From the NCBI GenBank assembly GCA_905616395.1, contig CAJQSQ010000012.1, positions 14,188 to 78,187 of the forward strand: a DNA stretch of 64,000 nucleotides. Reading direction: 5' to 3'. Position numbers and translations under genes: made by a program. How positions within the stretch are numbered: the first letter of the stretch is position 1; every line of letters starts with the position of its first letter. This document shows positions 1 through 64,000 of the stretch, piece after piece. Below the pieces are notes generated by a model, which saw only the letters and a program-made list of their open reading frames with translations, did not search any database and was not told the origin of the DNA. Source of the stretch: an uncultured Candidatus Pelagibacter sp. Lineage in GTDB: Bacteria > Pseudomonadota > Alphaproteobacteria > Pelagibacterales > Pelagibacteraceae.

Positions 1-30
1 TTCTAAGGGTCGTGTGAATAAAATATGCAT
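1..30 (-). CDS. hemD: Uroporphyrinogen-III synthase, N-terminal fragment (runs off window)
   Basis: Reverse complement of 1-30 reads ATGCATATTTTATTCACACGACCCTTAGAA = MHILFTRPLE, the typical HemD (IL.TRP) start, immediately after the hemC stop. Confidence 0.65.
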   Translation of the reverse strand, partial: MHILFTRPLE

Positions 31-31
31 A

Positions 32-955
32 TTATTTTTTGTAAGAATTATTAGACATCTTTTTAAGTGTTTTTCCCATCTCTATTCCTAATTCTTCCGC
101 TTTGTTTATGCTTTTGGATGACTTTAAATGAAATCTTTTACTGCCATCTAGTGAAAAAAGCTCTACTTCAAGATTAATTTTATCACCCCCAATTTTTGCA
201 AATGCCCCCACTGCTGTTTCACAGTCACCTTCTAAAACTTTTAAAACACTTCTTTCAGCTTTTATAGTGATGTGTGTTGATTGATGATCAACTTGTTTTA
301 ATAAATTAATTAAATCTTCATCATTATTTCTACATTGCAAAGCAATAACCCCTTGTCCAGCGCATGGTATAATTTCTGAAGTAGAAAAAACTTGAGAGAT
401 ATTTTGATTTAGTCCCAAAGAATCAATTCCGGCATATGATAAGATAATTGCATCATATAAATTTTCGTTAAGTTTTCTTATTCTTGTACCAACGTTTCCT
501 CTAATTAATTTATAATTAAGATCATCTCTTATTTTTTTAATCTGAAATTCTCTTCTAAATGAGGATGTTCCAATAATTGAATTTGGGCTTAGATCTTTTA
601 AATATTTATTGTCTTTGCTAATTAAAATTTCTCTTGGATCATTTCTTCCTAAAAAACAATCTGTTAACAATCCTTTGGTTTCTTCAGAAGGCATGTCTTT
701 TAATGCATGCACAGCTATATCTATTTTATTATCTAACAATTCAACCTCTATAGTTTTTGAGAAAAGTCCCTTACCACCTACATCCGACAATCTTTTGTCT
801 TGAACTTGATCACCTTTAGTTACAATTTCTTTAATAATTACTTCTTCAATTCCAAAACCTTTTGAATGGTTAAGAATTTTTTCTCTAGCTTTTTCAGCAT
901 AAATTAGCGCTAATTTACTTCCTCTAGCGCCTATAATAATTTTTCTATTTTTCAT
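32..955 (-). CDS. hemC: Porphobilinogen deaminase (hydroxymethylbilane synthase)
   Basis: IGARGSKLA, GGKGLF, DIAVHALKDMP, GTSSFRR, IRGNV motifs. Confidence 0.97.
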   Translation of the reverse strand: MKNRKIIIGARGSKLALIYAEKAREKILNHSKGFGIEEVIIKEIVTKGDQVQDKRLSDVGGKGLFSKTIEVELLDNKIDIAVHALKDMPSEETKGLLTDCFLGRNDPREILISKDNKYLKDLSPNSIIGTSSFRREFQIKKIRDDLNYKLIRGNVGTRIRKLNENLYDAIILSYAGIDSLGLNQNISQVFSTSEIIPCAGQGVIALQCRNNDEDLINLLKQVDHQSTHITIKAERSVLKVLEGDCETAVGAFAKIGGDKINLEVELFSLDGSKRFHLKSSKSINKAEELGIEMGKTLKKMSNNSYKK

Positions 956-1014
956 TTAATTGCTTTATACTTCATACTTATATTTAGAATGTATTATTAA
1001 TAAAAACTAATTTA

Positions 1015-2088
1015 ATGAATAAAAAACCTATAATTTTAGGAATTGAATCAAGCTGTGATGAAACGGCTGCCTCTATCATAACTGAAAATAAGCAAGGTAT
1101 GCCAACAATTTTATCAAGTATTGTTTCAAGTCAGGTAGATGTTCATAAAGAATTCGGCGGCGTTGTGCCTGAACTTGCTGCAAGATCTCATATGGAAAAA
1201 ATAGATTTAATCACTAAAAAAGCACTTGATGAAAGCGGAGTAAAAATGGAGGACCTGGATGCTATAGCAGCAACTGCTGGACCAGGTCTTATAGTTTGCT
1301 TGTCTGTCGGTTTAAGTTTTAGTAAAGCAATGGCCTCTTCACTTAATAAACCTTTTATTGCAGTCAACCATCTTGAAGGGCATGCTTTAAGCCCAAAACT
1401 AAATTCTGAATTAAATTATCCTTATCTGTTACTTTTAATTTCTGGAGGTCATACTCAATTTTTAAGCGTTCAAGGTTTAGGAAGTTATAAACGATTAGGA
1501 ACCACTATTGATGATGCTGTGGGTGAGGCATTTGACAAAACAGCAAAACTATTAGGAATAGAGTTCCCTGGTGGCCCGCAGATTGAGGTATACGCAAAAA
1601 AAGGTGATCCAAATAAATATTTATTACCCAAGCCAATTTTTTATAAAGGTGGCTGCAATTTATCATTTGCGGGTTTAAAAACTGCTGTTTTAAAGATCTC
1701 TAAACAAATTAAAACCGATCAAGAAAAATATGATCTTGCAGCATCTTTTCAAAAAACAATCGAAGAAATACTATATAAGAAAAGTAAGATCGCTTTTGAA
1801 GAATTTAAAAATATAAATATAAAAAATAAAAATAAATTTGTGGTTGCGGGTGGCGTCGCTGCAAACAAAAGAATTAGAGAAGTCCTGACTAACCTTTGTG
1901 AGGAAGAGGACTTCGAAGCAATCTTTCCTCCCATTAATTTATGTGGTGATAATGCTGCAATGATTGCAATGGTTGGATTAGAAAAATTTAAACTTAAACA
2001 ATTTAGTGAGCTGGATCATCCAGCAAAACCTAGATGGCCTTTAGATGAGAATGCTATTTTTTTAAAAGGTGCTGGAGTAAAATTGTAA
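1015..2088 (+). CDS. tsaD: tRNA N6-adenosine threonylcarbamoyltransferase
   Basis: LGIESSCDET, GGVVPELAARSH, HLEGH, LLISGGHT, DDAVGEAFDK, CGDNAAMIA motifs. Confidence 0.97.
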   Translation: MNKKPIILGIESSCDETAASIITENKQGMPTILSSIVSSQVDVHKEFGGVVPELAARSHMEKIDLITKKALDESGVKMEDLDAIAATAGPGLIVCLSVGLSFSKAMASSLNKPFIAVNHLEGHALSPKLNSELNYPYLLLLISGGHTQFLSVQGLGSYKRLGTTIDDAVGEAFDKTAKLLGIEFPGGPQIEVYAKKGDPNKYLLPKPIFYKGGCNLSFAGLKTAVLKISKQIKTDQEKYDLAASFQKTIEEILYKKSKIAFEEFKNINIKNKNKFVVAGGVAANKRIREVLTNLCEEEDFEAIFPPINLCGDNAAMIAMVGLEKFKLKQFSELDHPAKPRWPLDENAIFLKGAGVKL

Positions 2089-2108
2089 TGCAATACTGGT
2101 TAATGAAA
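2088..2108 (+). repeat. Left copy of 21-bp direct repeat (attL-like), orphaned 5' end of EVE gene
   Basis: ATGCAATACTGGTTAATGAAA matches ATGCAGTACTGGTTAATGAAA at 8115-8135 at 20/21 positions; overlaps the tsaD stop as TAATG. Confidence 0.9.
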
Positions 2109-2450
2109 CCAACACACCTTGTAGCTGCTGCCTTAACTGAAATCATGTCTCGTTCGCCTTTATCTGTCATTTCATAAGTGCCTGAGGATTTTTTACAGCC
2201 TCAAACTATTTTGTTGAAGCAGAGCCTAAGCCTTTGATTTCATTAAAAATTTCTTGGCCAATTTTAGGTTTTAACTTAATTACGTTTCTGGTCTTTTTAT
2301 CTATCTTAGTTATAAAAAAACCATATTTAAACTTACCCTCATAAATATTACCCTGAGCATCTATATATTTTCCCTTACCATAAATTTTATTTTCTTTTAC
2401 TTGGACCGATGATTATGGGCATACAAAATCAATAATAAAAACTATCAATT
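2109..2450 (-). pseudogene. Degraded small protein with a MORN-like repeat
   Basis: Manual translation gives VKENKIYGKGKYIDAQGNIYEGKFKYGFFITKIDKKTRNVIKLKPKIGQEIFNEIKGLGSASTK* (TAG at 2206-2208), then FEAVK, then after a frameshift KSSGTYEMTDKGERDMISVKAAA; another in-frame TAA upstream and no intact start; boundaries approximate. Confidence 0.55.
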
Positions 2451-2624
2451 GGGCTTCAAAACAATTTTATAACTACATGTCTTTCTAAATGATGCTAATA
2501 AAATTTAATAAACCAAATTAATTAATAATAACTAACTCTATAAATGTGTTGAGCATATTTTATAAAATTGTGCAGTACATTGAGCTATATGATTTAGCAA
2601 AATCTTTCTAAACATCCCTTTCAT

Positions 2625-3758
2625 TTAAAAAAATTTGAACTTGTAATCCTTAAAATATTTCTGTGTATCTTTTAACCAAATATCTTTTTTTTTGAGAATA
2701 TTGTAGAATTTTATATCACTACCACCATATCCAAATATTTTAGTTTTTTTTCTTTTTGTATTCTTAACATTACTGATTGCGGAAATTATTTTATTTAAAT
2801 CGTAATCAACATTCGTTATTGAATAACCTTTGGATCTATTATGTTGGCGACTCCCAATGTTAATTGTAGGAACTCCAAAATATGGTGCTTCCCTTATCCC
2901 TGCACTAGAATTTCCAATTATAAATTCTGAGTTTTTTAGAGTGGTTAAAAAATATTCAAATCTCATTGATGGTATTAAATAAAACTGTTTATTTTTTTTT
3001 AACCTTTGATATTCAGCAAAAATTTTATCAGTTCCGAAATCATTATTTGGGTAAATAACAATAAAATTTTTTTTGCTTTGTATCAAGGCATCAACAAGTA
3101 TTGACGTTTGTTTGGCCAAATCCTTAACTTCTGTAGTTACCGGGTGAAATAAAAGTATGGCATAATTATCAAATCCTATTTTATAATGACGACGAGTTTT
3201 CTTTATATTTGGTAGTAGTTTAGATTTCATAACATCTATATCTGGAGATCCTATTTCATAAATTGTTTCTTTTGGCTCTCCTAAATGCATTACTCTGCGA
3301 TACGAAGACTTATTTGATACAAAATGTAAATTAACTAACTTAGTCACTGAATGTCGTATAACCTCATCAACAGTTCCTGAGACCTCACCACCCTCTATGT
3401 GTCCTACTTTTATATTGTTTAAAGATCCCACTATTGCTCCTGCTAGTGCCTCAACTCGATCCCCATGTACTATGATCATGTCTTGATTATTTTCCTTAAT
3501 ATAGTCAGAAAACCCTATTATAGTTTTAGCTAAAACTATATCCATATGATCTAAATAATTTTGATTGATAAATTTATAGATATTTTTTATTCCTGATCTA
3601 TCAACCTCAATATGAGTTGATCCATATTTCTCTAACATGTGCATACCTGTTACAAAAATAGTAACTTGAAATTCTGGATCTTTTTGAGTTCGAAGTATTA
3701 AAGACTTAATTTTTCCAAAATCTGCTCGCGTACCGGTTAAAAAGATAATCTTACGCAA
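2625..3758 (-). CDS. neuC: UDP-N-acetylglucosamine 2-epimerase (hydrolysing)
   Basis: TGTRADFGK, HGDRVEALA, HIEGGEVSGTVDEVIRH, GNSSAGIREAP; adjacent to neuB. Confidence 0.93.
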   Translation of the reverse strand: MRKIIFLTGTRADFGKIKSLILRTQKDPEFQVTIFVTGMHMLEKYGSTHIEVDRSGIKNIYKFINQNYLDHMDIVLAKTIIGFSDYIKENNQDMIIVHGDRVEALAGAIVGSLNNIKVGHIEGGEVSGTVDEVIRHSVTKLVNLHFVSNKSSYRRVMHLGEPKETIYEIGSPDIDVMKSKLLPNIKKTRRHYKIGFDNYAILLFHPVTTEVKDLAKQTSILVDALIQSKKNFIVIYPNNDFGTDKIFAEYQRLKKNKQFYLIPSMRFEYFLTTLKNSEFIIGNSSAGIREAPYFGVPTINIGSRQHNRSKGYSITNVDYDLNKIISAISNVKNTKRKKTKIFGYGGSDIKFYNILKKKDIWLKDTQKYFKDYKFKFF

Positions 3759-4812
3759 TATCTTTACCTTTTTCTCCTAAGGACGCACGAGTAACTCTAG
3801 CATCTTTTAATATAAATTTTTGTGCAACCTTACCAATTAATGAATCATAATCTGCAGCAGAATAATCTCCTCCACTAGGCCTACGCACCCACAAATTTTC
3901 TTCAGTCAAAATCTCTCCTTTAGAAATATTTTTAGTAGCAACAACTGATGCAAACGCAAATGCTTTTGTTTGAGCCTCTTCACTAACAGTGTTTTTATAG
4001 CCACCTCGCTCTAAAAAAATAGTATTACTACCATTTATCAATTCTTTTAATGAAATTGGATCCATTGAACAGGCAATATCTGGGCCTGGACGACTCATAT
4101 CATCAGTAAAATGTCTTTCAAGAATTGATGCACCTAAAGCAACGGCACCTAAACATGCATAATTATTTATTGTATGATCTGAAAGACCAATTATGGCATC
4201 AGGAAAAGCTTGACTCAATTCAGTTAATGCACCCAACCTAACTAATTCAGGTGGAGTTGGATAAATATTTGTACAATGTAGAAGGGCAAATGGTACACCT
4301 GCTTTTCTCATTATTTCAACAGATGGCCTAATACTTTCCACAGTATTCATTCCTGTACTTAATATTATTGGTTTACCTGCTTTGGCCACATATTTAACCA
4401 ATGGGTAGTTATTGCATTCCCCTGATCCTATTTTATAAGCAGGAACATCAAATTTGACTAAACGATTTACTGCTTCTCTTGAAAAGGGTGTACTTATAAA
4501 TATCGCATTTCGATCAATAATATGTTTCATAAGTTTTTTTTCATCAACTTCATTAAGTGCACATCTTTTCATGACTTCATAAATTGAAACTGTTGTATTG
4601 CCTGGTATTACTGCTTTTGCTTCTTCTGACATTTCGTCTTCAATTATGTGAGTTTGATGTTTAATTATCTCAGCACCAGCATTAATAGCTGAATCTGCCA
4701 TTTCAATAGCTAAATCAAGATTTCCTTCATGATTAATGCCAATTTCAGCAATAATCAATGGTGGGTGTTTATAACCAATCTTTCTTCCAGAAATTGAAAA
4801 TTCTAAGTCCAT
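3751..4812 (-). CDS. neuB: N-acetylneuraminate synthase family protein with C-terminal SAF/AFP-like domain
   Basis: IAEIGINHEG, KHQTH, FISTPFS, KIGSGECNNYPL, LLHCTNIYPT, GLSDHT, LERHFTD. Confidence 0.95.
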   Translation of the reverse strand: MDLEFSISGRKIGYKHPPLIIAEIGINHEGNLDLAIEMADSAINAGAEIIKHQTHIIEDEMSEEAKAVIPGNTTVSIYEVMKRCALNEVDEKKLMKHIIDRNAIFISTPFSREAVNRLVKFDVPAYKIGSGECNNYPLVKYVAKAGKPIILSTGMNTVESIRPSVEIMRKAGVPFALLHCTNIYPTPPELVRLGALTELSQAFPDAIIGLSDHTINNYACLGAVALGASILERHFTDDMSRPGPDIACSMDPISLKELINGSNTIFLERGGYKNTVSEEAQTKAFAFASVVATKNISKGEILTEENLWVRRPSGGDYSAADYDSLIGKVAQKFILKDARVTRASLGEKGKDIA

Positions 4813-4850
4813 TTAATTTTATTATCTAAAAACTTTATCCCACATCTTAT

Positions 4851-6086
4851 CTAGGGTTTCAGTTTATTTTTATAATACTTTAAGGTTTTATTTAAAGCTT
4901 TTTCTTGTTTATTCATTTCTGCCAAATTTCTTTGATTGGTGGTAAATTGCATCATTATTTTTTGAATATTTTCAGCATTCTCTGCATCGCCCCAACCATA
5001 TGAACTAGAAATTTTCATTGAACCAGAATAAAGACCTTTTTCCTTTGCATCTTTAAATGCTGGTTCATTATTTACAGTTTGCCAAGCAGCATAGATACCA
5101 TCACCACCAAAATATATAAATTTTTTTCTAAACTCTTGCCATTTTACCCCATATTTTTTCCCATTAAATATGCACGGAAAAGTATAGTAACTATGCGTAA
5201 ATTGATTTGGGATAAGTTGATTTATCAAAATATCAAAATTATTTTTTGAAATAACTTTTCTAAATTTCTTACCCATTACAATTCTTTTTGATAAAAAAAA
5301 ATTCAACCGCTCTATCTGGGCAAGCCCTATCGCAGCAGCAACCTCTGGTAATCTATAATTATAAGCTAAAACAGCATGTCTTTTCCAATTTGGATCTTGA
5401 AATTTATTTCTATCAATTCTTACCTTACCACTCTTGGCAGTTACATTTTTAAAACCAGCACAAGCAAATTCTCTCATTTTCTTTGCAAGTTTTGCATTAT
5501 TAGTTGAAACAATTCCTCCATCACCAGTTGTGATATGTTTGGAATTTTCAAAACTCCAACTACCCACATCCCCAACTGTTCCTGCTATTCTTTTTTTTTC
5601 ATCACTGGCAAAAAAACATTGGGCACAATCTTCTAATATAAATAATTTATTTTTTTTTGCTATTCTCTTTATTGCTGACATGTCACACATTAATCCATAA
5701 AGATGAACAACCATAATTGCTTTGGTCTTTTTAGTTATTTTTTTTTCAATATCATGCGGGTCAATTAGAAAAGTATCTTTTTTAACATCTGCATAAACTG
5801 GAACTGCTCCGCATTGCCAAACTGCATATCCACACATTGCAACTGTTAAGGCAGGAATAATAACCTCATCCCCATGCCCTACACCAAAAGCATTCAAAGC
5901 CATATGCAGCGTAGAAGTTCCAGAGTTTGCTGTAACGGCATAGTTTTGTTTGTGAATTTTTGCAAATTTCACCTCTAGTCTTTCATTCATTGTTCCTGAA
6001 GAATCTGCTCTGAAATCTGAAGATAAAATATTTTTTATATAACTCAATTCTTTACCTTTAAACTTCCATCCCTTATAAAGTGACAT
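4851..6086 (-). CDS. DegT/DnrJ/EryC1/StrS family PLP-dependent sugar aminotransferase
   Basis: NSGTSTLHMAL, VHLYG, ILEDCAQ, SFENSKHITTGDGG (PLP Lys), YNYRL. Confidence 0.92.
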   Translation of the reverse strand: MSLYKGWKFKGKELSYIKNILSSDFRADSSGTMNERLEVKFAKIHKQNYAVTANSGTSTLHMALNAFGVGHGDEVIIPALTVAMCGYAVWQCGAVPVYADVKKDTFLIDPHDIEKKITKKTKAIMVVHLYGLMCDMSAIKRIAKKNKLFILEDCAQCFFASDEKKRIAGTVGDVGSWSFENSKHITTGDGGIVSTNNAKLAKKMREFACAGFKNVTAKSGKVRIDRNKFQDPNWKRHAVLAYNYRLPEVAAAIGLAQIERLNFFLSKRIVMGKKFRKVISKNNFDILINQLIPNQFTHSYYTFPCIFNGKKYGVKWQEFRKKFIYFGGDGIYAAWQTVNNEPAFKDAKEKGLYSGSMKISSSYGWGDAENAENIQKIMMQFTTNQRNLAEMNKQEKALNKTLKYYKNKLKP

Positions 6087-6813
6087 ATTTTTTTCCTTGG
6101 TTTAATTTATAGTCTTTTTCTCTAAAATGATTAATTTTTGTAATTTTTTTATTTTTTTCTAAATAATTTATCACTTTAGCTGTTTTTATTGTGAAGGGAA
6201 ATTTAGAAAATATATTTTGAAAAAAAATGAGATCTTCTTTATAATCAAGTGTAAATCTCATATTATTGTTTTTTTTTAGTCTCAAAGAATAAGATTTATA
6301 ATTATTTTTTAAATAAGGAGCAATCATTTCAATATTATTATTTTTGGAATTATTAAAAGCTCGCTTAATTACAAAAGCTTTAAAAATATATGTAAATAAT
6401 CCCGTGATAGAGTTTTTATTAGATTTTATATAATCACAATTTTTATTAATGATTTTATTAATTGCATTTTTATAAGTCACATAATCAAACAGCAAATCAT
6501 CTGCGTCTACCATTACAGCAACCTTTACTTTAAATTTGTTAATACAATCATTCCATCTTTTTAGAACATTATTTTTTGAACCTCTAAAATATAAAATTTT
6601 ATTTTCCTTAGCTATATTACATAAAGGAAGGTCTGATGCCTCAGTTGTTGTAGCAAGTATGATCGGGTAACCAATTTTTTTTGCTCTATCTATTATTATT
6701 TCTATGATAAGTTTTTTATTTATTAATTTTAAACACTTTTTAGGAAGTCTTGTTGAGCTTGTCCTGACTGTTATTATAGTAAAAATATTTTTATTAATTT
6801 TTTTTTTTAACAT
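6073..6813 (-). CDS. Cytidylyltransferase (SpsF/CMP-nonulosonate synthetase-like)
   Basis: TVRTSSTRLPKK, ILATT, FRGS..NVL.R, VDADD, RFTLDY.EDL; ORF track starts at 6870 but ATG at 6813 (MLKKKINK) is the more likely start. Confidence 0.8.
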   Translation of the reverse strand: MLKKKINKNIFTIITVRTSSTRLPKKCLKLINKKLIIEIIIDRAKKIGYPIILATTTEASDLPLCNIAKENKILYFRGSKNNVLKRWNDCINKFKVKVAVMVDADDLLFDYVTYKNAINKIINKNCDYIKSNKNSITGLFTYIFKAFVIKRAFNNSKNNNIEMIAPYLKNNYKSYSLRLKKNNNMRFTLDYKEDLIFFQNIFSKFPFTIKTAKVINYLEKNKKITKINHFREKDYKLNQGKKYVTL

Positions 6814-6847
6814 AAAATTAATTACTATAATAAAGTAAAAATAATAA

Positions 6848-7528
6848 CTACCAAGATAACCATCCACCATCTACATAAACTTCTTGGGCATTAGTATAAG
6901 TATTTTTTTCATCTAATAAAAAATTAATTACAGGATCTATTTCATCTAAGTTCATCATTCTACCTTTTGGATTATTTTTATTATAATTTTTTCTAAAAAA
7001 AGAATTTAATCCTTTTTGATCAACCCCACCAAGCACAATACTATTAAACAAATATTTTTTCCCAAACTGTGTTCCAAAGTATTTCATCATCATGTTTGAT
7101 GCAGATTTCGATACACAATAACCAAGTTCTTTTGAAAAGTTTTTATAAATAAAATGTTTTGGTGTTTTGATGCTATATAAAGAAGTGAAGTTAATTATTC
7201 TACCTTCTTTTTGAAATTTTATATAGCTTTTAATAACATTTAAATTCAAAAAGAAATTTATATCAAAAAATTTTTTTATAGAGCTCTCGTCTAAATTTTT
7301 TGAATCTTTTTTTGAGTTTTTTGAAAGTGGTGTAGAATTATGACCATGGCAAAATATAACAGCATATATTTTATTATTATTGAATATCTCTTTTAAATAT
7401 TCATTATTTTTTAAATCATTGCCATTACTAATATCTGATTCAATAATAATAAAATTTTTTTTTAAATTTTTTTTTAAAGATGAGCCTATTCTTCCATTAG
7501 ATCCCGTTAAAAATATTTTTTTTTTCAT
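6848..7528 (-). CDS. SDR family oxidoreductase
   Basis: TGSNGRIG Rossmann motif, IINFTS, YCVSK (YxxxK), AQEVYVDGG. Confidence 0.88.
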   Translation of the reverse strand: MKKKIFLTGSNGRIGSSLKKNLKKNFIIIESDISNGNDLKNNEYLKEIFNNNKIYAVIFCHGHNSTPLSKNSKKDSKNLDESSIKKFFDINFFLNLNVIKSYIKFQKEGRIINFTSLYSIKTPKHFIYKNFSKELGYCVSKSASNMMMKYFGTQFGKKYLFNSIVLGGVDQKGLNSFFRKNYNKNNPKGRMMNLDEIDPVINFLLDEKNTYTNAQEVYVDGGWLSW

Positions 7529-7629
7529 TTAGGTTTATGTTTAATTTTTATTTTTTTATCAATCATTTATAGCAATTTTTTTATAAAAAAAATTAAATAT
7601 ACTTTTATTTCTAAATTTTTAGGGAATAT

Positions 7630-7929
7630 ATGGAAAAAAAACTAGGGTTTAATAATAGAGCTATCAGAAACTACAAAGCTACCTTCATAAGTGGTAAAGG
7701 TAATTCCAAAGATAGAGATTATGCACCATTTAACATATGCAAGACCACACAATATAAAGGCCTATATCTTTGTAAATATAAGAAGGGTAAGAAACACTTT
7801 GTCTCACAGTTTTATATCAAAAGTACTGGAAGGCTACGAAGGTTCACAGTAGGTAGATTTATTGACAATTTAAATGTCATCACTGGAGAAACTATCCAAA
7901 CTTCGCTTTCCAAAATCACAACCACATGA
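7630..7929 (+). pseudogene. Truncated tyrosine integrase (arm-type DNA-binding N-terminal region only)
   Basis: KGLYLCKYKKGKKHFVSQFYIKSTGRLRRFTVGRF resembles the integrase Arm-DNA-binding signature (GLYL...GxKxF..xY...GxxRRxTxGxF/Y); 99 aa with no catalytic core; lies about 185 bp from the right repeat. Confidence 0.6.
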
Positions 7930-8114
7930 AGAAGATGATTGCATTGAATAAGCATTGATAATGTTGAAAGTGTCATAGAAAAAATATAAGTTCTCTTATG
8001 TTATTAACTAATAAACACAACAAGAGTTGATCAGACATGTCACGTGTTTTATTAAAATAACGTAAAATAAAAGTGTTAAATAAAATTATGGTGACCTGTA
8101 AGGAAAACAATTAG

Positions 8115-8135
8115 ATGCAGTACTGGTTAATGAAA
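8115..8135 (+). repeat. Right copy of 21-bp direct repeat (attR-like), first 7 codons of intact EVE gene
   Basis: ATGCAGTACTGGTTAATGAAA; one synonymous mismatch (CAG vs CAA) to the copy at 2088-2108. Confidence 0.9.
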
Positions 8136-8528
8136 TCTGAGCCTGATGTTTGGTCTATTGATCAACAAAAAAAGGCTGGTGCTAAAGGCGCTCCTTGGGA
8201 TGGGGTAAGAAATTATCAAGCGGCTAAAAATTTAAGAAAAATGAAAAAAGGAGATCTTTGTTTTTTTTATCACTCAAATATTGGCAAAGAAATTGTTGGT
8301 ATAGTTGAGGTTATTGAAGAGGCTTTCTTAGACAAAACTGACAAGGATGGACGATTTGTAGCTGTTCAAGTAAAGTTTAAAGAAAAATTAAAGAAAAATG
8401 TAACGCTTGAAGAGATTAAAAAAACCAAGTCTCTTGGTCATTTATCGCTTATTAAACAAAGCAGATTATCCGTTATGCCCATAGACTCTAAAAGCTGGAA
8501 AATTTTAAATAAGATGAGTATTATTTAA
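8115..8528 (+). CDS. EVE domain-containing protein
   Basis: YWLMKSEP, WDGVRNYQA, MKKGDLCFFYHS, SRLSVMP. Confidence 0.95.
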   Translation: MQYWLMKSEPDVWSIDQQKKAGAKGAPWDGVRNYQAAKNLRKMKKGDLCFFYHSNIGKEIVGIVEVIEEAFLDKTDKDGRFVAVQVKFKEKLKKNVTLEEIKKTKSLGHLSLIKQSRLSVMPIDSKSWKILNKMSII

Positions 8529-8540
8529 ATAAAAAAATTC

Positions 8541-10586
8541 ATGCCAAAAAAAAAATCAACATCAAAGGTAAAAAAGGAAACTCCTAAAAACACTAAGGCT
8601 AAAAAAAAAATAAAGCCTATTAGAAAAAAGGTTTTAAAAAAAGTTGAAGAAAAAGAATTAATCATAAAGACTAAGCCTGAGTGGATAAAAAGTGCTCTAG
8701 TAAATAAAGCAAAATATCAGAAAAAATACTCAGACTCGATTAAAAATAACAATGACTTTTGGAAGAGTGAAGGGAAAAGAATTACCTGGATTAAACCGTA
8801 CAAAAAAATTAAAGACGTAAAATATAGTAAAAAAGAAGTTAAAATTAAATGGTATGAAGATGGAACATTAAACGCTTCTGCTAATTGTATAGACCGTCAC
8901 CTTAAAGATAAAAAAGATAAAACAGCAATTATTTGGGTGGGTGATGATCCAAAGGATACTAGGAAAATTTCATATAAACAATTACATAGCGAAGTTTCAA
9001 AAACTTCAAATGGTTTAAAAAAATTAGGAATTAAAAAAGGTGATCGAGTTACAATTTATTTAACTATGATCCCAGAGCTTGCAGTAACAATGCTGGCTTG
9101 TGCTAGAATTGGTGCGATCCACTCAATTATTTTTGGTGGATTTTCAGCAGACTCTATTTCTGGCAGGGTTAATGACTGTGATTCACATTATATCATTACC
9201 GCAGATGAAGGTGTTAGAGGTGGTAAAACTATCCCCCTAAAAGCAATCACTGATGAAGCATTAAGAAAATGTCCAGAAGTTAAGAAATGTATTGTTATAA
9301 AACGAACTGGAAATAAAGTTGGCTGGGTGAAAGGAAGAGATGTTTGGTATGACGACTTAATTAAAGGTGTATCAGATAAATGTGAGCCTGAGGAAATGAA
9401 TGCAGAAGACCCTTTATTTATTCTATACACATCTGGCTCTACTGGAAAACCAAAGGGAGTTTTACATACAACAGGTGGTTATATGGTTTACGCATCTATG
9501 ACCCATCAATATATTTTTAACTATAAACCAAAAGATATTTATTGGTGCACAGCTGATATTGGTTGGGTTACTGGTCACAGTTATATAATTTATGGTCCAC
9601 TTGCTAATGGTGCAACAACAATAATGTTTGAAGGGATTCCAACTTACCCTGACAGTTCAAGATGGTGGCAAATTATTGATAAACATAAAGTTAATATTTT
9701 TTATACAGCACCCACTGCTATTAGAGCTTTAATGAGAGAGGGTGATAAACCTGTTAAGAAAACTTCAAGAAAATCTTTAAAATTATTAGGAACTGTTGGA
9801 GAGCCTATTAATCCTGAGGCTTGGATGTGGTATTACAAAATAGTTGGAAATTCTAAATGTCCCATTGTTGATACGTGGTGGCAAACAGAGACAGGTGGAA
9901 TTTTAATTAGCCCACAAACAGGAGCTATGAATTTAAAACCCGGTTCTGCAAGTAAACCTTTTTATGGAATTAAGCCTTCTATAGTTGATAAAAATGGAAA
10001 AGAAATTAAAGGAGCTGGTGAAGGAAGATTGTGCATTTCTCAATCTTGGCCTGGACAAATGAGAACTGTTTATGGTGATCATCAAAGATTTATCGATACT
10101 TATTTCTCTCAGTTCGATGGAAAATATTTTACAGGTGACGGAGCTAAAAGAGATAAGGATGGCTACTACTGGATAACTGGTCGTGTAGATGATGTTATTA
10201 TTGTCTCTGGTCATAACCTTGGAACTGCTGAAATAGAAAGTGCTTTTGTTGCTCATCCAAAAGTTGCTGAAGCTGCTGTAGTTGGATATCCGCACGATAT
10301 TAAAGGTAACGGTCTTTACTGTTATGTAACTCTAAATGTTGGAGAAAAATCTGATTTAGATCTTGAAAGAGATTTGAAACTTTGGGTAAGAAAACAAATC
10401 GGAGCACTTGCAACACCTGATATTATTCATTTCTCTCCTGGACTTCCAAAAACAAGATCTGGGAAAATTATGAGAAGAATTTTAAGAAAAATTGCTGCTA
10501 ATGAGCATGATCAATTAGGTGATACATCCACTTTAGCTGATCCAAGTGTTGTTCAAAGTTTGGTAGATAATAGAAAAAATATTTAA
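8541..10586 (+). CDS. acs: Acetyl-CoA synthetase with Lys-rich N-terminal extension
   Basis: [38 protein letters not shown] (acetylation-site Lys). Confidence 0.96.
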
Positions 10587-11206
10587 ATTTTAATTAATTC
10601 TTTAAATTCTTTTTCAATATTTTCCCATTTTAAAATCATAGAATTTAATACAATCTTTCTGTCTAATGTTTTTAATTCTTCAGCCACTGGTGCCCACTTA
10701 TATAAAGTCAGAGCACTTTCATTAAATGGCCAAGACTTGTAATATGTATTCCAATCAATCTTTTCTAATCGTTCTTTAAACTTTTCTTTTGCTTGTAAAA
10801 TAATTTCTTTAGGCATTCCATTTTCGGTTTCCTTAGTTAAAATTTTATTATAAATTTCACTGGCTTTATCCATATCCTGATAATTACAAAAAATATTCAA
10901 GTATGATAGGCTGTAAAAAGTAAGATCCTGAAGTGCTATGGTGTAAATATTCCATTTAGCTTTATTAATAGATGCTAAAAATATTTCATCATCAAAATGA
11001 AGTACCCACTTTGTCCCCATTCTTGTTTTTAAATAATTATATAGAGTTACTTGTGATACCCAGGCTGACTGTGTTTGAATAAATAATGTAAGGTCTTCAA
11101 TATTCTTAATTTTTTTCTTTGGAAGTATTCCTTTAAATAAAGCAAAGAGATAAACTCTAATATCTTCAAGTTTTATGTCTTTTATTTTAAGTTTATATTT
11201 AAGCAA
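10583..11206 (-). CDS. Hypothetical protein
   Basis: 207-aa ORF filling the gap between acs and the symporter operon; no catalytic motif recognised. Confidence 0.75.
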
Positions 11207-11281
11207 CTTTTACCTACCTGTTATGTGTTTTATATTACAAAAATGGCTCTAATTCGAACTATTTAAAGGCTTTCAATCCAC

Positions 11282-11323
11282 CTCATTATGAGTAGTGTTT
11301 CTCTCTTAACTATATAGGGAGAG
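11282..11323 (+). promoter_or_regulatory. Putative regulatory leader: palindrome plus anti-Shine-Dalgarno hairpin
   Basis: CTCAT-T-ATGAG (11282-11292); CTCTCTT (11301-11307) can pair with GGGAGAG (11317-11323), 4 nt before the ATG at 11328. Confidence 0.4.
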
Positions 11324-11327
11324 TAAA

Positions 11328-11591
11328 ATGTCAAATAAAACAAAACACTGGGAAAAAACTAGGGGGCTATTGTTTGTAACTTTAGCAATCTGGTTTGTAT
11401 TCTCAATTGGCATCTTTTTTTTCGGAACCGAAATGGAAGCATCTAGCTTCAGACCTTTTGGATATCCACTGTCATATTATATGACTTGTCAGGGTTCATT
11501 ATTAGCATTTGTAATTTTGAATTTCTGGTTTGCGGGTAGACAAGAGAAGATAGATGAAGAGTTTGGTTTCACTGAAAGAGAGGATAGCTAA
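11328..11591 (+). CDS. DUF4212 small membrane partner of sodium:solute symporter
   Basis: HWEKTRGLL, GYPLSYYMTCQGS, IDEEFG; translationally coupled to the symporter. Confidence 0.85.
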   Translation: MSNKTKHWEKTRGLLFVTLAIWFVFSIGIFFFGTEMEASSFRPFGYPLSYYMTCQGSLLAFVILNFWFAGRQEKIDEEFGFTEREDS

Positions 11592-13405
11592 TGATAAAAG
11601 GTAAATTTATAGACAATCTACCAAAAGTTTATGGGATCTATACGGGTGGTTTTATAGGGTTCATAATCTTAATGGCGATTGCTGAACAAATGGGGATGTC
11701 TGCAAAAGCAATAGGAATTTCTTTTGTAGTATTCACAATTGCTATCTATGCGATAATCGGATGGTTATCACGTACACTTCAGATGGACGCATACTACGTA
11801 GCGGGGAGACAAGTACCTACTGTATTTAACGGAATGGCTACTGCGGCAGACTGGATGTCTGGTGCATCATTCGTTGCAATGGCAGGTGGTATTTATTTCA
11901 AAGGCTATGGCTATATGGCGTTGTTAGTTGGATGGACAGGTGGTTATATACTTGTATCTACTTTACTAGCACCCTACTTAAGAAAATTTGGCTGTTACAC
12001 AGTTCCAGATTTTGTTGGTACAAGATATGGTGGTAACGCAGCAAGACTTTCCGCAGTACTAGTATTAACGGTAGCTTCATTCACATATGTGACTGCACAA
12101 ATCAATGCAACGGGAACTATTGCTTCAGTAGCTTTAGATATTCCTTTTAAAATTGCTGTGTATGTCGGATTAGCAAGTATATTGCTTTGTTCTATGCTTG
12201 GTGGAATGAGAGCAGTTACATGGACGCAAGTTGCGCAATATATAGTTTTAATTATTGCTTATTTACTTCCTGTATTCTGGATCAGTAGTAAAATGGGTGC
12301 TGGATTCTTCCCACATTTGATGTTGGGAGATGAGGTAGCTAGAATTGCTGAACTAGAAAGTCAGTTTGGGTTTGTTAAAAACTCTGCTGCCGACTTAGCT
12401 ACAGTACCAAAAGGTTTAGCTGGAATAACTAAAGCACACTCATCAGTTAACGGAACAAGTTGGGGATTCATTTCTCTAGCAATTTGTATGATGGCGGGAA
12501 CAGCTTCTTTGCCTCACGTTATGATGAGATACTTTACTACTCCAAGTGTAAAATCAGCTAGAAGATCTGTAGCATGGTCGCTACTTTTCATCTTCATTTT
12601 ATACTCAACTGCGCCAATGTTAGCGACATTATCAAAACTATCACTGATTGATCCAACACTTTCAACAGGGATTATTGGTAAGTCAATAGCTGAGGTTCAA
12701 GCAATAGATTGGTATCAAAACTGGAACCAAGCTAACTTAATGTTTGTTAGCGACTTTAACGGAAATGGAACTCTTGAATTAAATGAGTTTTTCATGGGTG
12801 GTAAAGCGGTTGTGTTAGCTACTCCAGAAATTGCTGGATTACCTTATGTAATCTCAGGTCTGGTTGCTGCTGGAGGTATGGCTGCTGCCATGTCTACTGC
12901 TGATGGTTTAGTTTTAGCAATTGCTAATGCTTTGTCTCATGACTTGTATTATAAGATCATTGATCCAAAAGCAGAAGCTGCAAAAAGATTAATTGTTGCA
13001 AGGGTATTACTTGTAATAATTGGTTTTGCTGGAGCAACTATTGCCGCAATGGGTATCCAAGGTATCTTAGGTTCAGTAATCTGGGCTTTTGACTTTGCGA
13101 TGTCAGGATTGTTCTTCCCGCTTGTACTAGGTGTATGGTGGAAAAGAGCGAATGGTCCTGGTGCTGTTGCAGGAATGCTTCTAGGATTAGCTTCTGGTAC
13201 TTGGTATCTAATTTGGGTACGTACTGGTGGAGCTGGATTCTTGGGTATTACTCAACTTACATTCGGTATCGTTGGAGCGTCAGTTAGTTTAGTTTCTATG
13301 GTGGTTGTTAGTTTATTAACAAAAGCACCAGATGCAGCTACTCAAGACATGATTGATGAACTTCGTATTCCAAGTGGTAAAACAATTCTTGGAAAACAAC
13401 ACTAA
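11591..13405 (+). CDS. Sodium:solute symporter (ActP-like, probable acetate/monocarboxylate uptake)
   Basis: YYVAGR, NGMATAADWMSGASF, GTASLPHVMMRYFT, AAAMSTADG; near acs; substrate inferred. Confidence 0.9.
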   Translation: MIKGKFIDNLPKVYGIYTGGFIGFIILMAIAEQMGMSAKAIGISFVVFTIAIYAIIGWLSRTLQMDAYYVAGRQVPTVFNGMATAADWMSGASFVAMAGGIYFKGYGYMALLVGWTGGYILVSTLLAPYLRKFGCYTVPDFVGTRYGGNAARLSAVLVLTVASFTYVTAQINATGTIASVALDIPFKIAVYVGLASILLCSMLGGMRAVTWTQVAQYIVLIIAYLLPVFWISSKMGAGFFPHLMLGDEVARIAELESQFGFVKNSAADLATVPKGLAGITKAHSSVNGTSWGFISLAICMMAGTASLPHVMMRYFTTPSVKSARRSVAWSLLFIFILYSTAPMLATLSKLSLIDPTLSTGIIGKSIAEVQAIDWYQNWNQANLMFVSDFNGNGTLELNEFFMGGKAVVLATPEIAGLPYVISGLVAAGGMAAAMSTADGLVLAIANALSHDLYYKIIDPKAEAAKRLIVARVLLVIIGFAGATIAAMGIQGILGSVIWAFDFAMSGLFFPLVLGVWWKRANGPGAVAGMLLGLASGTWYLIWVRTGGAGFLGITQLTFGIVGASVSLVSMVVVSLLTKAPDAATQDMIDELRIPSGKTILGKQH

Positions 13406-13418
13406 TTAAATTTTATAT

Positions 13419-13444
13419 TAAGGGGCGATTTGTTTCGCCCCTTA
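13419..13444 (+). terminator. GC-rich hairpin, probable intrinsic terminator after the symporter
   Basis: TAAGGGGCGA-TTTGTT-TCGCCCCTTA, perfect 10-bp stem 14 nt after the stop; U-tract weak. Confidence 0.7.
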
Positions 13445-13476
13445 GTTAAGTTAAAAAAAAATTCCTCTTTATATTT

Positions 13477-13821
13477 ATGCCAGAAATGCATCCTTCTATT
13501 CTCATAATTGACTATATTTTAGGTGTCGTTATGTGGACTTTAATTGGAAGGGTTGCGATGAATATTTTTCAAAGAGAAAACTCAGAATTTTTTTTTATGA
13601 AGGCCTTTGTAAAATTAACAAATCCATTAATTCGTTTATTTAAGCCCATTACTCCTTCATTTATTATAGAACCTCTTGTTCCACTTTATGTGGCATGGTT
13701 CTTTTATATGATTAGATTTTACCTTATGCCTTATCTACTAGGATATTCTGTCATGGGAATGTTATCTTTTCCTTTAGAAAGTGAAATTGCTACAGAAATT
13801 TATCGTATTTTTGGCAAATAA
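13477..13821 (+). CDS. YggT-like membrane protein
   Basis: Hydrophobic 114 aa with FVKLTNPLIRLFKPITP, resembling the YGGT motif. Confidence 0.65.
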   Translation: MPEMHPSILIIDYILGVVMWTLIGRVAMNIFQRENSEFFFMKAFVKLTNPLIRLFKPITPSFIIEPLVPLYVAWFFYMIRFYLMPYLLGYSVMGMLSFPLESEIATEIYRIFGK

Positions 13822-13867
13822 TTAATTCAAATTAAAATAAAATTGATACTACTAATATTGGTAATCA

Positions 13868-14527
13868 ATGAAAAAAATAAAAATATCACCTTCAATTTTA
13901 TCTGCTGATTTTAGTCAGTTAGGAAACGAAATAAAAAGACTTGAAGAAGGTGGTGCTGATATGATTCATGTAGATGTGATGGATGGCCATTTTGTTCCAA
14001 ATTTAACAATGGGACCTCCAATTATTAAGGCTTTAAGACAACATACAAAACTACCATTTGATGTTCACCTAATGATTTCTCCTGTGCATAAGTATATTAA
14101 GGATTATGCTGATGCAGGGGCAGATATTATTACCATACATCCAGAGGCTACTAAGGATTTAAAAAGTTCAACAGAACATATAAAGAGTTTAAATAAAAAA
14201 GTAGGAATTTCACTAAACCCAGAAACTAAAATTAGTTTAATAACTGACTTATTAAACGAGATCGATTTAGTTCTAATTATGAGTGTAAATCCTGGATTTG
14301 GAGGGCAAAAGTTTATGCCAGAAGTTTTAGAAAAAATAAAAGAATTAAAAGAGATGAGAGATCAAAAAAACTTAGATTTTGATATCGAAATTGATGGAGG
14401 AATTAATTTTGATAATAATAAACTAGCAATAGAAGCTGGTGCAAACATTTTGGTATCTGGGACAACTATATTTAAAAACAATAATGGAGATATAAAAAAA
14501 AATATAGACCTTTTAAAATCAAGTTAG
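13868..14527 (+). CDS. rpe: Ribulose-phosphate 3-epimerase
   Basis: ISPSILSADF, HVDVMDGHFVPN, DVHLM, MSVNPGFGGQ, IEIDGGI. Confidence 0.97.
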   Translation: MKKIKISPSILSADFSQLGNEIKRLEEGGADMIHVDVMDGHFVPNLTMGPPIIKALRQHTKLPFDVHLMISPVHKYIKDYADAGADIITIHPEATKDLKSSTEHIKSLNKKVGISLNPETKISLITDLLNEIDLVLIMSVNPGFGGQKFMPEVLEKIKELKEMRDQKNLDFDIEIDGGINFDNNKLAIEAGANILVSGTTIFKNNNGDIKKNIDLLKSS

Positions 14528-14531
14528 AATA

Positions 14532-16142
14532 ATGATTTTAAATAATTCACTTACGGTTATTAAAAAAAAAATTCGTCATTTTTATTTAAACTCCAATCTC
14601 TATAATAAAAAAATTACACCCTCGTCTATTGGTTTAATAGAATACCAACCAAGCCCTAGCTTGCTAGATTGTCTTATAAAATATGACAAAAGAAAAATTA
14701 ATATAGAAAATTATTCATTAAATGAAATTTGGGATAATCCAAATTTAAAAGAAAAAGACCAGCAAAACTTAAGTAGTTTTTTTTGGTTATTTAGTCTAGA
14801 TCTTAAATCTTCAAAAAAAGACACCCAAAATGTTATTTATCAATGGATTGATACAAATAACAGATACAACTCTAAAAATTGGAAAATTAATATAATTGGA
14901 AAAAGAATAATAGCTTGGATTTCAAATTCTAGGCTTACCTATGAAGATGGAAGTATTGATTATAAAGACAAATTTAATAGTATTATAAAGAAGCAGATCA
15001 ATCATCTTATTAATGAAATTGAAACCTCTGAAATAATCAATGATAAGATAATAGGCTGTGCTGCTATCATTTTAACTGGCCTATCCTACCCTCAAAATAA
15101 TAATTATTTAAATACTGGTTTAGATTTACTAAAAAAATTAGCAAAATATTCATTGGATAATGATGGCTTTCCAAAATCAAGGAATATTAGGCAGTTAAGT
15201 TTTTATTTAAAATATTTTATATTAATTAGAGAGTGGTTCAAAGAATCTCAAAATGAAATACCTGACTTTATAAATGAAAATATATATTATTTAGGTCAGG
15301 CTTACGCTTTTATTTGGCAAAACAATAAAGTAGATTTTCTCTTTAATGGTAACCATAGAACAAATAATCATAATTTTGACCTTTATTTAAAAAGACTTGG
15401 CTATAACTTTAAAAATCAAAATAATGAGCTAGGTGGCTATGCAGTTCTTAACAATAAAAAAAATTCTCTGATAATGGATATTGGATCAAGCCCAAATACA
15501 AAACTATCTTCAAATTATCAGGCTGGAGCTTTGTCTTTTGAAATAATATCAAATGGTAAAAAATTAATTAGTAATTGTGGTTATTTTCAAAAGGTTAATC
15601 ACCAATTAAATGAAATATCTAAATCGAGTGCAGTCCACAGCACGCTAATTGTAGATGATAAATCTTCTTGTAGTTTTAATAAACTCAGAGACAAAAAATC
15701 TAGAATTAACCAAGGGTTAAGAATACTAAAAAAAAATATTGTATTTGAAAAAAATTATTGGAAAATTAATGCTTCTCATGATGGTTATTTAAAACTACAT
15801 GGAATTGTTCATGCTCGAGAAATAGAATTCTACCCTGAGCAATTGAAATTTATTGGACACGATAAAATTATTTCTAATAAGGGCATTACGAATTTAAAAT
15901 TTGAAATTAGATTTCACTTAGAACCAAACGTTAAAGTAATGAAAACAAAAGATGGAAAGTCAATATTTATAGATCTTGATGGAGAGGGCTGGAAGTTTAG
16001 CTCAGACAACTCAATAATGAATATTGATAAAGGGTTATATTTTGGTAAAAAAAATTCTTTCACAGATAATCAAAATATATTTATTTCAGGAATGACTAAT
16101 GAAGAAAATCAAACTATAAGATGGGAAATCACAAAATTATAA
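14532..16142 (+). CDS. Heparinase II/III family protein
   Basis: C-terminal SSAVHSTL, ASHDGY, RFHL motifs; rpe-heparinase-purH synteny. Confidence 0.75.
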   Translation: MILNNSLTVIKKKIRHFYLNSNLYNKKITPSSIGLIEYQPSPSLLDCLIKYDKRKINIENYSLNEIWDNPNLKEKDQQNLSSFFWLFSLDLKSSKKDTQNVIYQWIDTNNRYNSKNWKINIIGKRIIAWISNSRLTYEDGSIDYKDKFNSIIKKQINHLINEIETSEIINDKIIGCAAIILTGLSYPQNNNYLNTGLDLLKKLAKYSLDNDGFPKSRNIRQLSFYLKYFILIREWFKESQNEIPDFINENIYYLGQAYAFIWQNNKVDFLFNGNHRTNNHNFDLYLKRLGYNFKNQNNELGGYAVLNNKKNSLIMDIGSSPNTKLSSNYQAGALSFEIISNGKKLISNCGYFQKVNHQLNEISKSSAVHSTLIVDDKSSCSFNKLRDKKSRINQGLRILKKNIVFEKNYWKINASHDGYLKLHGIVHAREIEFYPEQLKFIGHDKIISNKGITNLKFEIRFHLEPNVKVMKTKDGKSIFIDLDGEGWKFSSDNSIMNIDKGLYFGKKNSFTDNQNIFISGMTNEENQTIRWEITKL

Positions 16143-17677
16143 TGAAAAAAATAAAAAAAGCTCTTATTTCAGTATCTGATAAAAAAAATTTAGGTAGTCT
16201 TTTAAAGGTTTTAACTAAATACAAGATTGAGTTAATTAGCTCTGGGGGCACCTATAAAGAAATAAAGAAACTTAAATTTAAATGTCTGGAAGTTTCTGAG
16301 TATACGGGTTCACCAGAAATTCTTGGTGGAAGAGTTAAAACCCTGCACCCAAAAATTCACGCAGGCATATTAAGTAAAAGAAATGATAAATCTCATGCTA
16401 AGGAATTAAAGGCTAATCAGTATGATGAAATTGACCTAGTTATTGTTAACTTTTACCCGTTTGAAAAAACTTTAGAGCAAACAACTAATCATTCAAAAAT
16501 AATAGAGAATATTGATGTTGGGGGTCCCACTATGGTTAGGGCAGCAGCAAAAAATTATAACGACGTTACGGTTATCACATCTTCAAACCAATATGAGACT
16601 CTAATTAATGAATTAGAAAATAACAAAGGATCAACATCTATTGGGTTTAGAGAAAAAATGTCTTCAGAGGCCTTCTCTGAGACGGCCTATTATGATGCTG
16701 TAATTTCTAACTATTTTAATAAGATAAGAAAAACCAATTTCCCAAAAAAGAAAATTATTTATGGAAACCTAATTGAAAAATTAAGATATGGAGAAAATCC
16801 ACATCAAGAAGCTGCAATTTATTCTAAAACTCAAAATCTTAATATTGAACAAATACATGGTAAGCAGTTAAGCTATAACAATTATAATGATATTTTTTCT
16901 GCATTAACAATATCTAAATCTTTACCTAAAAACTCTGGAACAGTTATTGTAAAACACGCCAATCCTTGTGGTGTTTCGATCAGTAAAGATAGTTTAAAAA
17001 GTTATAAATTAGCTCTTGCTTCTGATCCAGTTAGTGCTTTTGGTGGAATAGTTTCATGTAATTTCAAAATAAATAAAGTTCTAGCTTTAGAGCTTAATAA
17101 AATTTTCTTAGAGGTTGTCATTGCAAATGGTTTTGAAATTGATGCTTTAAAAATTTTAAAAAAGAAAAAAAATATAAGAATTATTGATGCAACAGAATTT
17201 ACAATGAAAGATTTAATTAAATTTGGCTCTGTGAATGAATCTATCTTAACACAATCTGAAGACTTAAAAGTATTTGAACTTAAAGATTTTAAAATCGTTT
17301 CAAAACAAAAACCAAATAAATCCCAATTGAAAAATTTAATTTTTGCATTTAATGTTTGTAGATATGTAAAATCCAATGCAATTGTACTTGCCAGTCAAGA
17401 AGCAACAGTTGGCATTGGTTCAGGACAACCTAGTAGACTTGATAGCTGTCAAATTGCTATAGATAAAATGAATAAATTTCAAAACCTAAAAGAAGATGTT
17501 GTGGCAGCTTCTGATGCATTTTTTCCATTTGTAGATGGTATTGAAAAATTAGTACAATCAGGTGTTTCAGCTGTAATACAGCCTTCTGGATCAATTAGAG
17601 ATAAAGAAATAATAAAATTTGCAAACCAAACTGGTACCATTTTAGTTTTTTCTAAAACAAGACATTTCAGACATTAA
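16142..17677 (+). CDS. purH: Bifunctional AICAR transformylase/IMP cyclohydrolase
   Basis: ALISVSDK, GGRVKTLHP, IENIDVGGP, LRYGENPHQ, SDAFFPF; ORF track start 16121, likely ATG 16142. Confidence 0.97.
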   Translation: MKKIKKALISVSDKKNLGSLLKVLTKYKIELISSGGTYKEIKKLKFKCLEVSEYTGSPEILGGRVKTLHPKIHAGILSKRNDKSHAKELKANQYDEIDLVIVNFYPFEKTLEQTTNHSKIIENIDVGGPTMVRAAAKNYNDVTVITSSNQYETLINELENNKGSTSIGFREKMSSEAFSETAYYDAVISNYFNKIRKTNFPKKKIIYGNLIEKLRYGENPHQEAAIYSKTQNLNIEQIHGKQLSYNNYNDIFSALTISKSLPKNSGTVIVKHANPCGVSISKDSLKSYKLALASDPVSAFGGIVSCNFKINKVLALELNKIFLEVVIANGFEIDALKILKKKKNIRIIDATEFTMKDLIKFGSVNESILTQSEDLKVFELKDFKIVSKQKPNKSQLKNLIFAFNVCRYVKSNAIVLASQEATVGIGSGQPSRLDSCQIAIDKMNKFQNLKEDVVAASDAFFPFVDGIEKLVQSGVSAVIQPSGSIRDKEIIKFANQTGTILVFSKTRHFRH

Positions 17678-18011
17678 AAATTTGATCAATTTTAGCTGCT
17701 AAAATAAAATCATTTTCTGACAGTCCTTCTATAGCGTGAGTGGTAATTACAATTTTAGCGTATCCCCAACCAAATGAAATATCTGGATGGTGATTTTCAT
17801 TTTCTGATATTTCACTAACTTTATTTATAAAATTTTGACTATTAATAAAATTCTTAAAGATAAAATTTTTCTCTAAAAAGTATATTTCTTTTGTATCTTT
17901 TTCAACATTCCAACCATCAACTTTTTTTTGATATTTGTGAATTTCACTGATATCGAAAGGTAAAATTCCACCCTCACATGGTACACATTTTTTATTAAGT
18001 AGATCACTCAT
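17667..18011 (-). CDS. Pterin-4-alpha-carbinolamine dehydratase
   Basis: CVPCEGG, ENHHPDI, THAIEGLSENDFILAAKID. Confidence 0.9.
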   Translation of the reverse strand: MSDLLNKKCVPCEGGILPFDISEIHKYQKKVDGWNVEKDTKEIYFLEKNFIFKNFINSQNFINKVSEISENENHHPDISFGWGYAKIVITTHAIEGLSENDFILAAKIDQIFNV

Positions 18012-18033
18012 TAATTAGTATATTTTAAAATTT

Positions 18034-18108
18034 TGGAGCGGGTCAAGGGAATCGAACCCTCTACCTAATCGTTGGCAACGATTCGCTCTACCAATGAGCT
18101 AGACCCGC
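18034..18108 (-). tRNA. tRNA-Gly(GCC)
   Basis: Acceptor stem GCGGGTC/GACCCGC, anticodon arm AATCG-TTGCCAA-CGATT, T loop TTCGATT, U73 discriminator, encoded CCA. Confidence 0.96.
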
Positions 18109-18205
18109 TTATAAAAGACACTATAAATAGATGGTTTTTTTAGTTCAATCAATAATAAAGTTTTTGATTAGTATATAGATTTTCAAAAATTTGCTAAAAG
18201 AAAGA

Positions 18206-18847
18206 ATGAAAAAACAAGATTTACCAAAAACTATCCCTGTCTTTCCATTAAGTAACTTTATTATATTTCCATATACAACAGTTCCGTTGAATATATTTGA
18301 ACCAAGATATATTAAAATGATTAATGATAGTATGAAAACAAACAAAATGATTGGTTTGATTCAGCCAAAAAATAATGATGATAGTTCAATCCCTGGGCTT
18401 CATAAGATTGGCTGTTTAGGAAAAATAACTAACTTTAAAGATACATCAGATGGTAGATATATGGTTGATCTAAATGGAATAACACGGTTTGAAATAACTA
18501 AAGAAATTAAAAGTACAGAACCTTACCGTATTTGTGAAACCAATTATGATAATTTTGAACTTGATTTAATTCCTGAAAAAAAGAAATTAAAATTTTCTGA
18601 TCTTGAGTCAATATTTAGGGATTTAAAATTATTATTTGAAAAAAAGGGATATATCATAAATTGGAAATCTTTAGAAAAACAAGATTTGAATGAAACAATA
18701 AATGCCCTGGCGATGGCTTCTCCTTTTTCACTAGAAGAAAAACAAATTTTATTAGAGAGTAAAAATTTAGAAGCGCGAAAAGATAAAATTTCAGAAATAT
18801 TAAAAACTTATAGTTTTGATGATTTTCATAATACAACTATTCAGTAA
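18206..18847 (+). CDS. LON peptidase substrate-binding domain protein
   Basis: IPVFPL, VPLNIFEPRY, DGRYMVDLNGITRF; ORF track start is TTG at 18191, ATG at 18206 preferred. Confidence 0.88.
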   Translation: MKKQDLPKTIPVFPLSNFIIFPYTTVPLNIFEPRYIKMINDSMKTNKMIGLIQPKNNDDSSIPGLHKIGCLGKITNFKDTSDGRYMVDLNGITRFEITKEIKSTEPYRICETNYDNFELDLIPEKKKLKFSDLESIFRDLKLLFEKKGYIINWKSLEKQDLNETINALAMASPFSLEEKQILLESKNLEARKDKISEILKTYSFDDFHNTTIQ

Positions 18848-18849
18848 GC

Positions 18850-19944
18850 TTAGAAATTAATCCCTGTGTCAGCTAGTTTAATAAAATAATTATTTAGATT
18901 CTTATTTTTCCCAATACCTTTAATAATTTTGCTAAAACTTTTATTTTGAATTTTTTTATCTAAGTTAAAAGACTCATAGATTAAGTCTATGGCTTTAGAA
19001 AAAATAAAGTTTTTATCTTTCGTTTTTTTTTCGAACTCGTCTAATATGAGTGAATCTAATTGAATACCTAATTCAATTTTGTCTTCGATAATTTTAGTTA
19101 GAATTCTAAGATCCCGTATTGTCATATTGAATCCTTGTCCTGCTAATGGGTGCACTCTGTGAAGTATGTCTCCAAAAGCCAAAATATTTTTATGATGATA
19201 GTTTCTTAGATTAGATGAACTTAACTCAAAGCTATTTAATTTATTAATTTTATTAATTTTATATTTAGGGTTATTTTTATTAATTAAATCTATTACATCA
19301 CTATTATTAAATTTTTTATTCCTAATATCTATTGAATATACAACAGATGTTTCAATGTTTGAGATTGGTAAAAATGCAATTGGACCTTGCTTTGTAAAAA
19401 TTTGAGTTGCTGTATTATTCTTTATTTTTTTATGTTTTAAAATAGTGGTATAAGCAAGATTATGATAATTTTTACTAATTTTTTTTGTGAAATATTTTTT
19501 CGCTAAAAAATTATTTGCATCACAATTAATTATTAAATCATATTCTTTTTTATTTAAAAACTCTTCACTAATATTTTTTTTTAATATTATGTTTTTAAAA
19601 AACTTACTTTTACTAAGGTTGCTTTTTAATGACTTTAAAAGATCATCATTTTTTATTATATAAAATAGATCCTTTTTATCATTCTCAAATTTTAATAAAT
19701 TTTCTGTATCGATTTTATCTGTATAAATTTCTATTTTATTTATTTTACAGTAATTAGTTTTTGCAATTTTGAAAATTTTTTCTTTAAAAAATTCTAAATT
19801 ACTTTTAGATATTCCTATTGTTCTATTTGAAGAAAAATTACCATTTCTACTTTTGTGATAATAGTGAACATTTATTTTTTTATTTATAAGGCTTTTAGCT
19901 AAAGATAGAGCAGTTAGACCTTCACCAATAATACAAACATTCAT
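18850..19944 (-). CDS. UbiH/Coq6-like FAD-dependent monooxygenase
   Basis: IIGEGLTA, FTKQGPIAFLP, GDILHRVHPLAGQGFNMTIRD; likely start MNVCIIG at 19944 (track 19983). Confidence 0.85.
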   Translation of the reverse strand: MNVCIIGEGLTALSLAKSLINKKINVHYYHKSRNGNFSSNRTIGISKSNLEFFKEKIFKIAKTNYCKINKIEIYTDKIDTENLLKFENDKKDLFYIIKNDDLLKSLKSNLSKSKFFKNIILKKNISEEFLNKKEYDLIINCDANNFLAKKYFTKKISKNYHNLAYTTILKHKKIKNNTATQIFTKQGPIAFLPISNIETSVVYSIDIRNKKFNNSDVIDLINKNNPKYKINKINKLNSFELSSSNLRNYHHKNILAFGDILHRVHPLAGQGFNMTIRDLRILTKIIEDKIELGIQLDSLILDEFEKKTKDKNFIFSKAIDLIYESFNLDKKIQNKSFSKIIKGIGKNKNLNNYFIKLADTGINF

Positions 19945-20008
19945 AATAATTTTAATTTTAACAATAAAAATTAGATGATACAAAGTGATTAATTAGACTC
20001 ATTTATTT

Positions 20009-22099
20009 ATGGAATTTAAAAAATTAGCCAACAATACAATTAATTTTGGCATAAATAGAATTATTGAAACCGCTGGGATTGCTCTTGTTATAATTGGTCT
20101 CCTTTTACTGGGTTCTCTTGCAACTTTTTCTCCTGACGATCCTAATTTTATTTTTCCAGATAATACTGAAATTAAAAATTTACTTGGTTTTAACGGAAGT
20201 TATACAGCTGATCTTTTTTTTCAAACTTTTGGACTCATTGCTTTACTAATTCCATTTACACTTATTTTTTCTGGTATAAATATGGTTCTAAATAAGAAAA
20301 TTTTTTTAATATTCGAAAGTATTTTTTATTCAGTTCTTTATTCTTCATTTGGTTCTCTATTTTTTTCTTTTTTTTACCCTACTGCCTTCAACCTTTATAT
20401 TAATGGAAATGGTGGTTTTATTGGAAAATATTTAGAAACAACTTTTTTAACTTCTTTAATCAATATTAATTCTCAAATTTCTTATTACTTGTTAATTTTA
20501 ATTATTTTAATTTTATTTTTAATTAGTATCCATTTTAAAATTATTACTTTTTATAAAATAATAATAAAATTTATTAAGTTAATCTTTGTTAAAAAAGAAA
20601 AGAGCTACACTAATAAAAATGAAATAATTAGTGAGTTTATACCGCAAGAAGAAATTACAAATTTAATTCAAGAAGATTTACCCTTTATAAAAAGTGAAAA
20701 TAAATCTCTTAGCAAAAAAATTCGCTTCAAACTACCTACTATTGATTTGCTTAAAATCCCCACACAAAAAGATAGAGAAAAATTAAAAGATGAAGATTAT
20801 ATTGATAGTGAATTTTTAGAAAAAATCTTATTAGATTTTGGGGTTAGTGGAGATATTAAGAAAGTTAGTCATGGCCCCGTGGTAACACTAAATGAGTTTG
20901 AGCCAGCAGCCGGTGTTAAGGTTTCAAAAATTATTAATCTCTCAGATGACATTGCTCGAAACACTAGCTCTGAATCTGCTAGAATTGCTACTATACCAGG
21001 ACGTAGCACTATTGGTATAGAACTTCCAAATTCTAGTCGTGAGAATGTTTATTTAAGTGAAATACTCTCTAACTCGGATTTTAATAAAAAAGATATCAGA
21101 TTACCGATTGCGCTAGGTAAGAATATTTCTGGTATTCCTGTTGTTGGAGATTTAGCTTCTATGCCTCACTTATTAATTGCTGGAACGACTGGATCGGGTA
21201 AGTCTGTTTGTATAAATACTATTATCTTATCTCTACTTTACAGACACACACCTGATAAATGTAAGTTCATATTAATTGATCCTAAAATGCTTGAACTTTC
21301 AACTTATGAAGGCATACCTCATTTATTATGTCCTGTAATTACTGAAGCAAAAAAAGCTGCCTCTGTCTTAGGTTGGGTTGTTAAAGAGATGGAAAATAGA
21401 TACCGACTTATGACTAAGGAAGGGGTGCGTAATATTGATGGCTATAATGCTAAACACATTTTGGCTATGCCCTATATCGTTGTTGTGGTAGATGAGATGT
21501 CTGACCTAATGCTCGTTGCTGGAAAAGAGATAGAAAATTATATTCAGAAATTATCACAAATGGCAAGAGCTGCTGGTATTCACATTATAATGGCCACACA
21601 AAGACCAAGTGTTGATGTTATTACAGGAACCATCAAAGCAAATTTTCCAACAAGAATATCTTTTCAAGTAACCTCAAAAATAGATAGTAGAACAATTTTA
21701 GGTGAACAAGGTGCGGAACAGCTACTCGGTAAAGGAGATATGCTTTATATGTCTTCTGCAAATAAGATAGTTAGAATTCACGCTCCATTTGTGTCAGAAA
21801 GCGAGATTGAAAAAGTTAACAATTATTTAAGAAATCAAGCAGAGCCAGATTATATAGATGAAATCTTAAATTTTGCAGATGAAAAGGAAATGAGTGGGGA
21901 TGCCTCTGGCTCAAGAGATAAAGATGAATTATACCAAGCAGCTCTTGATATTATTAGATCTGAAGGAAAGGCATCTACCTCGTTTTTACAAAGAAAATTA
22001 CAAATAGGATACAATAGAGCTGCAAGAATTATTGACATGATGGAAACTGATGGGATTGTGAGTAAGGCTAATCATGTTGGTAAACGAGATGTTCTTTAA
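20009..22099 (+). CDS. ftsK: DNA translocase FtsK
   Basis: N-terminal transmembrane region, PHLLIAGTTGSGKS, IDPKMLELS, VVDEMSDLM, ATQRPSVDV, LQRKLQIGYNRAAR gamma domain. Confidence 0.97.
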   Translation: MEFKKLANNTINFGINRIIETAGIALVIIGLLLLGSLATFSPDDPNFIFPDNTEIKNLLGFNGSYTADLFFQTFGLIALLIPFTLIFSGINMVLNKKIFLIFESIFYSVLYSSFGSLFFSFFYPTAFNLYINGNGGFIGKYLETTFLTSLININSQISYYLLILIILILFLISIHFKIITFYKIIIKFIKLIFVKKEKSYTNKNEIISEFIPQEEITNLIQEDLPFIKSENKSLSKKIRFKLPTIDLLKIPTQKDREKLKDEDYIDSEFLEKILLDFGVSGDIKKVSHGPVVTLNEFEPAAGVKVSKIINLSDDIARNTSSESARIATIPGRSTIGIELPNSSRENVYLSEILSNSDFNKKDIRLPIALGKNISGIPVVGDLASMPHLLIAGTTGSGKSVCINTIILSLLYRHTPDKCKFILIDPKMLELSTYEGIPHLLCPVITEAKKAASVLGWVVKEMENRYRLMTKEGVRNIDGYNAKHILAMPYIVVVVDEMSDLMLVAGKEIENYIQKLSQMARAAGIHIIMATQRPSVDVITGTIKANFPTRISFQVTSKIDSRTILGEQGAEQLLGKGDMLYMSSANKIVRIHAPFVSESEIEKVNNYLRNQAEPDYIDEILNFADEKEMSGDASGSRDKDELYQAALDIIRSEGKASTSFLQRKLQIGYNRAARIIDMMETDGIVSKANHVGKRDVL

Positions 22100-22653
22100 T
22101 GTTTAAAATAATAATTACTTTACTATTTTTCAGCTTTTACATTCCAGCCAACTCATCACAAAAAAGTAAGATAATTTCTCAAATGAAACTTACCAATAAT
22201 TTAAGTTTCGACTTTGTACAAACAATTAATGATAAAAGTGAAGATGGAAAATGTATCATTGAATATCCTAAAAAAATTTTTTGTGAATATAATAATTATC
22301 GAAAGAAAATTATAGTATCAAATGGAAAATCTTTGGTTATTAAAACTACCAACAAAAAAGGTTATTACCGTTACCCACTTAATAAAACACCTTTAGAGTT
22401 TTTACTAGATAAAGAATATTTAATTTCTAAAATAGAAAACTTAGAGCCAAGAGAAATAGATAACAAGTATATAAATTTTAAAATTTTTGAGAACAATAAT
22501 GAAATTAACATTTTTTTTGACAAGAATTATTTAAATTTAATTGGATGGCAAACCGAGGACATCTATCAAAATTTGTCAATAACATTTATTTCTTCTGTTA
22601 AAAAAAACCAAGAAATAAATAATAAGATTTTTAAATTACCTGAAAATAATTAA
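22099..22653 (+). CDS. lolA: Outer-membrane lipoprotein carrier protein LolA
   Basis: Signal peptide, FDFVQ, IVSNGKSL, YPLNKTPL; ftsK-lolA synteny. Confidence 0.8.
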   Translation: MFKIIITLLFFSFYIPANSSQKSKIISQMKLTNNLSFDFVQTINDKSEDGKCIIEYPKKIFCEYNNYRKKIIVSNGKSLVIKTTNKKGYYRYPLNKTPLEFLLDKEYLISKIENLEPREIDNKYINFKIFENNNEINIFFDKNYLNLIGWQTEDIYQNLSITFISSVKKNQEINNKIFKLPENN

Positions 22654-23157
22654 TTATCTGATTAAAGTTTCAGACTTAAAACTTTTCATGCCTCGAGCTA
22701 AATAATTTTTTAACGCATTTTTATGATCTAAAGAGCAGGTGTGAACCCAAACTCTTTCACATCCCATATTAAATGAGCTTTTAATTGCTTCACTTAACAG
22801 GTACCCACCTAATTTTTTTCCATAATATTCTTCCAAAATTCCAAAATAAGCAATTTCGGCTTCTTTATTTTGTTTGCTAAATAACAATTCAAAATATCCA
22901 GCTATTTCACTTTTATCTTTAAGAATATAGGTAAATAACTCATCATTGGAGATATAATCTATCCAATTTAAGTCTGTCCAAACAAGTCTATCAATCCACT
23001 GGCAATTTTTACCAATATTTTTATAAAAAAATTTGTTTAATTGAAAATCTTTTGGATCAGCAAGCTCTATAAAATAATTTTCTGAAGGTTTTTTAACTTC
23101 TTTTAATTCACCTAGAGACTTTATCTCTAAATAACTGCGATAAATTTTTTCTGTCAC
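22654..23157 (-). CDS. GNAT family N-acetyltransferase
   Basis: IAYFGILEEYYGKKLGGYLL, VWVHTCSLDHKNALKNY. Confidence 0.85.
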   Translation of the reverse strand: MTEKIYRSYLEIKSLGELKEVKKPSENYFIELADPKDFQLNKFFYKNIGKNCQWIDRLVWTDLNWIDYISNDELFTYILKDKSEIAGYFELLFSKQNKEAEIAYFGILEEYYGKKLGGYLLSEAIKSSFNMGCERVWVHTCSLDHKNALKNYLARGMKSFKSETLIR

Positions 23158-23519
23158 TCAACCATTTTTCCAACTTTTTCTCCTCCAAATAAATGAAAGT
23201 GTAAATGTGGAACCTCTTGACCGCCATGCTCACTCAAATTTGTTAAAGCTCTATAACCTTTGCCCGCATCTATTGATATTCCTAATATTTTTGAAACTTC
23301 TGTAATAGCTTTGCTTAACGCAACTATCTCTTGATCTGAAGCTCTATTGTTAAAATCATCGAAATCAATGTACTCACCTTTTGGAATAACTAATGCGTGT
23401 ATTTTTTTTTGAGGATTAATGTCATGAAAGGATAGAACATGGTCATTTTCAAATATTTTTTTATAAGGAATTTCTTTTCTCAAAATTTTTGCAAAAATAT
23501 TATTTCTATCGTAGCTCAT
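23154..23519 (-). CDS. HIT family nucleotide-binding protein
   Basis: NIFAKIL, HALVIPK, GGQEVPHLHFH. Confidence 0.92.
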   Translation of the reverse strand: MSYDRNNIFAKILRKEIPYKKIFENDHVLSFHDINPQKKIHALVIPKGEYIDFDDFNNRASDQEIVALSKAITEVSKILGISIDAGKGYRALTNLSEHGGQEVPHLHFHLFGGEKVGKMVE

Positions 23520-23824
23520 TACCTATTATTTTTTTCTTCAATGCCAGATTGTTTTTTTCTGTTTTCTAATTCTTTCAAGACATCTTCAAACTTGATGTCA
23601 GCTGCCTCAAGTGTAACTAGTATATGATAAATTGTATCTGCAGCTTCATGAACTATTTTGGATTTATCATTTAGGGCCTCTTTAAGCTCATTAAATTCCT
23701 CTTCCATTTTATCTATACATTTAGACAGGCCACCTGATAACAGTGATGAAGTGTAAGATTTATCTTCATTTTTATTTTTCCTATCTCTAATTATATTTAC
23801 TAAATTTAATAGATTTTCTGACAT
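23519..23824 (-). CDS. hisE: Phosphoribosyl-ATP diphosphatase
   Basis: SYTSSL, KMEEE, VHEAADTIYH, GIEEK; his cluster. Confidence 0.93.
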   Translation of the reverse strand: MSENLLNLVNIIRDRKNKNEDKSYTSSLLSGGLSKCIDKMEEEFNELKEALNDKSKIVHEAADTIYHILVTLEAADIKFEDVLKELENRKKQSGIEEKNNR

Positions 23825-23826
23825 GT

Positions 23827-24582
23827 CTAAATCCTAACGGGAATTCCTTTTGAATTCAAATATTGTTTGGCTTCATTAATTGAGTGAGTTCCATAATGAA
23901 AAATTGAGGCTGCTAGCACTGCACTAGCATTTCCTAACTTTATACCATCTACTAGATGATCCAGGTTACCCACTCCACCTGAGGCAATAACAGGTATATT
24001 AACTGTTGAAGATATTTTAAACATCAAATCATTATCATAACCAATTTGAGTGCCATCTCTATCCATAGAAGTAACTAGTAATTCTCCTGCTCCACTATCT
24101 TCCATTTTTTTTGCAAATTCTACTGTATCCAGACCTGTGTTATTTCTTCCACCGTGGGTAAAAACTTCCCATTTATTACCATTTTTTTTAGCATCTATTG
24201 CAACAACAATGCACTGTGATCCAAATTTTTTTGAACTTTCAATTATCACTTCAGGATTTTGAACTGCTGCAGTGTTAATCGAAACTTTATCTGCTCCACA
24301 ATTTAATAATTTGTTAATATCTTCAACACCTCTAACCCCACCACCAACTGTTAATGGTACAAAACAATTTTTAGAAGTTCTTTCAACAACATCATAAATT
24401 GTATCTCTATTTTCATTAGAGGCAGTAATATCTAAAAAACAAATTTCATCAGCGCCACCATCACTATAAATCTTAGCTTGCTCAACTGGATCACCAGCAT
24501 CCTTTAAATCTACAAAGTTAATTCCCTTTACAACGCGACCATTTTTAACATCTAAACAGGGTATAATTCTATTTTTAAGCAT
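23827..24582 (-). CDS. hisF: Imidazole glycerol phosphate synthase cyclase subunit
   Basis: [31 protein letters not shown]. Confidence 0.97.
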
Positions 24583-25294
24583 CTAATTCTCTCACTAATT
24601 CGTCCAATTTAATATCACCATCATATATGGCTTTACCAACTATTATTCCTTCAATATTTTTTAAACCTTTTGCTTTTTTAATGTCATCAATTGAAGACAC
24701 CCCTCCTGAAATAATTACTGGGCAATTAGATACTTTTGCAACATTAGTTGTTTCTTCAAAATTAGGACTTTGTTTGGTGCCATCTCTATTTATGTCTGTA
24801 TAGATTAATCTGCTAGCACCATAATCATTTATTTCTTTTAAAAAATCTAAAGTCAATTGATTAGAGTTTTCCTTCCATCCTGAAACTGACAAGTATCCAT
24901 CTTTAGCATCTAGACCTAAGGCAATTTTATTTGGAAATTTTTGACATGCTTCTTTTAAGAAATTCTTATCTTTTATAGCTGCACTTCCTAAAATAACTTT
25001 TTCAACTCCTGCATCTGTGTATTTTTCAATACTATCAATGCTTCTAACACCTCCACCTACTTCAATTTTTAAATCAAATTTATGAACTATTTCTTTAATG
25101 ACATCTAAATTAACTGTCTCTCCGGTTAAGGCGCCGTCTAAATCGACAATATGTAAATTTTTAAAACCATGATCTTTATATTTACCAGCTTGATCAATCG
25201 GTGACATTTCGTATTCAGTTTTATTATTAAAGTCTCCTTTGATTAATCTCACACATTTCTTATCTTTAATATCTATAGCTGGAAATATTTTCAT
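24575..25294 (-). CDS. hisA: ProFAR isomerase
   Basis: [30 protein letters not shown]. Confidence 0.96.
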
Positions 25295-25295
25295 T

Positions 25296-25922
25296 TTATA
25301 AATTCATAAAATTATTTATTATTTGTAATCCAATTTTATCACTTTTTTCGGGGTGAAATTGTGTTCCAAAGATATTTTCTTTTTCAACTGAGCAAACAAT
25401 ATTTGATGAATAATCTGTTGTTGCTGAAATTACATTTTTATCATCTGGAATAAATTCGTAGCTGTGTACAAAATACATGTGTGATTTATTTTCTATATCC
25501 TTAAAAATCTTGCTTTCTTTAATAATACTAATTTCGTTCCAACCAATGTGTGGAAGTTTGAATTTATTATTTTGATTATCAATCTTTAAGACTTTTCCTG
25601 AAATCCAACCAAGACCTTTTGTTTCAGTTTCTTCATAACCAAGGTCTGCGAACATCTGTAAACCAACACAAATTCCAAGAAGAGGTTTCTTGTTAGTTAT
25701 CACAAACTCATTAAGTGTCTCTACTAAGCCAGTTATGCCATTTAATGCATCAACACAGCTCTTAAACGAACCCTGTCCTGGTAAAACCACCTTGTCGCTT
25801 GATTTAATCTTATTTAAATCTGAAGTTACTTCGATATTAACTTTATCTTTAGCAACTTCTTTGAAAGAATTTATTACAGAGCTGATATTTCCTGAATTAT
25901 AATCAACAATTGTGACATTCAT
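25296..25922 (-). CDS. hisH: Imidazole glycerol phosphate synthase glutaminase subunit
   Basis: LPGQG, GICVG, PHIGWN, YFVHSY, QFHPEKS. Confidence 0.96.
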   Translation of the reverse strand: MNVTIVDYNSGNISSVINSFKEVAKDKVNIEVTSDLNKIKSSDKVVLPGQGSFKSCVDALNGITGLVETLNEFVITNKKPLLGICVGLQMFADLGYEETETKGLGWISGKVLKIDNQNNKFKLPHIGWNEISIIKESKIFKDIENKSHMYFVHSYEFIPDDKNVISATTDYSSNIVCSVEKENIFGTQFHPEKSDKIGLQIINNFMNL

Positions 25923-25927
25923 TAAAC

Positions 25928-26518
25928 TTATAATGAGCCTTTAGTTGATGGAATACTTTTTTTATTTCTAGGATCTATTTCTAATGCCGTTCTTAATGAC
26001 CTTGCTAAAGCTTTAAAACAAGACTCAATTATGTGATGACTATTGTCTCCATAAATGTTTTCCATATGCAGTGTTATTCCTGCTGATTGAGAGAATGCTT
26101 GAAACCATTCTTTAAAAAGCTCAGTGTCCATCTCTCCAAGTCTTTCTACTTTTAATTTAACTTTCCATATTAAATAAGGTCTATTTGAAACATCAATTGC
26201 AACCCGTGTTAATGTTTCATCCATTGGAATCATTGCGTGAGCATATCTTCTAATCCCTACGTAATTTTTTAGAGCTTTCTTTAAAGCCTCACCTATTGCT
26301 ATTCCAGTATCTTCTGTTGTGTGATGAAGATCTATATGAGTGTCACCTTTTGCTTTAACTTTTAAATCAATCAGCGAATGCTTTGATAGTTGTTCAAGCA
26401 TGTGATCTAAAAAACCTATTCCAGTATCAATTTTATATTGACCTTTACCGTCAATATTAACTTCAACACTGATGCTAGTTTCTTTTGTTTTTCTGGAAAC
26501 TTTTCCAATTCTGCTCAT
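25928..26518 (-). CDS. hisB: Imidazoleglycerol-phosphate dehydratase
   Basis: [32 protein letters not shown]. Confidence 0.96.
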
Positions 26519-26574
26519 AATATATAATATGTATATAGGGATTAATTGACTATATCAATATTTGCAATCTGCTA

Positions 26575-26603
26575 CTTGAAGAATAAAAATTAATATCCAT
26601 TTA
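26575..26603 (+). promoter_or_regulatory. Candidate RpoH (sigma32) promoter of hslVU
   Basis: CTTGAA (26575-26580), 16-nt spacer, CCATTTA (26597-26603), just upstream of the hslV ATG. Confidence 0.5.
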
Positions 26604-26609
26604 TAATCT

Positions 26610-27125
26610 ATGACTACAATAGTGCTTATTAGAAAAAACAATGAAGTAGTGGTGGCGGGAGATGGCCAGGTTAGTATGGGTAATACTGTTATAAAGAGCA
26701 CTGCTGCAAAAGTTAGAAAAATTGAAAAAAGAAATGTAATAGCCGGATTTGCTGGATCAACTGCAGACGCATTAACTTTGTTTGAAAGACTAGAGGCAAA
26801 ACTTGAAAAGCATGCTGGTAATCTTCCAAGAGCAGCTGTCGAGTTAGCAAAAGACTGGCGAACTGACAAATATTTAAGAAGACTAGAAGCTTTAATGGCT
26901 ATTGGTGATAAAGAAAATAGCTTTATAATTTCAGGAACTGGTGATGTTTTAGAGCCAGAAGGTAATGCTATAGGTATAGGATCAGGTGGAAATTATGCTT
27001 TGGCTGCTGCTAAAGTTTTATTAGATACAGATTTGAGTGCTGAAGAAGTTGCAAGAAAAGCAATTCAAGTTGCGTCTGAAATTTGTGTATTTACTAATAA
27101 TAATATTAAAATTGAAAAAATTTAA
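26610..27125 (+). CDS. hslV: ATP-dependent protease peptidase subunit
   Basis: MTTI (catalytic Thr), [21 protein letters not shown]. Confidence 0.97.
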
Positions 27126-28492
27126 TGAAAGATACAAACGTTACACCTTTTCCAAAAGAAAAAACTGAGAAGAAAGATAACTCTTTAGTTAGTTCTTTAT
27201 CTCCTAGAGAAATAGTTTCTGAATTAGATAGATACGTTGTTGGACAAAATAAAGCTAAAAAAGCAGTTGCAATTGCTTTAAGAAATAGATGGAGAAGACA
27301 AGCTTTAGAAGGTGAAATGAAAGACGAAGTTTTACCTAAAAATATTTTAATGATTGGACCGACTGGAGTTGGTAAAACAGAAATTTCTAGAAGACTATCT
27401 AAATTAGCTGAAGCTCCTTTTGTAAAAGTAGAGGCTACAAGGTTTACCGAGGTTGGATATGTTGGAAGAGATGTTGAACAAATTATAAGAGATCTACTTG
27501 AAATTGCAATTGCAATGGAAAAAGTAAAAAAAAGAAAAGAAGTTCATTCAAAAGCTCAAAAATTAGCAGAAGAAAAAGTTTTAGATGCTCTAGTTGGAAA
27601 TAAAGCAAGCCTCGCTACTAGAGAAAGTTTTAGAAAAAGATTAAGAGATGGTGATTTAGATGACAATGAAATTGAAATTGCAATAAATGATAGTGGCTCT
27701 CAAGCTGCGTTTGAAATTCCTGGAATGCCAGGAGCAAATATTGGAATGATAAATATTGGAGAGATGATTGGAAAATCTGTTGGAAATAAACAGAAAAAGA
27801 AGAAAATGACCGTTAAAGAGTCTCATGAAATTTTAATTAACGATGAAGCTGATAAGTTAATAGAGGAAGATAAAATTATAAAATCAGCAAAAGATTCAAC
27901 AGAAAATAATGGAATAGTTTTTTTAGATGAAATAGATAAAATTTCAGGAAGAACAGACAGATCTGGTGGAGATGTTTCTAGAGAAGGAGTGCAAAGAGAT
28001 CTGCTTCCTCTAATTGAAGGAACAACAGTTAGCACAAAGTACGGTACAATTAAAACTGATCATATTTTATTTATTGCATCTGGAGCATTCCAGCTAGCCA
28101 AACCTTCGGACTTACTTCCAGAATTACAAGGTAGACTGCCAATAAGAGTTGAGCTTGAAGCTTTAACTAGTGATGATTTTAAAAGAATTCTTAAAGAGCC
28201 AGACTATAGTTTAATTAAACAGTACGTTGCTCTTTTAAAAACAGAAAACGTTGAACTAGAATTTTCTGATAACGGTATTGATGCAATTGCCAATATGGCT
28301 TCAGAAGTTAATAATACTGTAGAAAATATTGGTGCTAGAAGACTGCACACTATTATCGAAAGAATATTAGATGATATTAGTTTTACCGCAACAGATAGGG
28401 CTGGTGAAAAAATTATAATAGATTCCGCATATGTAAAACAAAATCTAGATGAACTTGTTAAGGATACAGATTTATCTAAATTTATTCTTTAA
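27125..28492 (+). CDS. hslU: ATP-dependent protease ATPase subunit
   Basis: [39 protein letters not shown]. Confidence 0.97.
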
Positions 28493-29003
28493 ATTTATTC
28501 TTATTTTTAAGATAAATATAAAAAGCTCCACTACCACCATCTTCAATCTTAGCATCTGTAATCTCAATAATAAATTGTGTTAAACTTTTATTGTTTTCAA
28601 TAAACTCTGGAACTGAATATTTTAGTATACTCAAATCCTTTGAAAGGTAAGGGTTTTCATTATTTTTAGACCTTAGTCCTTTGCCTGTAATCACTATTAT
28701 TTTTGTAACATCTTCATCAAAACATTTTTGGATAAATTGTTCTATATCCTTATTGGCTTCCTCAATCGTATAACCATGAAGATCTATTTTTTTTATCTTC
28801 TCATATCTTATGTTCTTTTTATGGAAAAAATCTTTATTGGGAATTTTCTCTTTAGTGTTCAAAAAGTTTTCCCAGTCCTGTTTGTCTTTGTCTGGACTTT
28901 TTATATCTTTTTTTTTTACAGAATTTTTATTAAGATTTTTTTTTTTGTTATTTAGGAAGTTTTCCCAATCTTCTTTGTCTTTTTCTGTTATCTTCTTAAT
29001 CAA
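28482..29003 (-). CDS. Smr/MutS2 domain protein
   Basis: [21 protein letters not shown]. Confidence 0.9.
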
Positions 29004-29597
29004 TTAAGTAATAGTATCAATTAATAGCCAATTTGGATTTGATGATTTGATGTCTTTTGAAAAAACCCAAGTATCATAAACAGTTTTTATTTTTTCACTA
29101 TCTCCTGACACAATCTTTTTATCTTTATCTTTTATACATGTTATGATTTCACTAACAAAATCCACTGTAACTTCTAAACTATCTTCAATTTTTTTATGCG
29201 TTTTAATTACAGCTGACTTGATCCCTATAAAAGTTATTTCAGCAAAATGACCTTTGTTAGCCCTATCATCAAGAGCCTCTTTAAACTGATCATAAATTTT
29301 TTTACCCAAAAGTGGTTTACTTGATATTAGCTTGTTATCACTATCACTAAAATCTGTAATAATTGTTTCATAAGCAATTTTTGCACCTTTTAAAAATTCT
29401 TTTTGTGATACTTCATCAAAATTTTCACTATCTGTTTTTGGGGCTATATTTGTTTTTTGAAATTCTTTTTCAAATTGTGGTGGAATTTTTCCTTCGAAAC
29501 CAGTTTTTTTGCCAAGTATTCCTCTTAAACGAAGAAAGATAAAGCCAGCAATCATTGCTAAAAGAATAATATCTATGTATTCAAAACTATAATTCAT
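29004..29597 (-). CDS. Tim44/TimA family protein
   Basis: FIFLRLRGILGKKTG, FLKGAKIAYE, DTWVF, NPNWLL. Confidence 0.88.
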   Translation of the reverse strand: MNYSFEYIDIILLAMIAGFIFLRLRGILGKKTGFEGKIPPQFEKEFQKTNIAPKTDSENFDEVSQKEFLKGAKIAYETIITDFSDSDNKLISSKPLLGKKIYDQFKEALDDRANKGHFAEITFIGIKSAVIKTHKKIEDSLEVTVDFVSEIITCIKDKDKKIVSGDSEKIKTVYDTWVFSKDIKSSNPNWLLIDTIT

Positions 29598-29655
29598 AAT
29601 TTAATAATATTTACTATGTTGATTAATTACAACTAGCAATTTAGACTAAAGACAA

Positions 29656-30078
29656 ATGAACACATTTTTATTATTGCTAATTGGCATTCCTATTATTGAG
29701 ATTTATTTGTTTATCAAGTTGGGTTCTCAAATTGGAGCCTTTAACACGATTTTACTTATCTTTATAACGGCTTTTTTTGGGATCATTTACGCCAGATATG
29801 AAGGATTTAACACTCTAAAATCAGGAATGTCTCAATTGGTAAAAAATGAACTTCCAGTTTATGAGATTATTTCAGGTGCGGCTCTAGCATTTGCAGCACT
29901 ACTTTTAATTTTACCTGGTTTTGCTACAGACTTCTTGGGTTTATTAATTATATTTCCACCAACAAGAAAATTGATATTTAAAAAGGTATCAATTAAACAA
30001 AAGCCTATAAATAAAAAACAGGATTTTATTAATGGTGAATTTGAAGATATAGAGGATGAAAATGACAGAAAATTATAA
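29656..30078 (+). CDS. fxsA: FxsA family protein
   Basis: PIIEIYLFI, LLILPGFATD. Confidence 0.88.
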   Translation: MNTFLLLLIGIPIIEIYLFIKLGSQIGAFNTILLIFITAFFGIIYARYEGFNTLKSGMSQLVKNELPVYEIISGAALAFAALLLILPGFATDFLGLLIIFPPTRKLIFKKVSIKQKPINKKQDFINGEFEDIEDENDRKL

Positions 30079-30484
30079 AATTATTGGTAGCTTCATTAAG
30101 GATATGTCAAGTGAGACGCCTGATGTTTCAACACATATATTTGTAAAAGAAAAAATTCCCAAGTACCAATTAAATATTGATATTACTTCAAAGGCCATAA
30201 AAAATGGAATCGTTGAAGTAAATACAATACTTAAGTTTATAGATAAGCCAGAAGTTTTAAAAAAATCACATTTTGAAATAACTTATACATCTATAGTTAA
30301 AGTTGATGAAAAAATTTCTGATAAAAAAGGAATGGAAAAAATTATTCTATGTGATGTACCTAATAAAATTTACCCTGACTTAGAGAGAATTTTTTTAAAT
30401 TTATTAACTGACTCTGGATATCCTGGAATAAAATTTGACAAAAAAGTTGACTTCACTGAATTGTACAAACAAAGAGCTAATTAA
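30062..30484 (+). CDS. secB: Protein-export chaperone SecB
   Basis: FIKDMSSETP, VDF..LY C-terminus; fxsA-secB-dnaQ synteny; ATG 30056 or 30062. Confidence 0.8.
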   Translation: MTENYKIIGSFIKDMSSETPDVSTHIFVKEKIPKYQLNIDITSKAIKNGIVEVNTILKFIDKPEVLKKSHFEITYTSIVKVDEKISDKKGMEKIILCDVPNKIYPDLERIFLNLLTDSGYPGIKFDKKVDFTELYKQRAN

Positions 30485-31148
30485 AAAAATTTTTCTTTAG
30501 ATTGTTTTTTAAATATTCTTTATGAAGCCTAAGTTCTGCCTCTGATGGTTTAACTACTTTTTTATAGTACTGATTTACATCATTTGAGTTTATAACTATT
30601 TTTTCGTTATCTTCATTTTTAAAATTTAAAGTTGGCTCTTTTTGATCTAAAAGATTAATATACACTTTGGCTAGTAAACCGCAGTCAACAAGAGCGGTGT
30701 GCTGAGTTCGTTTTGAGTTATCTACTCGGTATCTTTTACACAAGGCATCAAGACTTATTGGAGAACCTGGGAATTTATCCCTGGCTAACGCAAGTGTATC
30801 TATAACATTTTCATTGTTTAATTTTTTCTTGCCTAGTAATGCTAATTCATTGTTTAAGTGGGATAGGTCAAATTCAGCGTTGTGTATGACAAGTCTTTTA
30901 TTTTCTATGAAATCCAAAAACTCATCAACTATTTCTGCAAACTTCTTTTGGGTAGATAAAAATTCATCGGTATAACCATGCACTTCTAGTGCTTTTTTAG
31001 AAACTTTTTTTTCAGGATTTAGATAACAGTGAAATCTATTTTTAGTCGGTATCAAATTTTCTAACTCAATACATCCAATTTCTACAATTCTATGTCCATC
31101 TCTAACGAATAGTCCTGTTGTTTCTGTATCTAGTATTACCTCTTTCAT
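30477..31148 (-). CDS. dnaQ: DNA polymerase III epsilon subunit
   Basis: LDTETTG, HNAEFD, SLDALC, HTALVD. Confidence 0.96.
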   Translation of the reverse strand: MKEVILDTETTGLFVRDGHRIVEIGCIELENLIPTKNRFHCYLNPEKKVSKKALEVHGYTDEFLSTQKKFAEIVDEFLDFIENKRLVIHNAEFDLSHLNNELALLGKKKLNNENVIDTLALARDKFPGSPISLDALCKRYRVDNSKRTQHTALVDCGLLAKVYINLLDQKEPTLNFKNEDNEKIVINSNDVNQYYKKVVKPSEAELRLHKEYLKNNLKKNFFN

Positions 31149-31149
31149 T

Positions 31150-31719
31150 TTATATAATTTCTTTTAGTATTTTTTTTACACTTATCTTAACGAGGTTGTT
31201 AGTAAAATTATTTTTAATAATATAGTTAGATTTTCTCTTTTTATAACTAAGTGGTAACTGTATTTTTTTAAATTGATTATATAAATTAAAATTAAAATTA
31301 ACTCTCTTTTTAAGTTTTTTTATAATATCACTTTTTTTTGATTGAATAAAAACTATGGTATCATTCTTATGATTTAACTTATTTTCTAATAAAAGTGGAA
31401 TATCTAAAACTACAGCTTTTCTTTTTTTGTTTTTTTTTAAAAAAATAGACAATCTTTTTCTAATTTCAGGGTGAATAATTTTTGTAATTTTTTTTAAATT
31501 TTTTTCACTATTCTCTATTGCATTTATAATTTGCATTTTATTTGCTGGAAATACTGAAAAATATTTAGGTAAATCTTTTTTTAATTTTTTAAAACAATTT
31601 TTGTTTGTTTTATATATTTCTGCAACCTCTAGATCAGCATTGAAAACTGGATAACCAAAAAAGTTAGCGATATGACTTTTTCCAGAACCAATATCTCCTA
31701 CCACTGCAATTCTAATCAT
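31150..31719 (-). CDS. coaE: Dephospho-CoA kinase
   Basis: GDIGSGKS, IIHPEI, LDIPLL. Confidence 0.92.
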   Translation of the reverse strand: MIRIAVVGDIGSGKSHIANFFGYPVFNADLEVAEIYKTNKNCFKKLKKDLPKYFSVFPANKMQIINAIENSEKNLKKITKIIHPEIRKRLSIFLKKNKKRKAVVLDIPLLLENKLNHKNDTIVFIQSKKSDIIKKLKKRVNFNFNLYNQFKKIQLPLSYKKRKSNYIIKNNFTNNLVKISVKKILKEII

Positions 31720-32513
31720 ACATCTAAAAGGTTAATTGTTTCACTGTCTATTTTTGGAATAACTTTATGCCAGATGAAAAAAGCTTTTTGAGCCTGATAA
31801 ATAAACATCATTTTACCATTTGTTGTTATTCCACCATACTTTTTTGCATTCTTTAAAAAATTTGTTTCTGGTGGATTATAAATTACATCATAAAAAAATT
31901 TGTCTTTGCTAATTTGTTGATAATTAATATTAATTTCATCTTCCTCTTTTAATCCAATACTTGTTGCATTTATGATTATATCAAAATCTAAAATATCTCC
32001 CCATTTAATTATTTCAATTTCTGGAAAGTTTTTCTTTTGTTCTATTGCTTTTAATTCTGTTCGGTTACTTAGATAAATTTTTCCAGCTTGCATTTTTTTA
32101 AGGGCAATAATAATTGAAGGGACAACCCCACCTGCCCCAAGTATTAGAGTTTTTTTATTTTTAGTTTCTAGCCCTGTTTCTTCTAAACCAAGTTTAAAAC
32201 CCTCTATATCAGTATTATCACCTATAATTTTATTATCTTTTTTATAGATTGTGTTTACTGATTGAGAAATTTCTGCTTCCTCACTTAACTCATCTAAGAA
32301 AGGTATAACCATCTTTTTAAATGGTACTGTTACATTTAACCCATGAATTTTTTCTTCCCTAATATTAAAAATTAAATCTTCTATCTCATTATTATTTAAA
32401 AGTTTTTTTTCATAAGCTGCATCAATTTTATATTTTTTGATCCAATAATTATGTAGTTTTGGCGATAGGCTATGATCAATTGGATTTCCTATAACTAAAA
32501 ATTTTTTTTTCAT
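31716..32513 (-). CDS. aroE: Shikimate dehydrogenase
   Basis: GNPIDHSLSP, NVTVPFK, SVNT, NTD, GAGG, INATS, DVIYNP. Confidence 0.95.
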   Translation of the reverse strand: MKKKFLVIGNPIDHSLSPKLHNYWIKKYKIDAAYEKKLLNNNEIEDLIFNIREEKIHGLNVTVPFKKMVIPFLDELSEEAEISQSVNTIYKKDNKIIGDNTDIEGFKLGLEETGLETKNKKTLILGAGGVVPSIIIALKKMQAGKIYLSNRTELKAIEQKKNFPEIEIIKWGDILDFDIIINATSIGLKEEDEININYQQISKDKFFYDVIYNPPETNFLKNAKKYGGITTNGKMMFIYQAQKAFFIWHKVIPKIDSETINLLDV

Positions 32514-33097
32514 TTTATAATATTAAGATATTCTTTAATTTTTTTAACTGGAAGGCCCATGATCGTATCTTCATCCCCTTCTATTTTTGAAAATAAATTT
32601 CTTCCTTCTCCTTCAATTTGATAAACATTATAAGCATAGAGGTCCTCATCAGAAATTTTTTTTAAGTAATTCTCTAGTTCCAAAAGGGTCATATTTTTCA
32701 TAGTTAATGAGGCTTTATCTGTGTAATTCCATATCATTGATCCGCCTCTTGAAATACAAACTGAACTTATCAATTGATGAGTTTTTCCATTCATCCTTTT
32801 TAGTATTTCTAGTGCCTCTGCTCTATTGATTGGCTTTGATATTATTTCACCTTCTAAATCTATTACACTGTCTGCTCCAAGCACCATTTCCTCTATAAAT
32901 TTTTGGCTAATTTTATTAGCTTTTAATTTTGCTAAATTTTTTGAAATAATTGTTGGCGATGCCCTTTGTTTTAGTAGACTTTCTTTTACACTATCCTCAT
33001 CCACATTGGATGGCTCTATTTTACATTGAATATTATTTTCTTCTAAGATTTTTTTCCTAACACCACTTTTTGATGCAAGTATAATTTCTTTAACCAT
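32510..33097 (-). CDS. maf: Maf family nucleotide pyrophosphatase
   Basis: ILASKS..R, LAKLKA, VLGADS, IMGLP. Confidence 0.9.
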   Translation of the reverse strand: MVKEIILASKSGVRKKILEENNIQCKIEPSNVDEDSVKESLLKQRASPTIISKNLAKLKANKISQKFIEEMVLGADSVIDLEGEIISKPINRAEALEILKRMNGKTHQLISSVCISRGGSMIWNYTDKASLTMKNMTLLELENYLKKISDEDLYAYNVYQIEGEGRNLFSKIEGDEDTIMGLPVKKIKEYLNIIK

Positions 33098-33914
33098 TAT
33101 TTTTATTTATTTCATATATCTTAATTATAGATGCTGCAGTTTCTTCTACTGATTTTCTGGTAACATCAATTGTTGGCCATTTGTATTTGATAAATGTTTT
33201 TTTAGCATCGTTAATTTCTTTTTCTATTTTATTAATATTTGTATAGTTTGTGTTTTCTTTTTCTTTAAGAGCATTCATTCTATTTTTTCTAATATCAACT
33301 AGCCGCTGAGGTTCAGTTGTTAAGCCAACTACACAAGAAAGTTTTGGATTTTTCTTTAAAATTTCTGGTATTGATTGTTCATTCACTAAAGGAATGTTTA
33401 AGGTTTTATAACCTTTGTTTGCTAAGTAAATTGATGTTGGTGTTTTGCTTGTTCTGCTTACCCCTAATAATATCAAGTCTGCTTTATCTATATCTTCAAC
33501 AAGGTTTCCATCATCATGTGCCATAGTAAATTGGATAGCTTCAATTCTTTCATAATATTCTTCATTCAAAGCATGTTGTCCACTTGGGACGTGAGATGCC
33601 TTTTGATTTAAAAGTTTAGAAAAATTCATTATTAAATTTCCCAAAACACTGAAGCATGGAATTTTTTTTTCATCTCCTTTGCTTGCTAAAAATTTTGCAA
33701 GAGAAGTATCAACAATTGTATATAAAATTATTGCATTATCATTTTTTTTTGCTTCTTCCATTATTTTGGAAACTTGATTTTCTGTTCTTGTAAAAAAATA
33801 AGATTTAATATCGTATTCTATGTTTTTAAATTGAGCTTTAATTGCTAAAAACACTCTATCCAGAGTCTCTCCAGTGGAGTCAGAAATAAGGTATATTTGA
33901 TATGTATTACTCAT
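33090..33914 (-). CDS. PEP synthase/pyruvate phosphate dikinase regulatory protein (DUF299)
   Basis: ISDSTGET, EAIQFTMAHDDG, GVSRTSKTPTSIYLA, IDVTRKSVEETA. Confidence 0.93.
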   Translation of the reverse strand: MSNTYQIYLISDSTGETLDRVFLAIKAQFKNIEYDIKSYFFTRTENQVSKIMEEAKKNDNAIILYTIVDTSLAKFLASKGDEKKIPCFSVLGNLIMNFSKLLNQKASHVPSGQHALNEEYYERIEAIQFTMAHDDGNLVEDIDKADLILLGVSRTSKTPTSIYLANKGYKTLNIPLVNEQSIPEILKKNPKLSCVVGLTTEPQRLVDIRKNRMNALKEKENTNYTNINKIEKEINDAKKTFIKYKWPTIDVTRKSVEETAASIIKIYEINKNNG

Positions 33915-34198
33915 GTATTAAAAGTTGATATTTAAGTATTATTTTTATCATTTTTTAAAATAATGATGTTTTTTATTTTTCAGTGTAAAAACTCGGTTTT
34001 ATTAACATTAATAAACATGTGAACTATTAATATACATTTTATCTAATAAAATTAAATAAAGGCCTAATTTATAAAATATAATTCACTTCTATAAATTATT
34101 AATTGTTAATAAATCATGTATAAAATGTGTAAAACAATTAATTACCAATATTCACATACTATATAACTAATACTATAATTAAATATTTACTTATTATT
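33915..34198. other. Candidate replication origin oriC
   Basis: Longest core intergenic region, very AT-rich, between DUF299 and hemE as in many alphaproteobacteria; DnaA-box-like 9-mers TGTGTAAAA (34126-34134, exact TTWTNCACA on minus strand), TGTATAAAA (34117-34125), TGTTAATAA (34104-34112), ATATTCACA (34148-34156). Confidence 0.65.
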
Positions 34199-35200
34199 AT
34201 GACACCCATTCAAGAAACCATAATAAACAAAAAGACAACTAATTCTCCAATATGGTTAATGAGACAAGCAGGTAGGTATCTTCCAGAGTTTAGGGAAATT
34301 CGAAAATTAAATCCAGACTTTATCAATTTGTGTTTGAATGAAAATTTATCATCAGAGATTACTCTACAACCTTTAAAAAGATTTGACTTAGATGCAGCAA
34401 TAATTTTTTCAGATATTTTAATGTTACCGTATGGGTTAAATCAGAAAGTAGAATTTAAAAAAGACTTTGGCCCACAACTTGGCTCTTTAGATTTAAATGA
34501 TATCTCCAGGGTTGATGAAATTGATTTTATAGAAAAATTATATCCGGTTTATAAATCAATTAAAAAAGTAAGTGAAAATAGTTTAGTTAAAAATAAAAAT
34601 GTAATAGGATTTGTCGGAGCACCGTGGACATTATTAGTTTATATGATTAATAAACATTCACCAAAAAAAGAATTAATAAAAGATTTTTTCAAAGATGAAT
34701 TTTTAATAAATAGGATTTTAATAATTTTAGAAAAATTTTTAAAATTACATATTGACCAGCAAATAAAAAATGGTGCAACTGTTATTCAAATTTTCGATAG
34801 CTGGGCTGGCTTGTTAGAAGAAAAAGATTTACCAAACTATGTTTATATTCCAACACTAAATTTAGTTGATTATGTAAAATCATTGAACGTACCAGTAATT
34901 TGTTTTCCAAGAGGAGTGAAAAACTATAAAAATTATTGTGATATTGTTAAACCCGATGCTGTCAATATCGACTATGATGTAAATCCCGTTTCTATATGTA
35001 AAGAGATTAATATACCCGTTCAAGGAGGACTTGATCCAAAGATATTATTAACTGATAAAGAAAATTTAAAAAAAGAAACAAAAAGATATTTAGATGTATT
35101 CAAAGATCATCCGTATATCTTTAATTTAGGGCACGGCGTATTGCCCCAAACAGATCCTAACATGGTGGATTATTTAGTGAAGATGGTAAAAGATTATTAA
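34199..35200 (+). CDS. hemE: Uroporphyrinogen decarboxylase
   Basis: WLMRQAGRYLPE, AAIIFSDIL, GFVGAPWTL, IQIFDSW, FNLGHG. Confidence 0.96.
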   Translation: MTPIQETIINKKTTNSPIWLMRQAGRYLPEFREIRKLNPDFINLCLNENLSSEITLQPLKRFDLDAAIIFSDILMLPYGLNQKVEFKKDFGPQLGSLDLNDISRVDEIDFIEKLYPVYKSIKKVSENSLVKNKNVIGFVGAPWTLLVYMINKHSPKKELIKDFFKDEFLINRILIILEKFLKLHIDQQIKNGATVIQIFDSWAGLLEEKDLPNYVYIPTLNLVDYVKSLNVPVICFPRGVKNYKNYCDIVKPDAVNIDYDVNPVSICKEINIPVQGGLDPKILLTDKENLKKETKRYLDVFKDHPYIFNLGHGVLPQTDPNMVDYLVKMVKDY

Positions 35201-35239
35201 ATTAAAGATTAAAACAATATTTATAAAAACCTATTTATT

Positions 35240-36358
35240 ATGACACAACAGTACACGCACCCTAAAAGAAAAACAAAAGTTGTATTTGTTCAGCTTGGAT
35301 CACCTTCCGAGCCAACAACTAAAGCACTAAGAAAATATCTTCGTGCATTTTTAGGTGATCCAAGAGTTGTTGATATAAATCCATGGATTTGGAAAATAAT
35401 TTTAAATTTTTTTGTGTTACCTTTCAGACCACAAAAGTCTGCAAAACTTTATGCAAGAATCTGGGATGGAGAAAGTTTTCCACTGATAACTAACACAAGA
35501 GATTTTACAAAAAATGTAAGTGAGGAATTAAAGAAAATTGATCCAGAAGGTTATGTTGAAGTAAATCATGCTTTTCTTTTATCACCTCCGTACGTAAATG
35601 AAGTTTACGATGATTGGGAGGATGATTTAAAAAAAGGTATTGGCGCTACAAAACTATTAGTTATACCAATGTTCCCTCAGTACTCAGAGGCTACAATAGC
35701 TTCAGGCATAGATGCGTTGGCAAAAGAGTTGTCGAAGAGAGTAAAAATACCGACCTTCGAAGTCATCACGAACTTTCACAGGACACATGCCTTCATTGAT
35801 AATTCTGTAAATCAAGTTGACTCAAAATTAAATGAATTAATAAATCAAGGAAAGAAAATCGATAGTTTAGTAATAACTTTTCACGGAATGCAAAAAAGAC
35901 GAGTTGTCAGTAAAGGTGATGACTACTATAGACATTGCTTCGAAACATTTAATCTTATTACTAATAATCTAAAAAATATTAAGCCAGAACAGTGCATGAT
36001 GAGTTTTCAAAGTCGCTTCGGTTCTGAGGAATGGATAACACCTTACACGGAAGACGTAATTAAAAAATTAATTTCTGAAGGTAAGAAAGAAATTGTAATA
36101 TATTCTCCAAGTTTTGTTGCAGACTGTCTCGAAACCACCGATGAATTAGGTCATGAACTAGTAAATGATGCAAAAGAATGGGGCGGCAATGTCCATCCAG
36201 TAGAATGTCTTAATACCAACAAAGACTGGTGTAAAGATTTTGCAAAATACACCTTCACACAAGCAGAGGGCTCAGCACAAGATAAAGAGGATATAGAATA
36301 CCAAGTTGAAAAAAAATATTATCAGAAAATGCCACAACAAATAATGAATAAAAAATAG
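35240..36358 (+). CDS. hemH: Ferrochelatase (atypical, probably xenologous)
   Basis: QLGSP, FLGDPRVV, PMFPQYS, TFHG, FQSRFG..W..PYT, FVADCLET. Confidence 0.93.
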   Translation: MTQQYTHPKRKTKVVFVQLGSPSEPTTKALRKYLRAFLGDPRVVDINPWIWKIILNFFVLPFRPQKSAKLYARIWDGESFPLITNTRDFTKNVSEELKKIDPEGYVEVNHAFLLSPPYVNEVYDDWEDDLKKGIGATKLLVIPMFPQYSEATIASGIDALAKELSKRVKIPTFEVITNFHRTHAFIDNSVNQVDSKLNELINQGKKIDSLVITFHGMQKRRVVSKGDDYYRHCFETFNLITNNLKNIKPEQCMMSFQSRFGSEEWITPYTEDVIKKLISEGKKEIVIYSPSFVADCLETTDELGHELVNDAKEWGGNVHPVECLNTNKDWCKDFAKYTFTQAEGSAQDKEDIEYQVEKKYYQKMPQQIMNKK

Positions 36359-36369
36359 TAACAATTAAA

Positions 36370-36897
36370 ATGTCTGGTTCTTTAATAATTTACTCAAGCA
36401 CAGATGGTCAAACAAAAATTATTTGTGAAAAAATAAAAAACTTTTCAAAAAATAGTGAATCTATAAAATTAATCTCTCTAGAAGAAGCACATGATTTTAA
36501 TCTTCAGTCTTATGAAGATATTATAATTGGAGCAAGCATCAGGTATGGGAAGCATAATAAAAATTTATATAAATTTATTTCTTCAAACAAAGAAACACTT
36601 GAAAAAAAAAGAAGCACTTTCTTTTCGGTAAATGTTGTTGCAAGAAAACCAGAAAAAAATACTCCAGAAACAAATCCTTATATGAAAAAATTTTTAAAAA
36701 TTTCAAATTGGAAACCTGATAAGCTAGGTGTGTTTGCTGGCAAAGTTAATTATCCAAATTATGGTTTTTTTGATAAATATATAATTAGACTTATAATGTT
36801 TATAACTAAAGGCCCAACAGACACCTCAAAGTCCTTTGAGTTTACTGACTGGTCTAAAGTAGAGGATTTTGCTAGAGAACTAAATTTAAGTTCTTAA
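36370..36897 (+). CDS. hemG: Flavodoxin-type (menaquinone-dependent) protoporphyrinogen IX dehydrogenase
   Basis: YSSTDGQTKIIC, GASIRYGKH, FFSVNVVARK, NPYMKKF, EFTDW. Confidence 0.92.
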   Translation: MSGSLIIYSSTDGQTKIICEKIKNFSKNSESIKLISLEEAHDFNLQSYEDIIIGASIRYGKHNKNLYKFISSNKETLEKKRSTFFSVNVVARKPEKNTPETNPYMKKFLKISNWKPDKLGVFAGKVNYPNYGFFDKYIIRLIMFITKGPTDTSKSFEFTDWSKVEDFARELNLSS

Positions 36898-37017
36898 ATA
36901 CTCTATAAAATGCCCTATTTTATTGAGTTTTAAAGAGCACCGAGATCTATGCTTGTAATAGTTTAAAGAGTATATATATTTATCTCATCTTACAAAAATT
37001 TTAAACCCCCCCTACTC

Positions 37018-38286
37018 ATGAATATACAAGAACTTAAATTAAAATCATCTGAACAATTAATCACACAAGCAGAAGAGCTTGGTATTGAAAATGCTAGCAC
37101 ACTTAGAAAGCAAGAAATTTTATTTGCTATATTAAAAAAAGTTGCAGAAAAAGAAGAGATAACAGGAGCTGGAGTTTTGCAATTATTACAAGACGGATTT
37201 GGTTTTTTAAGAGCAATGGAATCAAATTATTTAGCTGGACCAGATGATATTTATGTTAGCCCAAGTCAGATAAGAAAATTTGGTTTGAGAACAGGAGACA
37301 CGGTTGAAGGTCCTGTAAGAGCACCCAAAGAAGGAGAAAGATATTTTGCATTACTACAAGTAGAAAAAATAAATTTTGAAGAGCCAGAAAAAGCTCGTCA
37401 CAAAATTGCGTTTGATAATTTAACTCCACTCTACCCAGATAAACAAATGGTGATGGAAGTTGAGACAACTAAGATTGAAAAAAAACCAGATTTAACCCCA
37501 AGATTAATTGACCTTGTAAGCCCAATTGGTAAAGGTCAAAGATCGATAATTATTTCACCTCCTAAAGCTGGTAAGACAATGATCTTACAAAGTATTGCAA
37601 ATTCAATTGCTAAAAACTATCCAGAAAGTTACTTGATGGTTTTATTAATTGATGAGAGACCTGAAGAAGTAACAGATATGAAAAGAACAGTTAAAGGGGA
37701 AGTTATCAGCTCTACATTTGATGAGCCCGCTTCAAGACATGTTGCTGTTGCTGAAATGGTAATCGAAAAAGCAAAAAGATTAACAGAGCATAAAAAAGAC
37801 GTAGTAATTTTATTAGACTCAATAACAAGGTTGGGTAGAGCTTATAATGCTGTGATACCAAGTTCTGGAAAAGTTTTAACAGGTGGTGTTGATGCAAATG
37901 CATTGCAAAGACCAAAAAGATTTTTTGGTGCTGCAAGAAATATTGAAGAAGGTGGATCTTTAACAATCATCTCAACAGCGTTGATTGATACAGGATCAAG
38001 AATGGATGAAGTTATTTTTGAAGAATTTAAAGGAACTGGAAATAGTGAAACAGTTCTGGATAGAAAAATTGCCGAAAGAAGAATTTATCCAGCAATCGAT
38101 ATAACTAAATCTGGAACAAGAAGAGAAGAATTATTGTTTGATAAAGATGATCTTTCAAAAATGAATGTGCTAAGAAGAATTATTAGTCCAATGGGAACAA
38201 TGGATGCTATTGAATTTATTAATTCAAAACTTAAAGAAACAAAAAGTAATGCAGATTTCTTTAGCTCAATGAATAAACCAGCTTAG
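37018..38286 (+). CDS. rho: Transcription termination factor Rho
   Basis: [40 protein letters not shown]. Confidence 0.98.
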
Positions 38287-38351
38287 TACAAATCTCCTAC
38301 CAATTAATTTAAAGTTTTACAGAACTACAAAATTGAAGCTATAATATTAGC

Positions 38352-39683
38352 ATGACAATTTATGCTCTTTCCACTGGTCCAGGAATTTCTGGAATAGCTA
38401 TTGTTAGAGTTTCTGGAGAAGACACTAAAAAAGTTATAAAACTATTAACCAATGAGGCACTTCCAGAGCCAAGAGTTGCGACATTAAGAAAAATCAATAA
38501 AATCAACACTTCTGAGCTTATTGATGAAGGCATAATACTGTGGTTTCCTGGCCCTGAGAGCTACACTGGTGAGGATATGGTTGAATTTCATATACATGGC
38601 AGCAAAGCAGTAATTGATGCTCTACATGCCTCCATTTCAGAAGTAGAGAATTGCAGACTAGCCGAGCCGGGTGAGTTTACAAAATTGGCGTTTCAAAATG
38701 GAAAAATAAATTTACTGAAAGCAGAAAGTATTGCAGATTTAATTTCAGCAGAAACTGAAATTCAAAGACAGCAGGCAATAAAAATAATGAACGGAAAGTC
38801 AGCTGATAAATTTAATAGCTTAAGAGAAAAACTTTTAAAAATTTTATCACACGTCGAAGCAAAAATAGATTTTCCAGACGAGGATTTACCAGAAGATATT
38901 TTCAAGAATATAAAAAAAATTTCTAATGAAGTAATTTTAAATATAAAAAAAATTTTAGATGATCAAAAAGTTGGTGAAAGAATTAGAGAAGGTTTTAAGA
39001 TTGCAATCATAGGCCCAACCAATGCTGGAAAGTCTAGTTTGTTAAATCACCTTTCAAATCGTGATGCAGCAATCGTTTCAGAAATAGCCGGAACAACAAG
39101 AGACGTAATCGAGACGCACTTAAACATTGATGGCTATCCAGTGGTAGTTTCCGATACTGCAGGAATTAGAGATTCTAAAGATGAAATAGAAAAAAAAGGA
39201 ATAAAATTAGCTCTTGATAAGGCAGAAAATGCAGACCTAAAGTTGATTGTTATAGATGCTAAAAGTATTGATTTTAAAGGAGTTTTGAAGGAATTGATGA
39301 ATGAAAATGCAATACTTGTGATTAATAAATCTGATCTTCTAAAAGAAGATTTAAATTCTGAAATAAAAAATTATGAACATGTCTTAATTTCAGTAAAAAA
39401 CAATCTCAACTTAGAAGATTTAATTTTAAAAATTAAAAACAAATTAAAAAATAAATTTATCACAAGTGATGATATTTTAATTACACGTGAAAGGCACAGG
39501 CAACATCTTGAACAAAGTTTCAATTATTTAAAAAACTTTGAAGAAAAAAATGAAGCTGAAGATTTTGATAAAGCTGCTGAAGATCTTCGTTTAGCAACTC
39601 GACATTTAGGAATGATTGTTGGAAAAGTAGACGTTGAGGAGATATTAGGTAGTATTTTCAATGATTTTTGTATTGGTAAATAG
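38352..39683 (+). CDS. mnmE: tRNA modification GTPase
   Basis: SYTGED, GPTNAGKSS, GTTRD, DTAG, NKSD, C-terminal FCIGK. Confidence 0.97.
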   Translation: MTIYALSTGPGISGIAIVRVSGEDTKKVIKLLTNEALPEPRVATLRKINKINTSELIDEGIILWFPGPESYTGEDMVEFHIHGSKAVIDALHASISEVENCRLAEPGEFTKLAFQNGKINLLKAESIADLISAETEIQRQQAIKIMNGKSADKFNSLREKLLKILSHVEAKIDFPDEDLPEDIFKNIKKISNEVILNIKKILDDQKVGERIREGFKIAIIGPTNAGKSSLLNHLSNRDAAIVSEIAGTTRDVIETHLNIDGYPVVVSDTAGIRDSKDEIEKKGIKLALDKAENADLKLIVIDAKSIDFKGVLKELMNENAILVINKSDLLKEDLNSEIKNYEHVLISVKNNLNLEDLILKIKNKLKNKFITSDDILITRERHRQHLEQSFNYLKNFEEKNEAEDFDKAAEDLRLATRHLGMIVGKVDVEEILGSIFNDFCIGK

Positions 39684-39848
39684 TCGTCATTTTAAGGGGT
39701 TTTTTAGCTTATTTTTATCATTTTTGTTGATAACCATAACTAATTCGTCAATTTTAATCATAAAAATGTAGCCACGATTATCTTAACAAGTATTTCTTAA
39801 AAAATACTGTCTACTTGTAAATATTCATATCAGTTATAAATTTAAGTT

Positions 39849-41720
39849 ATGAAAAATGATTTATCATTTGAGGTAGTTGTTATTGGTGGAGGTCATGCAG
39901 GTTGTGAAGCTGCTGCAGCATCTGCACGTCTTGGGGTTAACACTGCCCTATTCACTCACAAAATTGAAACCATAGGTGAGATGTCTTGTAACCCCGCAAT
40001 AGGAGGTCTTGGTAAAGGTCATCTTGTTAGAGAGATAGATGCCTTAGATGGTGTGATGGGAGAGGTTGCAGATAAATCAGGTATACAATTTAGATTATTA
40101 AATAGAAGTAGAGGGCCTGCAGTTCAAGGACCCAGAACTCAATCAGATAGATCATTATATCGTAAATATATGCAAAAAAAATTACTAAACTACTGTAATT
40201 TAAGCATTTTTTCTGATCCGGTAATAAGGTTTATTTTTAATAAAAACACTATAAGTGGATTTGAAACAAAGTCAGGCAAAAAAATTTTATGCGGTAAGCT
40301 AATCTTAACAACAGGTACTTTTTTGAATGGTTTAATTCATATTGGTGACGAGAGAACACCAGCTGGAAGATTTGATGAGAAGCCTTCAACAGGATTAAGT
40401 GAACAACTTGAAAAGTATGATTTTAAAATAGGAAGACTTAAGACAGGAACACCCCCAAGACTCGATGCCAGAACAATTAAGTATGATAATTTAGAAGAAC
40501 AGTTTGCAGACGATGACCCTTATTTTTTTTCTTTCTTAACTAAAAAAAATTTAAACAAACAAGTTTCATGTCGAATGACTTATACGAATGAAAAGGTTCA
40601 TAAGATAATTCAAAAAAATCTAAAAAGAAGTGCCATGTACTCAGGAAGCATACAGGGGGTTGGTCCAAGATATTGTCCTTCAATAGAGGACAAGATAGTA
40701 AAGTTTGCAGATAAGGACCGTCACCAGATATATTTAGAGCCTGAAGGACTAAATGATCACACAATATACCCAAATGGAATATCTACCTCACTACCTGAGG
40801 ATGTTCAACAAGAAATATGTAACAATATCATTGGTTTAGAAAATGTTAAGATAATTAGACCCGGTTATGCTATAGAATATGACTATATTGACCCTAGAGA
40901 ACTATTTTTAACTCTTGAGACTAAAAAAATTCAAAATTTATACCTTGCCGGGCAAATAAATGGAACAACAGGATATGAAGAAGCAGCCGCTCAAGGATTA
41001 ATTGCTGGAATTAATGCTGCATTATCTTTTAAGAAAGAAGAGCCATTTATTTTGGATAGATCAGATGCATATATTGGTGTTATGATAGATGATTTGGTAA
41101 CAAAGGGTGTTGCAGAGCCTTATAGAATGTTCACCTCAAGAGCAGAATATAGACTAAGTTTGAGAGCAGATAATGCCGACCAAAGATTAACAAATAAAGG
41201 AATTGAAATTGGATTAATATCAAAAGAAAGAGAAGATATTTTTAAAGATAAAGAGCATAAATTAGAAATAATATCTAAAATAATGTCTGAATCATCAATA
41301 TCTCCAACAAAAATAAAGAACTTTGATATTAAAATTGCAAAAGATGGTATTATAAGGAAATCTAATGAAATATTAACCCAAAAAGGTGTTGATATGAAAA
41401 AAATAAGAGAAATTTGGCCTGAAATTCCTTATTTTGATAAAAAAATAGATGAGCAAATTGAAATAAATGCTCATTACAGAGGCTATCTTAAAAAACAAAA
41501 AGCAGATATATTAGCATTTAAAAGAGACGAAAATTTAGTTATACCTGAAAAAGTTAATTATGATGATCTTTCTGGACTATCAAATGAGGTAAAAGCTAAA
41601 TTTAAACAAATAAAACCAAAAACTATGGGACAAGCACTGCGAATTGATGGAATAACTCCAGCTGCCGTATATATTTTGTTGTCACATGTAAAAAGAAAGT
41701 CTACTAAGCTGATAGCTTAA
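39849..41720 (+). CDS. mnmG: tRNA uridine 5-carboxymethylaminomethyl modification enzyme
   Basis: [48 protein letters not shown]. Confidence 0.98.
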
Positions 41721-42361
41721 TGGAAGAAATATTTAAAAAATATCCACTACTAAAAGACCAAAATGTTCCACGTGAAACATTAATTGATTTTGAGCTATTT
41801 TTATCCATATTACAGAGAGGAAATGAAGAAATTAATATAATAAGCAAAGAAACAGCAAAAAACGAGGTTATTAGAGAACGTCATATAATTGATTCAGCAC
41901 AAATCATTGATTTTGTTGATTTAAATAGTAATATAATAACAGATATAGGTTCAGGAGGAGGAATGCCAGGTATAATTATATCAATTATGATCAAAAATCA
42001 GAAAAATTTGAGCAAAGTTCACTTATATGAAAAAAGTCACCATAAGAGCTCTTTTTTAAGAAAAGTATCAAGAAATTTAAAATTAAATACCGAAGTCATA
42101 CAAGAAAATATTTTTGAGGCACAAAATTTAGACTCGGGTACAATAATGGCAAGGGCTTTTAAACCTTTACCGATAATTTTAGATTTAGTTTGTAAAAATT
42201 TTAGTAGTTATAAAAATTTAATCGTCTTCATGGGAAAAAATGGAGAAAAAGTTTTAGAAGAAACTTTAATAAATTGGGATTTCGATTTTGAAAAGAAAAA
42301 AAGTATTACAAGCAAAGATTCATTTTTATTAAATATAAAAAATATTAAAAAAAAACATTAA
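41720..42361 (+). CDS. rsmG: 16S rRNA m7G527 methyltransferase
   Basis: RHIIDS, DIGSGGGMPG, ARAF; mnmG-rsmG-parAB synteny. Confidence 0.9.
   Translation: MEEIFKKYPLLKDQNVPRETLIDFELFLSILQRGNEEINIISKETAKNEVIRERHIIDSAQIIDFVDLNSNIITDIGSGGGMPGIIISIMIKNQKNLSKVHLYEKSHHKSSFLRKVSRNLKLNTEVIQENIFEAQNLDSGTIMARAFKPLPIILDLVCKNFSSYKNLIVFMGKNGEKVLEETLINWDFDFEKKKSITSKDSFLLNIKNIKKKH
41764..41779. other. parS centromere site
   Basis: TGTTCCACGTGAAACA matches the parS consensus TGTTNCACGTGAAACA; inside rsmG, about 590 bp upstream of parA. Confidence 0.9.
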
Positions 42362-42369
42362 AAAACTAA

Positions 42370-43164
42370 ATGCAAATTATTTCTGTAATAAATCAAAAGG
42401 GTGGGGTTGGAAAAACAACAACAGTAATTAATCTTGCAGCGGGGTTAGCCCAACAAGAGAAAAAAATTTTAGTTATTGATCTTGATCCACAGGGAAACGC
42501 CACTACAGGACTTGGTCTATCCAATTTAGAAAGTTCAACAGACACTATTTACGGAGTGTTGAATGGAACAAAGACCATTTCCGATGTGATTAGAAAAACT
42601 GAGTTCAAAAATTTAGATATTATTACTTCGAATGTAGATTTATCTGGGCTTGAGGTTGAGACAGCTGATGACAGCATGAGAGCCTTCATTTTAAAACGCG
42701 AATTAACCTCTTATTTAAATGATTCTAGAGCAAGCTATGATTATGTACTTATAGACTGTCCACCATCACTAAGTTTGCTTACAGTCATGGCTCTGGTGTC
42801 TTCTCACTCACTATTAGTGCCACTTCAGACTGAATTCTTTGCTTTAGAGGGTTTAACCCAGCTAATGAAAACCATAGAACGAATAAAAGTTAATTTAAAT
42901 CCTGAATTAAAAATTAGAGGCATACTTTTGACAATGTTTGATAAAAGAAACAGGTTATCTACTCAGGTAGAAAAAGAAGCAAGAGACTATTTTAATGAAA
43001 AAGTTTATCTAACGGTGATACCAAGAAATGTCAGGCTATCTGAAGCCCCATCACATGGTATGCCAGTTTTAATGTATGACAAATCTTGTCCGGGTAGTAA
43101 ATCATATTTTAATTTTACAGATGAATTTATTAATCAAGAACAAAAAATAGGGAGCGCCACATAA
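42370..43164 (+). CDS. parA: Chromosome partitioning ATPase
   Basis: NQKGGVGKTTT, DLDPQGN, IDCPPSL, IPRNVRLSEAPS. Confidence 0.97.
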   Translation: MQIISVINQKGGVGKTTTVINLAAGLAQQEKKILVIDLDPQGNATTGLGLSNLESSTDTIYGVLNGTKTISDVIRKTEFKNLDIITSNVDLSGLEVETADDSMRAFILKRELTSYLNDSRASYDYVLIDCPPSLSLLTVMALVSSHSLLVPLQTEFFALEGLTQLMKTIERIKVNLNPELKIRGILLTMFDKRNRLSTQVEKEARDYFNEKVYLTVIPRNVRLSEAPSHGMPVLMYDKSCPGSKSYFNFTDEFINQEQKIGSAT

Positions 43165-44012
43165 TGGATACAAACAAAATAAAAAAAGGTCTAGGTAGAG
43201 GTTTGTCATCTTTAATAGGTGAAACAAAAGCAGAAATAAATATCAATAAAGTTTCAATATCTGATCTTGTAAGTAATAAGTTTCAACCAAGGAAAATATT
43301 TGATGAGGAAAGTTTAAAAGATTTAACAAAATCAATAAAAGAGAGAGGCATTATCCAGCCAATTATTGTTAGAAAATCTAGTGATGATAGTTCAAAGTTT
43401 GAAATAATTGCAGGAGAGAGAAGGTGGCTATCAGCACAAAAGGCAGGGTTACACGAAGTTCCAGTTGTTGTTGCTGATGTAGATGATTTAAAATCTTTAG
43501 AATTTGCTATTGTTGAGAATGTTCAAAGAAACGATTTAAATGCAGTAGAAGAAGCACGCGGTTATCAACGTCTTATTGATGAGTTCTCTTACGACCAAGA
43601 AAAAGTGGCACAATTTATTGGAAAAAGTAGAAGCCATATAGCTAATTTTTTAAGGATATTAAACTTACCCAAAGCAGTTTTAAAGCTAATTGAAACTCAA
43701 AAATTAACACCTGGACATGCAAAAATTTTAGTTGGTTTGGATAATGCCGAATTTATAGCAACTAAAATAGTTGAAAAAAACCTTTCAGTGAGACAGTCAG
43801 AAAATCTTGTTAAAATCTTTAAAACTAAAAAACATTTTCTTAAATCCTCTAAAGACACAAACTTACAAGCTTTAGAAGTTTCAATTAGAGAAAAAATTGG
43901 CCTTAATGTTTTAATTAAAAATAAGAAAAATAATTCAGGAACTTTACTGTTTGAATACAAAGATTTAGATCAGTTAAATAAAATAATTGAAATAATAAAA
44001 TCTAATTATTAG
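43164..44012 (+). CDS. parB: Chromosome partitioning protein
   Basis: LGRGLSSL, QPRK, GIIQPIIVR, AGERRW, ENVQRNDLN. Confidence 0.97.
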   Translation: MDTNKIKKGLGRGLSSLIGETKAEININKVSISDLVSNKFQPRKIFDEESLKDLTKSIKERGIIQPIIVRKSSDDSSKFEIIAGERRWLSAQKAGLHEVPVVVADVDDLKSLEFAIVENVQRNDLNAVEEARGYQRLIDEFSYDQEKVAQFIGKSRSHIANFLRILNLPKAVLKLIETQKLTPGHAKILVGLDNAEFIATKIVEKNLSVRQSENLVKIFKTKKHFLKSSKDTNLQALEVSIREKIGLNVLIKNKKNNSGTLLFEYKDLDQLNKIIEIIKSNY

Positions 44013-44997
44013 TTTTTATTGAATTAGCAATTATAAAATCTGATAATATATTTTTAGCAATAGTAGAGTTTTTTTTGATTAAAAGTTCAACTTCGTTAGT
44101 TTTATAAATTAAATCCTTTAAATGGTCTTTTTTCCAAGATCTCATTTGTTGAGTAACAAGTGGTTTGTCTTTCCAAAAAATTGGTGGCTTACATGAAGAA
44201 ACTGCTTGTTCAATATTATTTTTTTCGTCAAGTAATTCATAAATTTTAATTAATCTTTTAAGTTTTGCTAATAATGTTCTAATAATTATAATATTATCTT
44301 CATCAGAATAGTTGTTTTCATTTAAAATAGTGACGGTTTTCCTAGTGTTTTTGGCAAGAGAGTGATCCACTAGTTCTGAAGCGCTATAGTTATCTGCAAG
44401 GTTAGTTAGCTTTATTATTTCTTGAAGATTTAAGTTTTTTTTATTCAGTGAATAGTTCTCAATCTTTTCTAGTTCATTATTTAGGTTTTTTCTATCTCCT
44501 CTACTTCTTTCTATTAGGATATTTACAAGCTGCTGAGATATTGGAATCTTTCTTTTTTTAAAAAAAAGATTAATCATTGAATTTAATGTTTGGTTATTGT
44601 CCTCATAAAATGGGACACATATTATTGATTTTTCTTTTTCGAAAATTTTACGCAATGTAGATTTTTTTTCAAGATTTTTTGAATTTAAGATTATCTGTAT
44701 ATCGTCTGGATTTTTTTCTATTAACTCTTCTATAATTTCCTTAATTTTGTCTGTAGTTCTATTAATGATTATAAGTTTTTCGTTATCAAAGAAGGATCTA
44801 GTCAGAATGGTATTAAAAAAATTAATTGTATTATCTAATATTTCTTTTTCCTCATATCTATATATTTTATTTAGATAATTTTTTTTGAATAAATTTTTAA
44901 TAGTTTCTTCTTTTAAACCTTCATTATCACCATAAAATAGATAAAATTTATAATTATTTAATTTTATTTTATTTAATTCAAATGATTTTAGTATCAT
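44002..44997 (-). CDS. holA: DNA polymerase III delta subunit
   Basis: LFYGDNEG, NELEK, PPIFWK; leuS-lptE-holA synteny. Confidence 0.88.
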   Translation of the reverse strand: MILKSFELNKIKLNNYKFYLFYGDNEGLKEETIKNLFKKNYLNKIYRYEEKEILDNTINFFNTILTRSFFDNEKLIIINRTTDKIKEIIEELIEKNPDDIQIILNSKNLEKKSTLRKIFEKEKSIICVPFYEDNNQTLNSMINLFFKKRKIPISQQLVNILIERSRGDRKNLNNELEKIENYSLNKKNLNLQEIIKLTNLADNYSASELVDHSLAKNTRKTVTILNENNYSDEDNIIIIRTLLAKLKRLIKIYELLDEKNNIEQAVSSCKPPIFWKDKPLVTQQMRSWKKDHLKDLIYKTNEVELLIKKNSTIAKNILSDFIIANSIKTNN

Positions 44998-45458
44998 TTA
45001 ATACTTGATATCTTGTACGTCAGTTTTAGAGCAGCACTTTCAGCTAAATTACTTATAATTTGTCTTTCATATTGATCTAAACTAAATTTATTAGAAATAT
45101 TATTATAATTAAAGCTTTCAATAATATTAAATTCATCTCTAGAATTGTTATTCATGATAATTTCTACATTTATTTTTATAGTAAATTTAAAGCTAGTAGG
45201 GTCACCAGCAATATCTTTCGCAAGTATTACTTTTTTGGTATCACTAGTTATTTTTAAAGTAAAATTTTTATCTTTTTCACTTAAAGTATAATAATTCAGC
45301 ATTTCTTTTAATTTTATATTAACTTTTCTATCCCCAACAAATGTTAACTTGTTTATAGAAAAATCATAATTAATAGAATTTTTTTTAGAGTGGATTGCTT
45401 CATAACCACAAGAGGATAAAAATAATAATATAATTGGGATAAGGATATTTTTAAACAT
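44994..45458 (-). CDS. lptE: LPS assembly lipoprotein LptE-like
   Basis: Lipobox LSSCG; position between leuS and holA. Confidence 0.7.
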   Translation of the reverse strand: MFKNILIPIILLFLSSCGYEAIHSKKNSINYDFSINKLTFVGDRKVNIKLKEMLNYYTLSEKDKNFTLKITSDTKKVILAKDIAGDPTSFKFTIKINVEIIMNNNSRDEFNIIESFNYNNISNKFSLDQYERQIISNLAESAALKLTYKISSIK

Positions 45459-45460
45459 TT

Positions 45461-47995
45461 TTACAGTATAATATTTATAAGTCTATTTGACACAAAAATT
45501 GTTTTTTTTATTTTTTGGTTATGTAGAAGTTTTTCAGTTCCAATGTTTAATTTAATTTTATCTAAGATTGAATTTTCATCTATACCTCTATTAACTTTTA
45601 AAATAGCTCTTTTTTTACCATTTATTTGTACAACAAAATTAATCTCCTCTTCCACTAACTCTTCTTTTGATATGGAGGGCCAATTTATTTTTTCTTCATT
45701 GATATTACTTAGACACTCAGCAGAAAAATGTGGAATAAACGGATTCATTAATATTAAAATTTTTTTATAATTCTCAGCTAAAATTTCTTTTTTTATAGGT
45801 TTTTCAATTTCTTTAATTAAAAAATTATACATTTCATAAAAATTTGCAATTATTACGTTATAGTGAAATTTTTCCAAGTTTTGGGTTACTTTGTAAATTA
45901 ATTGATTGGTAAATTTGGTTAAATTTTCCCCCTCATTAGTCTCATCAGTATTTCTAACTTTTTCTAAAACTTTAGAATTTAGTATCCATAATTTTTGAAC
46001 AAATCTAAATGATGCTAGCATACCTTGATCTGACCACTGAACATCTTTTTCTGGGGGGCTATCTGATAAAATGAACAGTCTTACAGAATCTGCTCCATAA
46101 TTTTTAATTATACTTTCTGGGTCAATAGTATTTTTTTTAGATTTTGACATAGATTCAGTTGGTCCAACAATAATTTTTTCTAAAGGATTATTTTTTTTGA
46201 AAAATTTTTTACCATCTTCAGAGGACACCTCTTCAGGGCTTAACCATTTATTATTTTGGTCCTTATAGGTTTCGTGGCAAACCATTCCTTGTGTAAATAG
46301 TCCATTAAATGGTTCCTTCAATTTAAAAGTTTCATTTTTATGTGAGATAGCTTGCATAAAAAACCTTGAGTATAATAAATGTAAAATGGCATGCTCAACT
46401 CCACCAATATATTGATCAACGGGCATCCAATAATCCACCTCTTCTTGAGTAAAGCCATGATTGGTATTGTAAGGGGAGCAAAATCTTAGAAAATACCAGG
46501 ATGAATCAACGAATGTGTCTAGTGTATCAGTTTCTCGTCTATATTTTTTTCCATCTAAAATAAAATATTTCCATTCATTTTCAGTATCCAGAGGATTACC
46601 GGTACTACTTAATTTATCAATTTCTGGAAGTTTAACAGGTAACATTTCTATAGGAATTTTAATGGGTTGATCATTTTCATCATAAGCAATTGGGATTGGA
46701 CAGCCCCAATATCTTTGCCTTGATATTCCCCAATCCTTTAATCGATAATTAATTTTTTTCTTTCCTAAATTATTTTTTTCAAGAAATTCAATTGTTTTAA
46801 CAACAGATTCATTTGGAACTTTTAAACCATCAAGAAAATTTGAATTATAAAGAAATCCATCACCTGTATAAGCCTCATTGTTTATTTCAAAGTCTTTATC
46901 TTTTTCTGGCTTAACAACAGCTGTAATCTTTAAATTATATTTTTTTGCAAAATCTAAATCTCTTTGATCGTGTGCAGGACAGCCAAACACAGCACCCAAT
47001 CCATAATCCATTAATACAAAGTTTGCAAAATAAACTGGAACTTTCATATTTTTATCCAGAGGATTAACTGCAATCATATCAGTTTTAAAGCCAAGTTTTT
47101 CTGCTGAGGCAATAGATTCTTCTGTAGTACCTGATTTAGAGCACTCATCTCTAAAGTCTTGAAACTTTCTATCGTCCTCATAATATTTTGCTAAAGGGTG
47201 ATCAACTGAGAGTGCAAGAAAAGAAAAACCAAAAAGAGTATCAGGTCTTGTTGTATAACACTTAATGCTTTCAATGGGTTTTTCACTTTCAACTTTAAAT
47301 TCAACCTCACACCCAAAAGATTTTCCAATCCAATTCTTTTGCATAACCTTTACTTTGTTGGGCCATTGATCTAGCGTCTCTAACCCTTGTAAAAGCTCTT
47401 CTGAAAATTTTGATATGTTAAAAAACCATTGATTTAGCTTCTTTCTTTCAACTATGGCCCCCGATCTCCAACCCTTTCCATCTACCACCTGTTCATTAGC
47501 AAGAACAGTTTCATCTATAGGGTCCCAATTTACATAATTCTCTTTTCTATAAACCAAACCTTTATCATAAAGTTCTAAAAAAAATTTTTGCTGATGTTTA
47601 TAATAATCCTCAGAACAAGTTGAAATTTCTTTATCCCAATCAATCGATAACCCAAGCTTTTTAAGTTGAGATCTCATAGTTTTAATATTTAATTCTGTCC
47701 AGGTTTTAGGATCTAAATTATTTTGTCTTGCAGCATTTTCAGCTGGCATACCAAACGAGTCCCAGCCCATTGGATGTAGAACATTATAGCCTTGTAAGGT
47801 TTTAAATCGCGCTAACACATCACCAATAGTATAATTCCTAACATGCCCCATGTGAATTTTACCTGATGGGTAAGGAAACATTTCTAAGCAATAAAATTTT
47901 TTTTTAGTTTTATCTAACTTAGTTGAAAATACCTTTTCCTTTTTCCAAAGTTTTTGCCACTTTTCTTCTACACTTTTAAAATTATATCTATCCAC
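45461..47995 (-). CDS. leuS: Leucine--tRNA ligase
   Basis: [14 protein letters not shown] (HIGH), [14 protein letters not shown] (KMSKS). Confidence 0.98.
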
Positions 47996-48018
47996 AAAAT
48001 TAAAAATTTAGTTTTGTA

Positions 48019-48582
48019 TTATTGATTATTAGAAGGAGGCTCGGCAACATACGGTTTAAAATTTTTATCTTTTTTCTGTTTTTCATAAATTGCTGCAGTC
48101 TTTAAAATTTTTCCTTTTAATTCAGGAATTAAATTTCCAGTCTTTTCTGATATTGTACAATTAGATTGAGCCACACATTTTTTATTGAAAACTTTAATGT
48201 CCAGAGCATCTGATCTAACTTCATTCGATAAAAATCTTATAGAAATTTTAATACTCTCATTCGAGGTTTGATCAGTTGAATACCAATCTGTGATTATGAT
48301 GCCACCACTATAATTAACAGAAGCTAATGGCATAAAATCGATCGTATCTAAAGAAGCTCTCCATAGTTCGTTTGAACTAGCAAATTCAAAATTACCATTT
48401 CCCTTTAGTTTTTTGGCAGAGTCCATTATTCTAAATCCCCTCCCTTCCTCAAGGTTCTTTTTCACCCTATCTTTTGGATTTGGAGAGATTTTTCTTGCAT
48501 CACCGGGCGTACCACACGAGTTTAGTGCAAATAAAATAAGTGTTAGAAAAACTGATATTTGAGTAATTTTTTTTCGAATCAT
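48019..48582 (-). CDS. DUF3576-like lipoprotein
   Basis: Lipobox LNSCG, NELWRASLDTIDFMPL, GGIIITDWY. Confidence 0.8.
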   Translation of the reverse strand: MIRKKITQISVFLTLILFALNSCGTPGDARKISPNPKDRVKKNLEEGRGFRIMDSAKKLKGNGNFEFASSNELWRASLDTIDFMPLASVNYSGGIIITDWYSTDQTSNESIKISIRFLSNEVRSDALDIKVFNKKCVAQSNCTISEKTGNLIPELKGKILKTAAIYEKQKKDKNFKPYVAEPPSNNQ

Positions 48583-48665
48583 AGATAAATTTTAGGATAA
48601 ATTAGTATAATTAACCAATATAGTTAAAAACTCTAATAAATACAGATAAATCAAGAAAAATTGTT

Positions 48666-48683
48666 TGTTGTAAATATGCAACA
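48666..48683. promoter_or_regulatory. Imperfect palindrome upstream of porin (candidate transcription factor site)
   Basis: TGTTGTAAATATGCAACA, 14/18 self-complementary. Confidence 0.4.
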
Positions 48684-48794
48684 CAAATAAGAATTTATTT
48701 ATAAAAACAATGATTAAGTAAATTATTTAACAAAAAATGATATTTATACCATGTTTATTATTAATAATAACAATAACAATAACAAAGGAAAAAT

Positions 48795-49757
48795 ATGAAC
48801 AACTTAAAAAAAATAGGTTTATCAGCTTTAGCTGGTTCACTAGCTGCTGTGTCAGTTAACGCTGCAGAGTTAAGCGTTTCTGGTGGTGCTGCTTTATACA
48901 TCGGTACTACAGACGAAAATGGTGCTGGTTACTACTCAATGGGTGACAGTGTTACTTTTTCAGGTTCAGGAGAAACTGACGGTGGATTAAACATCGCTGT
49001 AAAATTTGAACTAGATGGTAACGACGCAAACACTGCTAGTACTGCAAACGTAATGGATAGCAGATCTGTTAAAATTTCTACAGACGCTTTAGGAACAATT
49101 ACTTGGGCTGGTCACGGTGGTGATTCAGTTGTAAGTGGTTGGGATGATATGACTCCTACTGCTTATGAAGAAGTATGGGATCTAACAGCTGGTGCTGACT
49201 CTAATAGAATTAAGGGTGCTTCAGGAGATAACATGATTAGATACGACTCACCTTCATTCTCAGGTGTATCAGTTCACGCATCATACGTAAATGCTGCTGC
49301 TGGTGGAGTATCAATGTACAGCGATATGGGTATTAAAATCTCTCCAGAAATGGTTGATGGTTTAACTGTTGGTTTCGCATCTGGTGAAGTTGAAGAAACT
49401 GCTGGTGTATTTGTCGATGAATCTGTAGCGTTTGTAACATACGCTTTTGGTGGAGTAACTATTGGTTACCAAGAATCAGAAGCTGATGGTCCAACTGTAA
49501 CTCAAGACGATGACAGTACATCAATGAGTATCTCTTACCAAATAAATGATGACTTTTCAGTATCTTACGGTACTCATGAGCTAGATCTTGGTTCAGCGAC
49601 TGCTGTTGGAACTGATCAAGAATCATCTGGTTGGTCTGCATCATACACTATGGGTGGAATGTCAATTTCTGGTCATATGCATGAAACTGATAACGTAGCT
49701 GGTGTTGCAACTGCTGATCTTAAATCTTACGAGTTAGAATTATCATTTGCATTCTAA
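48795..49757 (+). CDS. Outer-membrane porin
   Basis: Signal peptide, beta-strand-like alternation, C-terminal ...ELSFAF; strong RBS and codon bias typical of high expression. Confidence 0.88.
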   Translation: MNNLKKIGLSALAGSLAAVSVNAAELSVSGGAALYIGTTDENGAGYYSMGDSVTFSGSGETDGGLNIAVKFELDGNDANTASTANVMDSRSVKISTDALGTITWAGHGGDSVVSGWDDMTPTAYEEVWDLTAGADSNRIKGASGDNMIRYDSPSFSGVSVHASYVNAAAGGVSMYSDMGIKISPEMVDGLTVGFASGEVEETAGVFVDESVAFVTYAFGGVTIGYQESEADGPTVTQDDDSTSMSISYQINDDFSVSYGTHELDLGSATAVGTDQESSGWSASYTMGGMSISGHMHETDNVAGVATADLKSYELELSFAF

Positions 49758-49779
49758 TTAGTTTAGATCGAAAATTAAT

Positions 49780-49810
49780 AAAAGGGCCCCTTTTTAGGGG
49801 CCTTTTTTTT
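49780..49810. terminator. Bidirectional intrinsic terminator
   Basis: AAAAGGGCCCC-TTTTTA-GGGGCCTTTTTTTT between the convergent porin and thiE-like genes; overlaps the last codons of the latter. Confidence 0.85.
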
Positions 49811-50336
49811 GTTCAAAAAAAGAAATACCAGCAAAACCCTGGCAGATAATAAGATTTAACTTTTTTAAATTATTATTTGATAGACCTCCTAGTGCAATGA
49901 GTGGTTTCTTGGTTAAAAGAGATAGTAATTTAAATCTTTTAACACCTAAATAATTTTTATTTTGTTTGAAAATTGAAGATAAAAAAATAGATTCGACTTT
50001 TTGAAGCTCTTTGGTTCTTATTTCATAAAGATTGTGAGCAGAACCCAAAATAATAAATTTCTTTGCTAAAGAATATGAGAGGTGTTTTATATTTTTATTG
50101 AATGAAGGGATGTAAGCCCCATCCAAGTTAAGTTTAACAGCTAATTTTATATTATTTGACAGTAAAAATTTGTTACCTTTTTTTTTACAATAATTTTTTA
50201 TTTTTATAATTAGTTTTTCATCTACTTTTTGATCGTAATTTCTATAAATTATAGCTGTTCCTTTATCTTGTTTATCTATGTGACTTTCATCAAATTTATT
50301 AATAAAGTAATATTTGTTTAAAATTTTATTATGCAT
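49794..50336 (-). CDS. Thiamine phosphate synthase-like (ThiE/TenI) protein, degenerate
   Basis: LDGAYIPS, GSAHN, FLSSIF, IALGG, GFAGIS. Confidence 0.75.
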   Translation of the reverse strand: MHNKILNKYYFINKFDESHIDKQDKGTAIIYRNYDQKVDEKLIIKIKNYCKKKGNKFLLSNNIKLAVKLNLDGAYIPSFNKNIKHLSYSLAKKFIILGSAHNLYEIRTKELQKVESIFLSSIFKQNKNYLGVKRFKLLSLLTKKPLIALGGLSNNNLKKLNLIICQGFAGISFFEQKKGP

Positions 50337-50981
50337 AACATTGTTAAAAATTTAATTTACATAGAAGAGCTTATTAAATCAAAGGTAAATCAAGTTAAAT
50401 TACCTACAATTATAGCGGTATCAAAAACCTTTCCTATTGAAAGTATTTTGCCATTAATAGAGCATGGCCATCTACATTATGGAGAAAATAAGGTTCAGGA
50501 AGCTATGCAAAAGTGGACTGATATAAAAAATGAAAATAGTAATATTCAACTCCATTTAATTGGAGGTCTTCAGACTAATAAAGTTAAATTTGCTTTAAAA
50601 ATATTTGATTATATTCATTCATTAGATAACGAAAAATTAGCTAATAAAATTGCAGATGAGCAGGTAAAACAAGGAAAAAAACCGAAAATATTGATACAGG
50701 TAAATATTGGAGATGAAGATCAAAAATCTGGAATAGATAAAAAAAATTTAAAAGATTTTTACAAGTTTTGTAAAAATTTGAATTTAGATATTATTGGAAC
50801 AATGTGTATTCCTCCAAATGGTGGCAACTCATCAAAATATTTTTCTGAGATGAATCACATAAACAAAGAATTAAGTTTTAAAGAATTAAGTATGGGTATG
50901 TCAGAGGATTACCTAGAGGCAATTAAAAATAACGCAACTTACGTAAGAGTAGGTTCAAAAATATTTGGTAGTAGAACTTAA
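50331..50981 (+). CDS. yggS: PLP homeostasis protein
   Basis: IAVSKT, YGENKVQE, HLIGGLQTNK, LSMGMSEDY, VRVGSKIFG. Confidence 0.95.
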   Translation: MHNIVKNLIYIEELIKSKVNQVKLPTIIAVSKTFPIESILPLIEHGHLHYGENKVQEAMQKWTDIKNENSNIQLHLIGGLQTNKVKFALKIFDYIHSLDNEKLANKIADEQVKQGKKPKILIQVNIGDEDQKSGIDKKNLKDFYKFCKNLNLDIIGTMCIPPNGGNSSKYFSEMNHINKELSFKELSMGMSEDYLEAIKNNATYVRVGSKIFGSRT

Positions 50982-51466
50982 CCAATTTTGATTTTAGTTT
51001 TTCTATCTATTAATTTTAATAATATTTCAAAATCTTTCTTTTTCAAAGCAATGCATCCTGCGGTTGGTTCGTAACTATCTGTTAAATGAATAAATATTGC
51101 ACTACCTTTGCCTGGGATTTTTCTTTCATTATGATTAGTTGAAATTATATAATCGTACTTATGATCTTTTCTATATAGATTTTCTTTAAGACTTTTGTGA
51201 CGTGTTTTAATTTCTTCATTGTATTTTTTGTTTTTTGTGTCATCACACCAGGCCATACCTCTTTTAATGACCTTTTTATTGATTTTACACTTTGGAATAC
51301 CAATACGATCTTTTCTAAAATATAATTTTTTTAGATTAAACAGCCCTTTAGGCGTAGAGCAATCATCTTCTTTTTTGTTAGAATTTAAGCCCTTTTTTCC
51401 AATGCAGCATCTTAATTTAAAGTCGTCAATTATAAGAGTGTTTTTATTTGGTACATGAATTATCAT
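50978..51466 (-). CDS. L,D-transpeptidase catalytic domain family protein
   Basis: STPKG, GSAIFIH, TAGCIAL (H...C catalytic pair). Confidence 0.85.
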   Translation of the reverse strand: MIIHVPNKNTLIIDDFKLRCCIGKKGLNSNKKEDDCSTPKGLFNLKKLYFRKDRIGIPKCKINKKVIKRGMAWCDDTKNKKYNEEIKTRHKSLKENLYRKDHKYDYIISTNHNERKIPGKGSAIFIHLTDSYEPTAGCIALKKKDFEILLKLIDRKTKIKIG

Positions 51467-51476
51467 AAATAGTATT

Positions 51477-52058
51477 ATGCATAATGTTTTTATTATAAAC
51501 TTTAATCCACTATATGAAATCCTGGATGAGATAAAAGAAAATTTATCTTTTAAAATTATAAAATTTGAAAATGAAGAAGAATTTAAGAAGAACCTTGATT
51601 TAGATATAATAGATTATTTAGTAATTTCAAAAACTGGCCATAAACTATTATTAAATGAAAATATAACTGGTAAAAATATTTTAGATTTTAATGATTTGCC
51701 CCTATCTTTAAAAAAGTTATTAGAAGTAATTAATATTAAATTAATCAAATTGAAATTTGACCAACAGTCTAAAATTATTATTAGAGATTACGAATTAAAT
51801 TTAAATTCTAAATTTTTTTCAAAAGGTAATTTAAATTTAAGATTAACAGAAAAAGAAATTGAAATTATTTTATATTTAAATAATACAAAAATTAAACACG
51901 ATGTTGCAGATTTACAAAAAAATATTTGGGGTTACTCAGCAAACATGGAAACTCACACTGTAGAAACACACATTTATAGATTAAGAAAAAAAATAAGTGA
52001 CTTATTCAAAGATGAAACATTTATATTAAGCCATAAAAATGGCTATTTTATTGACTAA
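51477..52058 (+). CDS. OmpR-type winged-helix regulator with degenerate receiver domain (CenR-like)
   Basis: C-terminal LTEKE, IWGY, THTVETHIYRLRKKI; N-terminus lacks canonical receiver acidic residues and Lys. Confidence 0.8.
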   Translation: MHNVFIINFNPLYEILDEIKENLSFKIIKFENEEEFKKNLDLDIIDYLVISKTGHKLLLNENITGKNILDFNDLPLSLKKLLEVINIKLIKLKFDQQSKIIIRDYELNLNSKFFSKGNLNLRLTEKEIEIILYLNNTKIKHDVADLQKNIWGYSANMETHTVETHIYRLRKKISDLFKDETFILSHKNGYFID

Positions 52059-52064
52059 AATAGC

Positions 52065-52994
52065 TTAATTTAGCCTAGCACCGATTTTTTGGATTATTTT
52101 TGAAGACATTTCGGTTCCTTTTTCGAGACATTCTTTTGTTGAAATATTATTAATAAACCCATGGAGAAAACCTGCTGCAAAGAGGTCTCCAGCACCTGTT
52201 AAATCTACAATCTTTAAATTAGGTTTAATTTGACATTCTACAACTTCTTGATTTTTAATAGCAACACTTCCTTTTTCACCACGTGTGACAATTAAAAGTT
52301 TTCCTAATTGTTGCCCAAATTCAATAATATCTTCAAAGTTTTTTGCATCAATTAATGATCTAATTTCTTGTTCATTGGCAAAAGTAATATCAAGTTTATT
52401 TTTAACCAAATCTAAAAAATTATCTTTATGCCTTTCTACACAAAACTGATCTGATAAAGACATTGCTCTTTTGTTAGAGAATAACATTGCTTTGTCGAAA
52501 GCTGATTTTGGTTCACCTTTATCCCACAAATAGCCTTCTAAAAATATGATTTCACTTCTTTTTACAGCTTTTTCATCAATATCTTTTTCACTAATTTTTC
52601 CCGCTATACCTAAAAAAACCACCATTGTTCTTTCTGCATCAGGAGTAATTAGTACCAAACAAGTTCCGGTCGGTGAGATTTCTTTTTTCTTATTATAAAA
52701 ATATTGAACTTTTTCTTTAGTTAGACCTTCTTCATATTTTTGCCCTAAATCATCAGCATTAACTTTACCTATAAAACCAACATCATTTCCTAATTGAGAC
52801 AATCCAACAATAGAATTTGCAACTGATCCACCAGATACTGTTTCTTCAATTTTTAGAGTAGATAAAAGTTTTTGAAACTCTTGTTCATCAACTAATTTCA
52901 TTGTACCCTTTGTCAATTGATTATCTATCAAGTATTGATCATCCACTTTACATATAACGTCAACAATTGCATTACCAATTCCAAGTATTTTCAT
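52065..52994 (-). CDS. PfkB family (adenosine kinase-like) sugar kinase
   Basis: GNAIVDV, GGSVANS, FANEQE, DLTGAGDLFAAGF. Confidence 0.92.
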   Translation of the reverse strand: MKILGIGNAIVDVICKVDDQYLIDNQLTKGTMKLVDEQEFQKLLSTLKIEETVSGGSVANSIVGLSQLGNDVGFIGKVNADDLGQKYEEGLTKEKVQYFYNKKKEISPTGTCLVLITPDAERTMVVFLGIAGKISEKDIDEKAVKRSEIIFLEGYLWDKGEPKSAFDKAMLFSNKRAMSLSDQFCVERHKDNFLDLVKNKLDITFANEQEIRSLIDAKNFEDIIEFGQQLGKLLIVTRGEKGSVAIKNQEVVECQIKPNLKIVDLTGAGDLFAAGFLHGFINNISTKECLEKGTEMSSKIIQKIGARLN

Positions 52995-52995
52995 A

Positions 52996-53649
52996 TTAAG
53001 CTTTTTTTATTTTTACTGGGTTTTTTCGATTAGGATAACAAGTCGTACAAATTTTACAAGTCAAACCATAACACTCTCTAGCTTTACAAAATTCCCTTCC
53101 ATAATAAATTATTTGTAAATGTAATTTGCTCCATGTTTTTTCTGGGAATATTCTTTTTAAATCTTTTTCAGTCCGAATAACATTTTTACCACTTGTTAAG
53201 CCCCATCTTTGAGCTAATCGATGTATGTGAGTATCAACCGCAAAAGCTGGAATTCCAAAACCTTGAGACATGACTACACTTGCTGTTTTATGGCCTACAC
53301 CAGGCAGTTCTTCGAGTTCTTCAAAGCTTTTAGGCACTTTGCCCCCATGATTTTTTATAAGCAGCTTAGACATTAAATAAATGCTTTTTGCTTTAACTCG
53401 AAAGAGGCCAATACTTTTAATTAATTTTTCAATTCTTTTTCTACCTAATTTTACAAAATGTTCAGGTTTATTATATTTTGGATATATATTTTTTGTTACA
53501 TTGTTAACATTTAGATCGGTGCATTGAGCCGATAAAAGAACCGACATTAAAAGAGTGAAGTTACTAGTATGATCCAGTGGGATAGGGGCTGTTGGATAAA
53601 TCTTATTTAAAATCTTTAGTATTCTTTTAGCTTTTTCTTTTTCATCCAT
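52996..53649 (-). CDS. nth: Endonuclease III
   Basis: LLSAQCTD, LPGVGHKTA (HhH), VDTH, C-x6-C-x2-C-x2-C cluster. Confidence 0.95.
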   Translation of the reverse strand: MDEKEKAKRILKILNKIYPTAPIPLDHTSNFTLLMSVLLSAQCTDLNVNNVTKNIYPKYNKPEHFVKLGRKRIEKLIKSIGLFRVKAKSIYLMSKLLIKNHGGKVPKSFEELEELPGVGHKTASVVMSQGFGIPAFAVDTHIHRLAQRWGLTSGKNVIRTEKDLKRIFPEKTWSKLHLQIIYYGREFCKARECYGLTCKICTTCYPNRKNPVKIKKA

Positions 53650-54425
53650 TATCTAAAGTTCAATAAGTCTCTCATTGAATATAGTCCTGGTCTTTTATTG
53701 ATAAGCCATTTTGCAGCAGTTAAAGCACCATCTGAATAAAGCGCTCTATCAAATGCTTCATGGTTTAATTTTATTATCTCTTTTCCACTTGAAAATGTAA
53801 CCTCATGCTCTCCAATAATTTTACCTTTTCTAATTGAATTAAAATTAATTTTTTTTCCATAAGGAAAAGATTTTTTATTTAAAAATTTTTTTCCTATTAA
53901 ATTATAAAGATTTTTATTTTTTCCATCAGCTATTCCTTTTCCTAGCATTAGAGCTGTTCCTGATGGATAATCTTTTTTGTGTTTGTGATGAACTTCAAAT
54001 ACTTTGCTTAAATATTCATCATTTAGTGATTTTGAGGCAATTTCAGTTAAATACATTAATAAATTAACCCCAAGACTCATATTGCCTGCTTTTAAAATAG
54101 GAATTTTTTTGGAAAATTTTTTAATTAGAGTCTCTTCTTTCTGGGTAAATCCAGTTGTTCCAATCACTACTCTTTTTTTTAATTTAGATGCAATTTTTAG
54201 GATATCGAGCGTGCAATTAGGTACAGTAAAATCTATTATAATATCAGTATTTTTAAAAGCTTCATCCGTGTTAAAGTTAAGCTTTATTCCTGCTATTTTT
54301 TTATTAAGAATTTTGCTCTCAGTGAGTGTTACTAATTTAAAATTTTTGTTTGACCTTGAGGATTTAATTAACTGTTGGCCCATTCTACCAAGACAGCCAG
54401 AAATAGCTAAATTAATTTTTTTCAT
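53649..54425 (-). CDS. dapB: 4-hydroxy-tetrahydrodipicolinate reductase
   Basis: GCLGRMG, IDFT, IGTTG, EVHHKHKKDYPSGTA. Confidence 0.96.
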   Translation of the reverse strand: MKKINLAISGCLGRMGQQLIKSSRSNKNFKLVTLTESKILNKKIAGIKLNFNTDEAFKNTDIIIDFTVPNCTLDILKIASKLKKRVVIGTTGFTQKEETLIKKFSKKIPILKAGNMSLGVNLLMYLTEIASKSLNDEYLSKVFEVHHKHKKDYPSGTALMLGKGIADGKNKNLYNLIGKKFLNKKSFPYGKKINFNSIRKGKIIGEHEVTFSSGKEIIKLNHEAFDRALYSDGALTAAKWLINKRPGLYSMRDLLNFR

Positions 54426-54461
54426 CTAAGAAAATATTAACCTTTTTTAACTAATTAGTCT

Positions 54462-55583
54462 TTAGTTTTTCCAAAAACTTTTAGCTTTTTGAAAGAATTG
54501 TTTAATACTTGGATTAGACTTTTCGTTTTCAATTTTTCTAAACTTTTCAAGTAATTCTTTTTGTTCTTTATTTAAAGAAATAGGAACCTCAGTATTTACT
54601 TGGACATAAAGGTCTCCATTTCCACTTCCTCTCATATAGGGCATACCTTTACCCTTTAGTCGAAATTGTTTTCCATTTTGAGTTCCGTCAGGTATTTTAA
54701 TTTTTGCTTTTCCACCATCAATTGTTGGTATTTCTATTGTGGTCCCTAATGCTGCATCAGCAATAGAAATGGGAAATTCAAAGAATAGGTTTTCATCAGA
54801 CCTTTTAAAAAGATCGTGAGAATGAACGTTAACAAATAGATATAAATCTCCACTAGCTCCACTTTTGGTTCCAGCCTCACCTTTACCAGCTAATCTTATT
54901 CTTGTTCCATCATCAACACCTCTTGGTATGGAGACAGATATTTTTTTTGAAGCTTGCTTATTACCTTGACCATTACAATCAGTGCATGGGTTTGTAATTT
55001 CTTCTCCACTTCCAGCACACTGAGGACAGGTTTGTTGAACAGTAAAAAACCCCTGATTAGATCTCACTTTACCATTCCCTCCACAAACCGAACATTTACC
55101 TGGAGAATGACCAGGCTTTGAACCATTTCCTTTGCAAGTAGTACATTTTTCAGTTGTTGAAAATTTTATATCCTGCTTTTTACCCTCATATGCTTCCTCA
55201 AGAGTAATTGATAAATCGTATCTTAAATCAGAACCTCTATTATTGGTACTTCTACTTCTGGATCTTCCACCACCACCAAAATCTCCAAAAAAGTCCTCAA
55301 AAATATCTGAAAAATCAGCTCCACCAAAGCCACCACCTTGTCTTCCACCCCCCCCACCTTCAAAGGCAGCGTGGCCAAAGTTATCATAGTTTTGTTTTTT
55401 TTCTTGATCAGAAAGAATGCCGTATGCCTCACCAGCTTCTTTAAATTTGTCTTCAGAAGTTTTATCACCAGGGTTTTTATCAGGGTGATGTTTTACTGCT
55501 AATTTTCTATATGCTGACTTTAATTCTTCAGGGCTTGCTTTTTTGCTAACACCTAAGACGTCATAAAAATCTCTTTTAGCCAT
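54462..55583 (-). CDS. dnaJ: Chaperone DnaJ
   Basis: J-domain HPD, G/F-rich region, four CxxCxGxG repeats. Confidence 0.98.
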   Translation of the reverse strand: MAKRDFYDVLGVSKKASPEELKSAYRKLAVKHHPDKNPGDKTSEDKFKEAGEAYGILSDQEKKQNYDNFGHAAFEGGGGGRQGGGFGGADFSDIFEDFFGDFGGGGRSRSRSTNNRGSDLRYDLSITLEEAYEGKKQDIKFSTTEKCTTCKGNGSKPGHSPGKCSVCGGNGKVRSNQGFFTVQQTCPQCAGSGEEITNPCTDCNGQGNKQASKKISVSIPRGVDDGTRIRLAGKGEAGTKSGASGDLYLFVNVHSHDLFKRSDENLFFEFPISIADAALGTTIEIPTIDGGKAKIKIPDGTQNGKQFRLKGKGMPYMRGSGNGDLYVQVNTEVPISLNKEQKELLEKFRKIENEKSNPSIKQFFQKAKSFWKN

Positions 55584-55615
55584 AAGTTACTCTAAGATGA
55601 TAGTTGTTTTAAGTC

Positions 55616-57601
55616 TTAAGCGCTTTTTTCTTTATCTTCTTCTTTACCCTCTTCTTTTACTTCTTCTTTACTCTCTTCTTTACTCTCTTCTTTACTCTCT
55701 TCTTTTACTTCTTCAAAGTCTGCATCAACTACATTGTCATCTTTTTTAACTTCACTATTTTTATCACCTTCTTTAGACGCACCCTCTTTTTTTTCTTGAG
55801 ACTTGTAAATTGCTTCGCCTAACTTCATAGAAGCTTGAACTAAAGTTTCTGTTTTCTTTTTAATATCTTCGATATCAGTCCCTTTGATTGCTTCTTTCAA
55901 AGCAGATGAAGCATCTTCTATTGCCTTTTTATCTGCATCTGAAACTTTAGCACCATGTTCCTTTATATTTTTTTCTGTAGAATGAATTAAAGTATCAGCT
56001 TGATTTCTTGCGTCTACCGATTCTCTTTTCTTTTTATCTTCATCCTTGTTTGCTTCAGCATCTTTAACCATTTTTTCAATTTCTTCATCACTTAAGCCAC
56101 CTGAGGCTTGGATTTGAATTTTCTGTTCTTTTCCAGTTCCCTTGTCTTTTGCAGAAACACTAACAATTCCATTTGCATCAATATCAAAAGTTACTTCAAT
56201 TTGAGGTATTCCTCTTGCTGCTGGTGCAATACCAACTAATTCAAAATTTCCTAACATTTTATTATCAGATGCCATTTCTCTTTCCCCCTGAAGAACTCTT
56301 ATCGATACAGCAGGCTGATTATCATCAGCTGTAGAAAAGACTTGGCTTTTTTTTGTTGGGATAGTTGTATTTTTTTCAATTAATTTCGTTGAAACTCCAC
56401 CTAGTGTTTCAATTCCAAGTGATAAAGGTGTTACATCTAAAAGAAGCACATCTTTAACGTCACCCTGAAGAACACCAGCTTGAATCGCAGCACCCATTGC
56501 AACTACTTCGTCTGGGTTTACACTTTTATTTGGTTCCTTACCAAAAAAGTTTTTAACTTCAGCAAGAACTTTAGGCATTCTTGTCATTCCACCTACCATC
56601 ACAATTTCATCAATCTCACTTGCAGTAAGTCCTGCATCTTTAAGGGCAGTTTTACATGGTGGTAAAGTTCTTGATATTAAATCTTCAACCAAAGCTTCTA
56701 ATTTTGCTCTAGTCATTTTTAAATTAATATGTTTTGGGCCTGTTTTATCTGCAGTTATAAATGGTAAATTAACATCTGTCTGTTCTGCAGAAGATAATTC
56801 AATTTTTGCTTTTTCAGCAGCTTCTTTTAATCTTTGAAGGGCTAATTTATCAGATCTTAAATCAATCCCATTGTCCTTTTTAAATTCACCAATTAAATAA
56901 TCAACAATAGTGTTATCAAAGTCTTCACCCCCTAAAAATGTATCACCATTTGTAGACTTAACTTCAAATACACCGTCACCTAACTCAAGGATAGAGACAT
57001 CAAAAGTTCCACCACCCAAATCATACACAGCAATTTTTTTATTTTCTTTTTTTTTATCCAAACCATATGCTAGGGAAGCTGCGGTTGGCTCATTAATAAT
57101 TCTTAAAACTTCAAGACCAGCAATTTTACCAGCATCTTTTGTTGCTTGTCTTTGAGCGTCATTAAAATATGCAGGAACTGTAATCACAGCTTTTGTTACT
57201 GCCTGTCCTAAATATTTTTCAGCTGTTTCTTTCATTTTTATCAGAATAAAAGCAGAGATTTGTGAAGGAGAATATTTTTCTCCTCTAGCTTCAATCCAAG
57301 CATCTCCTTTTTCTGAATTAACAATTTTAAAAGGGGCAGCTGCAATATCTTTTTTTACAGTAGGGTCTTCAAAATTTCTTCCAATTAATCTCTTTACAGC
57401 AAAAATAGTATTTTCAGGATTAGTAACAGCCTGTCTTTTGGCAGGTTGACCTACAAGTTTCTCTCCATCTTCAGTAAAAGCCACAACCGAAGGAGTTGTT
57501 CTTGCACCCTCAGCATTTTCTAAAACTTTTGGCTGGCTACCTTCCATGATAGACACACATGAATTTGTTGTTCCTAAATCTATTCCTATAATTTTGCTCA
57601 T
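55616..57601 (-). CDS. dnaK: Chaperone DnaK
   Basis: [33 protein letters not shown]. Confidence 0.98.
55634..55714 (-). repeat. 12-bp coding tandem repeat (KEEx) in the DnaK tail
   Basis: Three perfect ACTCTCTTCTTT copies (55670-55705) plus degenerate flanking copies encoding [27 protein letters not shown]. Confidence 0.9.
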
Positions 57602-57620
57602 AATTTAATTCCTATCCTTC

Positions 57621-57648
57621 ATATAAGTGTTAATTTTTAATCTACAAG
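57621..57648 (-). promoter_or_regulatory. RpoH promoter of dnaK-dnaJ
   Basis: Minus strand CTTG-N17-CTTATAT, exact match to the alphaproteobacterial RpoH consensus CTTG-N17-CYTATNT. Confidence 0.75.
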
Positions 57649-57663
57649 TTCTGGCAATTATTA

Positions 57664-58299
57664 TTAATTGTCTGAATTCTCTTTATTTTCCTCACTTTTT
57701 AGCCCATCTTGAGCTTTAGTTTTTTTTGAAACTCCAACTAATGCTGGTCTCAAAAGCCTATCTTTCATCATAAAACCTTTTTGGATTTCTTGAACTATTG
57801 TTCCTGGTTCTTTTTGGTCATCATCAATTTCCATCATAGCTTGGTGTTGATTAGGATCCAGTTTCTTACCAATAGAAATTACTGGAGTAATTCCATTTTT
57901 TGAGAAAATTGAAATCATATCTTTATTTATAATTTCAAAATGTTCTAAAGTTTTTTTTAAAGCTTCAGTATCCTTTAATACTTCATCACTTTCTAGAATT
58001 TGTTTTGACCTCTCTAGATTATCAATTAGATTCAAAGCTTCTTTTGCAAAAGAAAATCCACCATAATCAAAAGCATCCTCTTTTTCTTTTTCAAACCTTC
58101 TTCTTTGATTTTCCATTTCAGCAAAAGCTCTAGCAACCTTATCTTCTAACTCTTTAATTTTTTCTTCAGGTGTAACCTCTTTTACTTCTTGATTTTTTTC
58201 TGAGGAATCCCCTTGTTCTTCTTGAATTTCCTCTTTCGCTTCAGTCTCTTTAATTTCTTCGTTTTGATCTTCAGAATTAATGTTTTGATCTTTTTCCAT
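57664..58299 (-). CDS. grpE: Nucleotide exchange factor GrpE
   Basis: AEMENQRRR, IDNLER, DPNQHQA, GFMMKDRLLRPALV. Confidence 0.95.
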   Translation of the reverse strand: MEKDQNINSEDQNEEIKETEAKEEIQEEQGDSSEKNQEVKEVTPEEKIKELEDKVARAFAEMENQRRRFEKEKEDAFDYGGFSFAKEALNLIDNLERSKQILESDEVLKDTEALKKTLEHFEIINKDMISIFSKNGITPVISIGKKLDPNQHQAMMEIDDDQKEPGTIVQEIQKGFMMKDRLLRPALVGVSKKTKAQDGLKSEENKENSDN

Positions 58300-58306
58300 G
58301 ACAACT

Positions 58307-58335
58307 TATATGGTATGAAATTTAATAATTGCTAG
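58307..58335 (-). promoter_or_regulatory. Candidate RpoH-like promoter of grpE
   Basis: Minus strand CTAG-N18-CCATATA; imperfect match. Confidence 0.4.
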
Positions 58336-58938
58336 ATGTTAAAGAATAAAATTATAAAATTATTAGTAGGCACCAATAATAAAGGAAAATTGAAAGAAAT
58401 AGAGAATTTATTGCCAAAAAACCTTGAAATATACTCTCCAAAAGACTTTAAAATAAAAAGCCCCCCAGAAAATGGGAAAACATTTGAGGAAAACTCATTA
58501 ATCAAGGCTAAATTTTTTTCCAAAAAATCAAAAATGACATGCTTGTCTGATGACTCAGGTTTAGAAATAGATGTTCTAAATGGCGATCCTGGAATTTATT
58601 CAGCTAGATGGGGGGGTAAAAAAGGAGATTTTAAAAAGGCAATGAATAGAGTTTTTAAAGAATTAGATAAAAAAGACAAAGATTGGAGACAAAAAAAAGT
58701 AAAAGCTAGATTTATTTGTGCTTTAACTATTTATGATAAAGATAAAAAAATAATAAATTCTATTGGCAAGGTTGAAGGTTTTATTTCACCAATTATAAAA
58801 GGTAAAAATGGGTTTGGTTATGATCCTATTTTTATACCACTTGGAAAAAAAATTACATTTGGTGAAATGAGAGCATCACAAAAATATAAAATAGATCATA
58901 GATTTAAAGCTTTTAAAAAAATCAAAAAACTTTTTTAA
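58336..58938 (+). CDS. rdgB: Non-canonical purine NTP pyrophosphatase
   Basis: TNNKGK, SDDSGL, PGIYSARW, GFGYDPIF, DHR. Confidence 0.94.
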   Translation: MLKNKIIKLLVGTNNKGKLKEIENLLPKNLEIYSPKDFKIKSPPENGKTFEENSLIKAKFFSKKSKMTCLSDDSGLEIDVLNGDPGIYSARWGGKKGDFKKAMNRVFKELDKKDKDWRQKKVKARFICALTIYDKDKKIINSIGKVEGFISPIIKGKNGFGYDPIFIPLGKKITFGEMRASQKYKIDHRFKAFKKIKKLF

Positions 58939-60073
58939 ATTCTTCATCCTCAACTTTATAAAAGTTTAAAATGTGATTAATTTTATTATTTTTAATTTCA
59001 AAAATTCCAACTTTTCCTTTAAACAAGTTTTTTTTCTTAAACATTTTTTTATCAACAACAGAGTTGTTTTGAAGAATTAAATAATAAACAAGCCCAACCA
59101 AGTCGTAACTTAGAAATGATAATTGATTGGGGTATTGATTGTATTTCTCAAAATATTCATTGGAAAATTCATCATAATTACTTTTATTTGCAGAAGGAAA
59201 ATACAAAGGTTGCGAACTAGTCTCTTTTAAAAGAGACTCATCAAACCATTGGTTTAGAGTAATAAAATATTTTTCTTTAGGAGATATATCCGTATAAAGC
59301 AGTGAAGTTGTTACACTTTTTAAGCTTTCATCGAAGTCAGATATTACAACTGAGTCAAATTTTACACTACCAAGAGTATCTCTCCTTTTTAATCTTTCGA
59401 TTAAACGCTCTTTATTGTTTTGTTCTGATTTCTCCAGTCTATTTATTTCATCTTCAAGGTTTTGTTTTCTAACATCATAGCGTGTAATTTTTTCAATTTG
59501 TTTAGTAAGTTTGGTTGGATCGGTATCATAAATATAATTTTCTAATATTTTTATTTTAGAATTAGAAATAGCTTTTTCAATTTCATTCCTAAAACTTACG
59601 TCTGGAGTAAGAAAGATTGTTTTTTTTATTTCATTTAATTCTATAAATTTTTTAATTGCATTTAATTGTGAAGTTGCATTAATTCCACCATTAATAACAT
59701 TCTCCGAAAAATTATTATTTTTATTGGTTAGAGCTAAGAATGTTAGTTCACTTAACTCATCTAGATAAATTAGGCTTTCGTTAAAAACAGGACCAATTAC
59801 AATTTTTATCCCTGAATTAGCCAACTCTTTGGCTGCTCTTAAGGTGATCTCAGGGTTTGATTGTGTATCTTTTGGTATGATCTCAATTGATGCATTATTT
59901 ATTGTGTTAATAGCAAGGCGTGTAGACTTTATTATAGATTGTCCTATTTCAGAATTCTTTCCAGTTAAAGGGACAAGAAGACCAATCTTAATTTTATCAT
60001 TTGCCAAAAGTGTTAAGGGAGCTATTGAGAAAGCAAAAGCTAAAAAAAGTATAATTTTAATAATTTTGTTCAT
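58922..60073 (-). CDS. Penicillin-binding protein activator/periplasmic ligand-binding fold protein
   Basis: KIGLLVPLTG, VIGPVF, LSYDLVGL; divergent from rsmI as in the lpoA-rsmI arrangement. Confidence 0.7.
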   Translation of the reverse strand: MNKIIKIILFLAFAFSIAPLTLLANDKIKIGLLVPLTGKNSEIGQSIIKSTRLAINTINNASIEIIPKDTQSNPEITLRAAKELANSGIKIVIGPVFNESLIYLDELSELTFLALTNKNNNFSENVINGGINATSQLNAIKKFIELNEIKKTIFLTPDVSFRNEIEKAISNSKIKILENYIYDTDPTKLTKQIEKITRYDVRKQNLEDEINRLEKSEQNNKERLIERLKRRDTLGSVKFDSVVISDFDESLKSVTTSLLYTDISPKEKYFITLNQWFDESLLKETSSQPLYFPSANKSNYDEFSNEYFEKYNQYPNQLSFLSYDLVGLVYYLILQNNSVVDKKMFKKKNLFKGKVGIFEIKNNKINHILNFYKVEDEEFKKVF

Positions 60074-60102
60074 TTTAATGTTATTATTATAACTATTATA
60101 AT

Positions 60103-60969
60103 TTGATGATTCTACATACTGAAAATATAAATAATAAAGTTAAAAGTGGTCTTTATATTGTATCTACTCCTATTGGAAACTTAAGTGACATCACTTTAAG
60201 AGCTCTAGAAGTATTAAAAAAGTCGGATTATGTACTGTGTGAGGATACACGTATTTCAAAAAATTTATTAGAACGGTACGAAATTAAATCAAAACTTATT
60301 GCAAACCATAAATTTAATGAAAAAAAAAATTTATCAAAAGTCATTGATATTTTAAAATCAGGGTCGATTGTTTCTTTAATTTCTGATGCTGGAACTCCAT
60401 CGATCTCAGATCCAGGAGCTATACTAGTTAACGAATGTGCTAGTAATGGCATAGACATCTTTCCAATTCCAGGTGCATCAGCAGTTTCTTCTGCAGTTTC
60501 TATAAGTGGATTTAGTGAAAAATATTTTTTTTATGGTTTTTTTCCTGAAAAAAATAATAAATTAAAAGAAGATTTTGAAAAACTTGCAAACTTAGAAAGC
60601 TGTATTGTTTTTTTTATTTCTCCACGAAAATTTAATAGATCAATAAAAGATTTAAAATATTACTTTTCAAATAGAAAAATTTTAGTTTGCAGAGAAATGA
60701 CTAAATTTTATGAGGAATATATAAGAACGGAAGTAGACACACTTGAACCATTTAAATCTGATCCTAAAGGAGAGTTAACGATTGTTATTTCTGAAAAAGT
60801 AAAAGAAAAAAATTCATCGATAATATTGAAAGAATCTGATAAAAAAAATATTCAAAAATTAATTAAAAAATTAAGTATAAAAGATATTACAAATTTAATT
60901 AGTCAAAATACAAATGTATCAAAAAAAGAGATTTATAACTATTGTTTAAAATTAAAAAATGAAAAATAA
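60103..60969 (+). CDS. rsmI: 16S rRNA C1402 2'-O-methyltransferase
   Basis: LYIVSTPIGNLSDIT, CEDTR, SDAGTPSISDPG, REMTKFYEE. Confidence 0.95.
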   Translation: MMILHTENINNKVKSGLYIVSTPIGNLSDITLRALEVLKKSDYVLCEDTRISKNLLERYEIKSKLIANHKFNEKKNLSKVIDILKSGSIVSLISDAGTPSISDPGAILVNECASNGIDIFPIPGASAVSSAVSISGFSEKYFFYGFFPEKNNKLKEDFEKLANLESCIVFFISPRKFNRSIKDLKYYFSNRKILVCREMTKFYEEYIRTEVDTLEPFKSDPKGELTIVISEKVKEKNSSIILKESDKKNIQKLIKKLSIKDITNLISQNTNVSKKEIYNYCLKLKNEK

Positions 60970-61552
60970 AATATTTTTAATAAGTTTAATTTTTTTAATC
61001 TCATCAGGATGTGTTGGGATTAGTTCAAAAGGGATTTTTGGAACAGGAGTAAGTATTGCGTTTGATCCAAGGTCTTTAGGAACCCAAATAGACGACTCTG
61101 TAATGCAAAAAAATTTAGCTACAAGATTAGCACTAAGAGAGAAGAGCTATATATTAACTGTAAGCACAAAAGTTTTAGATGGAAAAATATTTGTAACAGG
61201 AAAAGTAGACGATCCTGAAGAAAAACTTCAAATTACCAAACTTGCATGGGAGACAAAAGGTGCCAGATCAGTTAAAAATGATATTAAAATAAAAGAAGAT
61301 TTTAATTTTCAACAATCCGCAAAAGATTTATTGATTACGTCACAGCTCCGTACGGCCTTAATATTTAACAAAAAAATTAAAGCAACCAATTATCAAATTG
61401 ATACTTATAAGAAAAAAATATTTATTTATGGGATTTCTTTAACCAAAGAAGAAAGAAAAGAAGTAATAAATGAAGCAAAAAAAATACTAGATGTAGAAGA
61501 TGTTATTGCAAGTATTGTCTTGGTTGAAGATTTAAGAATTCAAAAGAATTAA
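60959..61552 (+). CDS. BON domain lipoprotein
   Basis: Lipobox ISSGC, RSLGTQIDD, two BON-like repeats. Confidence 0.85.
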   Translation: MKNKIFLISLIFLISSGCVGISSKGIFGTGVSIAFDPRSLGTQIDDSVMQKNLATRLALREKSYILTVSTKVLDGKIFVTGKVDDPEEKLQITKLAWETKGARSVKNDIKIKEDFNFQQSAKDLLITSQLRTALIFNKKIKATNYQIDTYKKKIFIYGISLTKEERKEVINEAKKILDVEDVIASIVLVEDLRIQKN

Positions 61553-63834
61553 TTTTTTTTATAGTCAATTACATCAGCAGAGTATGCAGCAACAGACGCT
61601 AAATTTATTATTTCTGATGTAGAGGATCTTAGAGGTGCTATTTCAATGGGTTGACCTAATCCAATTAAAAGAGGACCAATAACTTTGGTGTCACCTAAGC
61701 TTTTCATCATTTTATATGAAATAGCAGCGCTGTGTTGACCTGGCATTATTAATATATTTGCATTTCCTACAATACTTGAGAAAGGGTATAGTTCTTTGTA
61801 TTCTTCATTTAAAGCAACATCTGGCTGCATGTCACCATCAAAATCAAAATCTACATCTTTCTCTTTTAAAATCTCAACAGCCTTCTTTATGTGTTTAGTT
61901 CTACTTGTAAGGGGCTGACCAAAAGTAGAATGAGAAACAAAAGCAACTTTTGGAACAAAGCCAAATAGCTTAACTACTCTCGCAGCAGATATAGCTATTT
62001 CTGCAAGCTCTTCGGAACTTGGATACTCGTTTACACTTGTGTCTCCAACAAAAATAGTTTTCCCTTTTGAAACAACCATATTCAAACCAAACATTATCTC
62101 ACCTGCTCTTGGGTCTATCACTTGTGTTATCTTATCTAAAGATGCTCCAAATCTTCTAGTATTTCCTGTAACTGCACCATCAGCATCACCACATGCAACC
62201 ATACAAGATGCCCATATGACTCTATCATTTCTTACAAGTCTATCGCAGTCTCTTTCTAAAAGACCTTGCTCTCTTTGCATTTTTTTAAATAAATAATTGA
62301 CATATTTTTCTCGCTTTTCTGAATCTGTAGAATTTATTATTTCAATACCAAAATGATCGTCGTAACCAATTTCTTTTATTCTTTCTTTAATCTTTTCTTT
62401 TTTACCAACTAAAATTGGAATTCCTAATTTTGAATTTTTAAATGCGATTGCTGCTTTAAGAGTGTTTTTATCCTCACCATCCGCAAAAACAATTCTTTTT
62501 TGATTTTTTTTAATATAAGAATTAATACCCTGCATAATTGTAAGAGACGGATTAAGTCTTTGTTTGAGTTGTTCTTTATATATTTCAAAATCATCAATAT
62601 TTTTTCTTGCAACACCACTATCCATTGCAGCCTTTGCAACAGCCGCAGGTATTACACTTATTAATCTTGGATCAAATGTTGAAGGTATAATATATTCTTT
62701 TCCATAATGAGGTCTATCACCACCCATTGCTGCTACGACTTCATCAGGAACATCTTCTCTTGTTAGCTTTGCTATAGCATCTGCGGCAGCTACTTTCATT
62801 TCTTCATTGATAGTTTTTGCCCTTACATCAAGAGCTCCTCTAAACACATAAGGAAACCCAATTAAATTATTTACTTGGTTGGGATAATCTGATCTTCCAG
62901 TAGCAATAATAGCATCATTTCTCACTTCCTGTATCTCCTCAGGTGTAATTTCTGGGTCAGGGTTAGCACAAGCAAAAATTATAGGATTTTTTGCCATCTT
63001 TTTTACCATATCTTTGGAAAGAGCACCTTTTGCAGAAAGCCCTAAAAAAACATCAGCATTATTAATGGCCTCATCTAATGTTCTATTTTTTGTTTCAATG
63101 GCATGAGATGATTTCCATTGGTTTAATCCTTCTCTGCCTCGATAGATTACTCCAGATCTATCCACCATAGTTATATTTTGTTGAGGTACACCGCTATTTT
63201 TAAATAAATTAGTACAAGCCATTGCTGATGCACCAGCACCATTCACAACGACTTTAATTTCTTTTATTGATTTATTGGATATATCTAGGGCATTAATTAA
63301 TGCAGCAGTTGTAATAATTGCAGTACCATGCTGATCATCATGAAAAACAGGAATATCTAAAAGCTCTTTTAATTTTTCTTCAATTATAAAACAATCAGGA
63401 GCCGCAATATCTTCTAAATTAATACCACCAAAACTACAGGCAAAGTTTTTGATACTATTAATAATTTCGTCAGGGTCTTGCGAGTCAATTTCTAGGTCAA
63501 TAGAATCTATATCGGCAAATCTTTTAAATAAAACTGCTTTTCCTTCCATCACAGGTTTAGATGCTAGTGCCCCTAAATTACCCATTCCTAAAATAGCCGA
63601 GCCATTACTTATGACTGCAACTAAATTTCCTTTAGATGTATAATCATAGGCAGCTTCTGGGTCATCAGCAATTGCTTGCACTGGTACAGCAACACCTGGA
63701 GAATAGGCTAGTGCTAAATCTCTTTTTGTGGTCATTGGTTTAGAAGAATTGATCTCAATTTTTCCAGGTTTATTCTTGCTGTGGAAATCTAAAGCTTCCT
63801 TATCGGTGTAATGGTCTATTTTAGTTTTTTTCAT
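61549..63834 (-). CDS. maeB: NADP-dependent malic enzyme (MaeB, PTA-like C-terminal domain)
   Basis: LAYSPGVA, PVMEGKA, INLEDI, FHDDQHGTA, GAGASA, ATGRSDYPNQVNN. Confidence 0.96.
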   Translation of the reverse strand: MKKTKIDHYTDKEALDFHSKNKPGKIEINSSKPMTTKRDLALAYSPGVAVPVQAIADDPEAAYDYTSKGNLVAVISNGSAILGMGNLGALASKPVMEGKAVLFKRFADIDSIDLEIDSQDPDEIINSIKNFACSFGGINLEDIAAPDCFIIEEKLKELLDIPVFHDDQHGTAIITTAALINALDISNKSIKEIKVVVNGAGASAMACTNLFKNSGVPQQNITMVDRSGVIYRGREGLNQWKSSHAIETKNRTLDEAINNADVFLGLSAKGALSKDMVKKMAKNPIIFACANPDPEITPEEIQEVRNDAIIATGRSDYPNQVNNLIGFPYVFRGALDVRAKTINEEMKVAAADAIAKLTREDVPDEVVAAMGGDRPHYGKEYIIPSTFDPRLISVIPAAVAKAAMDSGVARKNIDDFEIYKEQLKQRLNPSLTIMQGINSYIKKNQKRIVFADGEDKNTLKAAIAFKNSKLGIPILVGKKEKIKERIKEIGYDDHFGIEIINSTDSEKREKYVNYLFKKMQREQGLLERDCDRLVRNDRVIWASCMVACGDADGAVTGNTRRFGASLDKITQVIDPRAGEIMFGLNMVVSKGKTIFVGDTSVNEYPSSEELAEIAISAARVVKLFGFVPKVAFVSHSTFGQPLTSRTKHIKKAVEILKEKDVDFDFDGDMQPDVALNEEYKELYPFSSIVGNANILIMPGQHSAAISYKMMKSLGDTKVIGPLLIGLGQPIEIAPLRSSTSEIINLASVAAYSADVIDYKKN

Positions 63835-63884
63835 TTATGTTAATTAGATATACAAATGGAGCGAATTTAAGACTAATATGATTT

Positions 63885-64000
63885 ATGAACTTAATTAAGT
63901 CAACAGGCACATTTAGTTTTTTTACCATAATAAGTAGATTATTGGGCTATATAAGAGACATATTGATAGCTGTGTTCCTTGGTGCAGGCCCATTAGCAGA
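63885..64000 (+). CDS. murJ: Lipid II flippase MurJ, N-terminal fragment (runs off window)
   Basis: Manual translation MNLIKSTGTFSFFTIISRLLGYIRDILIAVFLGAGPLA, the MurJ/MviN SR.LG..RD motif. Confidence 0.9.
   Translation, partial: MNLIKSTGTFSFFTIISRLLGYIRDILIAVFLGAGPLA

Follow-up and report, generated by a model that had tools for sequence, protein, structure and literature searches.

The segment at 2088-8135 of the window (the 64,000-nt stretch of uncultured Candidatus Pelagibacter DNA analyzed here) is very probably a decayed island that arose when SAR11 mobile elements integrated site-specifically at the first 21 bp of the EVE gene, a reading built on comparison with related sequences. The island is now fixed and its mobility lost; the element is dead. 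Since neither an integrase nor a P′-arm is left, it can move now only by homologous recombination in its flanks. The initial annotation placed the att core in the first seven codons of a protein-coding gene rather than in a tRNA gene, and this is borne out by empty sites and by attP, attL, and attR forms in relatives. Its picture of one simple element with cargo has to be given up: the integrase stump adjoins attR, while the integrase of intact elements lies next to attL.

The Target Site and Its Duplication

The left chromosomal flank, forming the B side of attL, is tsaD (1015-2088, plus strand; PF00814, E=4.5e-90). It ends in TTG TAA, the stop codon sharing bases with an ATG to give TAATG at 2086-2090. 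The 21-mer beginning with this ATG, ATGCAATACTGGTTAATGAAA at 2088-2108, recurs as ATGCAGTACTGGTTAATGAAA at 8115-8135, so that the starts lie 6,027 bp apart; as first described, the copies differ by a single synonymous change (CAA to CAG). The duplication is not random: there are no further matches with up to 3 mismatches in the whole 64 kb, none in 100 shuffles of the sequence, and none expected by chance. The first copy, the attL core (plus strand), holds the first seven EVE codons in the host-type variant (CAA) and is identical to the 21-mer at the empty site of L003. The second, the attR core (plus strand), is the element-type variant (CAG), identical to the attP core of L114, and opens the intact target gene, EVE (8115-8528, plus strand; PF01878, E=1e-45).

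From 2109 the attL core continues into non-EVE sequence, CCAACACACC..., a CCA-type continuation common to L033, L119, and L028; resemblance of the window to other P′-arms extends only ~10 nt past the core. The 29-codon ORF at this position (MQYWLMKPTHLV...*; 2088-2177, plus strand) is the severed start of EVE running into island DNA, and not a gene. In metagenome contigs it is annotated as a 29-aa gene.

When the tsaD-EVE junction was compared across 34 Pelagibacteraceae (SAR11) genomes, 16 had a single-copy empty site, tsaD-TAATG-EVE with one 21-mer, and P-arm-like sequence (that of 7939-8114) was present at none of these 16. The proposed tsaD-EVE operon of alphaproteobacteria needs correcting: other Alphaproteobacteria have gpsA between the two genes. 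At least nine other SAR11 genomes have cargo at this junction but neither an att scar nor an integrase that could be detected, so insertion here does not always leave, or perhaps need, an integrase mechanism; att scars are missing at half of the occupied sites. Cargo at this site elsewhere includes NeuB-family genes (L132 and L120, on the strand opposite to that of the window cargo), other glycan-type genes (L150), and an MmeI-type restriction-modification system (L033). On other contigs, nonulosonic-acid, other glycan, and restriction-modification cargo accompanies attL, attR, and tandem arrays.

Contents of the Island

The pseudogene, opposite-strand cluster of five sugar genes, and integrase fragment initially listed between the two copies were all found. 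The pseudogene (about 2209-2412, minus strand) is a fragment of a MORN-repeat gene, with a weak Pfam MORN match (E=0.35) and 35% identity (tblastn) to the full 265-aa MORN protein of island L027. The five minus-strand genes, overlapping or tightly packed over 2625-7528, form a nonulosonic-acid module. They encode a NeuC-type hydrolysing UDP-GlcNAc 2-epimerase (2625-3758; TIGR03568, 398 bits against a cut-off of 236; PF02350); a NeuB-family nonulosonic-acid synthase (3751-4812; PF03102 plus a SAF domain; 374.7 bits against TIGR03569, slightly below its cut-off of 399.65); a LegC/PseC-like DegT-family aminotransferase (4851-6086; PF01041, E=1e-76), whose top NCBIfam matches, LegC and PseC, are both far below their cut-offs; a cytidylyltransferase (CTP_transf_3; 6073-6870; PF02348, E=3.5e-13), a probable CMP-sugar synthetase with no equivalog-level NCBIfam match and probably an internal true start; and a PtmA-like short-chain dehydrogenase (SDR; 6848-7528; PF13561, PF00106), whose matches to NF050062 (PtmA) and PRK09186 are under their cut-offs. 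The module probably serves to decorate a surface glycan. Its description as sialic-acid cargo needs correcting to a nonulosonic-acid module whose aminotransferase is LegC/PseC-like and whose reductase is PtmA-like, with sialic acid proper (Neu5Ac) at most a putative product.

The 99-codon ORF at 7630-7929 is indeed a tyrosine integrase fragment. An exhaustive HMMER search identified it as the N-terminal ~88 residues of a divergent family of 545-581 aa, although the ORF itself has no direct match among Pfam, PHROG, and NCBIfam models. The pseudogene proper, residues 1-88, covers the arm-type DNA-binding domain (7630-7896, plus strand; HMMER, alignment, tblastn) and is 81-84% identical to L133 and L117 (tblastn). 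The HMMER search with the ORF found 29 relatives, including the full-length, 547-aa P0015, which scores 30.6 bits against PF00589 (cut-off 27.1); most family members lack a precomputed Pfam match. The integrase of L110 matches phrog_1 at 4e-16. R357, K395, R506, H530, and Y540 are invariant, and at probability 1.0 an AlphaFold model finds its best PDB matches in XerH, lambda Int, Tn1549 Int, and Cre. The N-terminus of the model matches the arm-binding domains 3ju0, 3jtz, and 3rmp; sequence similarity to the corresponding PF13356 is marginal (E=0.021).

Upstream, the joint between cargo and element remnant is at 7619-7625: blastn picks up L133 and L117 from window position 7622 onward. Homology to other elements starts only 8 nt before the integrase ATG, so the P′-arm is missing; between cargo and stump no middle core or P′-arm survives. 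Downstream, most of the element has been lost by an internal deletion, which fused the stump to a scrap (7890-7946, plus strand) of 18-19 aa from the element's last, Cox-like gene (about 182 aa), with 84-89% identity to ORFs of L114 and L116 and 72% to L110 9697-10245 (tblastn). Next comes what was the P-arm of attP and today forms the element side of attR (7939-8114, plus strand; blastn, alignment). It is 82-85% identical to that of L139 and 84-85% to those of L107 and L108 (blastn), and aligns with 18 others, the consensus of the 19 sequences ending in ...AAACAATTAGATG. Its arm-type repeat is degenerate, with one of two tandem copies gone. Within it, directly ahead of the EVE ATG, is the Shine-Dalgarno-like GTAAGGAAAACAATTAG; the ribosome-binding site and first codons of EVE are now supplied by the element. 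In metatranscriptome contigs EVE is covered, with continuation into P-arm-type sequence.

Intact Relatives

Intact elements, replicons of ~9-11 kb from ocean metagenomes, encode a Cox-like protein and the large integrase with its arm-binding N-terminal domain, together with a Gp2.5-like SSB, a DUF5906 primase-helicase, and a PD-(D/E)XK/RusA-like nuclease. Some have additional cargo; that of L096 is on the minus strand, distal to the replication genes. The attP site reads P-arm, ATGnnnTAYTGGYTnnTnAAA, P′-arm, with paired arm-type repeats in both arms; a Shine-Dalgarno-like sequence precedes the core, which codes for MxYWLMK, and the integrase gene lies ~150-180 bp to its right. The search for contigs with an attP of the MQYWLMK type yielded L095 and at least 12 distinct contigs, with P-arms homologous to window 7939-8114. 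Full-length integrases of the stump's family likewise turned up beside the core, on the tsaD side in L091-94, L118, L132, and L147 and in attP configuration on at least 12 contigs; attL with an intact integrase next to tsaD occurs in L091-94 and L118. In L096-99 and L112 attL lies away from tsaD, with another gene preceding the core. Both attL and attR are present on single contigs in L132, L147, L139, and L142, completing the set of attP, attL, and attR in relatives. L145 and L150 hold tandem arrays, and with L119 they have the internal P-arm/core/P′-arm junction of such arrays at the EVE site. The integrase is beside attL in all relatives that are intact or less decayed.

The intact relatives are probably circular. 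The ends of L110 overlap exactly over 123 nt, which makes a circular or tandem unit of ~10.9 kb (a tandem array could also produce the overlap), and a free circular form may be predicted from such contigs. L110 yielded no genes for packaging or capsid redirection, and the elements were not found in IMG/VR or INPHARED.

Origin of the Island

In the mechanism proposed here, attP would recombine with the identical stretch at the start of EVE to form two junctions; core polymorphisms would locate the crossover within the 3′ third of the 21-mer. At attL the severed host copy would be left following the upstream gene, in this case tsaD; at attR, EVE would gain a fresh ribosome-binding site and ATG along with codons 2-6, and through this replacement it stays intact. 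At least two integration events, or one and a later replacement, may have been followed by deletions. The EVE-proximal unit would have shrunk to 7622-8114 (88 integrase codons, the last-gene scrap, and the P-arm), and the tsaD-proximal part (2109-7621) would retain only the core and minus-strand cargo: the MORN fragment and the five-gene module. With the integrase stump beside attR and not attL, the island must be a composite of two elements or rearranged, and a composite is most likely. As the integrase is at the wrong end and no middle core or P′-arm is left, the two-element history is a reconstruction rather than an observation; the order of events is likewise putative, as is the arrival of the sugar genes on an element.

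A history with a single element is possible, if doubtful. It would have decayed to a short scar as in L139 and L147, and the MORN and nonulosonic-acid genes (5.5 kb), never on an integrase-bearing element, would have come in later and taken the place of the P′-arm, through recombination, illegitimate or homologous, with a different SAR11 island. The close relative L139 (tsaD 92% identical) has the arrangement tsaD-attL-P′-integrase stump...P-arm-attR-EVE with no sugar genes, and the P-arm most similar to that of the window (82%); the main difference is 2109-7621 in place of a 150-nt P′-arm. The P-arm/core/P′-arm junction is absent inside the island, and many SAR11 genomes have scarless cargo at the site. 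Yet tandem arrays with this junction do occur there (L145, L150, L119), intact elements do bear cargo on the minus strand beyond their replication genes (L096), and the CCAAC... after the window attL core resembles the CCA-type ends of L033, L119, and L028, while the L139-type P′-arm reads TACAGTG....

That this is an ordinary replacement-type flexible genomic island, with homologous recombination in the conserved flanks mainly driving tsaD-EVE variation and its spread and the integrase scars incidental, is unlikely. SAR11 islands are generally described as without canonical mobile elements (PMC11796062), which fits such a reading, as do the occupied sites without scars. The identical island was found in at least 10 independent assemblies, across distant samples, fitting spread or fixation without its own mobility, and strain-specific flank unitigs match it in depth. 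The precise 21-bp duplication, P-arm homology, integrase stump, and attP/attL/attR series would however be left unexplained, and the mechanisms are compatible: integration could create an island that homologous recombination spreads. A chance repeat or assembly chimera has practically no chance of being correct. AT-rich genomes have many short repeats, but the shuffles above argue against one here; recurrence of the arrangement in 10 independent assemblies, three running from tsaD into EVE, and a single 5,888-bp unitig covering 2087-7974 dispose of a chimera. The unitig breaks are at 2086/2087 and 7974/7975. The predicted coverage drop over the cargo is present: the island is strongly under-recruited, at a depth of ~9-25 against summed flank depths of hundreds to thousands.

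Comparison with Known Systems

Integration into EVE by the relatives of this island is the work of a kind of element already known, tycheposon-like. Like the tycheposons of Prochlorococcus (Hackl et al., bioRxiv 10.1101/2020.12.28.424599), they combine optional adaptive cargo with a tyrosine recombinase and a primase/helicase replication module, integrate site-specifically at a conserved short target, and leave decayed copies and tandem arrays split by partial target repeats, so that an additive genomic island builds up in a marine bacterium of streamlined type. Tycheposons insert into tRNA and tmRNA genes, whereas EVE-site elements use the 5′ start of a protein-coding sequence, to which they supply a ribosome-binding site and the first codons; these also differ in their SAR11 host and unusually long integrase (545-581 aa). 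No description of an EVE-start attachment site was found in the literature.

VEIMEs and Pelagibacter integrase-associated regions (Eppley et al., 2022, PMC9618062; Biller et al., 2025, PMC11876622) are likewise small (~5-12 kb), with an integrase and primase, Pelagibacter integration, and circular- or concatemeric-looking contigs. Their sites are reported to be “frequently near tRNAs,” and no mention of EVE or tsaD was found in either paper; EVE-site elements may well be present, unremarked, in these catalogues. L110 differs from phage-satellite VEIMEs in its lack of detected packaging or capsid-redirecting genes. P4-like and HPI-type island integrases share the N-terminal arm-type domain (the three folds above) and paired arm-type repeats, with the marginal PF13356 similarity, but use the 3′ ends of tRNA genes.

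SXT/R391 elements, in work by Hochhut and Waldor from 1999, reportedly insert by a tyrosine integrase at prfC, in the 5′ end of a conserved protein gene. The incoming SXT replaces the 5′ end of the coding sequence and supplies expression signals, and prfC stays functional. The protein-gene target, replaced 5′ end, and working gene are as in EVE-site elements; SXT, however, is conjugative, ~100 kb long, found in Vibrio and enterics, and has an unrelated target, a different integrase, and no primase-only replicon architecture.

SAR11 HVR2 and flexible genomic islands similarly hold low-GC glycan-biosynthesis cargo, variable among close relatives and under-recruited in metagenomes. HVR2 is in the rRNA operon region and tens of kb long, whereas the EVE-site island is ~6 kb, lies between tsaD and EVE, and has an integrase remnant and att scars.

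Layout of the tsaD-EVE junction and cargo of the island

The layout reported in the initial annotation, a tsaD end, a pair of 21-mers and an EVE start, was found again on inspection of the sequence. The tsaD gene (1015-2088, + strand; PF00814, E = 4.5e-90) ends in TTG TAA, with an ATG overlapping the stop. The first 21-mer, ATGCAATACTGGTTAATGAAA, begins there (2088-2108) and is the core of attL, the tsaD-side junction; the second copy (8115-8135) has a single synonymous difference, CAA to CAG, and opens the intact EVE-domain gene (8115-8528; PF01878, E = 1e-45). No further copies with up to three mismatches were found in the window, and there were 0 in 100 shuffles. Reading through the first copy leaves a 29-codon remnant (2088-2177), followed by a MORN-repeat gene fragment (~2209-2412, - strand), five closely packed genes (2625-7528, - strand) and a 99-codon ORF (7630-7929, + strand), treated below as an integrase stump. 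GC is 0.20-0.23 across 6000-7750 vs. 0.30-0.36 in the flanks. Scanning the island for promoters and terminators gave as many hits as shuffled sequence and so was uninformative. A hairpin at the window attL, TGGTTAATGAAACCA, is treated as coincidental: the usual reading at attP and attL is ...AAAACA..., which would not fold into it. A tRNA-derived sequence was suspected after the core, but ARAGORN and Rfam detect no tRNA at the junctions. Beyond the island, a 207-aa ORF with no Pfam match (10583-11206, - strand) lies between acs and genes for a small membrane protein and an SSF-type transporter.

The five packed genes, all on the minus strand, are a predicted nonulosonic-acid module. They encode a NeuC-type hydrolysing UDP-GlcNAc 2-epimerase (2625-3758; TIGR03568, 398 bits vs. 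a cut-off of 236); a NeuB-family synthase (3751-4812; TIGR03569, 374.7 bits, just under the cut-off of 399.65); a DegT-family aminotransferase (4851-6086; LegC and PseC are its best matches, both under their cut-offs); a CTP_transf_3 cytidylyltransferase (6073-6870); and a short-chain dehydrogenase (6848-7528), with PtmA among its best named matches, under cut-off. As a Neu5Ac cluster neuC-neuB-neuA at equivalog level, NeuC passes, NeuB falls just short, and the cytidylyltransferase matches at Pfam level only. Of the legionaminic/pseudaminic steps, the island has the LegC/PseC-like aminotransferase, the NeuC-type epimerase, the synthase, the transferase and the PtmA-like dehydrogenase; a 4,6-dehydratase and an N-acetyltransferase were sought in the island and not found. 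Because the aminotransferase and PtmA-like reductase are present and those two enzymes are not, sialic acid in the strict sense (Neu5Ac) is not established: of the sialic-acid cargo first proposed, the five-gene sugar module stands. GC is 0.20-0.23 over the cytidylyltransferase and dehydrogenase genes vs. 0.30-0.35 for the other three, a contrast from which the cargo may itself be mosaic.

The integrase stump and its full-length relatives

The 99-aa ORF has no direct match in Pfam, PHROGs or NCBIfam, and a word-indexed protein search with it returned only the ORF. An exhaustive HMMER search gave 29 relatives, including P0015 (547 aa), and a second search gave a family of 545-581 aa proteins. 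P0015 scores 30.6 bits against PF00589 (Phage_integrase; cut-off 27.1), and the integrase of L110, a metagenome contig discussed below, matches phrog_1 at E = 4e-16. The ORF is thereby tied to a tyrosine-integrase family, as the term integrase fragment had implied. It corresponds to residues 1-88 of the family alignment, then diverges, and is without the catalytic domain; a functional integrase is absent from the window island, where 88 codons are left, and full-length copies are found in relatives. R357, K395, R506, H530 and Y540 are invariant in 16 sequences, with catalytic roles assigned by motif position only; the first His position of HxxR is Lys503 (KMLR).

The integrase family is very divergent. 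PDB sequence searches with P0015 and with the family profile (A1) found no recombinase match, so that a fold search was needed. For an AlphaFold model of another full-length relative, P0041 (mean pLDDT 69), the PDB structures ranked highest are XerH, lambda Int, Tn1549 Int and Cre (probability 1.0, E at least 8.5e-5), with modest TM-scores of 0.35-0.46 on the target. By Foldseek the N-terminus of the model resembles the arm-type binding domains of the HPI, HAI7 and P4-like integrases (3ju0, 3jtz, and 3rmp; probability 0.96-0.99, E 0.09-0.19); a PF13356 match is under cut-off (E = 0.021). Given these N-terminal fold matches of the full-length model, the window stump is consistent with the predicted arm-binding domain of a tyrosine integrase. 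Paired repeats in the attP arms are likewise consistent with such a DNA-binding domain.

Elements and att configurations in relatives

Element contexts were taken from the neighbourhoods of full-length integrases and from 51 metagenome loci retrieved with the integrase alignment. All four att configurations are present among the compared loci: attB (the empty EVE start), attP (P-arm, core and P'-arm on the element), attL and attR (the EVE-side junction). Both things that the initial annotation had proposed to look for, full-length integrases and an attP carrying the core, thus occur in relatives. The attP is seen on L095, L100, L105-110, L114-116, L119, and L131 (at least 12 distinct contigs), in the order distal genes, conserved P-arm ending ...AAACAATTAG, core ATGnnnTAYTGGYTnnTnAAA, C-rich P'-arm, and integrase some 150-180 bp further. 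The two ends of contig L110 (11,069 bp) overlap exactly over 123 nt, giving a unit of ~10.9 kb, circular or tandem; L114, L108, and L105 have near-exact terminal overlaps. In all four, circle and tandem array are indistinguishable from contigs. The genes of L110 encode the integrase, a Gp2.5-like SSB, an 811-aa DUF5906 primase-helicase, a PD-(D/E)XK/RusA-like nuclease and, as the last gene of the element, a 182-aa weakly Cox-like protein. Among its genes none with a structural or packaging role was recognised, and there were no terminase or capsid matches. Searches of IMG/VR (two DNA patterns, two integrase queries) and of INPHARED phages gave no match to the elements.

In L091-94 and L118, attL reads hemC-tsaD-core-P'-arm-intact integrase. 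In L096-99, L112, and L113 the core follows genes other than tsaD, which argues that the target is the EVE start and not the tsaD end. Both attL and attR are found on L132, L147, L139, L142, and L150, and the window flanks match the same B/P' and P/B' scheme. L132 is close to the window (tsaD 95% and EVE 94% identical); an integrase pseudogene adjoins its attL, and its cargo comprises an epimerase, a metallophosphatase, an ATP-grasp protein, NeuB and a methyltransferase. In L147 and L139 the site holds a 1.5-kb scar; L142, L145, and L150 are arrays with an internal P-arm-core-P'-arm junction.

Integration and apparent rewriting of the EVE start

The core encodes the conserved EVE N-terminus, M-x-Y-W-L-x-K, and for this reason is identical in attP and attB. 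On integration, the host copy of the core would stay behind tsaD, and the P-arm of the element would then give EVE its Shine-Dalgarno-like GTAAGGAAA or TGGAGAAA, its ATG and its next codons. Where the copies on one contig differ, the tsaD-proximal copy is the empty-site variant and the EVE-proximal copy the attP variant: at core position 6, the window attL agrees with the empty site of L003 and its attR with the attP of L114. The copies also differ in L147 (position 15) and L150 (positions 16-18). This distribution of variants places the probable strand exchange within the 3' third of the 21-mer, a signal that heteroduplex mismatch repair could blur.

The elements also appear, from sequence comparison, to have replaced the first EVE codons with variant sequences, since an unusual N-terminus is common to an EVE gene and to an attL core: the EVE of L033 (9989-10408) begins MARSYFLLK instead of MQYWLLK, and at the attL of the intact element in L096-99 the core reads MAKSYFLMK (115-141 of L096). 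EVE codon 2 varies widely among SAR11 genomes (Q, K, N, S). Some metatranscriptome contigs span EVE and run upstream into P-arm-type sequence, and another matches an intact element over its Cox-like gene; as evidence this is weak, since such undirected contigs may in part derive from DNA.

Unoccupied and occupied tsaD-EVE sites

Scanning genomes for the EVE protein gave 80 loci, among them 34 Pelagibacteraceae loci holding both tsaD and EVE. Sixteen of the 34 read tsaD-TAATG-EVE with one copy of the 21-mer, as foreseen for empty sites; in the other 18 the tsaD-EVE gap is 35 bp to 6.8 kb. The genes inserted there vary by genome: TPR/glycosyltransferase-like and sulfotransferase-like genes, FkbM-type methyltransferases, a carbamoyltransferase, a 2OG-oxygenase, an ACP/KAS III pair and tldD/pmbA, part of these names having been assigned by eye from translations and not by family scan. 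The insert in L033 carries an MmeI-type restriction-modification enzyme, a helicase and a T5orf172 protein; its left junction, TAATGCAATACTGGTTACTCAAA followed by CCAAAG..., is of the same kind as that of the window. In the closest genome, Pelagibacter sp. Uisw_114 (L001), a gene-poor 1.9-kb insert has a decayed left junction and a right end, GAAAACAATTAG followed by ATG, that is the same as in the window. The decayed attL (8110-8180 of L001) destroyed the tsaD stop, leaving tsaD three codons longer (VVQ), and the insert holds short ORFs only, one of which was identified by eye as an Lrp/AsnC-like fragment.

What looked like decayed cores behind tsaD in L012 and L027 proved not to be att scars: they belong to the C-terminal codons of a TPR/glycosyltransferase-like gene that runs convergently. 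In one SAR11 subgroup (L016, L017, L018, L020, and L025) a small, conserved, lysine-rich ORF (MSKRYSGKSFKDASVMKQAKLSLKEKRKLKKEKKKK...) separates tsaD from EVE, followed in L016 and L017 by sulfotransferase-like and FkbM methyltransferase genes; no att scar was seen at the tsaD-EVE site of these five.

The initial annotation took tsaD and the stand-alone EVE gene to be usually operonic in alphaproteobacteria. They are adjacent in empty SAR11 sites, but in non-SAR11 Alphaproteobacteria gpsA intervenes; tsaD abuts EVE in SAR11 because there is no gpsA at that position. The order hemC-tsaD-gpsA-EVE, often with acs next, is seen in L053, L040, L041, L045, L055, L061, and L064.

Population data

The identical island arrangement is present in ten independent assemblies (ENA, JGI, Logan), three of which span tsaD into EVE. 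Four metagenomes have one unitig running through 2087-7974, with a depth of ~9-25. For tsaD, EVE and acs the depths add up to hundreds to thousands, whether matches are taken at 90% or 99% likeness, since sequences from many SAR11 lineages match these flanks; where a flank unitig is specific to the strain, its depth is similar to that of the island. Relative to its flanks the island is thus under-recruited, the coverage drop that had been predicted. Breaks between unitigs fall at the core (2086/2087) and within the shared P-arm (7974/7975), and in the same samples other P-arm variants are joined to EVE at least 99% identical (loose ends at 8102). The depth pattern, the ten identical assemblies and the P-arm variants together indicate that the island is fixed in its own lineage and rare in the community, and that the site is polymorphic. 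Two read-derived joints, 1970/8258 and 2003/8257, were not counted as empty sites, as they rest on 21-23 nt of flank.

Joined through 8102-8114 to EVE at least 99% identical in metagenome runs (X2, X3, X5), or at least 95% identical in metatranscriptome runs (X25-X27), the upstream P-arm variants read ...AAGTAAGTAAACACTGGAG... and ...AAATAAATAAACTCTG...; different P-arms before near-identical EVE in the same samples imply that several attR alleles coexist.

History of the window's island

Very probably, the island at 2088-8135 is a product of the EVE-start site-specific system, and the interpretation first offered, a site-specific element whose att core lies in the EVE start and not in a tRNA, was essentially right. 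Its P-arm (7939-8114) aligns with those of 18 other loci and shares 82% identity with the L139 P-arm; of two tandem arm-type repeats, one has been lost. A piece of the Cox-like gene (18-19 residues, 7890-7946; 84-89% identity to L114 and L116) follows directly on the integrase residues, which points to deletion of most of the interior, fusing the stump to the element end.

How the left half arose is less clear-cut. In all relatives the integrase adjoins attL; in the window 5.5 kb of minus-strand cargo separates attL from the stump. Homology to other elements starts at ~7622, only 8 nt before the integrase ATG, and the P'-arm and core expected before the stump are missing in the window. The most economical reading is a composite of two units, modelled on the arrays in L145 and L150 and on the minus-strand distal cargo of L096; provided that the island is a product of the EVE-start system, we would give it roughly an equal chance of being right or wrong. 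The tsaD-proximal unit would be reduced to core and cargo, the EVE-proximal unit to integrase stump, Cox-like scrap and P-arm, and a deletion would have removed the junction where they met. The main alternative starts from one scar only, like that in L139, the locus compared above for its P-arm, in which cargo later replaced the P'-arm.

Relation to known systems

Prochlorococcus tycheposons carry a tyrosine recombinase, primase/helicase and cargo, and form islands from accreted decayed copies between partial target repeats (bioRxiv 10.1101/2020.12.28.424599). The SAR11 elements similarly combine a tyrosine recombinase, replication module and cargo (L110, L096) and seed an additive island; however, tycheposons target a tRNA or tmRNA gene, and the core here is the EVE coding start. 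Since the tRNA target is lacking and the likeness is so far one of architecture, we do not file them as tycheposons. They also resemble integrase-primase elements reported in Pelagibacter, frequently near tRNAs (PMC9618062, PMC11876622). Phage satellites and VEIMEs are marked by encapsidation as concatemers and by helper-exploiting or packaging genes; no terminase or capsid-related genes were recognised in L110. The EVE-start elements recall SXT/R391 at prfC, which likewise inserts at the 5' end of a protein-coding gene and brings a new start for it.

No bacterial clade in the ocean is more abundant than SAR11. Its genomic islands are usually described as free of canonical mobile elements and varying by homologous recombination (PMC11796062); this recent survey of SAR11 islands describes no canonical mobile elements and only one integrase, at the island "GI-35." The EVE start is not named as an attachment site in the literature searched. 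We rate the elements as being of a known kind, and their attachment site as new and unusual.

A broader proposal, evenly balanced in our judgement between holding and failing, is that the EVE start codon is the SAR11 counterpart of the tycheposon tRNA sites: a dedicated site of undescribed, currently active, self-replicating integrative elements that rewrite the EVE start and build a glycan/defence island. Activity of the family is supported by the circular-looking units, the many attP junctions, and the element-gene and attR sequence in metatranscriptomes. If the proposal is true, the elements repeatedly supply EVE, a conserved gene of the modified-base-reader type, with a new ribosome-binding site and new first six codons; accretion and decay yield a small island swapping surface-glycan and defence genes among Pelagibacter lineages; and SAR11 flexible-genome variation has an integrase-driven route at a protein-coding site. 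Apart from this broader proposal, the locus provides a concrete mechanism for one SAR11 island, all parts of which are identified: a defined 21-bp site in a coding start, a defined integrase family, apparently complete elements of ~9-11 kb that can be recovered from metagenomes, and a decay series ending in fixed glycan/defence cargo. Integrase-driven island formation in SAR11 becomes testable by attP × attB assays and junction-specific read counts, and P-arm plus ATGnnnTAYTGG can serve as a survey marker. The cargo (nonulosonic-acid, other glycan and restriction-modification genes) is of the kind expected to alter phage susceptibility.

Variant element contexts

Three contigs depart from the usual arrangement. 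In L091 an intact element (17250-21701) follows tsaD and is followed by a sulfate permease, a TENA/THI-4 gene and an SSF transporter; EVE and acs were not found within 10 kb downstream. In L133 (1-300, 2400-2893) an element of the same family lies at a secondary site within a transketolase/E1-beta-like gene, at ...CGTTGGTTATATAA (encoding ...EHRWLY up to the junction), a target that resembles the EVE core; the ATGCAGTACTGGTTATTAAAA of its P-arm supplies a new in-frame start to the severed 3' part of the gene. L117 (251-560; ~2270-2312, - strand) has tsaD-attL-integrase plus a second, inverted P-arm and core downstream of the integrase, with a short internal duplication in the 5' region of the integrase; this layout suggests inversions or head-to-head insertions at the site.

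What the first reader, a model, noticed from the sequence alone, without database searches (positions are those of the whole stretch)
2625..4812. NeuB/NeuC of the true Neu5Ac type in a free-living marine oligotroph
Seen in sequence: NeuB motifs IAEIGINHEG, KHQTH..EDEMS.EAK.VIPGN, KIGSGECNNYPL, HCTNIYPTP and RPGPDI.CSM. From recall, these closely follow Neisseria SiaC and Campylobacter NeuB1 (Neu5Ac synthases) rather than legionaminic or pseudaminic acid synthases, and NeuC (TGTRADFGK) likewise follows SiaA/NeuC. Most environmental nonulosonate pathways make Leg or Pse. Inference: this strain may decorate its surface with vertebrate-type sialic acid, possibly altering phage adsorption or grazer recognition.
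Basis: partly seen in the sequence, partly recalled or inferred. Interest (0 to 1): 0.7.

Follow-up and report, generated by a model that had tools for sequence, protein, structure and literature searches.

The report
Sialic-acid-type sugar cassette in SAR11
A rare strain of the ocean bacterium Pelagibacter (SAR11) carries a small swapped-in five-gene operon whose two core enzymes closely match the meningococcal sialic acid enzymes, but three coupled tailoring genes suggest the final surface sugar is an amino-modified sialic acid, not the plain vertebrate one.

Summary
NeuC (2625-3758) and NeuB (3751-4812) are intact minus-strand genes with every quoted motif. NeuB is 66.8% identical to crystallised Neisseria SiaC and matches it at all 19 metal, PEP and ManNAc sites checked. 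It sits in a SiaC-like clade (100/100 bootstrap) apart from LegI- and PseI-type synthases (33-37% identity). NeuC falls with SiaA-like epimerases, not with crystallised LegG.

- SiaC-like NeuB is common in environmental bacteria, so the rarity premise fails.
- The pair is the tail of a five-gene operon: SDR, SpsF-like cytidylyltransferase, an unusual DegT aminotransferase, NeuB, NeuC.
- The cytidylyltransferase-aminotransferase pair recurs in SAR11-like DNA beside very different ulosonic-acid synthases, including a KdsA-like one.
- It also exists as a single fused protein, and can sit alongside canonical PseB/PseC.

My best reading (about 45%) is that Neu5Ac is an intermediate that gets oxidised, transaminated and CMP-activated. 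Plain Neu5Ac and a legionaminic-type product remain possible.

The cassette lies between tsaD and an EVE-domain gene, flanked by a 21-nt direct repeat. That site holds other cargo in other Pelagibacter genomes. The cassette is rare, and fragments of each gene appear in metatranscriptome contigs. No glycosyltransferase is included.

The parts
1015..2088 (+). tsaD, the conserved left flank of the insertion hotspot
   Evidence: Pfam TsaD in identical contigs. Its 90% cluster has 1381 members, named Candidatus Pelagibacter.
2088..2108 (+). Left copy of the 21-nt direct repeat ATGCAATACTGGTTAATGAAA. It starts on the last base of the tsaD stop codon and copies the first 21 nt of the EVE gene.
   Evidence: the repeat finder family D18, 20/21 identical to 8115-8135. 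The same pair is in six of the eight other island-bearing contigs scanned; L087 ends before the right copy and L094 shows one variant copy.
2109..2624 (.). Degenerate non-coding filler. It holds an EVE N-terminus remnant (MQYWLMK, then divergent) and a MORN-repeat-like reading on the minus strand around 2290-2420.
   Evidence: Translations. No intact ORF of 40 aa or more. The MORN resemblance is by eye only.
2625..3758 (-). NeuC: hydrolysing UDP-GlcNAc 2-epimerase of the SiaA-like clade (predicted UDP-GlcNAc to ManNAc + UDP)
   Evidence: TIGR03568 at 398 bits against cut-off 236. Clade I of the NeuC tree: 47-59% identical to NeuC genes next to SiaC-like NeuB, 32% to A. baumannii LegG.
3751..4812 (-). 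NeuB: SiaC-like nonulosonate synthase with an intact ManNAc-type pocket (predicted ManNAc + PEP to Neu5Ac)
   Evidence: 510 bits and 66.8% identity to PDB 1xuu. 19/19 active-site residues identical. SiaC-like clade 100/100.
4851..6086 (-). DegT/DnrJ/EryC1-family PLP aminotransferase of a distinct 411-aa subtype. The catalytic Lys is present in SFENSKHITTGDGG. Proposed to aminate an oxidised ulosonic acid.
   Evidence: PF01041 at 1.4e-76. The LegC and PseC models score only 190 bits against cut-offs of 420 and 423. Exists fused to the cytidylyltransferase in relatives. Coexists with bona fide PseB and a near-cut-off PseC in L104 and L133.
6073..6870 (-). SpsF-like CTP_transf_3 cytidylyltransferase, the proposed CMP-nonulosonate synthetase of the operon. 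It overlaps DegT by 14 nt.
   Evidence: PF02348 at 3.5e-13; only weak KdsB-model hits. JGI name 'SpsF'. SpsF is genetically the CMP-Leg step in B. subtilis (PMC7439481).
6848..7528 (-). Classical short-chain dehydrogenase, distantly PtmA-like (TGxxGxxG and YxxxK motifs present). Proposed oxidase that supplies the keto or aldehyde group for transamination. It overlaps the cytidylyltransferase by 23 nt.
   Evidence: adh_short_C2 at 3.3e-13; NF006619 78 bits, PtmA model 53 bits, both below cut-off.
7630..7929 (+). Conserved 99-aa ORF of unknown function at the right end of the island
   Evidence: 99-100% identical in the island-bearing contigs that reach it. No Pfam or PHROG hit even at permissive E-values.
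8115..8135 (+). Right copy of the 21-nt repeat, which is the true start of the EVE-domain gene (8115-8528)
   Evidence: EVE PF01878 at 1.1e-45.

Best explanation
The 6-kb segment between tsaD and the EVE gene is a rare cargo cassette at a Pelagibacter insertion hotspot. It encodes one operon, SDR - SpsF-like cytidylyltransferase - DegT aminotransferase - NeuB - NeuC, that needs only UDP-GlcNAc and PEP to start.

Proposed steps:
1. NeuC hydrolyses and 2-epimerises UDP-GlcNAc to ManNAc.
2. NeuB condenses ManNAc with PEP to Neu5Ac.
3. The SDR oxidises one hydroxyl of the nine-carbon acid.
4. The DegT enzyme transaminates the resulting carbonyl.
5. The cytidylyltransferase makes the CMP-activated donor.

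The order of steps 3-5, and whether they act on the free or the CMP-linked sugar, is unknown. The predicted product is an amino-deoxy derivative of Neu5Ac. The position cannot be assigned: C9 by analogy with Kdo8N, or C8 by analogy with the 8-amino nonulosonate of Flexibacter maritimus. A resident transferase encoded elsewhere would add it to a surface glycan.

Shown: gene identities, the operon structure, the Neu-type character of NeuB and NeuC, the modular and fused nature of the cytidylyltransferase-aminotransferase pair, and the hotspot.
Inferred: the chemistry of steps 3-5 and the final product.
For: Neu-type core:
- NeuB is 66.8% identical to SiaC with 19/19 catalytic and substrate residues conserved. 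LegI/PseI-type proteins differ at positions 74 and 184, and LegI-type also at 288 (residue lists from PMC6795526 and PMC7371886).
- Relatives with N74H are the ones found with LegG-clade NeuC or, in part, 4,6-dehydratases.
- NeuC is in the SiaA-like clade, not the LegG clade.

Operon:
- Overlaps of 23, 14 and 8 nt and one 38-nt gap.
- The island is bounded by housekeeping genes and holds no dehydratase and no N-acetyltransferase.

Tailoring module:
- SDR-CTP-DegT recurs at 63-86% identity in SAR11-like low-GC loci.
- The CTP-DegT pair sits beside SiaC-like NeuB, 27-36% identical NeuB-like proteins, and a KdsA-like Kdo-8-P synthase paralogue.
- It exists as CTP::DegT fusion proteins in the same domain order as the window genes.
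- It coexists with PseB (473 and 431 bits, above cut-off) and PseC-like proteins (414 and 378 bits, just below the 423.5 cut-off). There it is an extra aminotransferase, not the canonical 4-aminotransferase.
- The same SDR-CTP-DegT (97-100% identical) is combined at the same hotspot with a different N74-type NeuB/NeuC pair (53% and 51% identity) in L094.

Precedents:
- An Fe-ADH + DegT pair next to NeuA-NeuB-NeuC in Bacteroidota.
- Kdo8N and an 8-amino nonulosonate exist in marine bacteria (PMC3210612).

Expression and integrity:
- Fragments of each island gene appear in marine metatranscriptome contigs.
- ORFs are intact, and the DegT protein is identical in the contigs read from an index listing 50 collection blocks.
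Against: - No enzyme was assayed.
- In L149 (a Ca. P. ubique MAG) and L095-type loci, the DegT subtype is the only aminotransferase near a PseB-like dehydratase. There it could be the ordinary 4-aminotransferase.
- The best PDB matches of the DegT are nucleotide-sugar aminotransferases: an unnamed 'sugar aminotransferase' (7b0m) at 182 bits and perosamine synthetase at 162 bits. KdnA scores 138 bits.
- The SDR is of the PtmA type. In Campylobacter-like Leg clusters that type accompanies the CMP synthetase without any known amination role.
- SiaC-like NeuB genes are also found in loci with PtmE and LegG-clade epimerases, so the clade may not be restricted to ManNAc.
- The biochemically characterised Legionella pneumophila Leg synthase could not be placed in my tree.
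- The rest of the genome is unseen, so dehydratase, acetyltransferase and transferase genes may lie elsewhere.
Confidence: 0.45

Rival explanations
1. Plain sialic acid. NeuC and NeuB make Neu5Ac, the SpsF-like enzyme makes CMP-Neu5Ac, and the cell displays vertebrate-type Neu5Ac. The SDR and aminotransferase serve an unrelated amino sugar of the same glycan.
For: Neu-type NeuB and NeuC. A cytidylyltransferase of the NeuA/KdsB/SpsF superfamily is present. Co-located but unrelated sugar genes are common in glycan loci; I recall E. coli O145 as an example, with Neu5Ac genes beside WbuXYZ.
Against: All five genes are translationally coupled in one operon on a 6-kb cassette. The cytidylyltransferase and aminotransferase are fused into one protein in relatives. 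They follow ulosonic-acid synthases of several kinds rather than any hexose pathway. No NeuA-type synthetase is present, unlike most of the 80 other SiaC-like loci.
Confidence: 0.17
2. A legionaminic- or pseudaminic-type pathway completed in trans. The DegT is the 4-aminotransferase acting on UDP-4-keto-6-deoxy-HexNAc. A 4,6-dehydratase and an N-acetyltransferase encoded elsewhere (for example in a SAR11 glycosylation island, HVR2 from my recall of SAR11 genomics) supply and process the substrate. NeuC and NeuB handle the 2,4-diamino-trideoxy sugar, giving a 5,7-diamino-tetradeoxy nonulosonate.
For: The DegT scores best, though weakly, on the LegC and PseC models. In L149 and L095-type loci this DegT subtype is the only aminotransferase beside a PseB-like dehydratase. 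A closely related NeuB (78%) lies in a locus with a Polysacc_synt_2 dehydratase, an aminotransferase and a GNAT. SpsC/SpsE/SpsF-type genes make Leg in B. subtilis (PMC7439481).
Against: No dehydratase or acetyltransferase in the island. NeuB keeps N74, N184 and F288, and NeuC is outside the LegG clade. Dehydratase- or LegG-linked relatives carry N74H and clade II epimerases. The DegT coexists with PseB and a near-cut-off PseC in L104 and L133, and with a KdsA-like synthase in L146. Genomes with a complete syntenic LegB-LegC-LegH-LegI-LegG cluster carry a SiaC-like cluster in addition.
Confidence: 0.2
3. A silent or decaying hitch-hiker: the cassette is a recently acquired remnant that makes no product in this host.
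For: Degenerate DNA lies at both ends (2109-2624 and 7930-8114). There is no transferase in the island. Only low metatranscriptome depth is seen, and DNA carry-over cannot be excluded.
Against: All five ORFs are intact and all examined catalytic motifs are preserved. The proteins are identical or 99-100% identical in the contigs fetched from many ocean samples.
Confidence: 0.05

Closest known systems
Neisseria meningitidis sia locus (SiaA/NeuC, SiaC/NeuB; PDB 1xuu/1xuz)
   Same: NeuB is 66.8% identical with the same two-domain architecture and an identical metal, PEP and ManNAc pocket. NeuC belongs to the clade of epimerases found beside SiaC-like synthases. The logic of making ManNAc from UDP-GlcNAc and condensing it with PEP is the same.
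   Different: From recall, the Neisseria locus also carries a NeuA/SiaB-type CMP-Neu5Ac synthetase and a polysialyltransferase; neither type is present here. Gene order is NeuB then NeuC, preceded by SDR, an SpsF-like cytidylyltransferase and an aminotransferase. The host is a free-living oligotroph, and the genes sit on a hotspot cassette.
Shewanella Kdo8N pathway (KdnB oxidase + KdnA aminotransferase)
   Same: An oxidoreductase and a DegT-family aminotransferase that would convert a hydroxyl of a finished ulosonic acid into an amine. KdnA (PDB 5k8b) is a significant match of the window DegT (138 bits). Relatives of the module sit beside a KdsA-like synthase.
   Different: The oxidase here is a classical SDR, not an iron alcohol dehydrogenase. 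The synthase here is NeuB (nine carbons). The pair is coupled, and sometimes fused, to a cytidylyltransferase. No biochemical evidence exists for this module.
Campylobacter jejuni leg/ptm locus and Bacillus subtilis sps genes (legionaminic acid)
   Same: They combine a NeuB-family synthase, a NeuC-family epimerase, a DegT aminotransferase, a CTP_transf_3 cytidylyltransferase (SpsF-like in Bacillus) and a PtmA-type SDR.
   Different: Those pathways need a 4,6-dehydratase and an N-acetyltransferase, which the island lacks. Their synthases and epimerases belong to the LegI and LegG clades (33-37% and 32% identity here). The window DegT fails the LegC and PseC model cut-offs by more than 200 bits.
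Replacement flexible genomic islands of marine bacteria (SAR11 hypervariable regions)
   Same: A fixed chromosomal site carries different surface-glycan or accessory cargo in different strains. GC is lower than the core, and the cassette is rare in the population.
   Different: This site is small (0.4-6 kb). It is marked by reiterated 21-nt copies of the EVE gene start, which suggests site-specific insertion, but no recognisable integrase is present.

Membership tests
N-acetylneuraminate synthase (NeuB/SiaC type) | NeuB TIM-barrel domain plus C-terminal SAF/antifreeze-like domain | tested here: met
   PF03102 at 2.8e-67 and PF08666 at 5.2e-10.
N-acetylneuraminate synthase (NeuB/SiaC type) | Score above the curated NCBIfam TIGR03569 cut-off | tested here: inconclusive
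   374.7 bits against 399.65. Crystallised SiaC (residues 6-346) itself scores 399.4, while syntenic LegI-type proteins score 487-488. The model therefore does not separate Neu from Leg, and it under-scores the whole SiaC-like clade.
N-acetylneuraminate synthase (NeuB/SiaC type) | Conservation of the metal, PEP and ManNAc contact residues of N. meningitidis NeuB | tested here: met
   19/19 identical, including N74, N184, Y186, F288 and R314 (residue list from PMC6795526).
N-acetylneuraminate synthase (NeuB/SiaC type) | Phylogenetic grouping with a characterised Neu5Ac synthase rather than with LegI/PseI | tested here: met
   SiaC-like clade 100/100 NJ bootstrap; 66.8% to SiaC against 36-37% to LegI-type and 33% to PseI-type. 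The LegI and PseI anchors are defined by synteny and curated models, not by assayed proteins.
N-acetylneuraminate synthase (NeuB/SiaC type) | Condenses ManNAc with PEP | not testable with these tools
   Needs an enzyme assay.
Hydrolysing UDP-GlcNAc 2-epimerase (NeuC/SiaA) | Score above the TIGR03568 cut-off, and in the SiaA-like rather than the LegG clade | tested here: met
   398 bits against 236. Clade I of the NeuC tree; 32% identity to A. baumannii LegG, which lies in clade II. N. meningitidis SiaA itself was not available as a sequence.
Complete bacterial Neu5Ac display pathway | NeuA-type CMP-Neu5Ac synthetase and a sialyltransferase in or near the cluster | tested here: not met
   The cytidylyltransferase is SpsF-like and did not cluster with the NeuA-type family found in most of the 80 other loci. 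The five island proteins and the 99-aa ORF were scanned and none is a glycosyltransferase. Of ORFs outside the island only ten were scanned, also without a glycosyltransferase hit; the rest of the window was not checked.
Legionaminic acid pathway (LegB/C/H/G/I/F) | 4,6-dehydratase, LegC aminotransferase, N-acetyltransferase, and LegG/LegI-clade enzymes | tested here: not met
   No dehydratase or acetyltransferase in the island. DegT scores 190.8 against the LegC cut-off of 420. NeuB and NeuC are outside the LegI and LegG clades. In-trans supply from the unseen genome cannot be excluded.
Pseudaminic acid pathway | PseI model cut-off, with PseB/PseC/PseH/PseG present | tested here: not met
   PseI 225.5 against 340.25; PseC 189.8 against 423.5. 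No PseB-, PseG- or PseH-like genes in the island.
Kdo8N-type tailoring (KdnA/KdnB) | Iron alcohol dehydrogenase plus KdnA-type aminotransferase acting on a finished ulosonic acid | tested here: inconclusive
   The aminotransferase matches KdnA at 138 bits, but matches nucleotide-sugar aminotransferases better. The oxidoreductase is an SDR, not an Fe-ADH. This is a 'works like' proposal, not membership.
Integrase-mobilised genomic island | Flanking direct repeats plus an integrase | tested here: inconclusive
   The 21-nt repeats are present and are reiterated in other genomes. No integrase was found: the 99-aa ORF has no Pfam or PHROG match.

The most novel reading that the evidence does not exclude
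SAR11 and other low-GC marine bacteria carry a previously undescribed, portable tailoring module: a PtmA-like SDR, an SpsF-like cytidylyltransferase and a 411-aa DegT aminotransferase, the last two sometimes fused. The module would convert finished ulosonic acids, made by NeuB-type or KdsA-type synthases, into amino-deoxy derivatives, possibly on the CMP-linked sugar. In this strain it would produce a natural amino-deoxy sialic acid, for example 9- or 8-amino-deoxy-Neu5Ac. To my knowledge that sugar has not been reported from nature.
Probability: 0.35. Interest if true: 0.75.

Novelty: new variant of a known kind. Interest (0 to 1): 0.5.

Why it matters
SAR11 is the most abundant bacterial lineage in the ocean, and its surface glycans are thought to govern phage adsorption and grazing.

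- The finding shows that a minority of Pelagibacter cells carry a compact cassette able to start from UDP-GlcNAc and build a sialic-acid-type sugar with enzymes nearly identical in their active sites to the meningococcal ones.
- This corrects the idea that Neu-type synthases are a host-associated trait.
- If the coupled cytidylyltransferase-aminotransferase-SDR module really aminates finished ulosonic acids, it is a new biosynthetic route. It would be a nine-carbon counterpart of Kdo8N, and a candidate explanation for the 8-amino nonulosonate described from Flexibacter maritimus.
- The module would also be a source of enzymes for making amino-sialic acids.
- The tsaD-EVE site with reiterated 21-nt repeats is a tractable small model of how SAR11 swaps accessory cargo.

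Tried and rejected
- **E. coli reference synthases.** A DNA search of the window neuB against all complete E. coli genomes, meant to fetch K1, O104 or O145 neuB, found no match.
- **Lewis et al. 2009 PNAS NeuB phylogeny.** Not held under its DOI or under the PMC id I guessed.
- **Placing Legionella pneumophila NeuB.** I searched with the NeuB of a Legionellaceae MAG (L038). The top 120 hits (70% identity or more) held no named Legionella protein, so the position of that enzyme is still untested. The L. pneumophila LPS locus paper shows a different gene order (aminotransferase-NeuD-NeuC-NeuB-NeuA), which gave no anchor.
- **Integrase remnant.** I suspected ORF 7630-7929 was an integrase arm-binding remnant. 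There is no Pfam or PHROG hit even at E values up to 10 and 1, so I dropped the idea.
- **Promoter and terminator scan of 2000-8200.** Fewer hits than in shuffles; uninformative in 30% GC DNA.
- **PDB entry 7B0M.** A literature search for this best structural match of the DegT found nothing.
- **TIGR03569 cut-off.** I first read the sub-threshold score as evidence against NeuB function. I rejected that after SiaC itself scored at the cut-off.
- **Percent identity alone.** It cannot assign the sugar. SiaC-like NeuB at 60-70% identity occurs with SiaA-like and with LegG-like epimerases. I therefore used residue and context evidence instead.
- **One failed call.** One search failed on stop codons. 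I redid the translation.
Full report
**1. What is there.**
The window is about 30% GC. Proteins in the same 90% clusters as its flanking genes (tsaD, acs, the EVE-domain gene) and its island genes are named Candidatus Pelagibacter by NCBI. On the minus strand between 7528 and 2625 lie five tightly packed ORFs:
- a 226-aa short-chain dehydrogenase (6848-7528);
- a 265-aa CTP_transf_3 cytidylyltransferase (6073-6870);
- a 411-aa DegT-family aminotransferase (4851-6086);
- NeuB (3751-4812);
- NeuC (2625-3758).

Successive genes overlap by 23, 14 and 8 nt, with one 38-nt gap, so this is one operon. The domain hits are overwhelming: NeuB family 2.8e-67 plus SAF, and Epimerase_2 1.7e-73. NeuC scores 398 bits on TIGR03568 against a cut-off of 236.

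**2. Is NeuB of the Neu5Ac type?**
NeuB matches crystallised N. meningitidis SiaC at E=2.4e-152, 66.8% identity. The next solved relatives are far weaker: B. subtilis SpsE at 168 bits and C. jejuni PseI at 142 bits.

I fetched 80 related loci from species genomes and built anchors from synteny.
- Two of these loci also carry a second, complete cluster LegB-LegC-acetyltransferase-NeuB-NeuC. One continues with PtmE-PtmF-LegF-PtmA, which from recall is the C. jejuni gene order.
- Its LegB, LegC and NeuD-type proteins pass the curated NCBIfam cut-offs (521, 532 and 190 bits).
- Its NeuC is 47% identical to crystallised A. baumannii LegG.
- Two further loci carry PseI-like paralogues; the one scanned passes the curated PseI cut-off (498 bits).

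In a bootstrapped NJ tree, the SiaC-like clade (53 sequences, including SiaC and the window protein) is separated from these LegI- and PseI-type proteins in 100 of 100 replicates. The window NeuB is only 36-37% and 33% identical to them.

At 19 metal, PEP and ManNAc positions the window protein is identical to SiaC. These include the 13 contact residues listed in PMC6795526. LegI- and PseI-type proteins differ at 74 and 184, and LegI-type also at 288. This agrees with the specificity regions proposed by Halsor et al. (PMC7371886).

The sub-threshold TIGR03569 score (374.7 against 399.65) is not a counter-argument. SiaC itself scores 399.4, and the LegI-type proteins score 487-488.

**3. NeuC.**
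The NeuC family splits into two deep clades.
- The window enzyme lies in clade I. So do the NeuC genes of loci whose NeuB is 79-82% identical to SiaC and whose gene order is NeuC-NeuA-NeuB, which I recall as the Neisseria sia order.
- A. baumannii LegG lies in clade II. So do the epimerases of the syntenic Leg clusters and those adjacent to PtmE-like nucleotidyltransferases.
- The window NeuC is 32% identical to LegG (188 bits). A clade II member scores 246 bits against LegG.

**4. What does not stand.**
SiaC-like NeuB is not unusual outside hosts.
- All 8000 scored candidates passed E<=1e-20, and the 120 listed are 67-99% identical.
- The 80 genome loci span Chlorobia, Bacteroidota, Firmicutes, Cyanobacteria, NC10, SAR86 and many Proteobacteria at 59-72% identity.
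- Vieira et al. 2021 reached the same conclusion (PMC8208679).

Within this clade the neighbours vary:
- NeuA-NeuB-NeuC followed by WbuZ/WbuY/WbuX amidotransferase genes;
- NeuB with clade II epimerases and PtmE;
- Bacteroidota loci with an iron alcohol dehydrogenase and a DegT next to NeuA-NeuB-NeuC;
- Gfo/Idh/MocA-NeuA-PtmA triads.

The clade is clearly used to build more than plain Neu5Ac. A subset with G/S-H-T-K-E/D in place of G-N-A-D-V at positions 73-77 (N74H) carries LegG-clade epimerases throughout, and in part of the loci a PseB/FnlA-like dehydratase, PtmE or a second DegT as well. The window protein keeps N74.

**5. The companion genes.**
Among the 81 loci first examined, the window's SDR, cytidylyltransferase and DegT recur only in one low-GC marine contig, at 77%, 71% and 86% identity.

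A metagenome scan with the DegT gave 45 marine loci, nearly all 23-30% GC. The cytidylyltransferase-DegT pair is the constant element, and the SDR is usually nearby. What changes is the synthase beside it:
- SiaC-like NeuB at 78-100%;
- N74H variants at 57% with a clade II NeuC and a PseB/FnlA-like dehydratase;
- distant NeuB-like proteins at 27-36%;
- in L146/L147, a KdsA-like Kdo-8-P synthase paralogue (231 bits) followed by a PtmA-like SDR.

In those last loci, and in two other protein clusters, the cytidylyltransferase and aminotransferase are one 638-647-aa fusion protein, in the same order as the window genes.

In L104 and L133 the DegT subtype sits in the same locus as a bona fide PseB (473 and 431 bits) and a PseC-like protein (414 and 378 bits). 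There it is an additional aminotransferase.

At the very hotspot of the window, contig L094 carries the same SDR-CTP-DegT (97-100% identical) joined to a different N74-type NeuB/NeuC pair (53% and 51% identity) on the opposite strand.

The DegT keeps its catalytic lysine and the SDR keeps its YxxxK motif (sequence). The cytidylyltransferase is SpsF-like (JGI name). spsF is required for transfer of legionaminic acid but not for its synthesis in B. subtilis (PMC7439481), which fits a CMP-nonulosonate synthetase.

**6. Mechanism proposed.**
The simplest reading of a module that follows ulosonic-acid synthases of three kinds, is fused to the activating enzyme, and can be extra to the canonical 4-aminotransferase, is post-condensation tailoring. 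The SDR oxidises a hydroxyl of the finished acid, free or CMP-linked. The DegT transaminates it. The cytidylyltransferase provides the donor.

Precedents are Kdo8N in Shewanella and the 8-amino-pentadeoxy nonulosonate of Flexibacter maritimus (PMC3210612). KdnA, the Kdo8N aminotransferase, is a significant though not the best structural-database match of the window DegT.

In this island the substrate would be Neu5Ac made by NeuC and NeuB. The aminated carbon cannot be assigned. I give this reading about 45%.

Against it:
- In L149 and the L095-type loci this DegT subtype is the only aminotransferase beside a PseB-like dehydratase.
- Its best PDB matches are nucleotide-hexose aminotransferases.
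- Nothing was assayed.

The rivals are plain CMP-Neu5Ac (about 17%), a Leg/Pse-type product completed by a dehydratase and acetyltransferase encoded elsewhere (about 20%), and a silent cassette (about 5%).

**7. The island and its site.**
A 21-nt direct repeat (20/21 identical) lies at 2088-2108, touching the tsaD stop codon, and at 8115-8135, the first 21 nt of the EVE gene.

Other Pelagibacter genomes have tsaD and the EVE gene in the same order but with different cargo between them:
- a methyltransferase, an AsnC regulator and DHDPS;
- an ABC transporter and a GDSL lipase;
- glyoxal-oxidase-like genes;
- almost nothing.

Three of the eight genomes scanned carry two extra copies of the repeat. 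It is a small insertion hotspot at the 5' end of the EVE gene.

No integrase is recognisable. The conserved 99-aa ORF at 7630-7929 has no family match.

The island proteins fall in 90% clusters of 15-31 members, against 1381-7978 for the flanking genes. The DegT protein is nevertheless indexed, identical, in 50 blocks of the public assembly collection. Metatranscriptome contigs cover fragments of each of the five genes at low depth, which is weak evidence of expression.

The closest NeuB relatives (77-80%) lie in larger low-GC glycosylation loci with MBOAT, Wzy_C, WecG and MptE/Maf-like genes. These look to me like SAR11 hypervariable glycosylation regions (recalled from SAR11 genomics, not tested here). 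The island itself has no transferase.

**8. Verdict.**
- Observation: confirmed.
- Interpretation: partly supported. The synthase and epimerase are Neu-type, the host is SAR11, and a surface role is plausible. But the rarity premise is wrong, and the product is probably not plain vertebrate-type Neu5Ac.
- Novelty: a new variant of a known kind. The genes are already annotated generically in public MAGs, and I found no paper on nonulosonates in SAR11.
- Main open caveat: no assayed LegI, notably that of L. pneumophila, could be placed in the tree.

Noticed in passing
window 2088-2108 and 8115-8135; L138 4711, 5283, 6001; L139/L141 3093, 4180, 6001: The first 21 nt of the EVE-domain gene are repeated at the tsaD stop. 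Three of the eight other Pelagibacter genomes scanned have two extra copies bracketing unrelated cargo. This suggests serial site-specific insertion at the 5' end of the EVE gene.
   Followed up: partly
window 7630-7929 (+): A 99-aa ORF, 99-100% conserved in the island-bearing contigs that reach it. It is rich in K/R/G/Y and has no Pfam or PHROG match. I could not support my first guess that it is an integrase arm-binding remnant.
   Followed up: yes
L094 1-6359 (MDSY01035977.1): Same hotspot and same SDR-CTP-DegT (97-100% identical), but NeuB and NeuC are replaced by a divergent pair (53% and 51% identity) on the opposite strand. This is cassette shuffling inside the island.
   Followed up: partly
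P0324, P0330, P0354; L146 229-4526: Natural fusion proteins of the SpsF-like cytidylyltransferase and the DegT aminotransferase. They are followed by a methyltransferase, a KdsA-like Kdo-8-P synthase paralogue and a PtmA-like SDR.
   Followed up: partly
L095-L098, L123; L017, L021, L024, L045, L052: SiaC-like NeuB variants with N74H (motif [GS]HTK[ED]) always have LegG-clade NeuC nearby, and some loci also have a PseB/FnlA-like dehydratase, PtmE or a second DegT. Position 74 may be a specificity switch for 6-deoxy or 4-amino substrates.
   Followed up: partly
L039, L041, L042, L044, L057 (Bacteroidota): An iron alcohol dehydrogenase and a 388-aa DegT lie directly upstream of NeuA-NeuB-NeuC. 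This is a KdnB/KdnA-like pair next to a Neu-type cluster.
   Followed up: no
about 20 of the 80 genome loci, e.g. L010 9295-15752: A widespread conserved block NeuA-NeuB-NeuC-WbuZ(HisF)-WbuY(HisH)-[methyltransferase]-WbuX occurs across phyla. It suggests acetamidino-modified sugars linked to SiaC-like clusters.
   Followed up: no
L026 and L078: Single genomes carry both a complete canonical Leg cluster and a separate SiaC-like NeuA-NeuB-NeuC cluster a few kb apart. The two clusters are presumably not redundant.
   Followed up: partly
window 2290-2420 (-): A stop-free stretch reads ...YGKGKYIDAQGNIYEGKFKYG..., which looks like a MORN-repeat fragment inside the degenerate left end of the island. 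Judged by eye only.
   Followed up: no
window 14532-16142 (+): A 536-aa protein with a heparinase II/III C-terminal domain (6.7e-55) lies next to purH in an otherwise housekeeping stretch.
   Followed up: no
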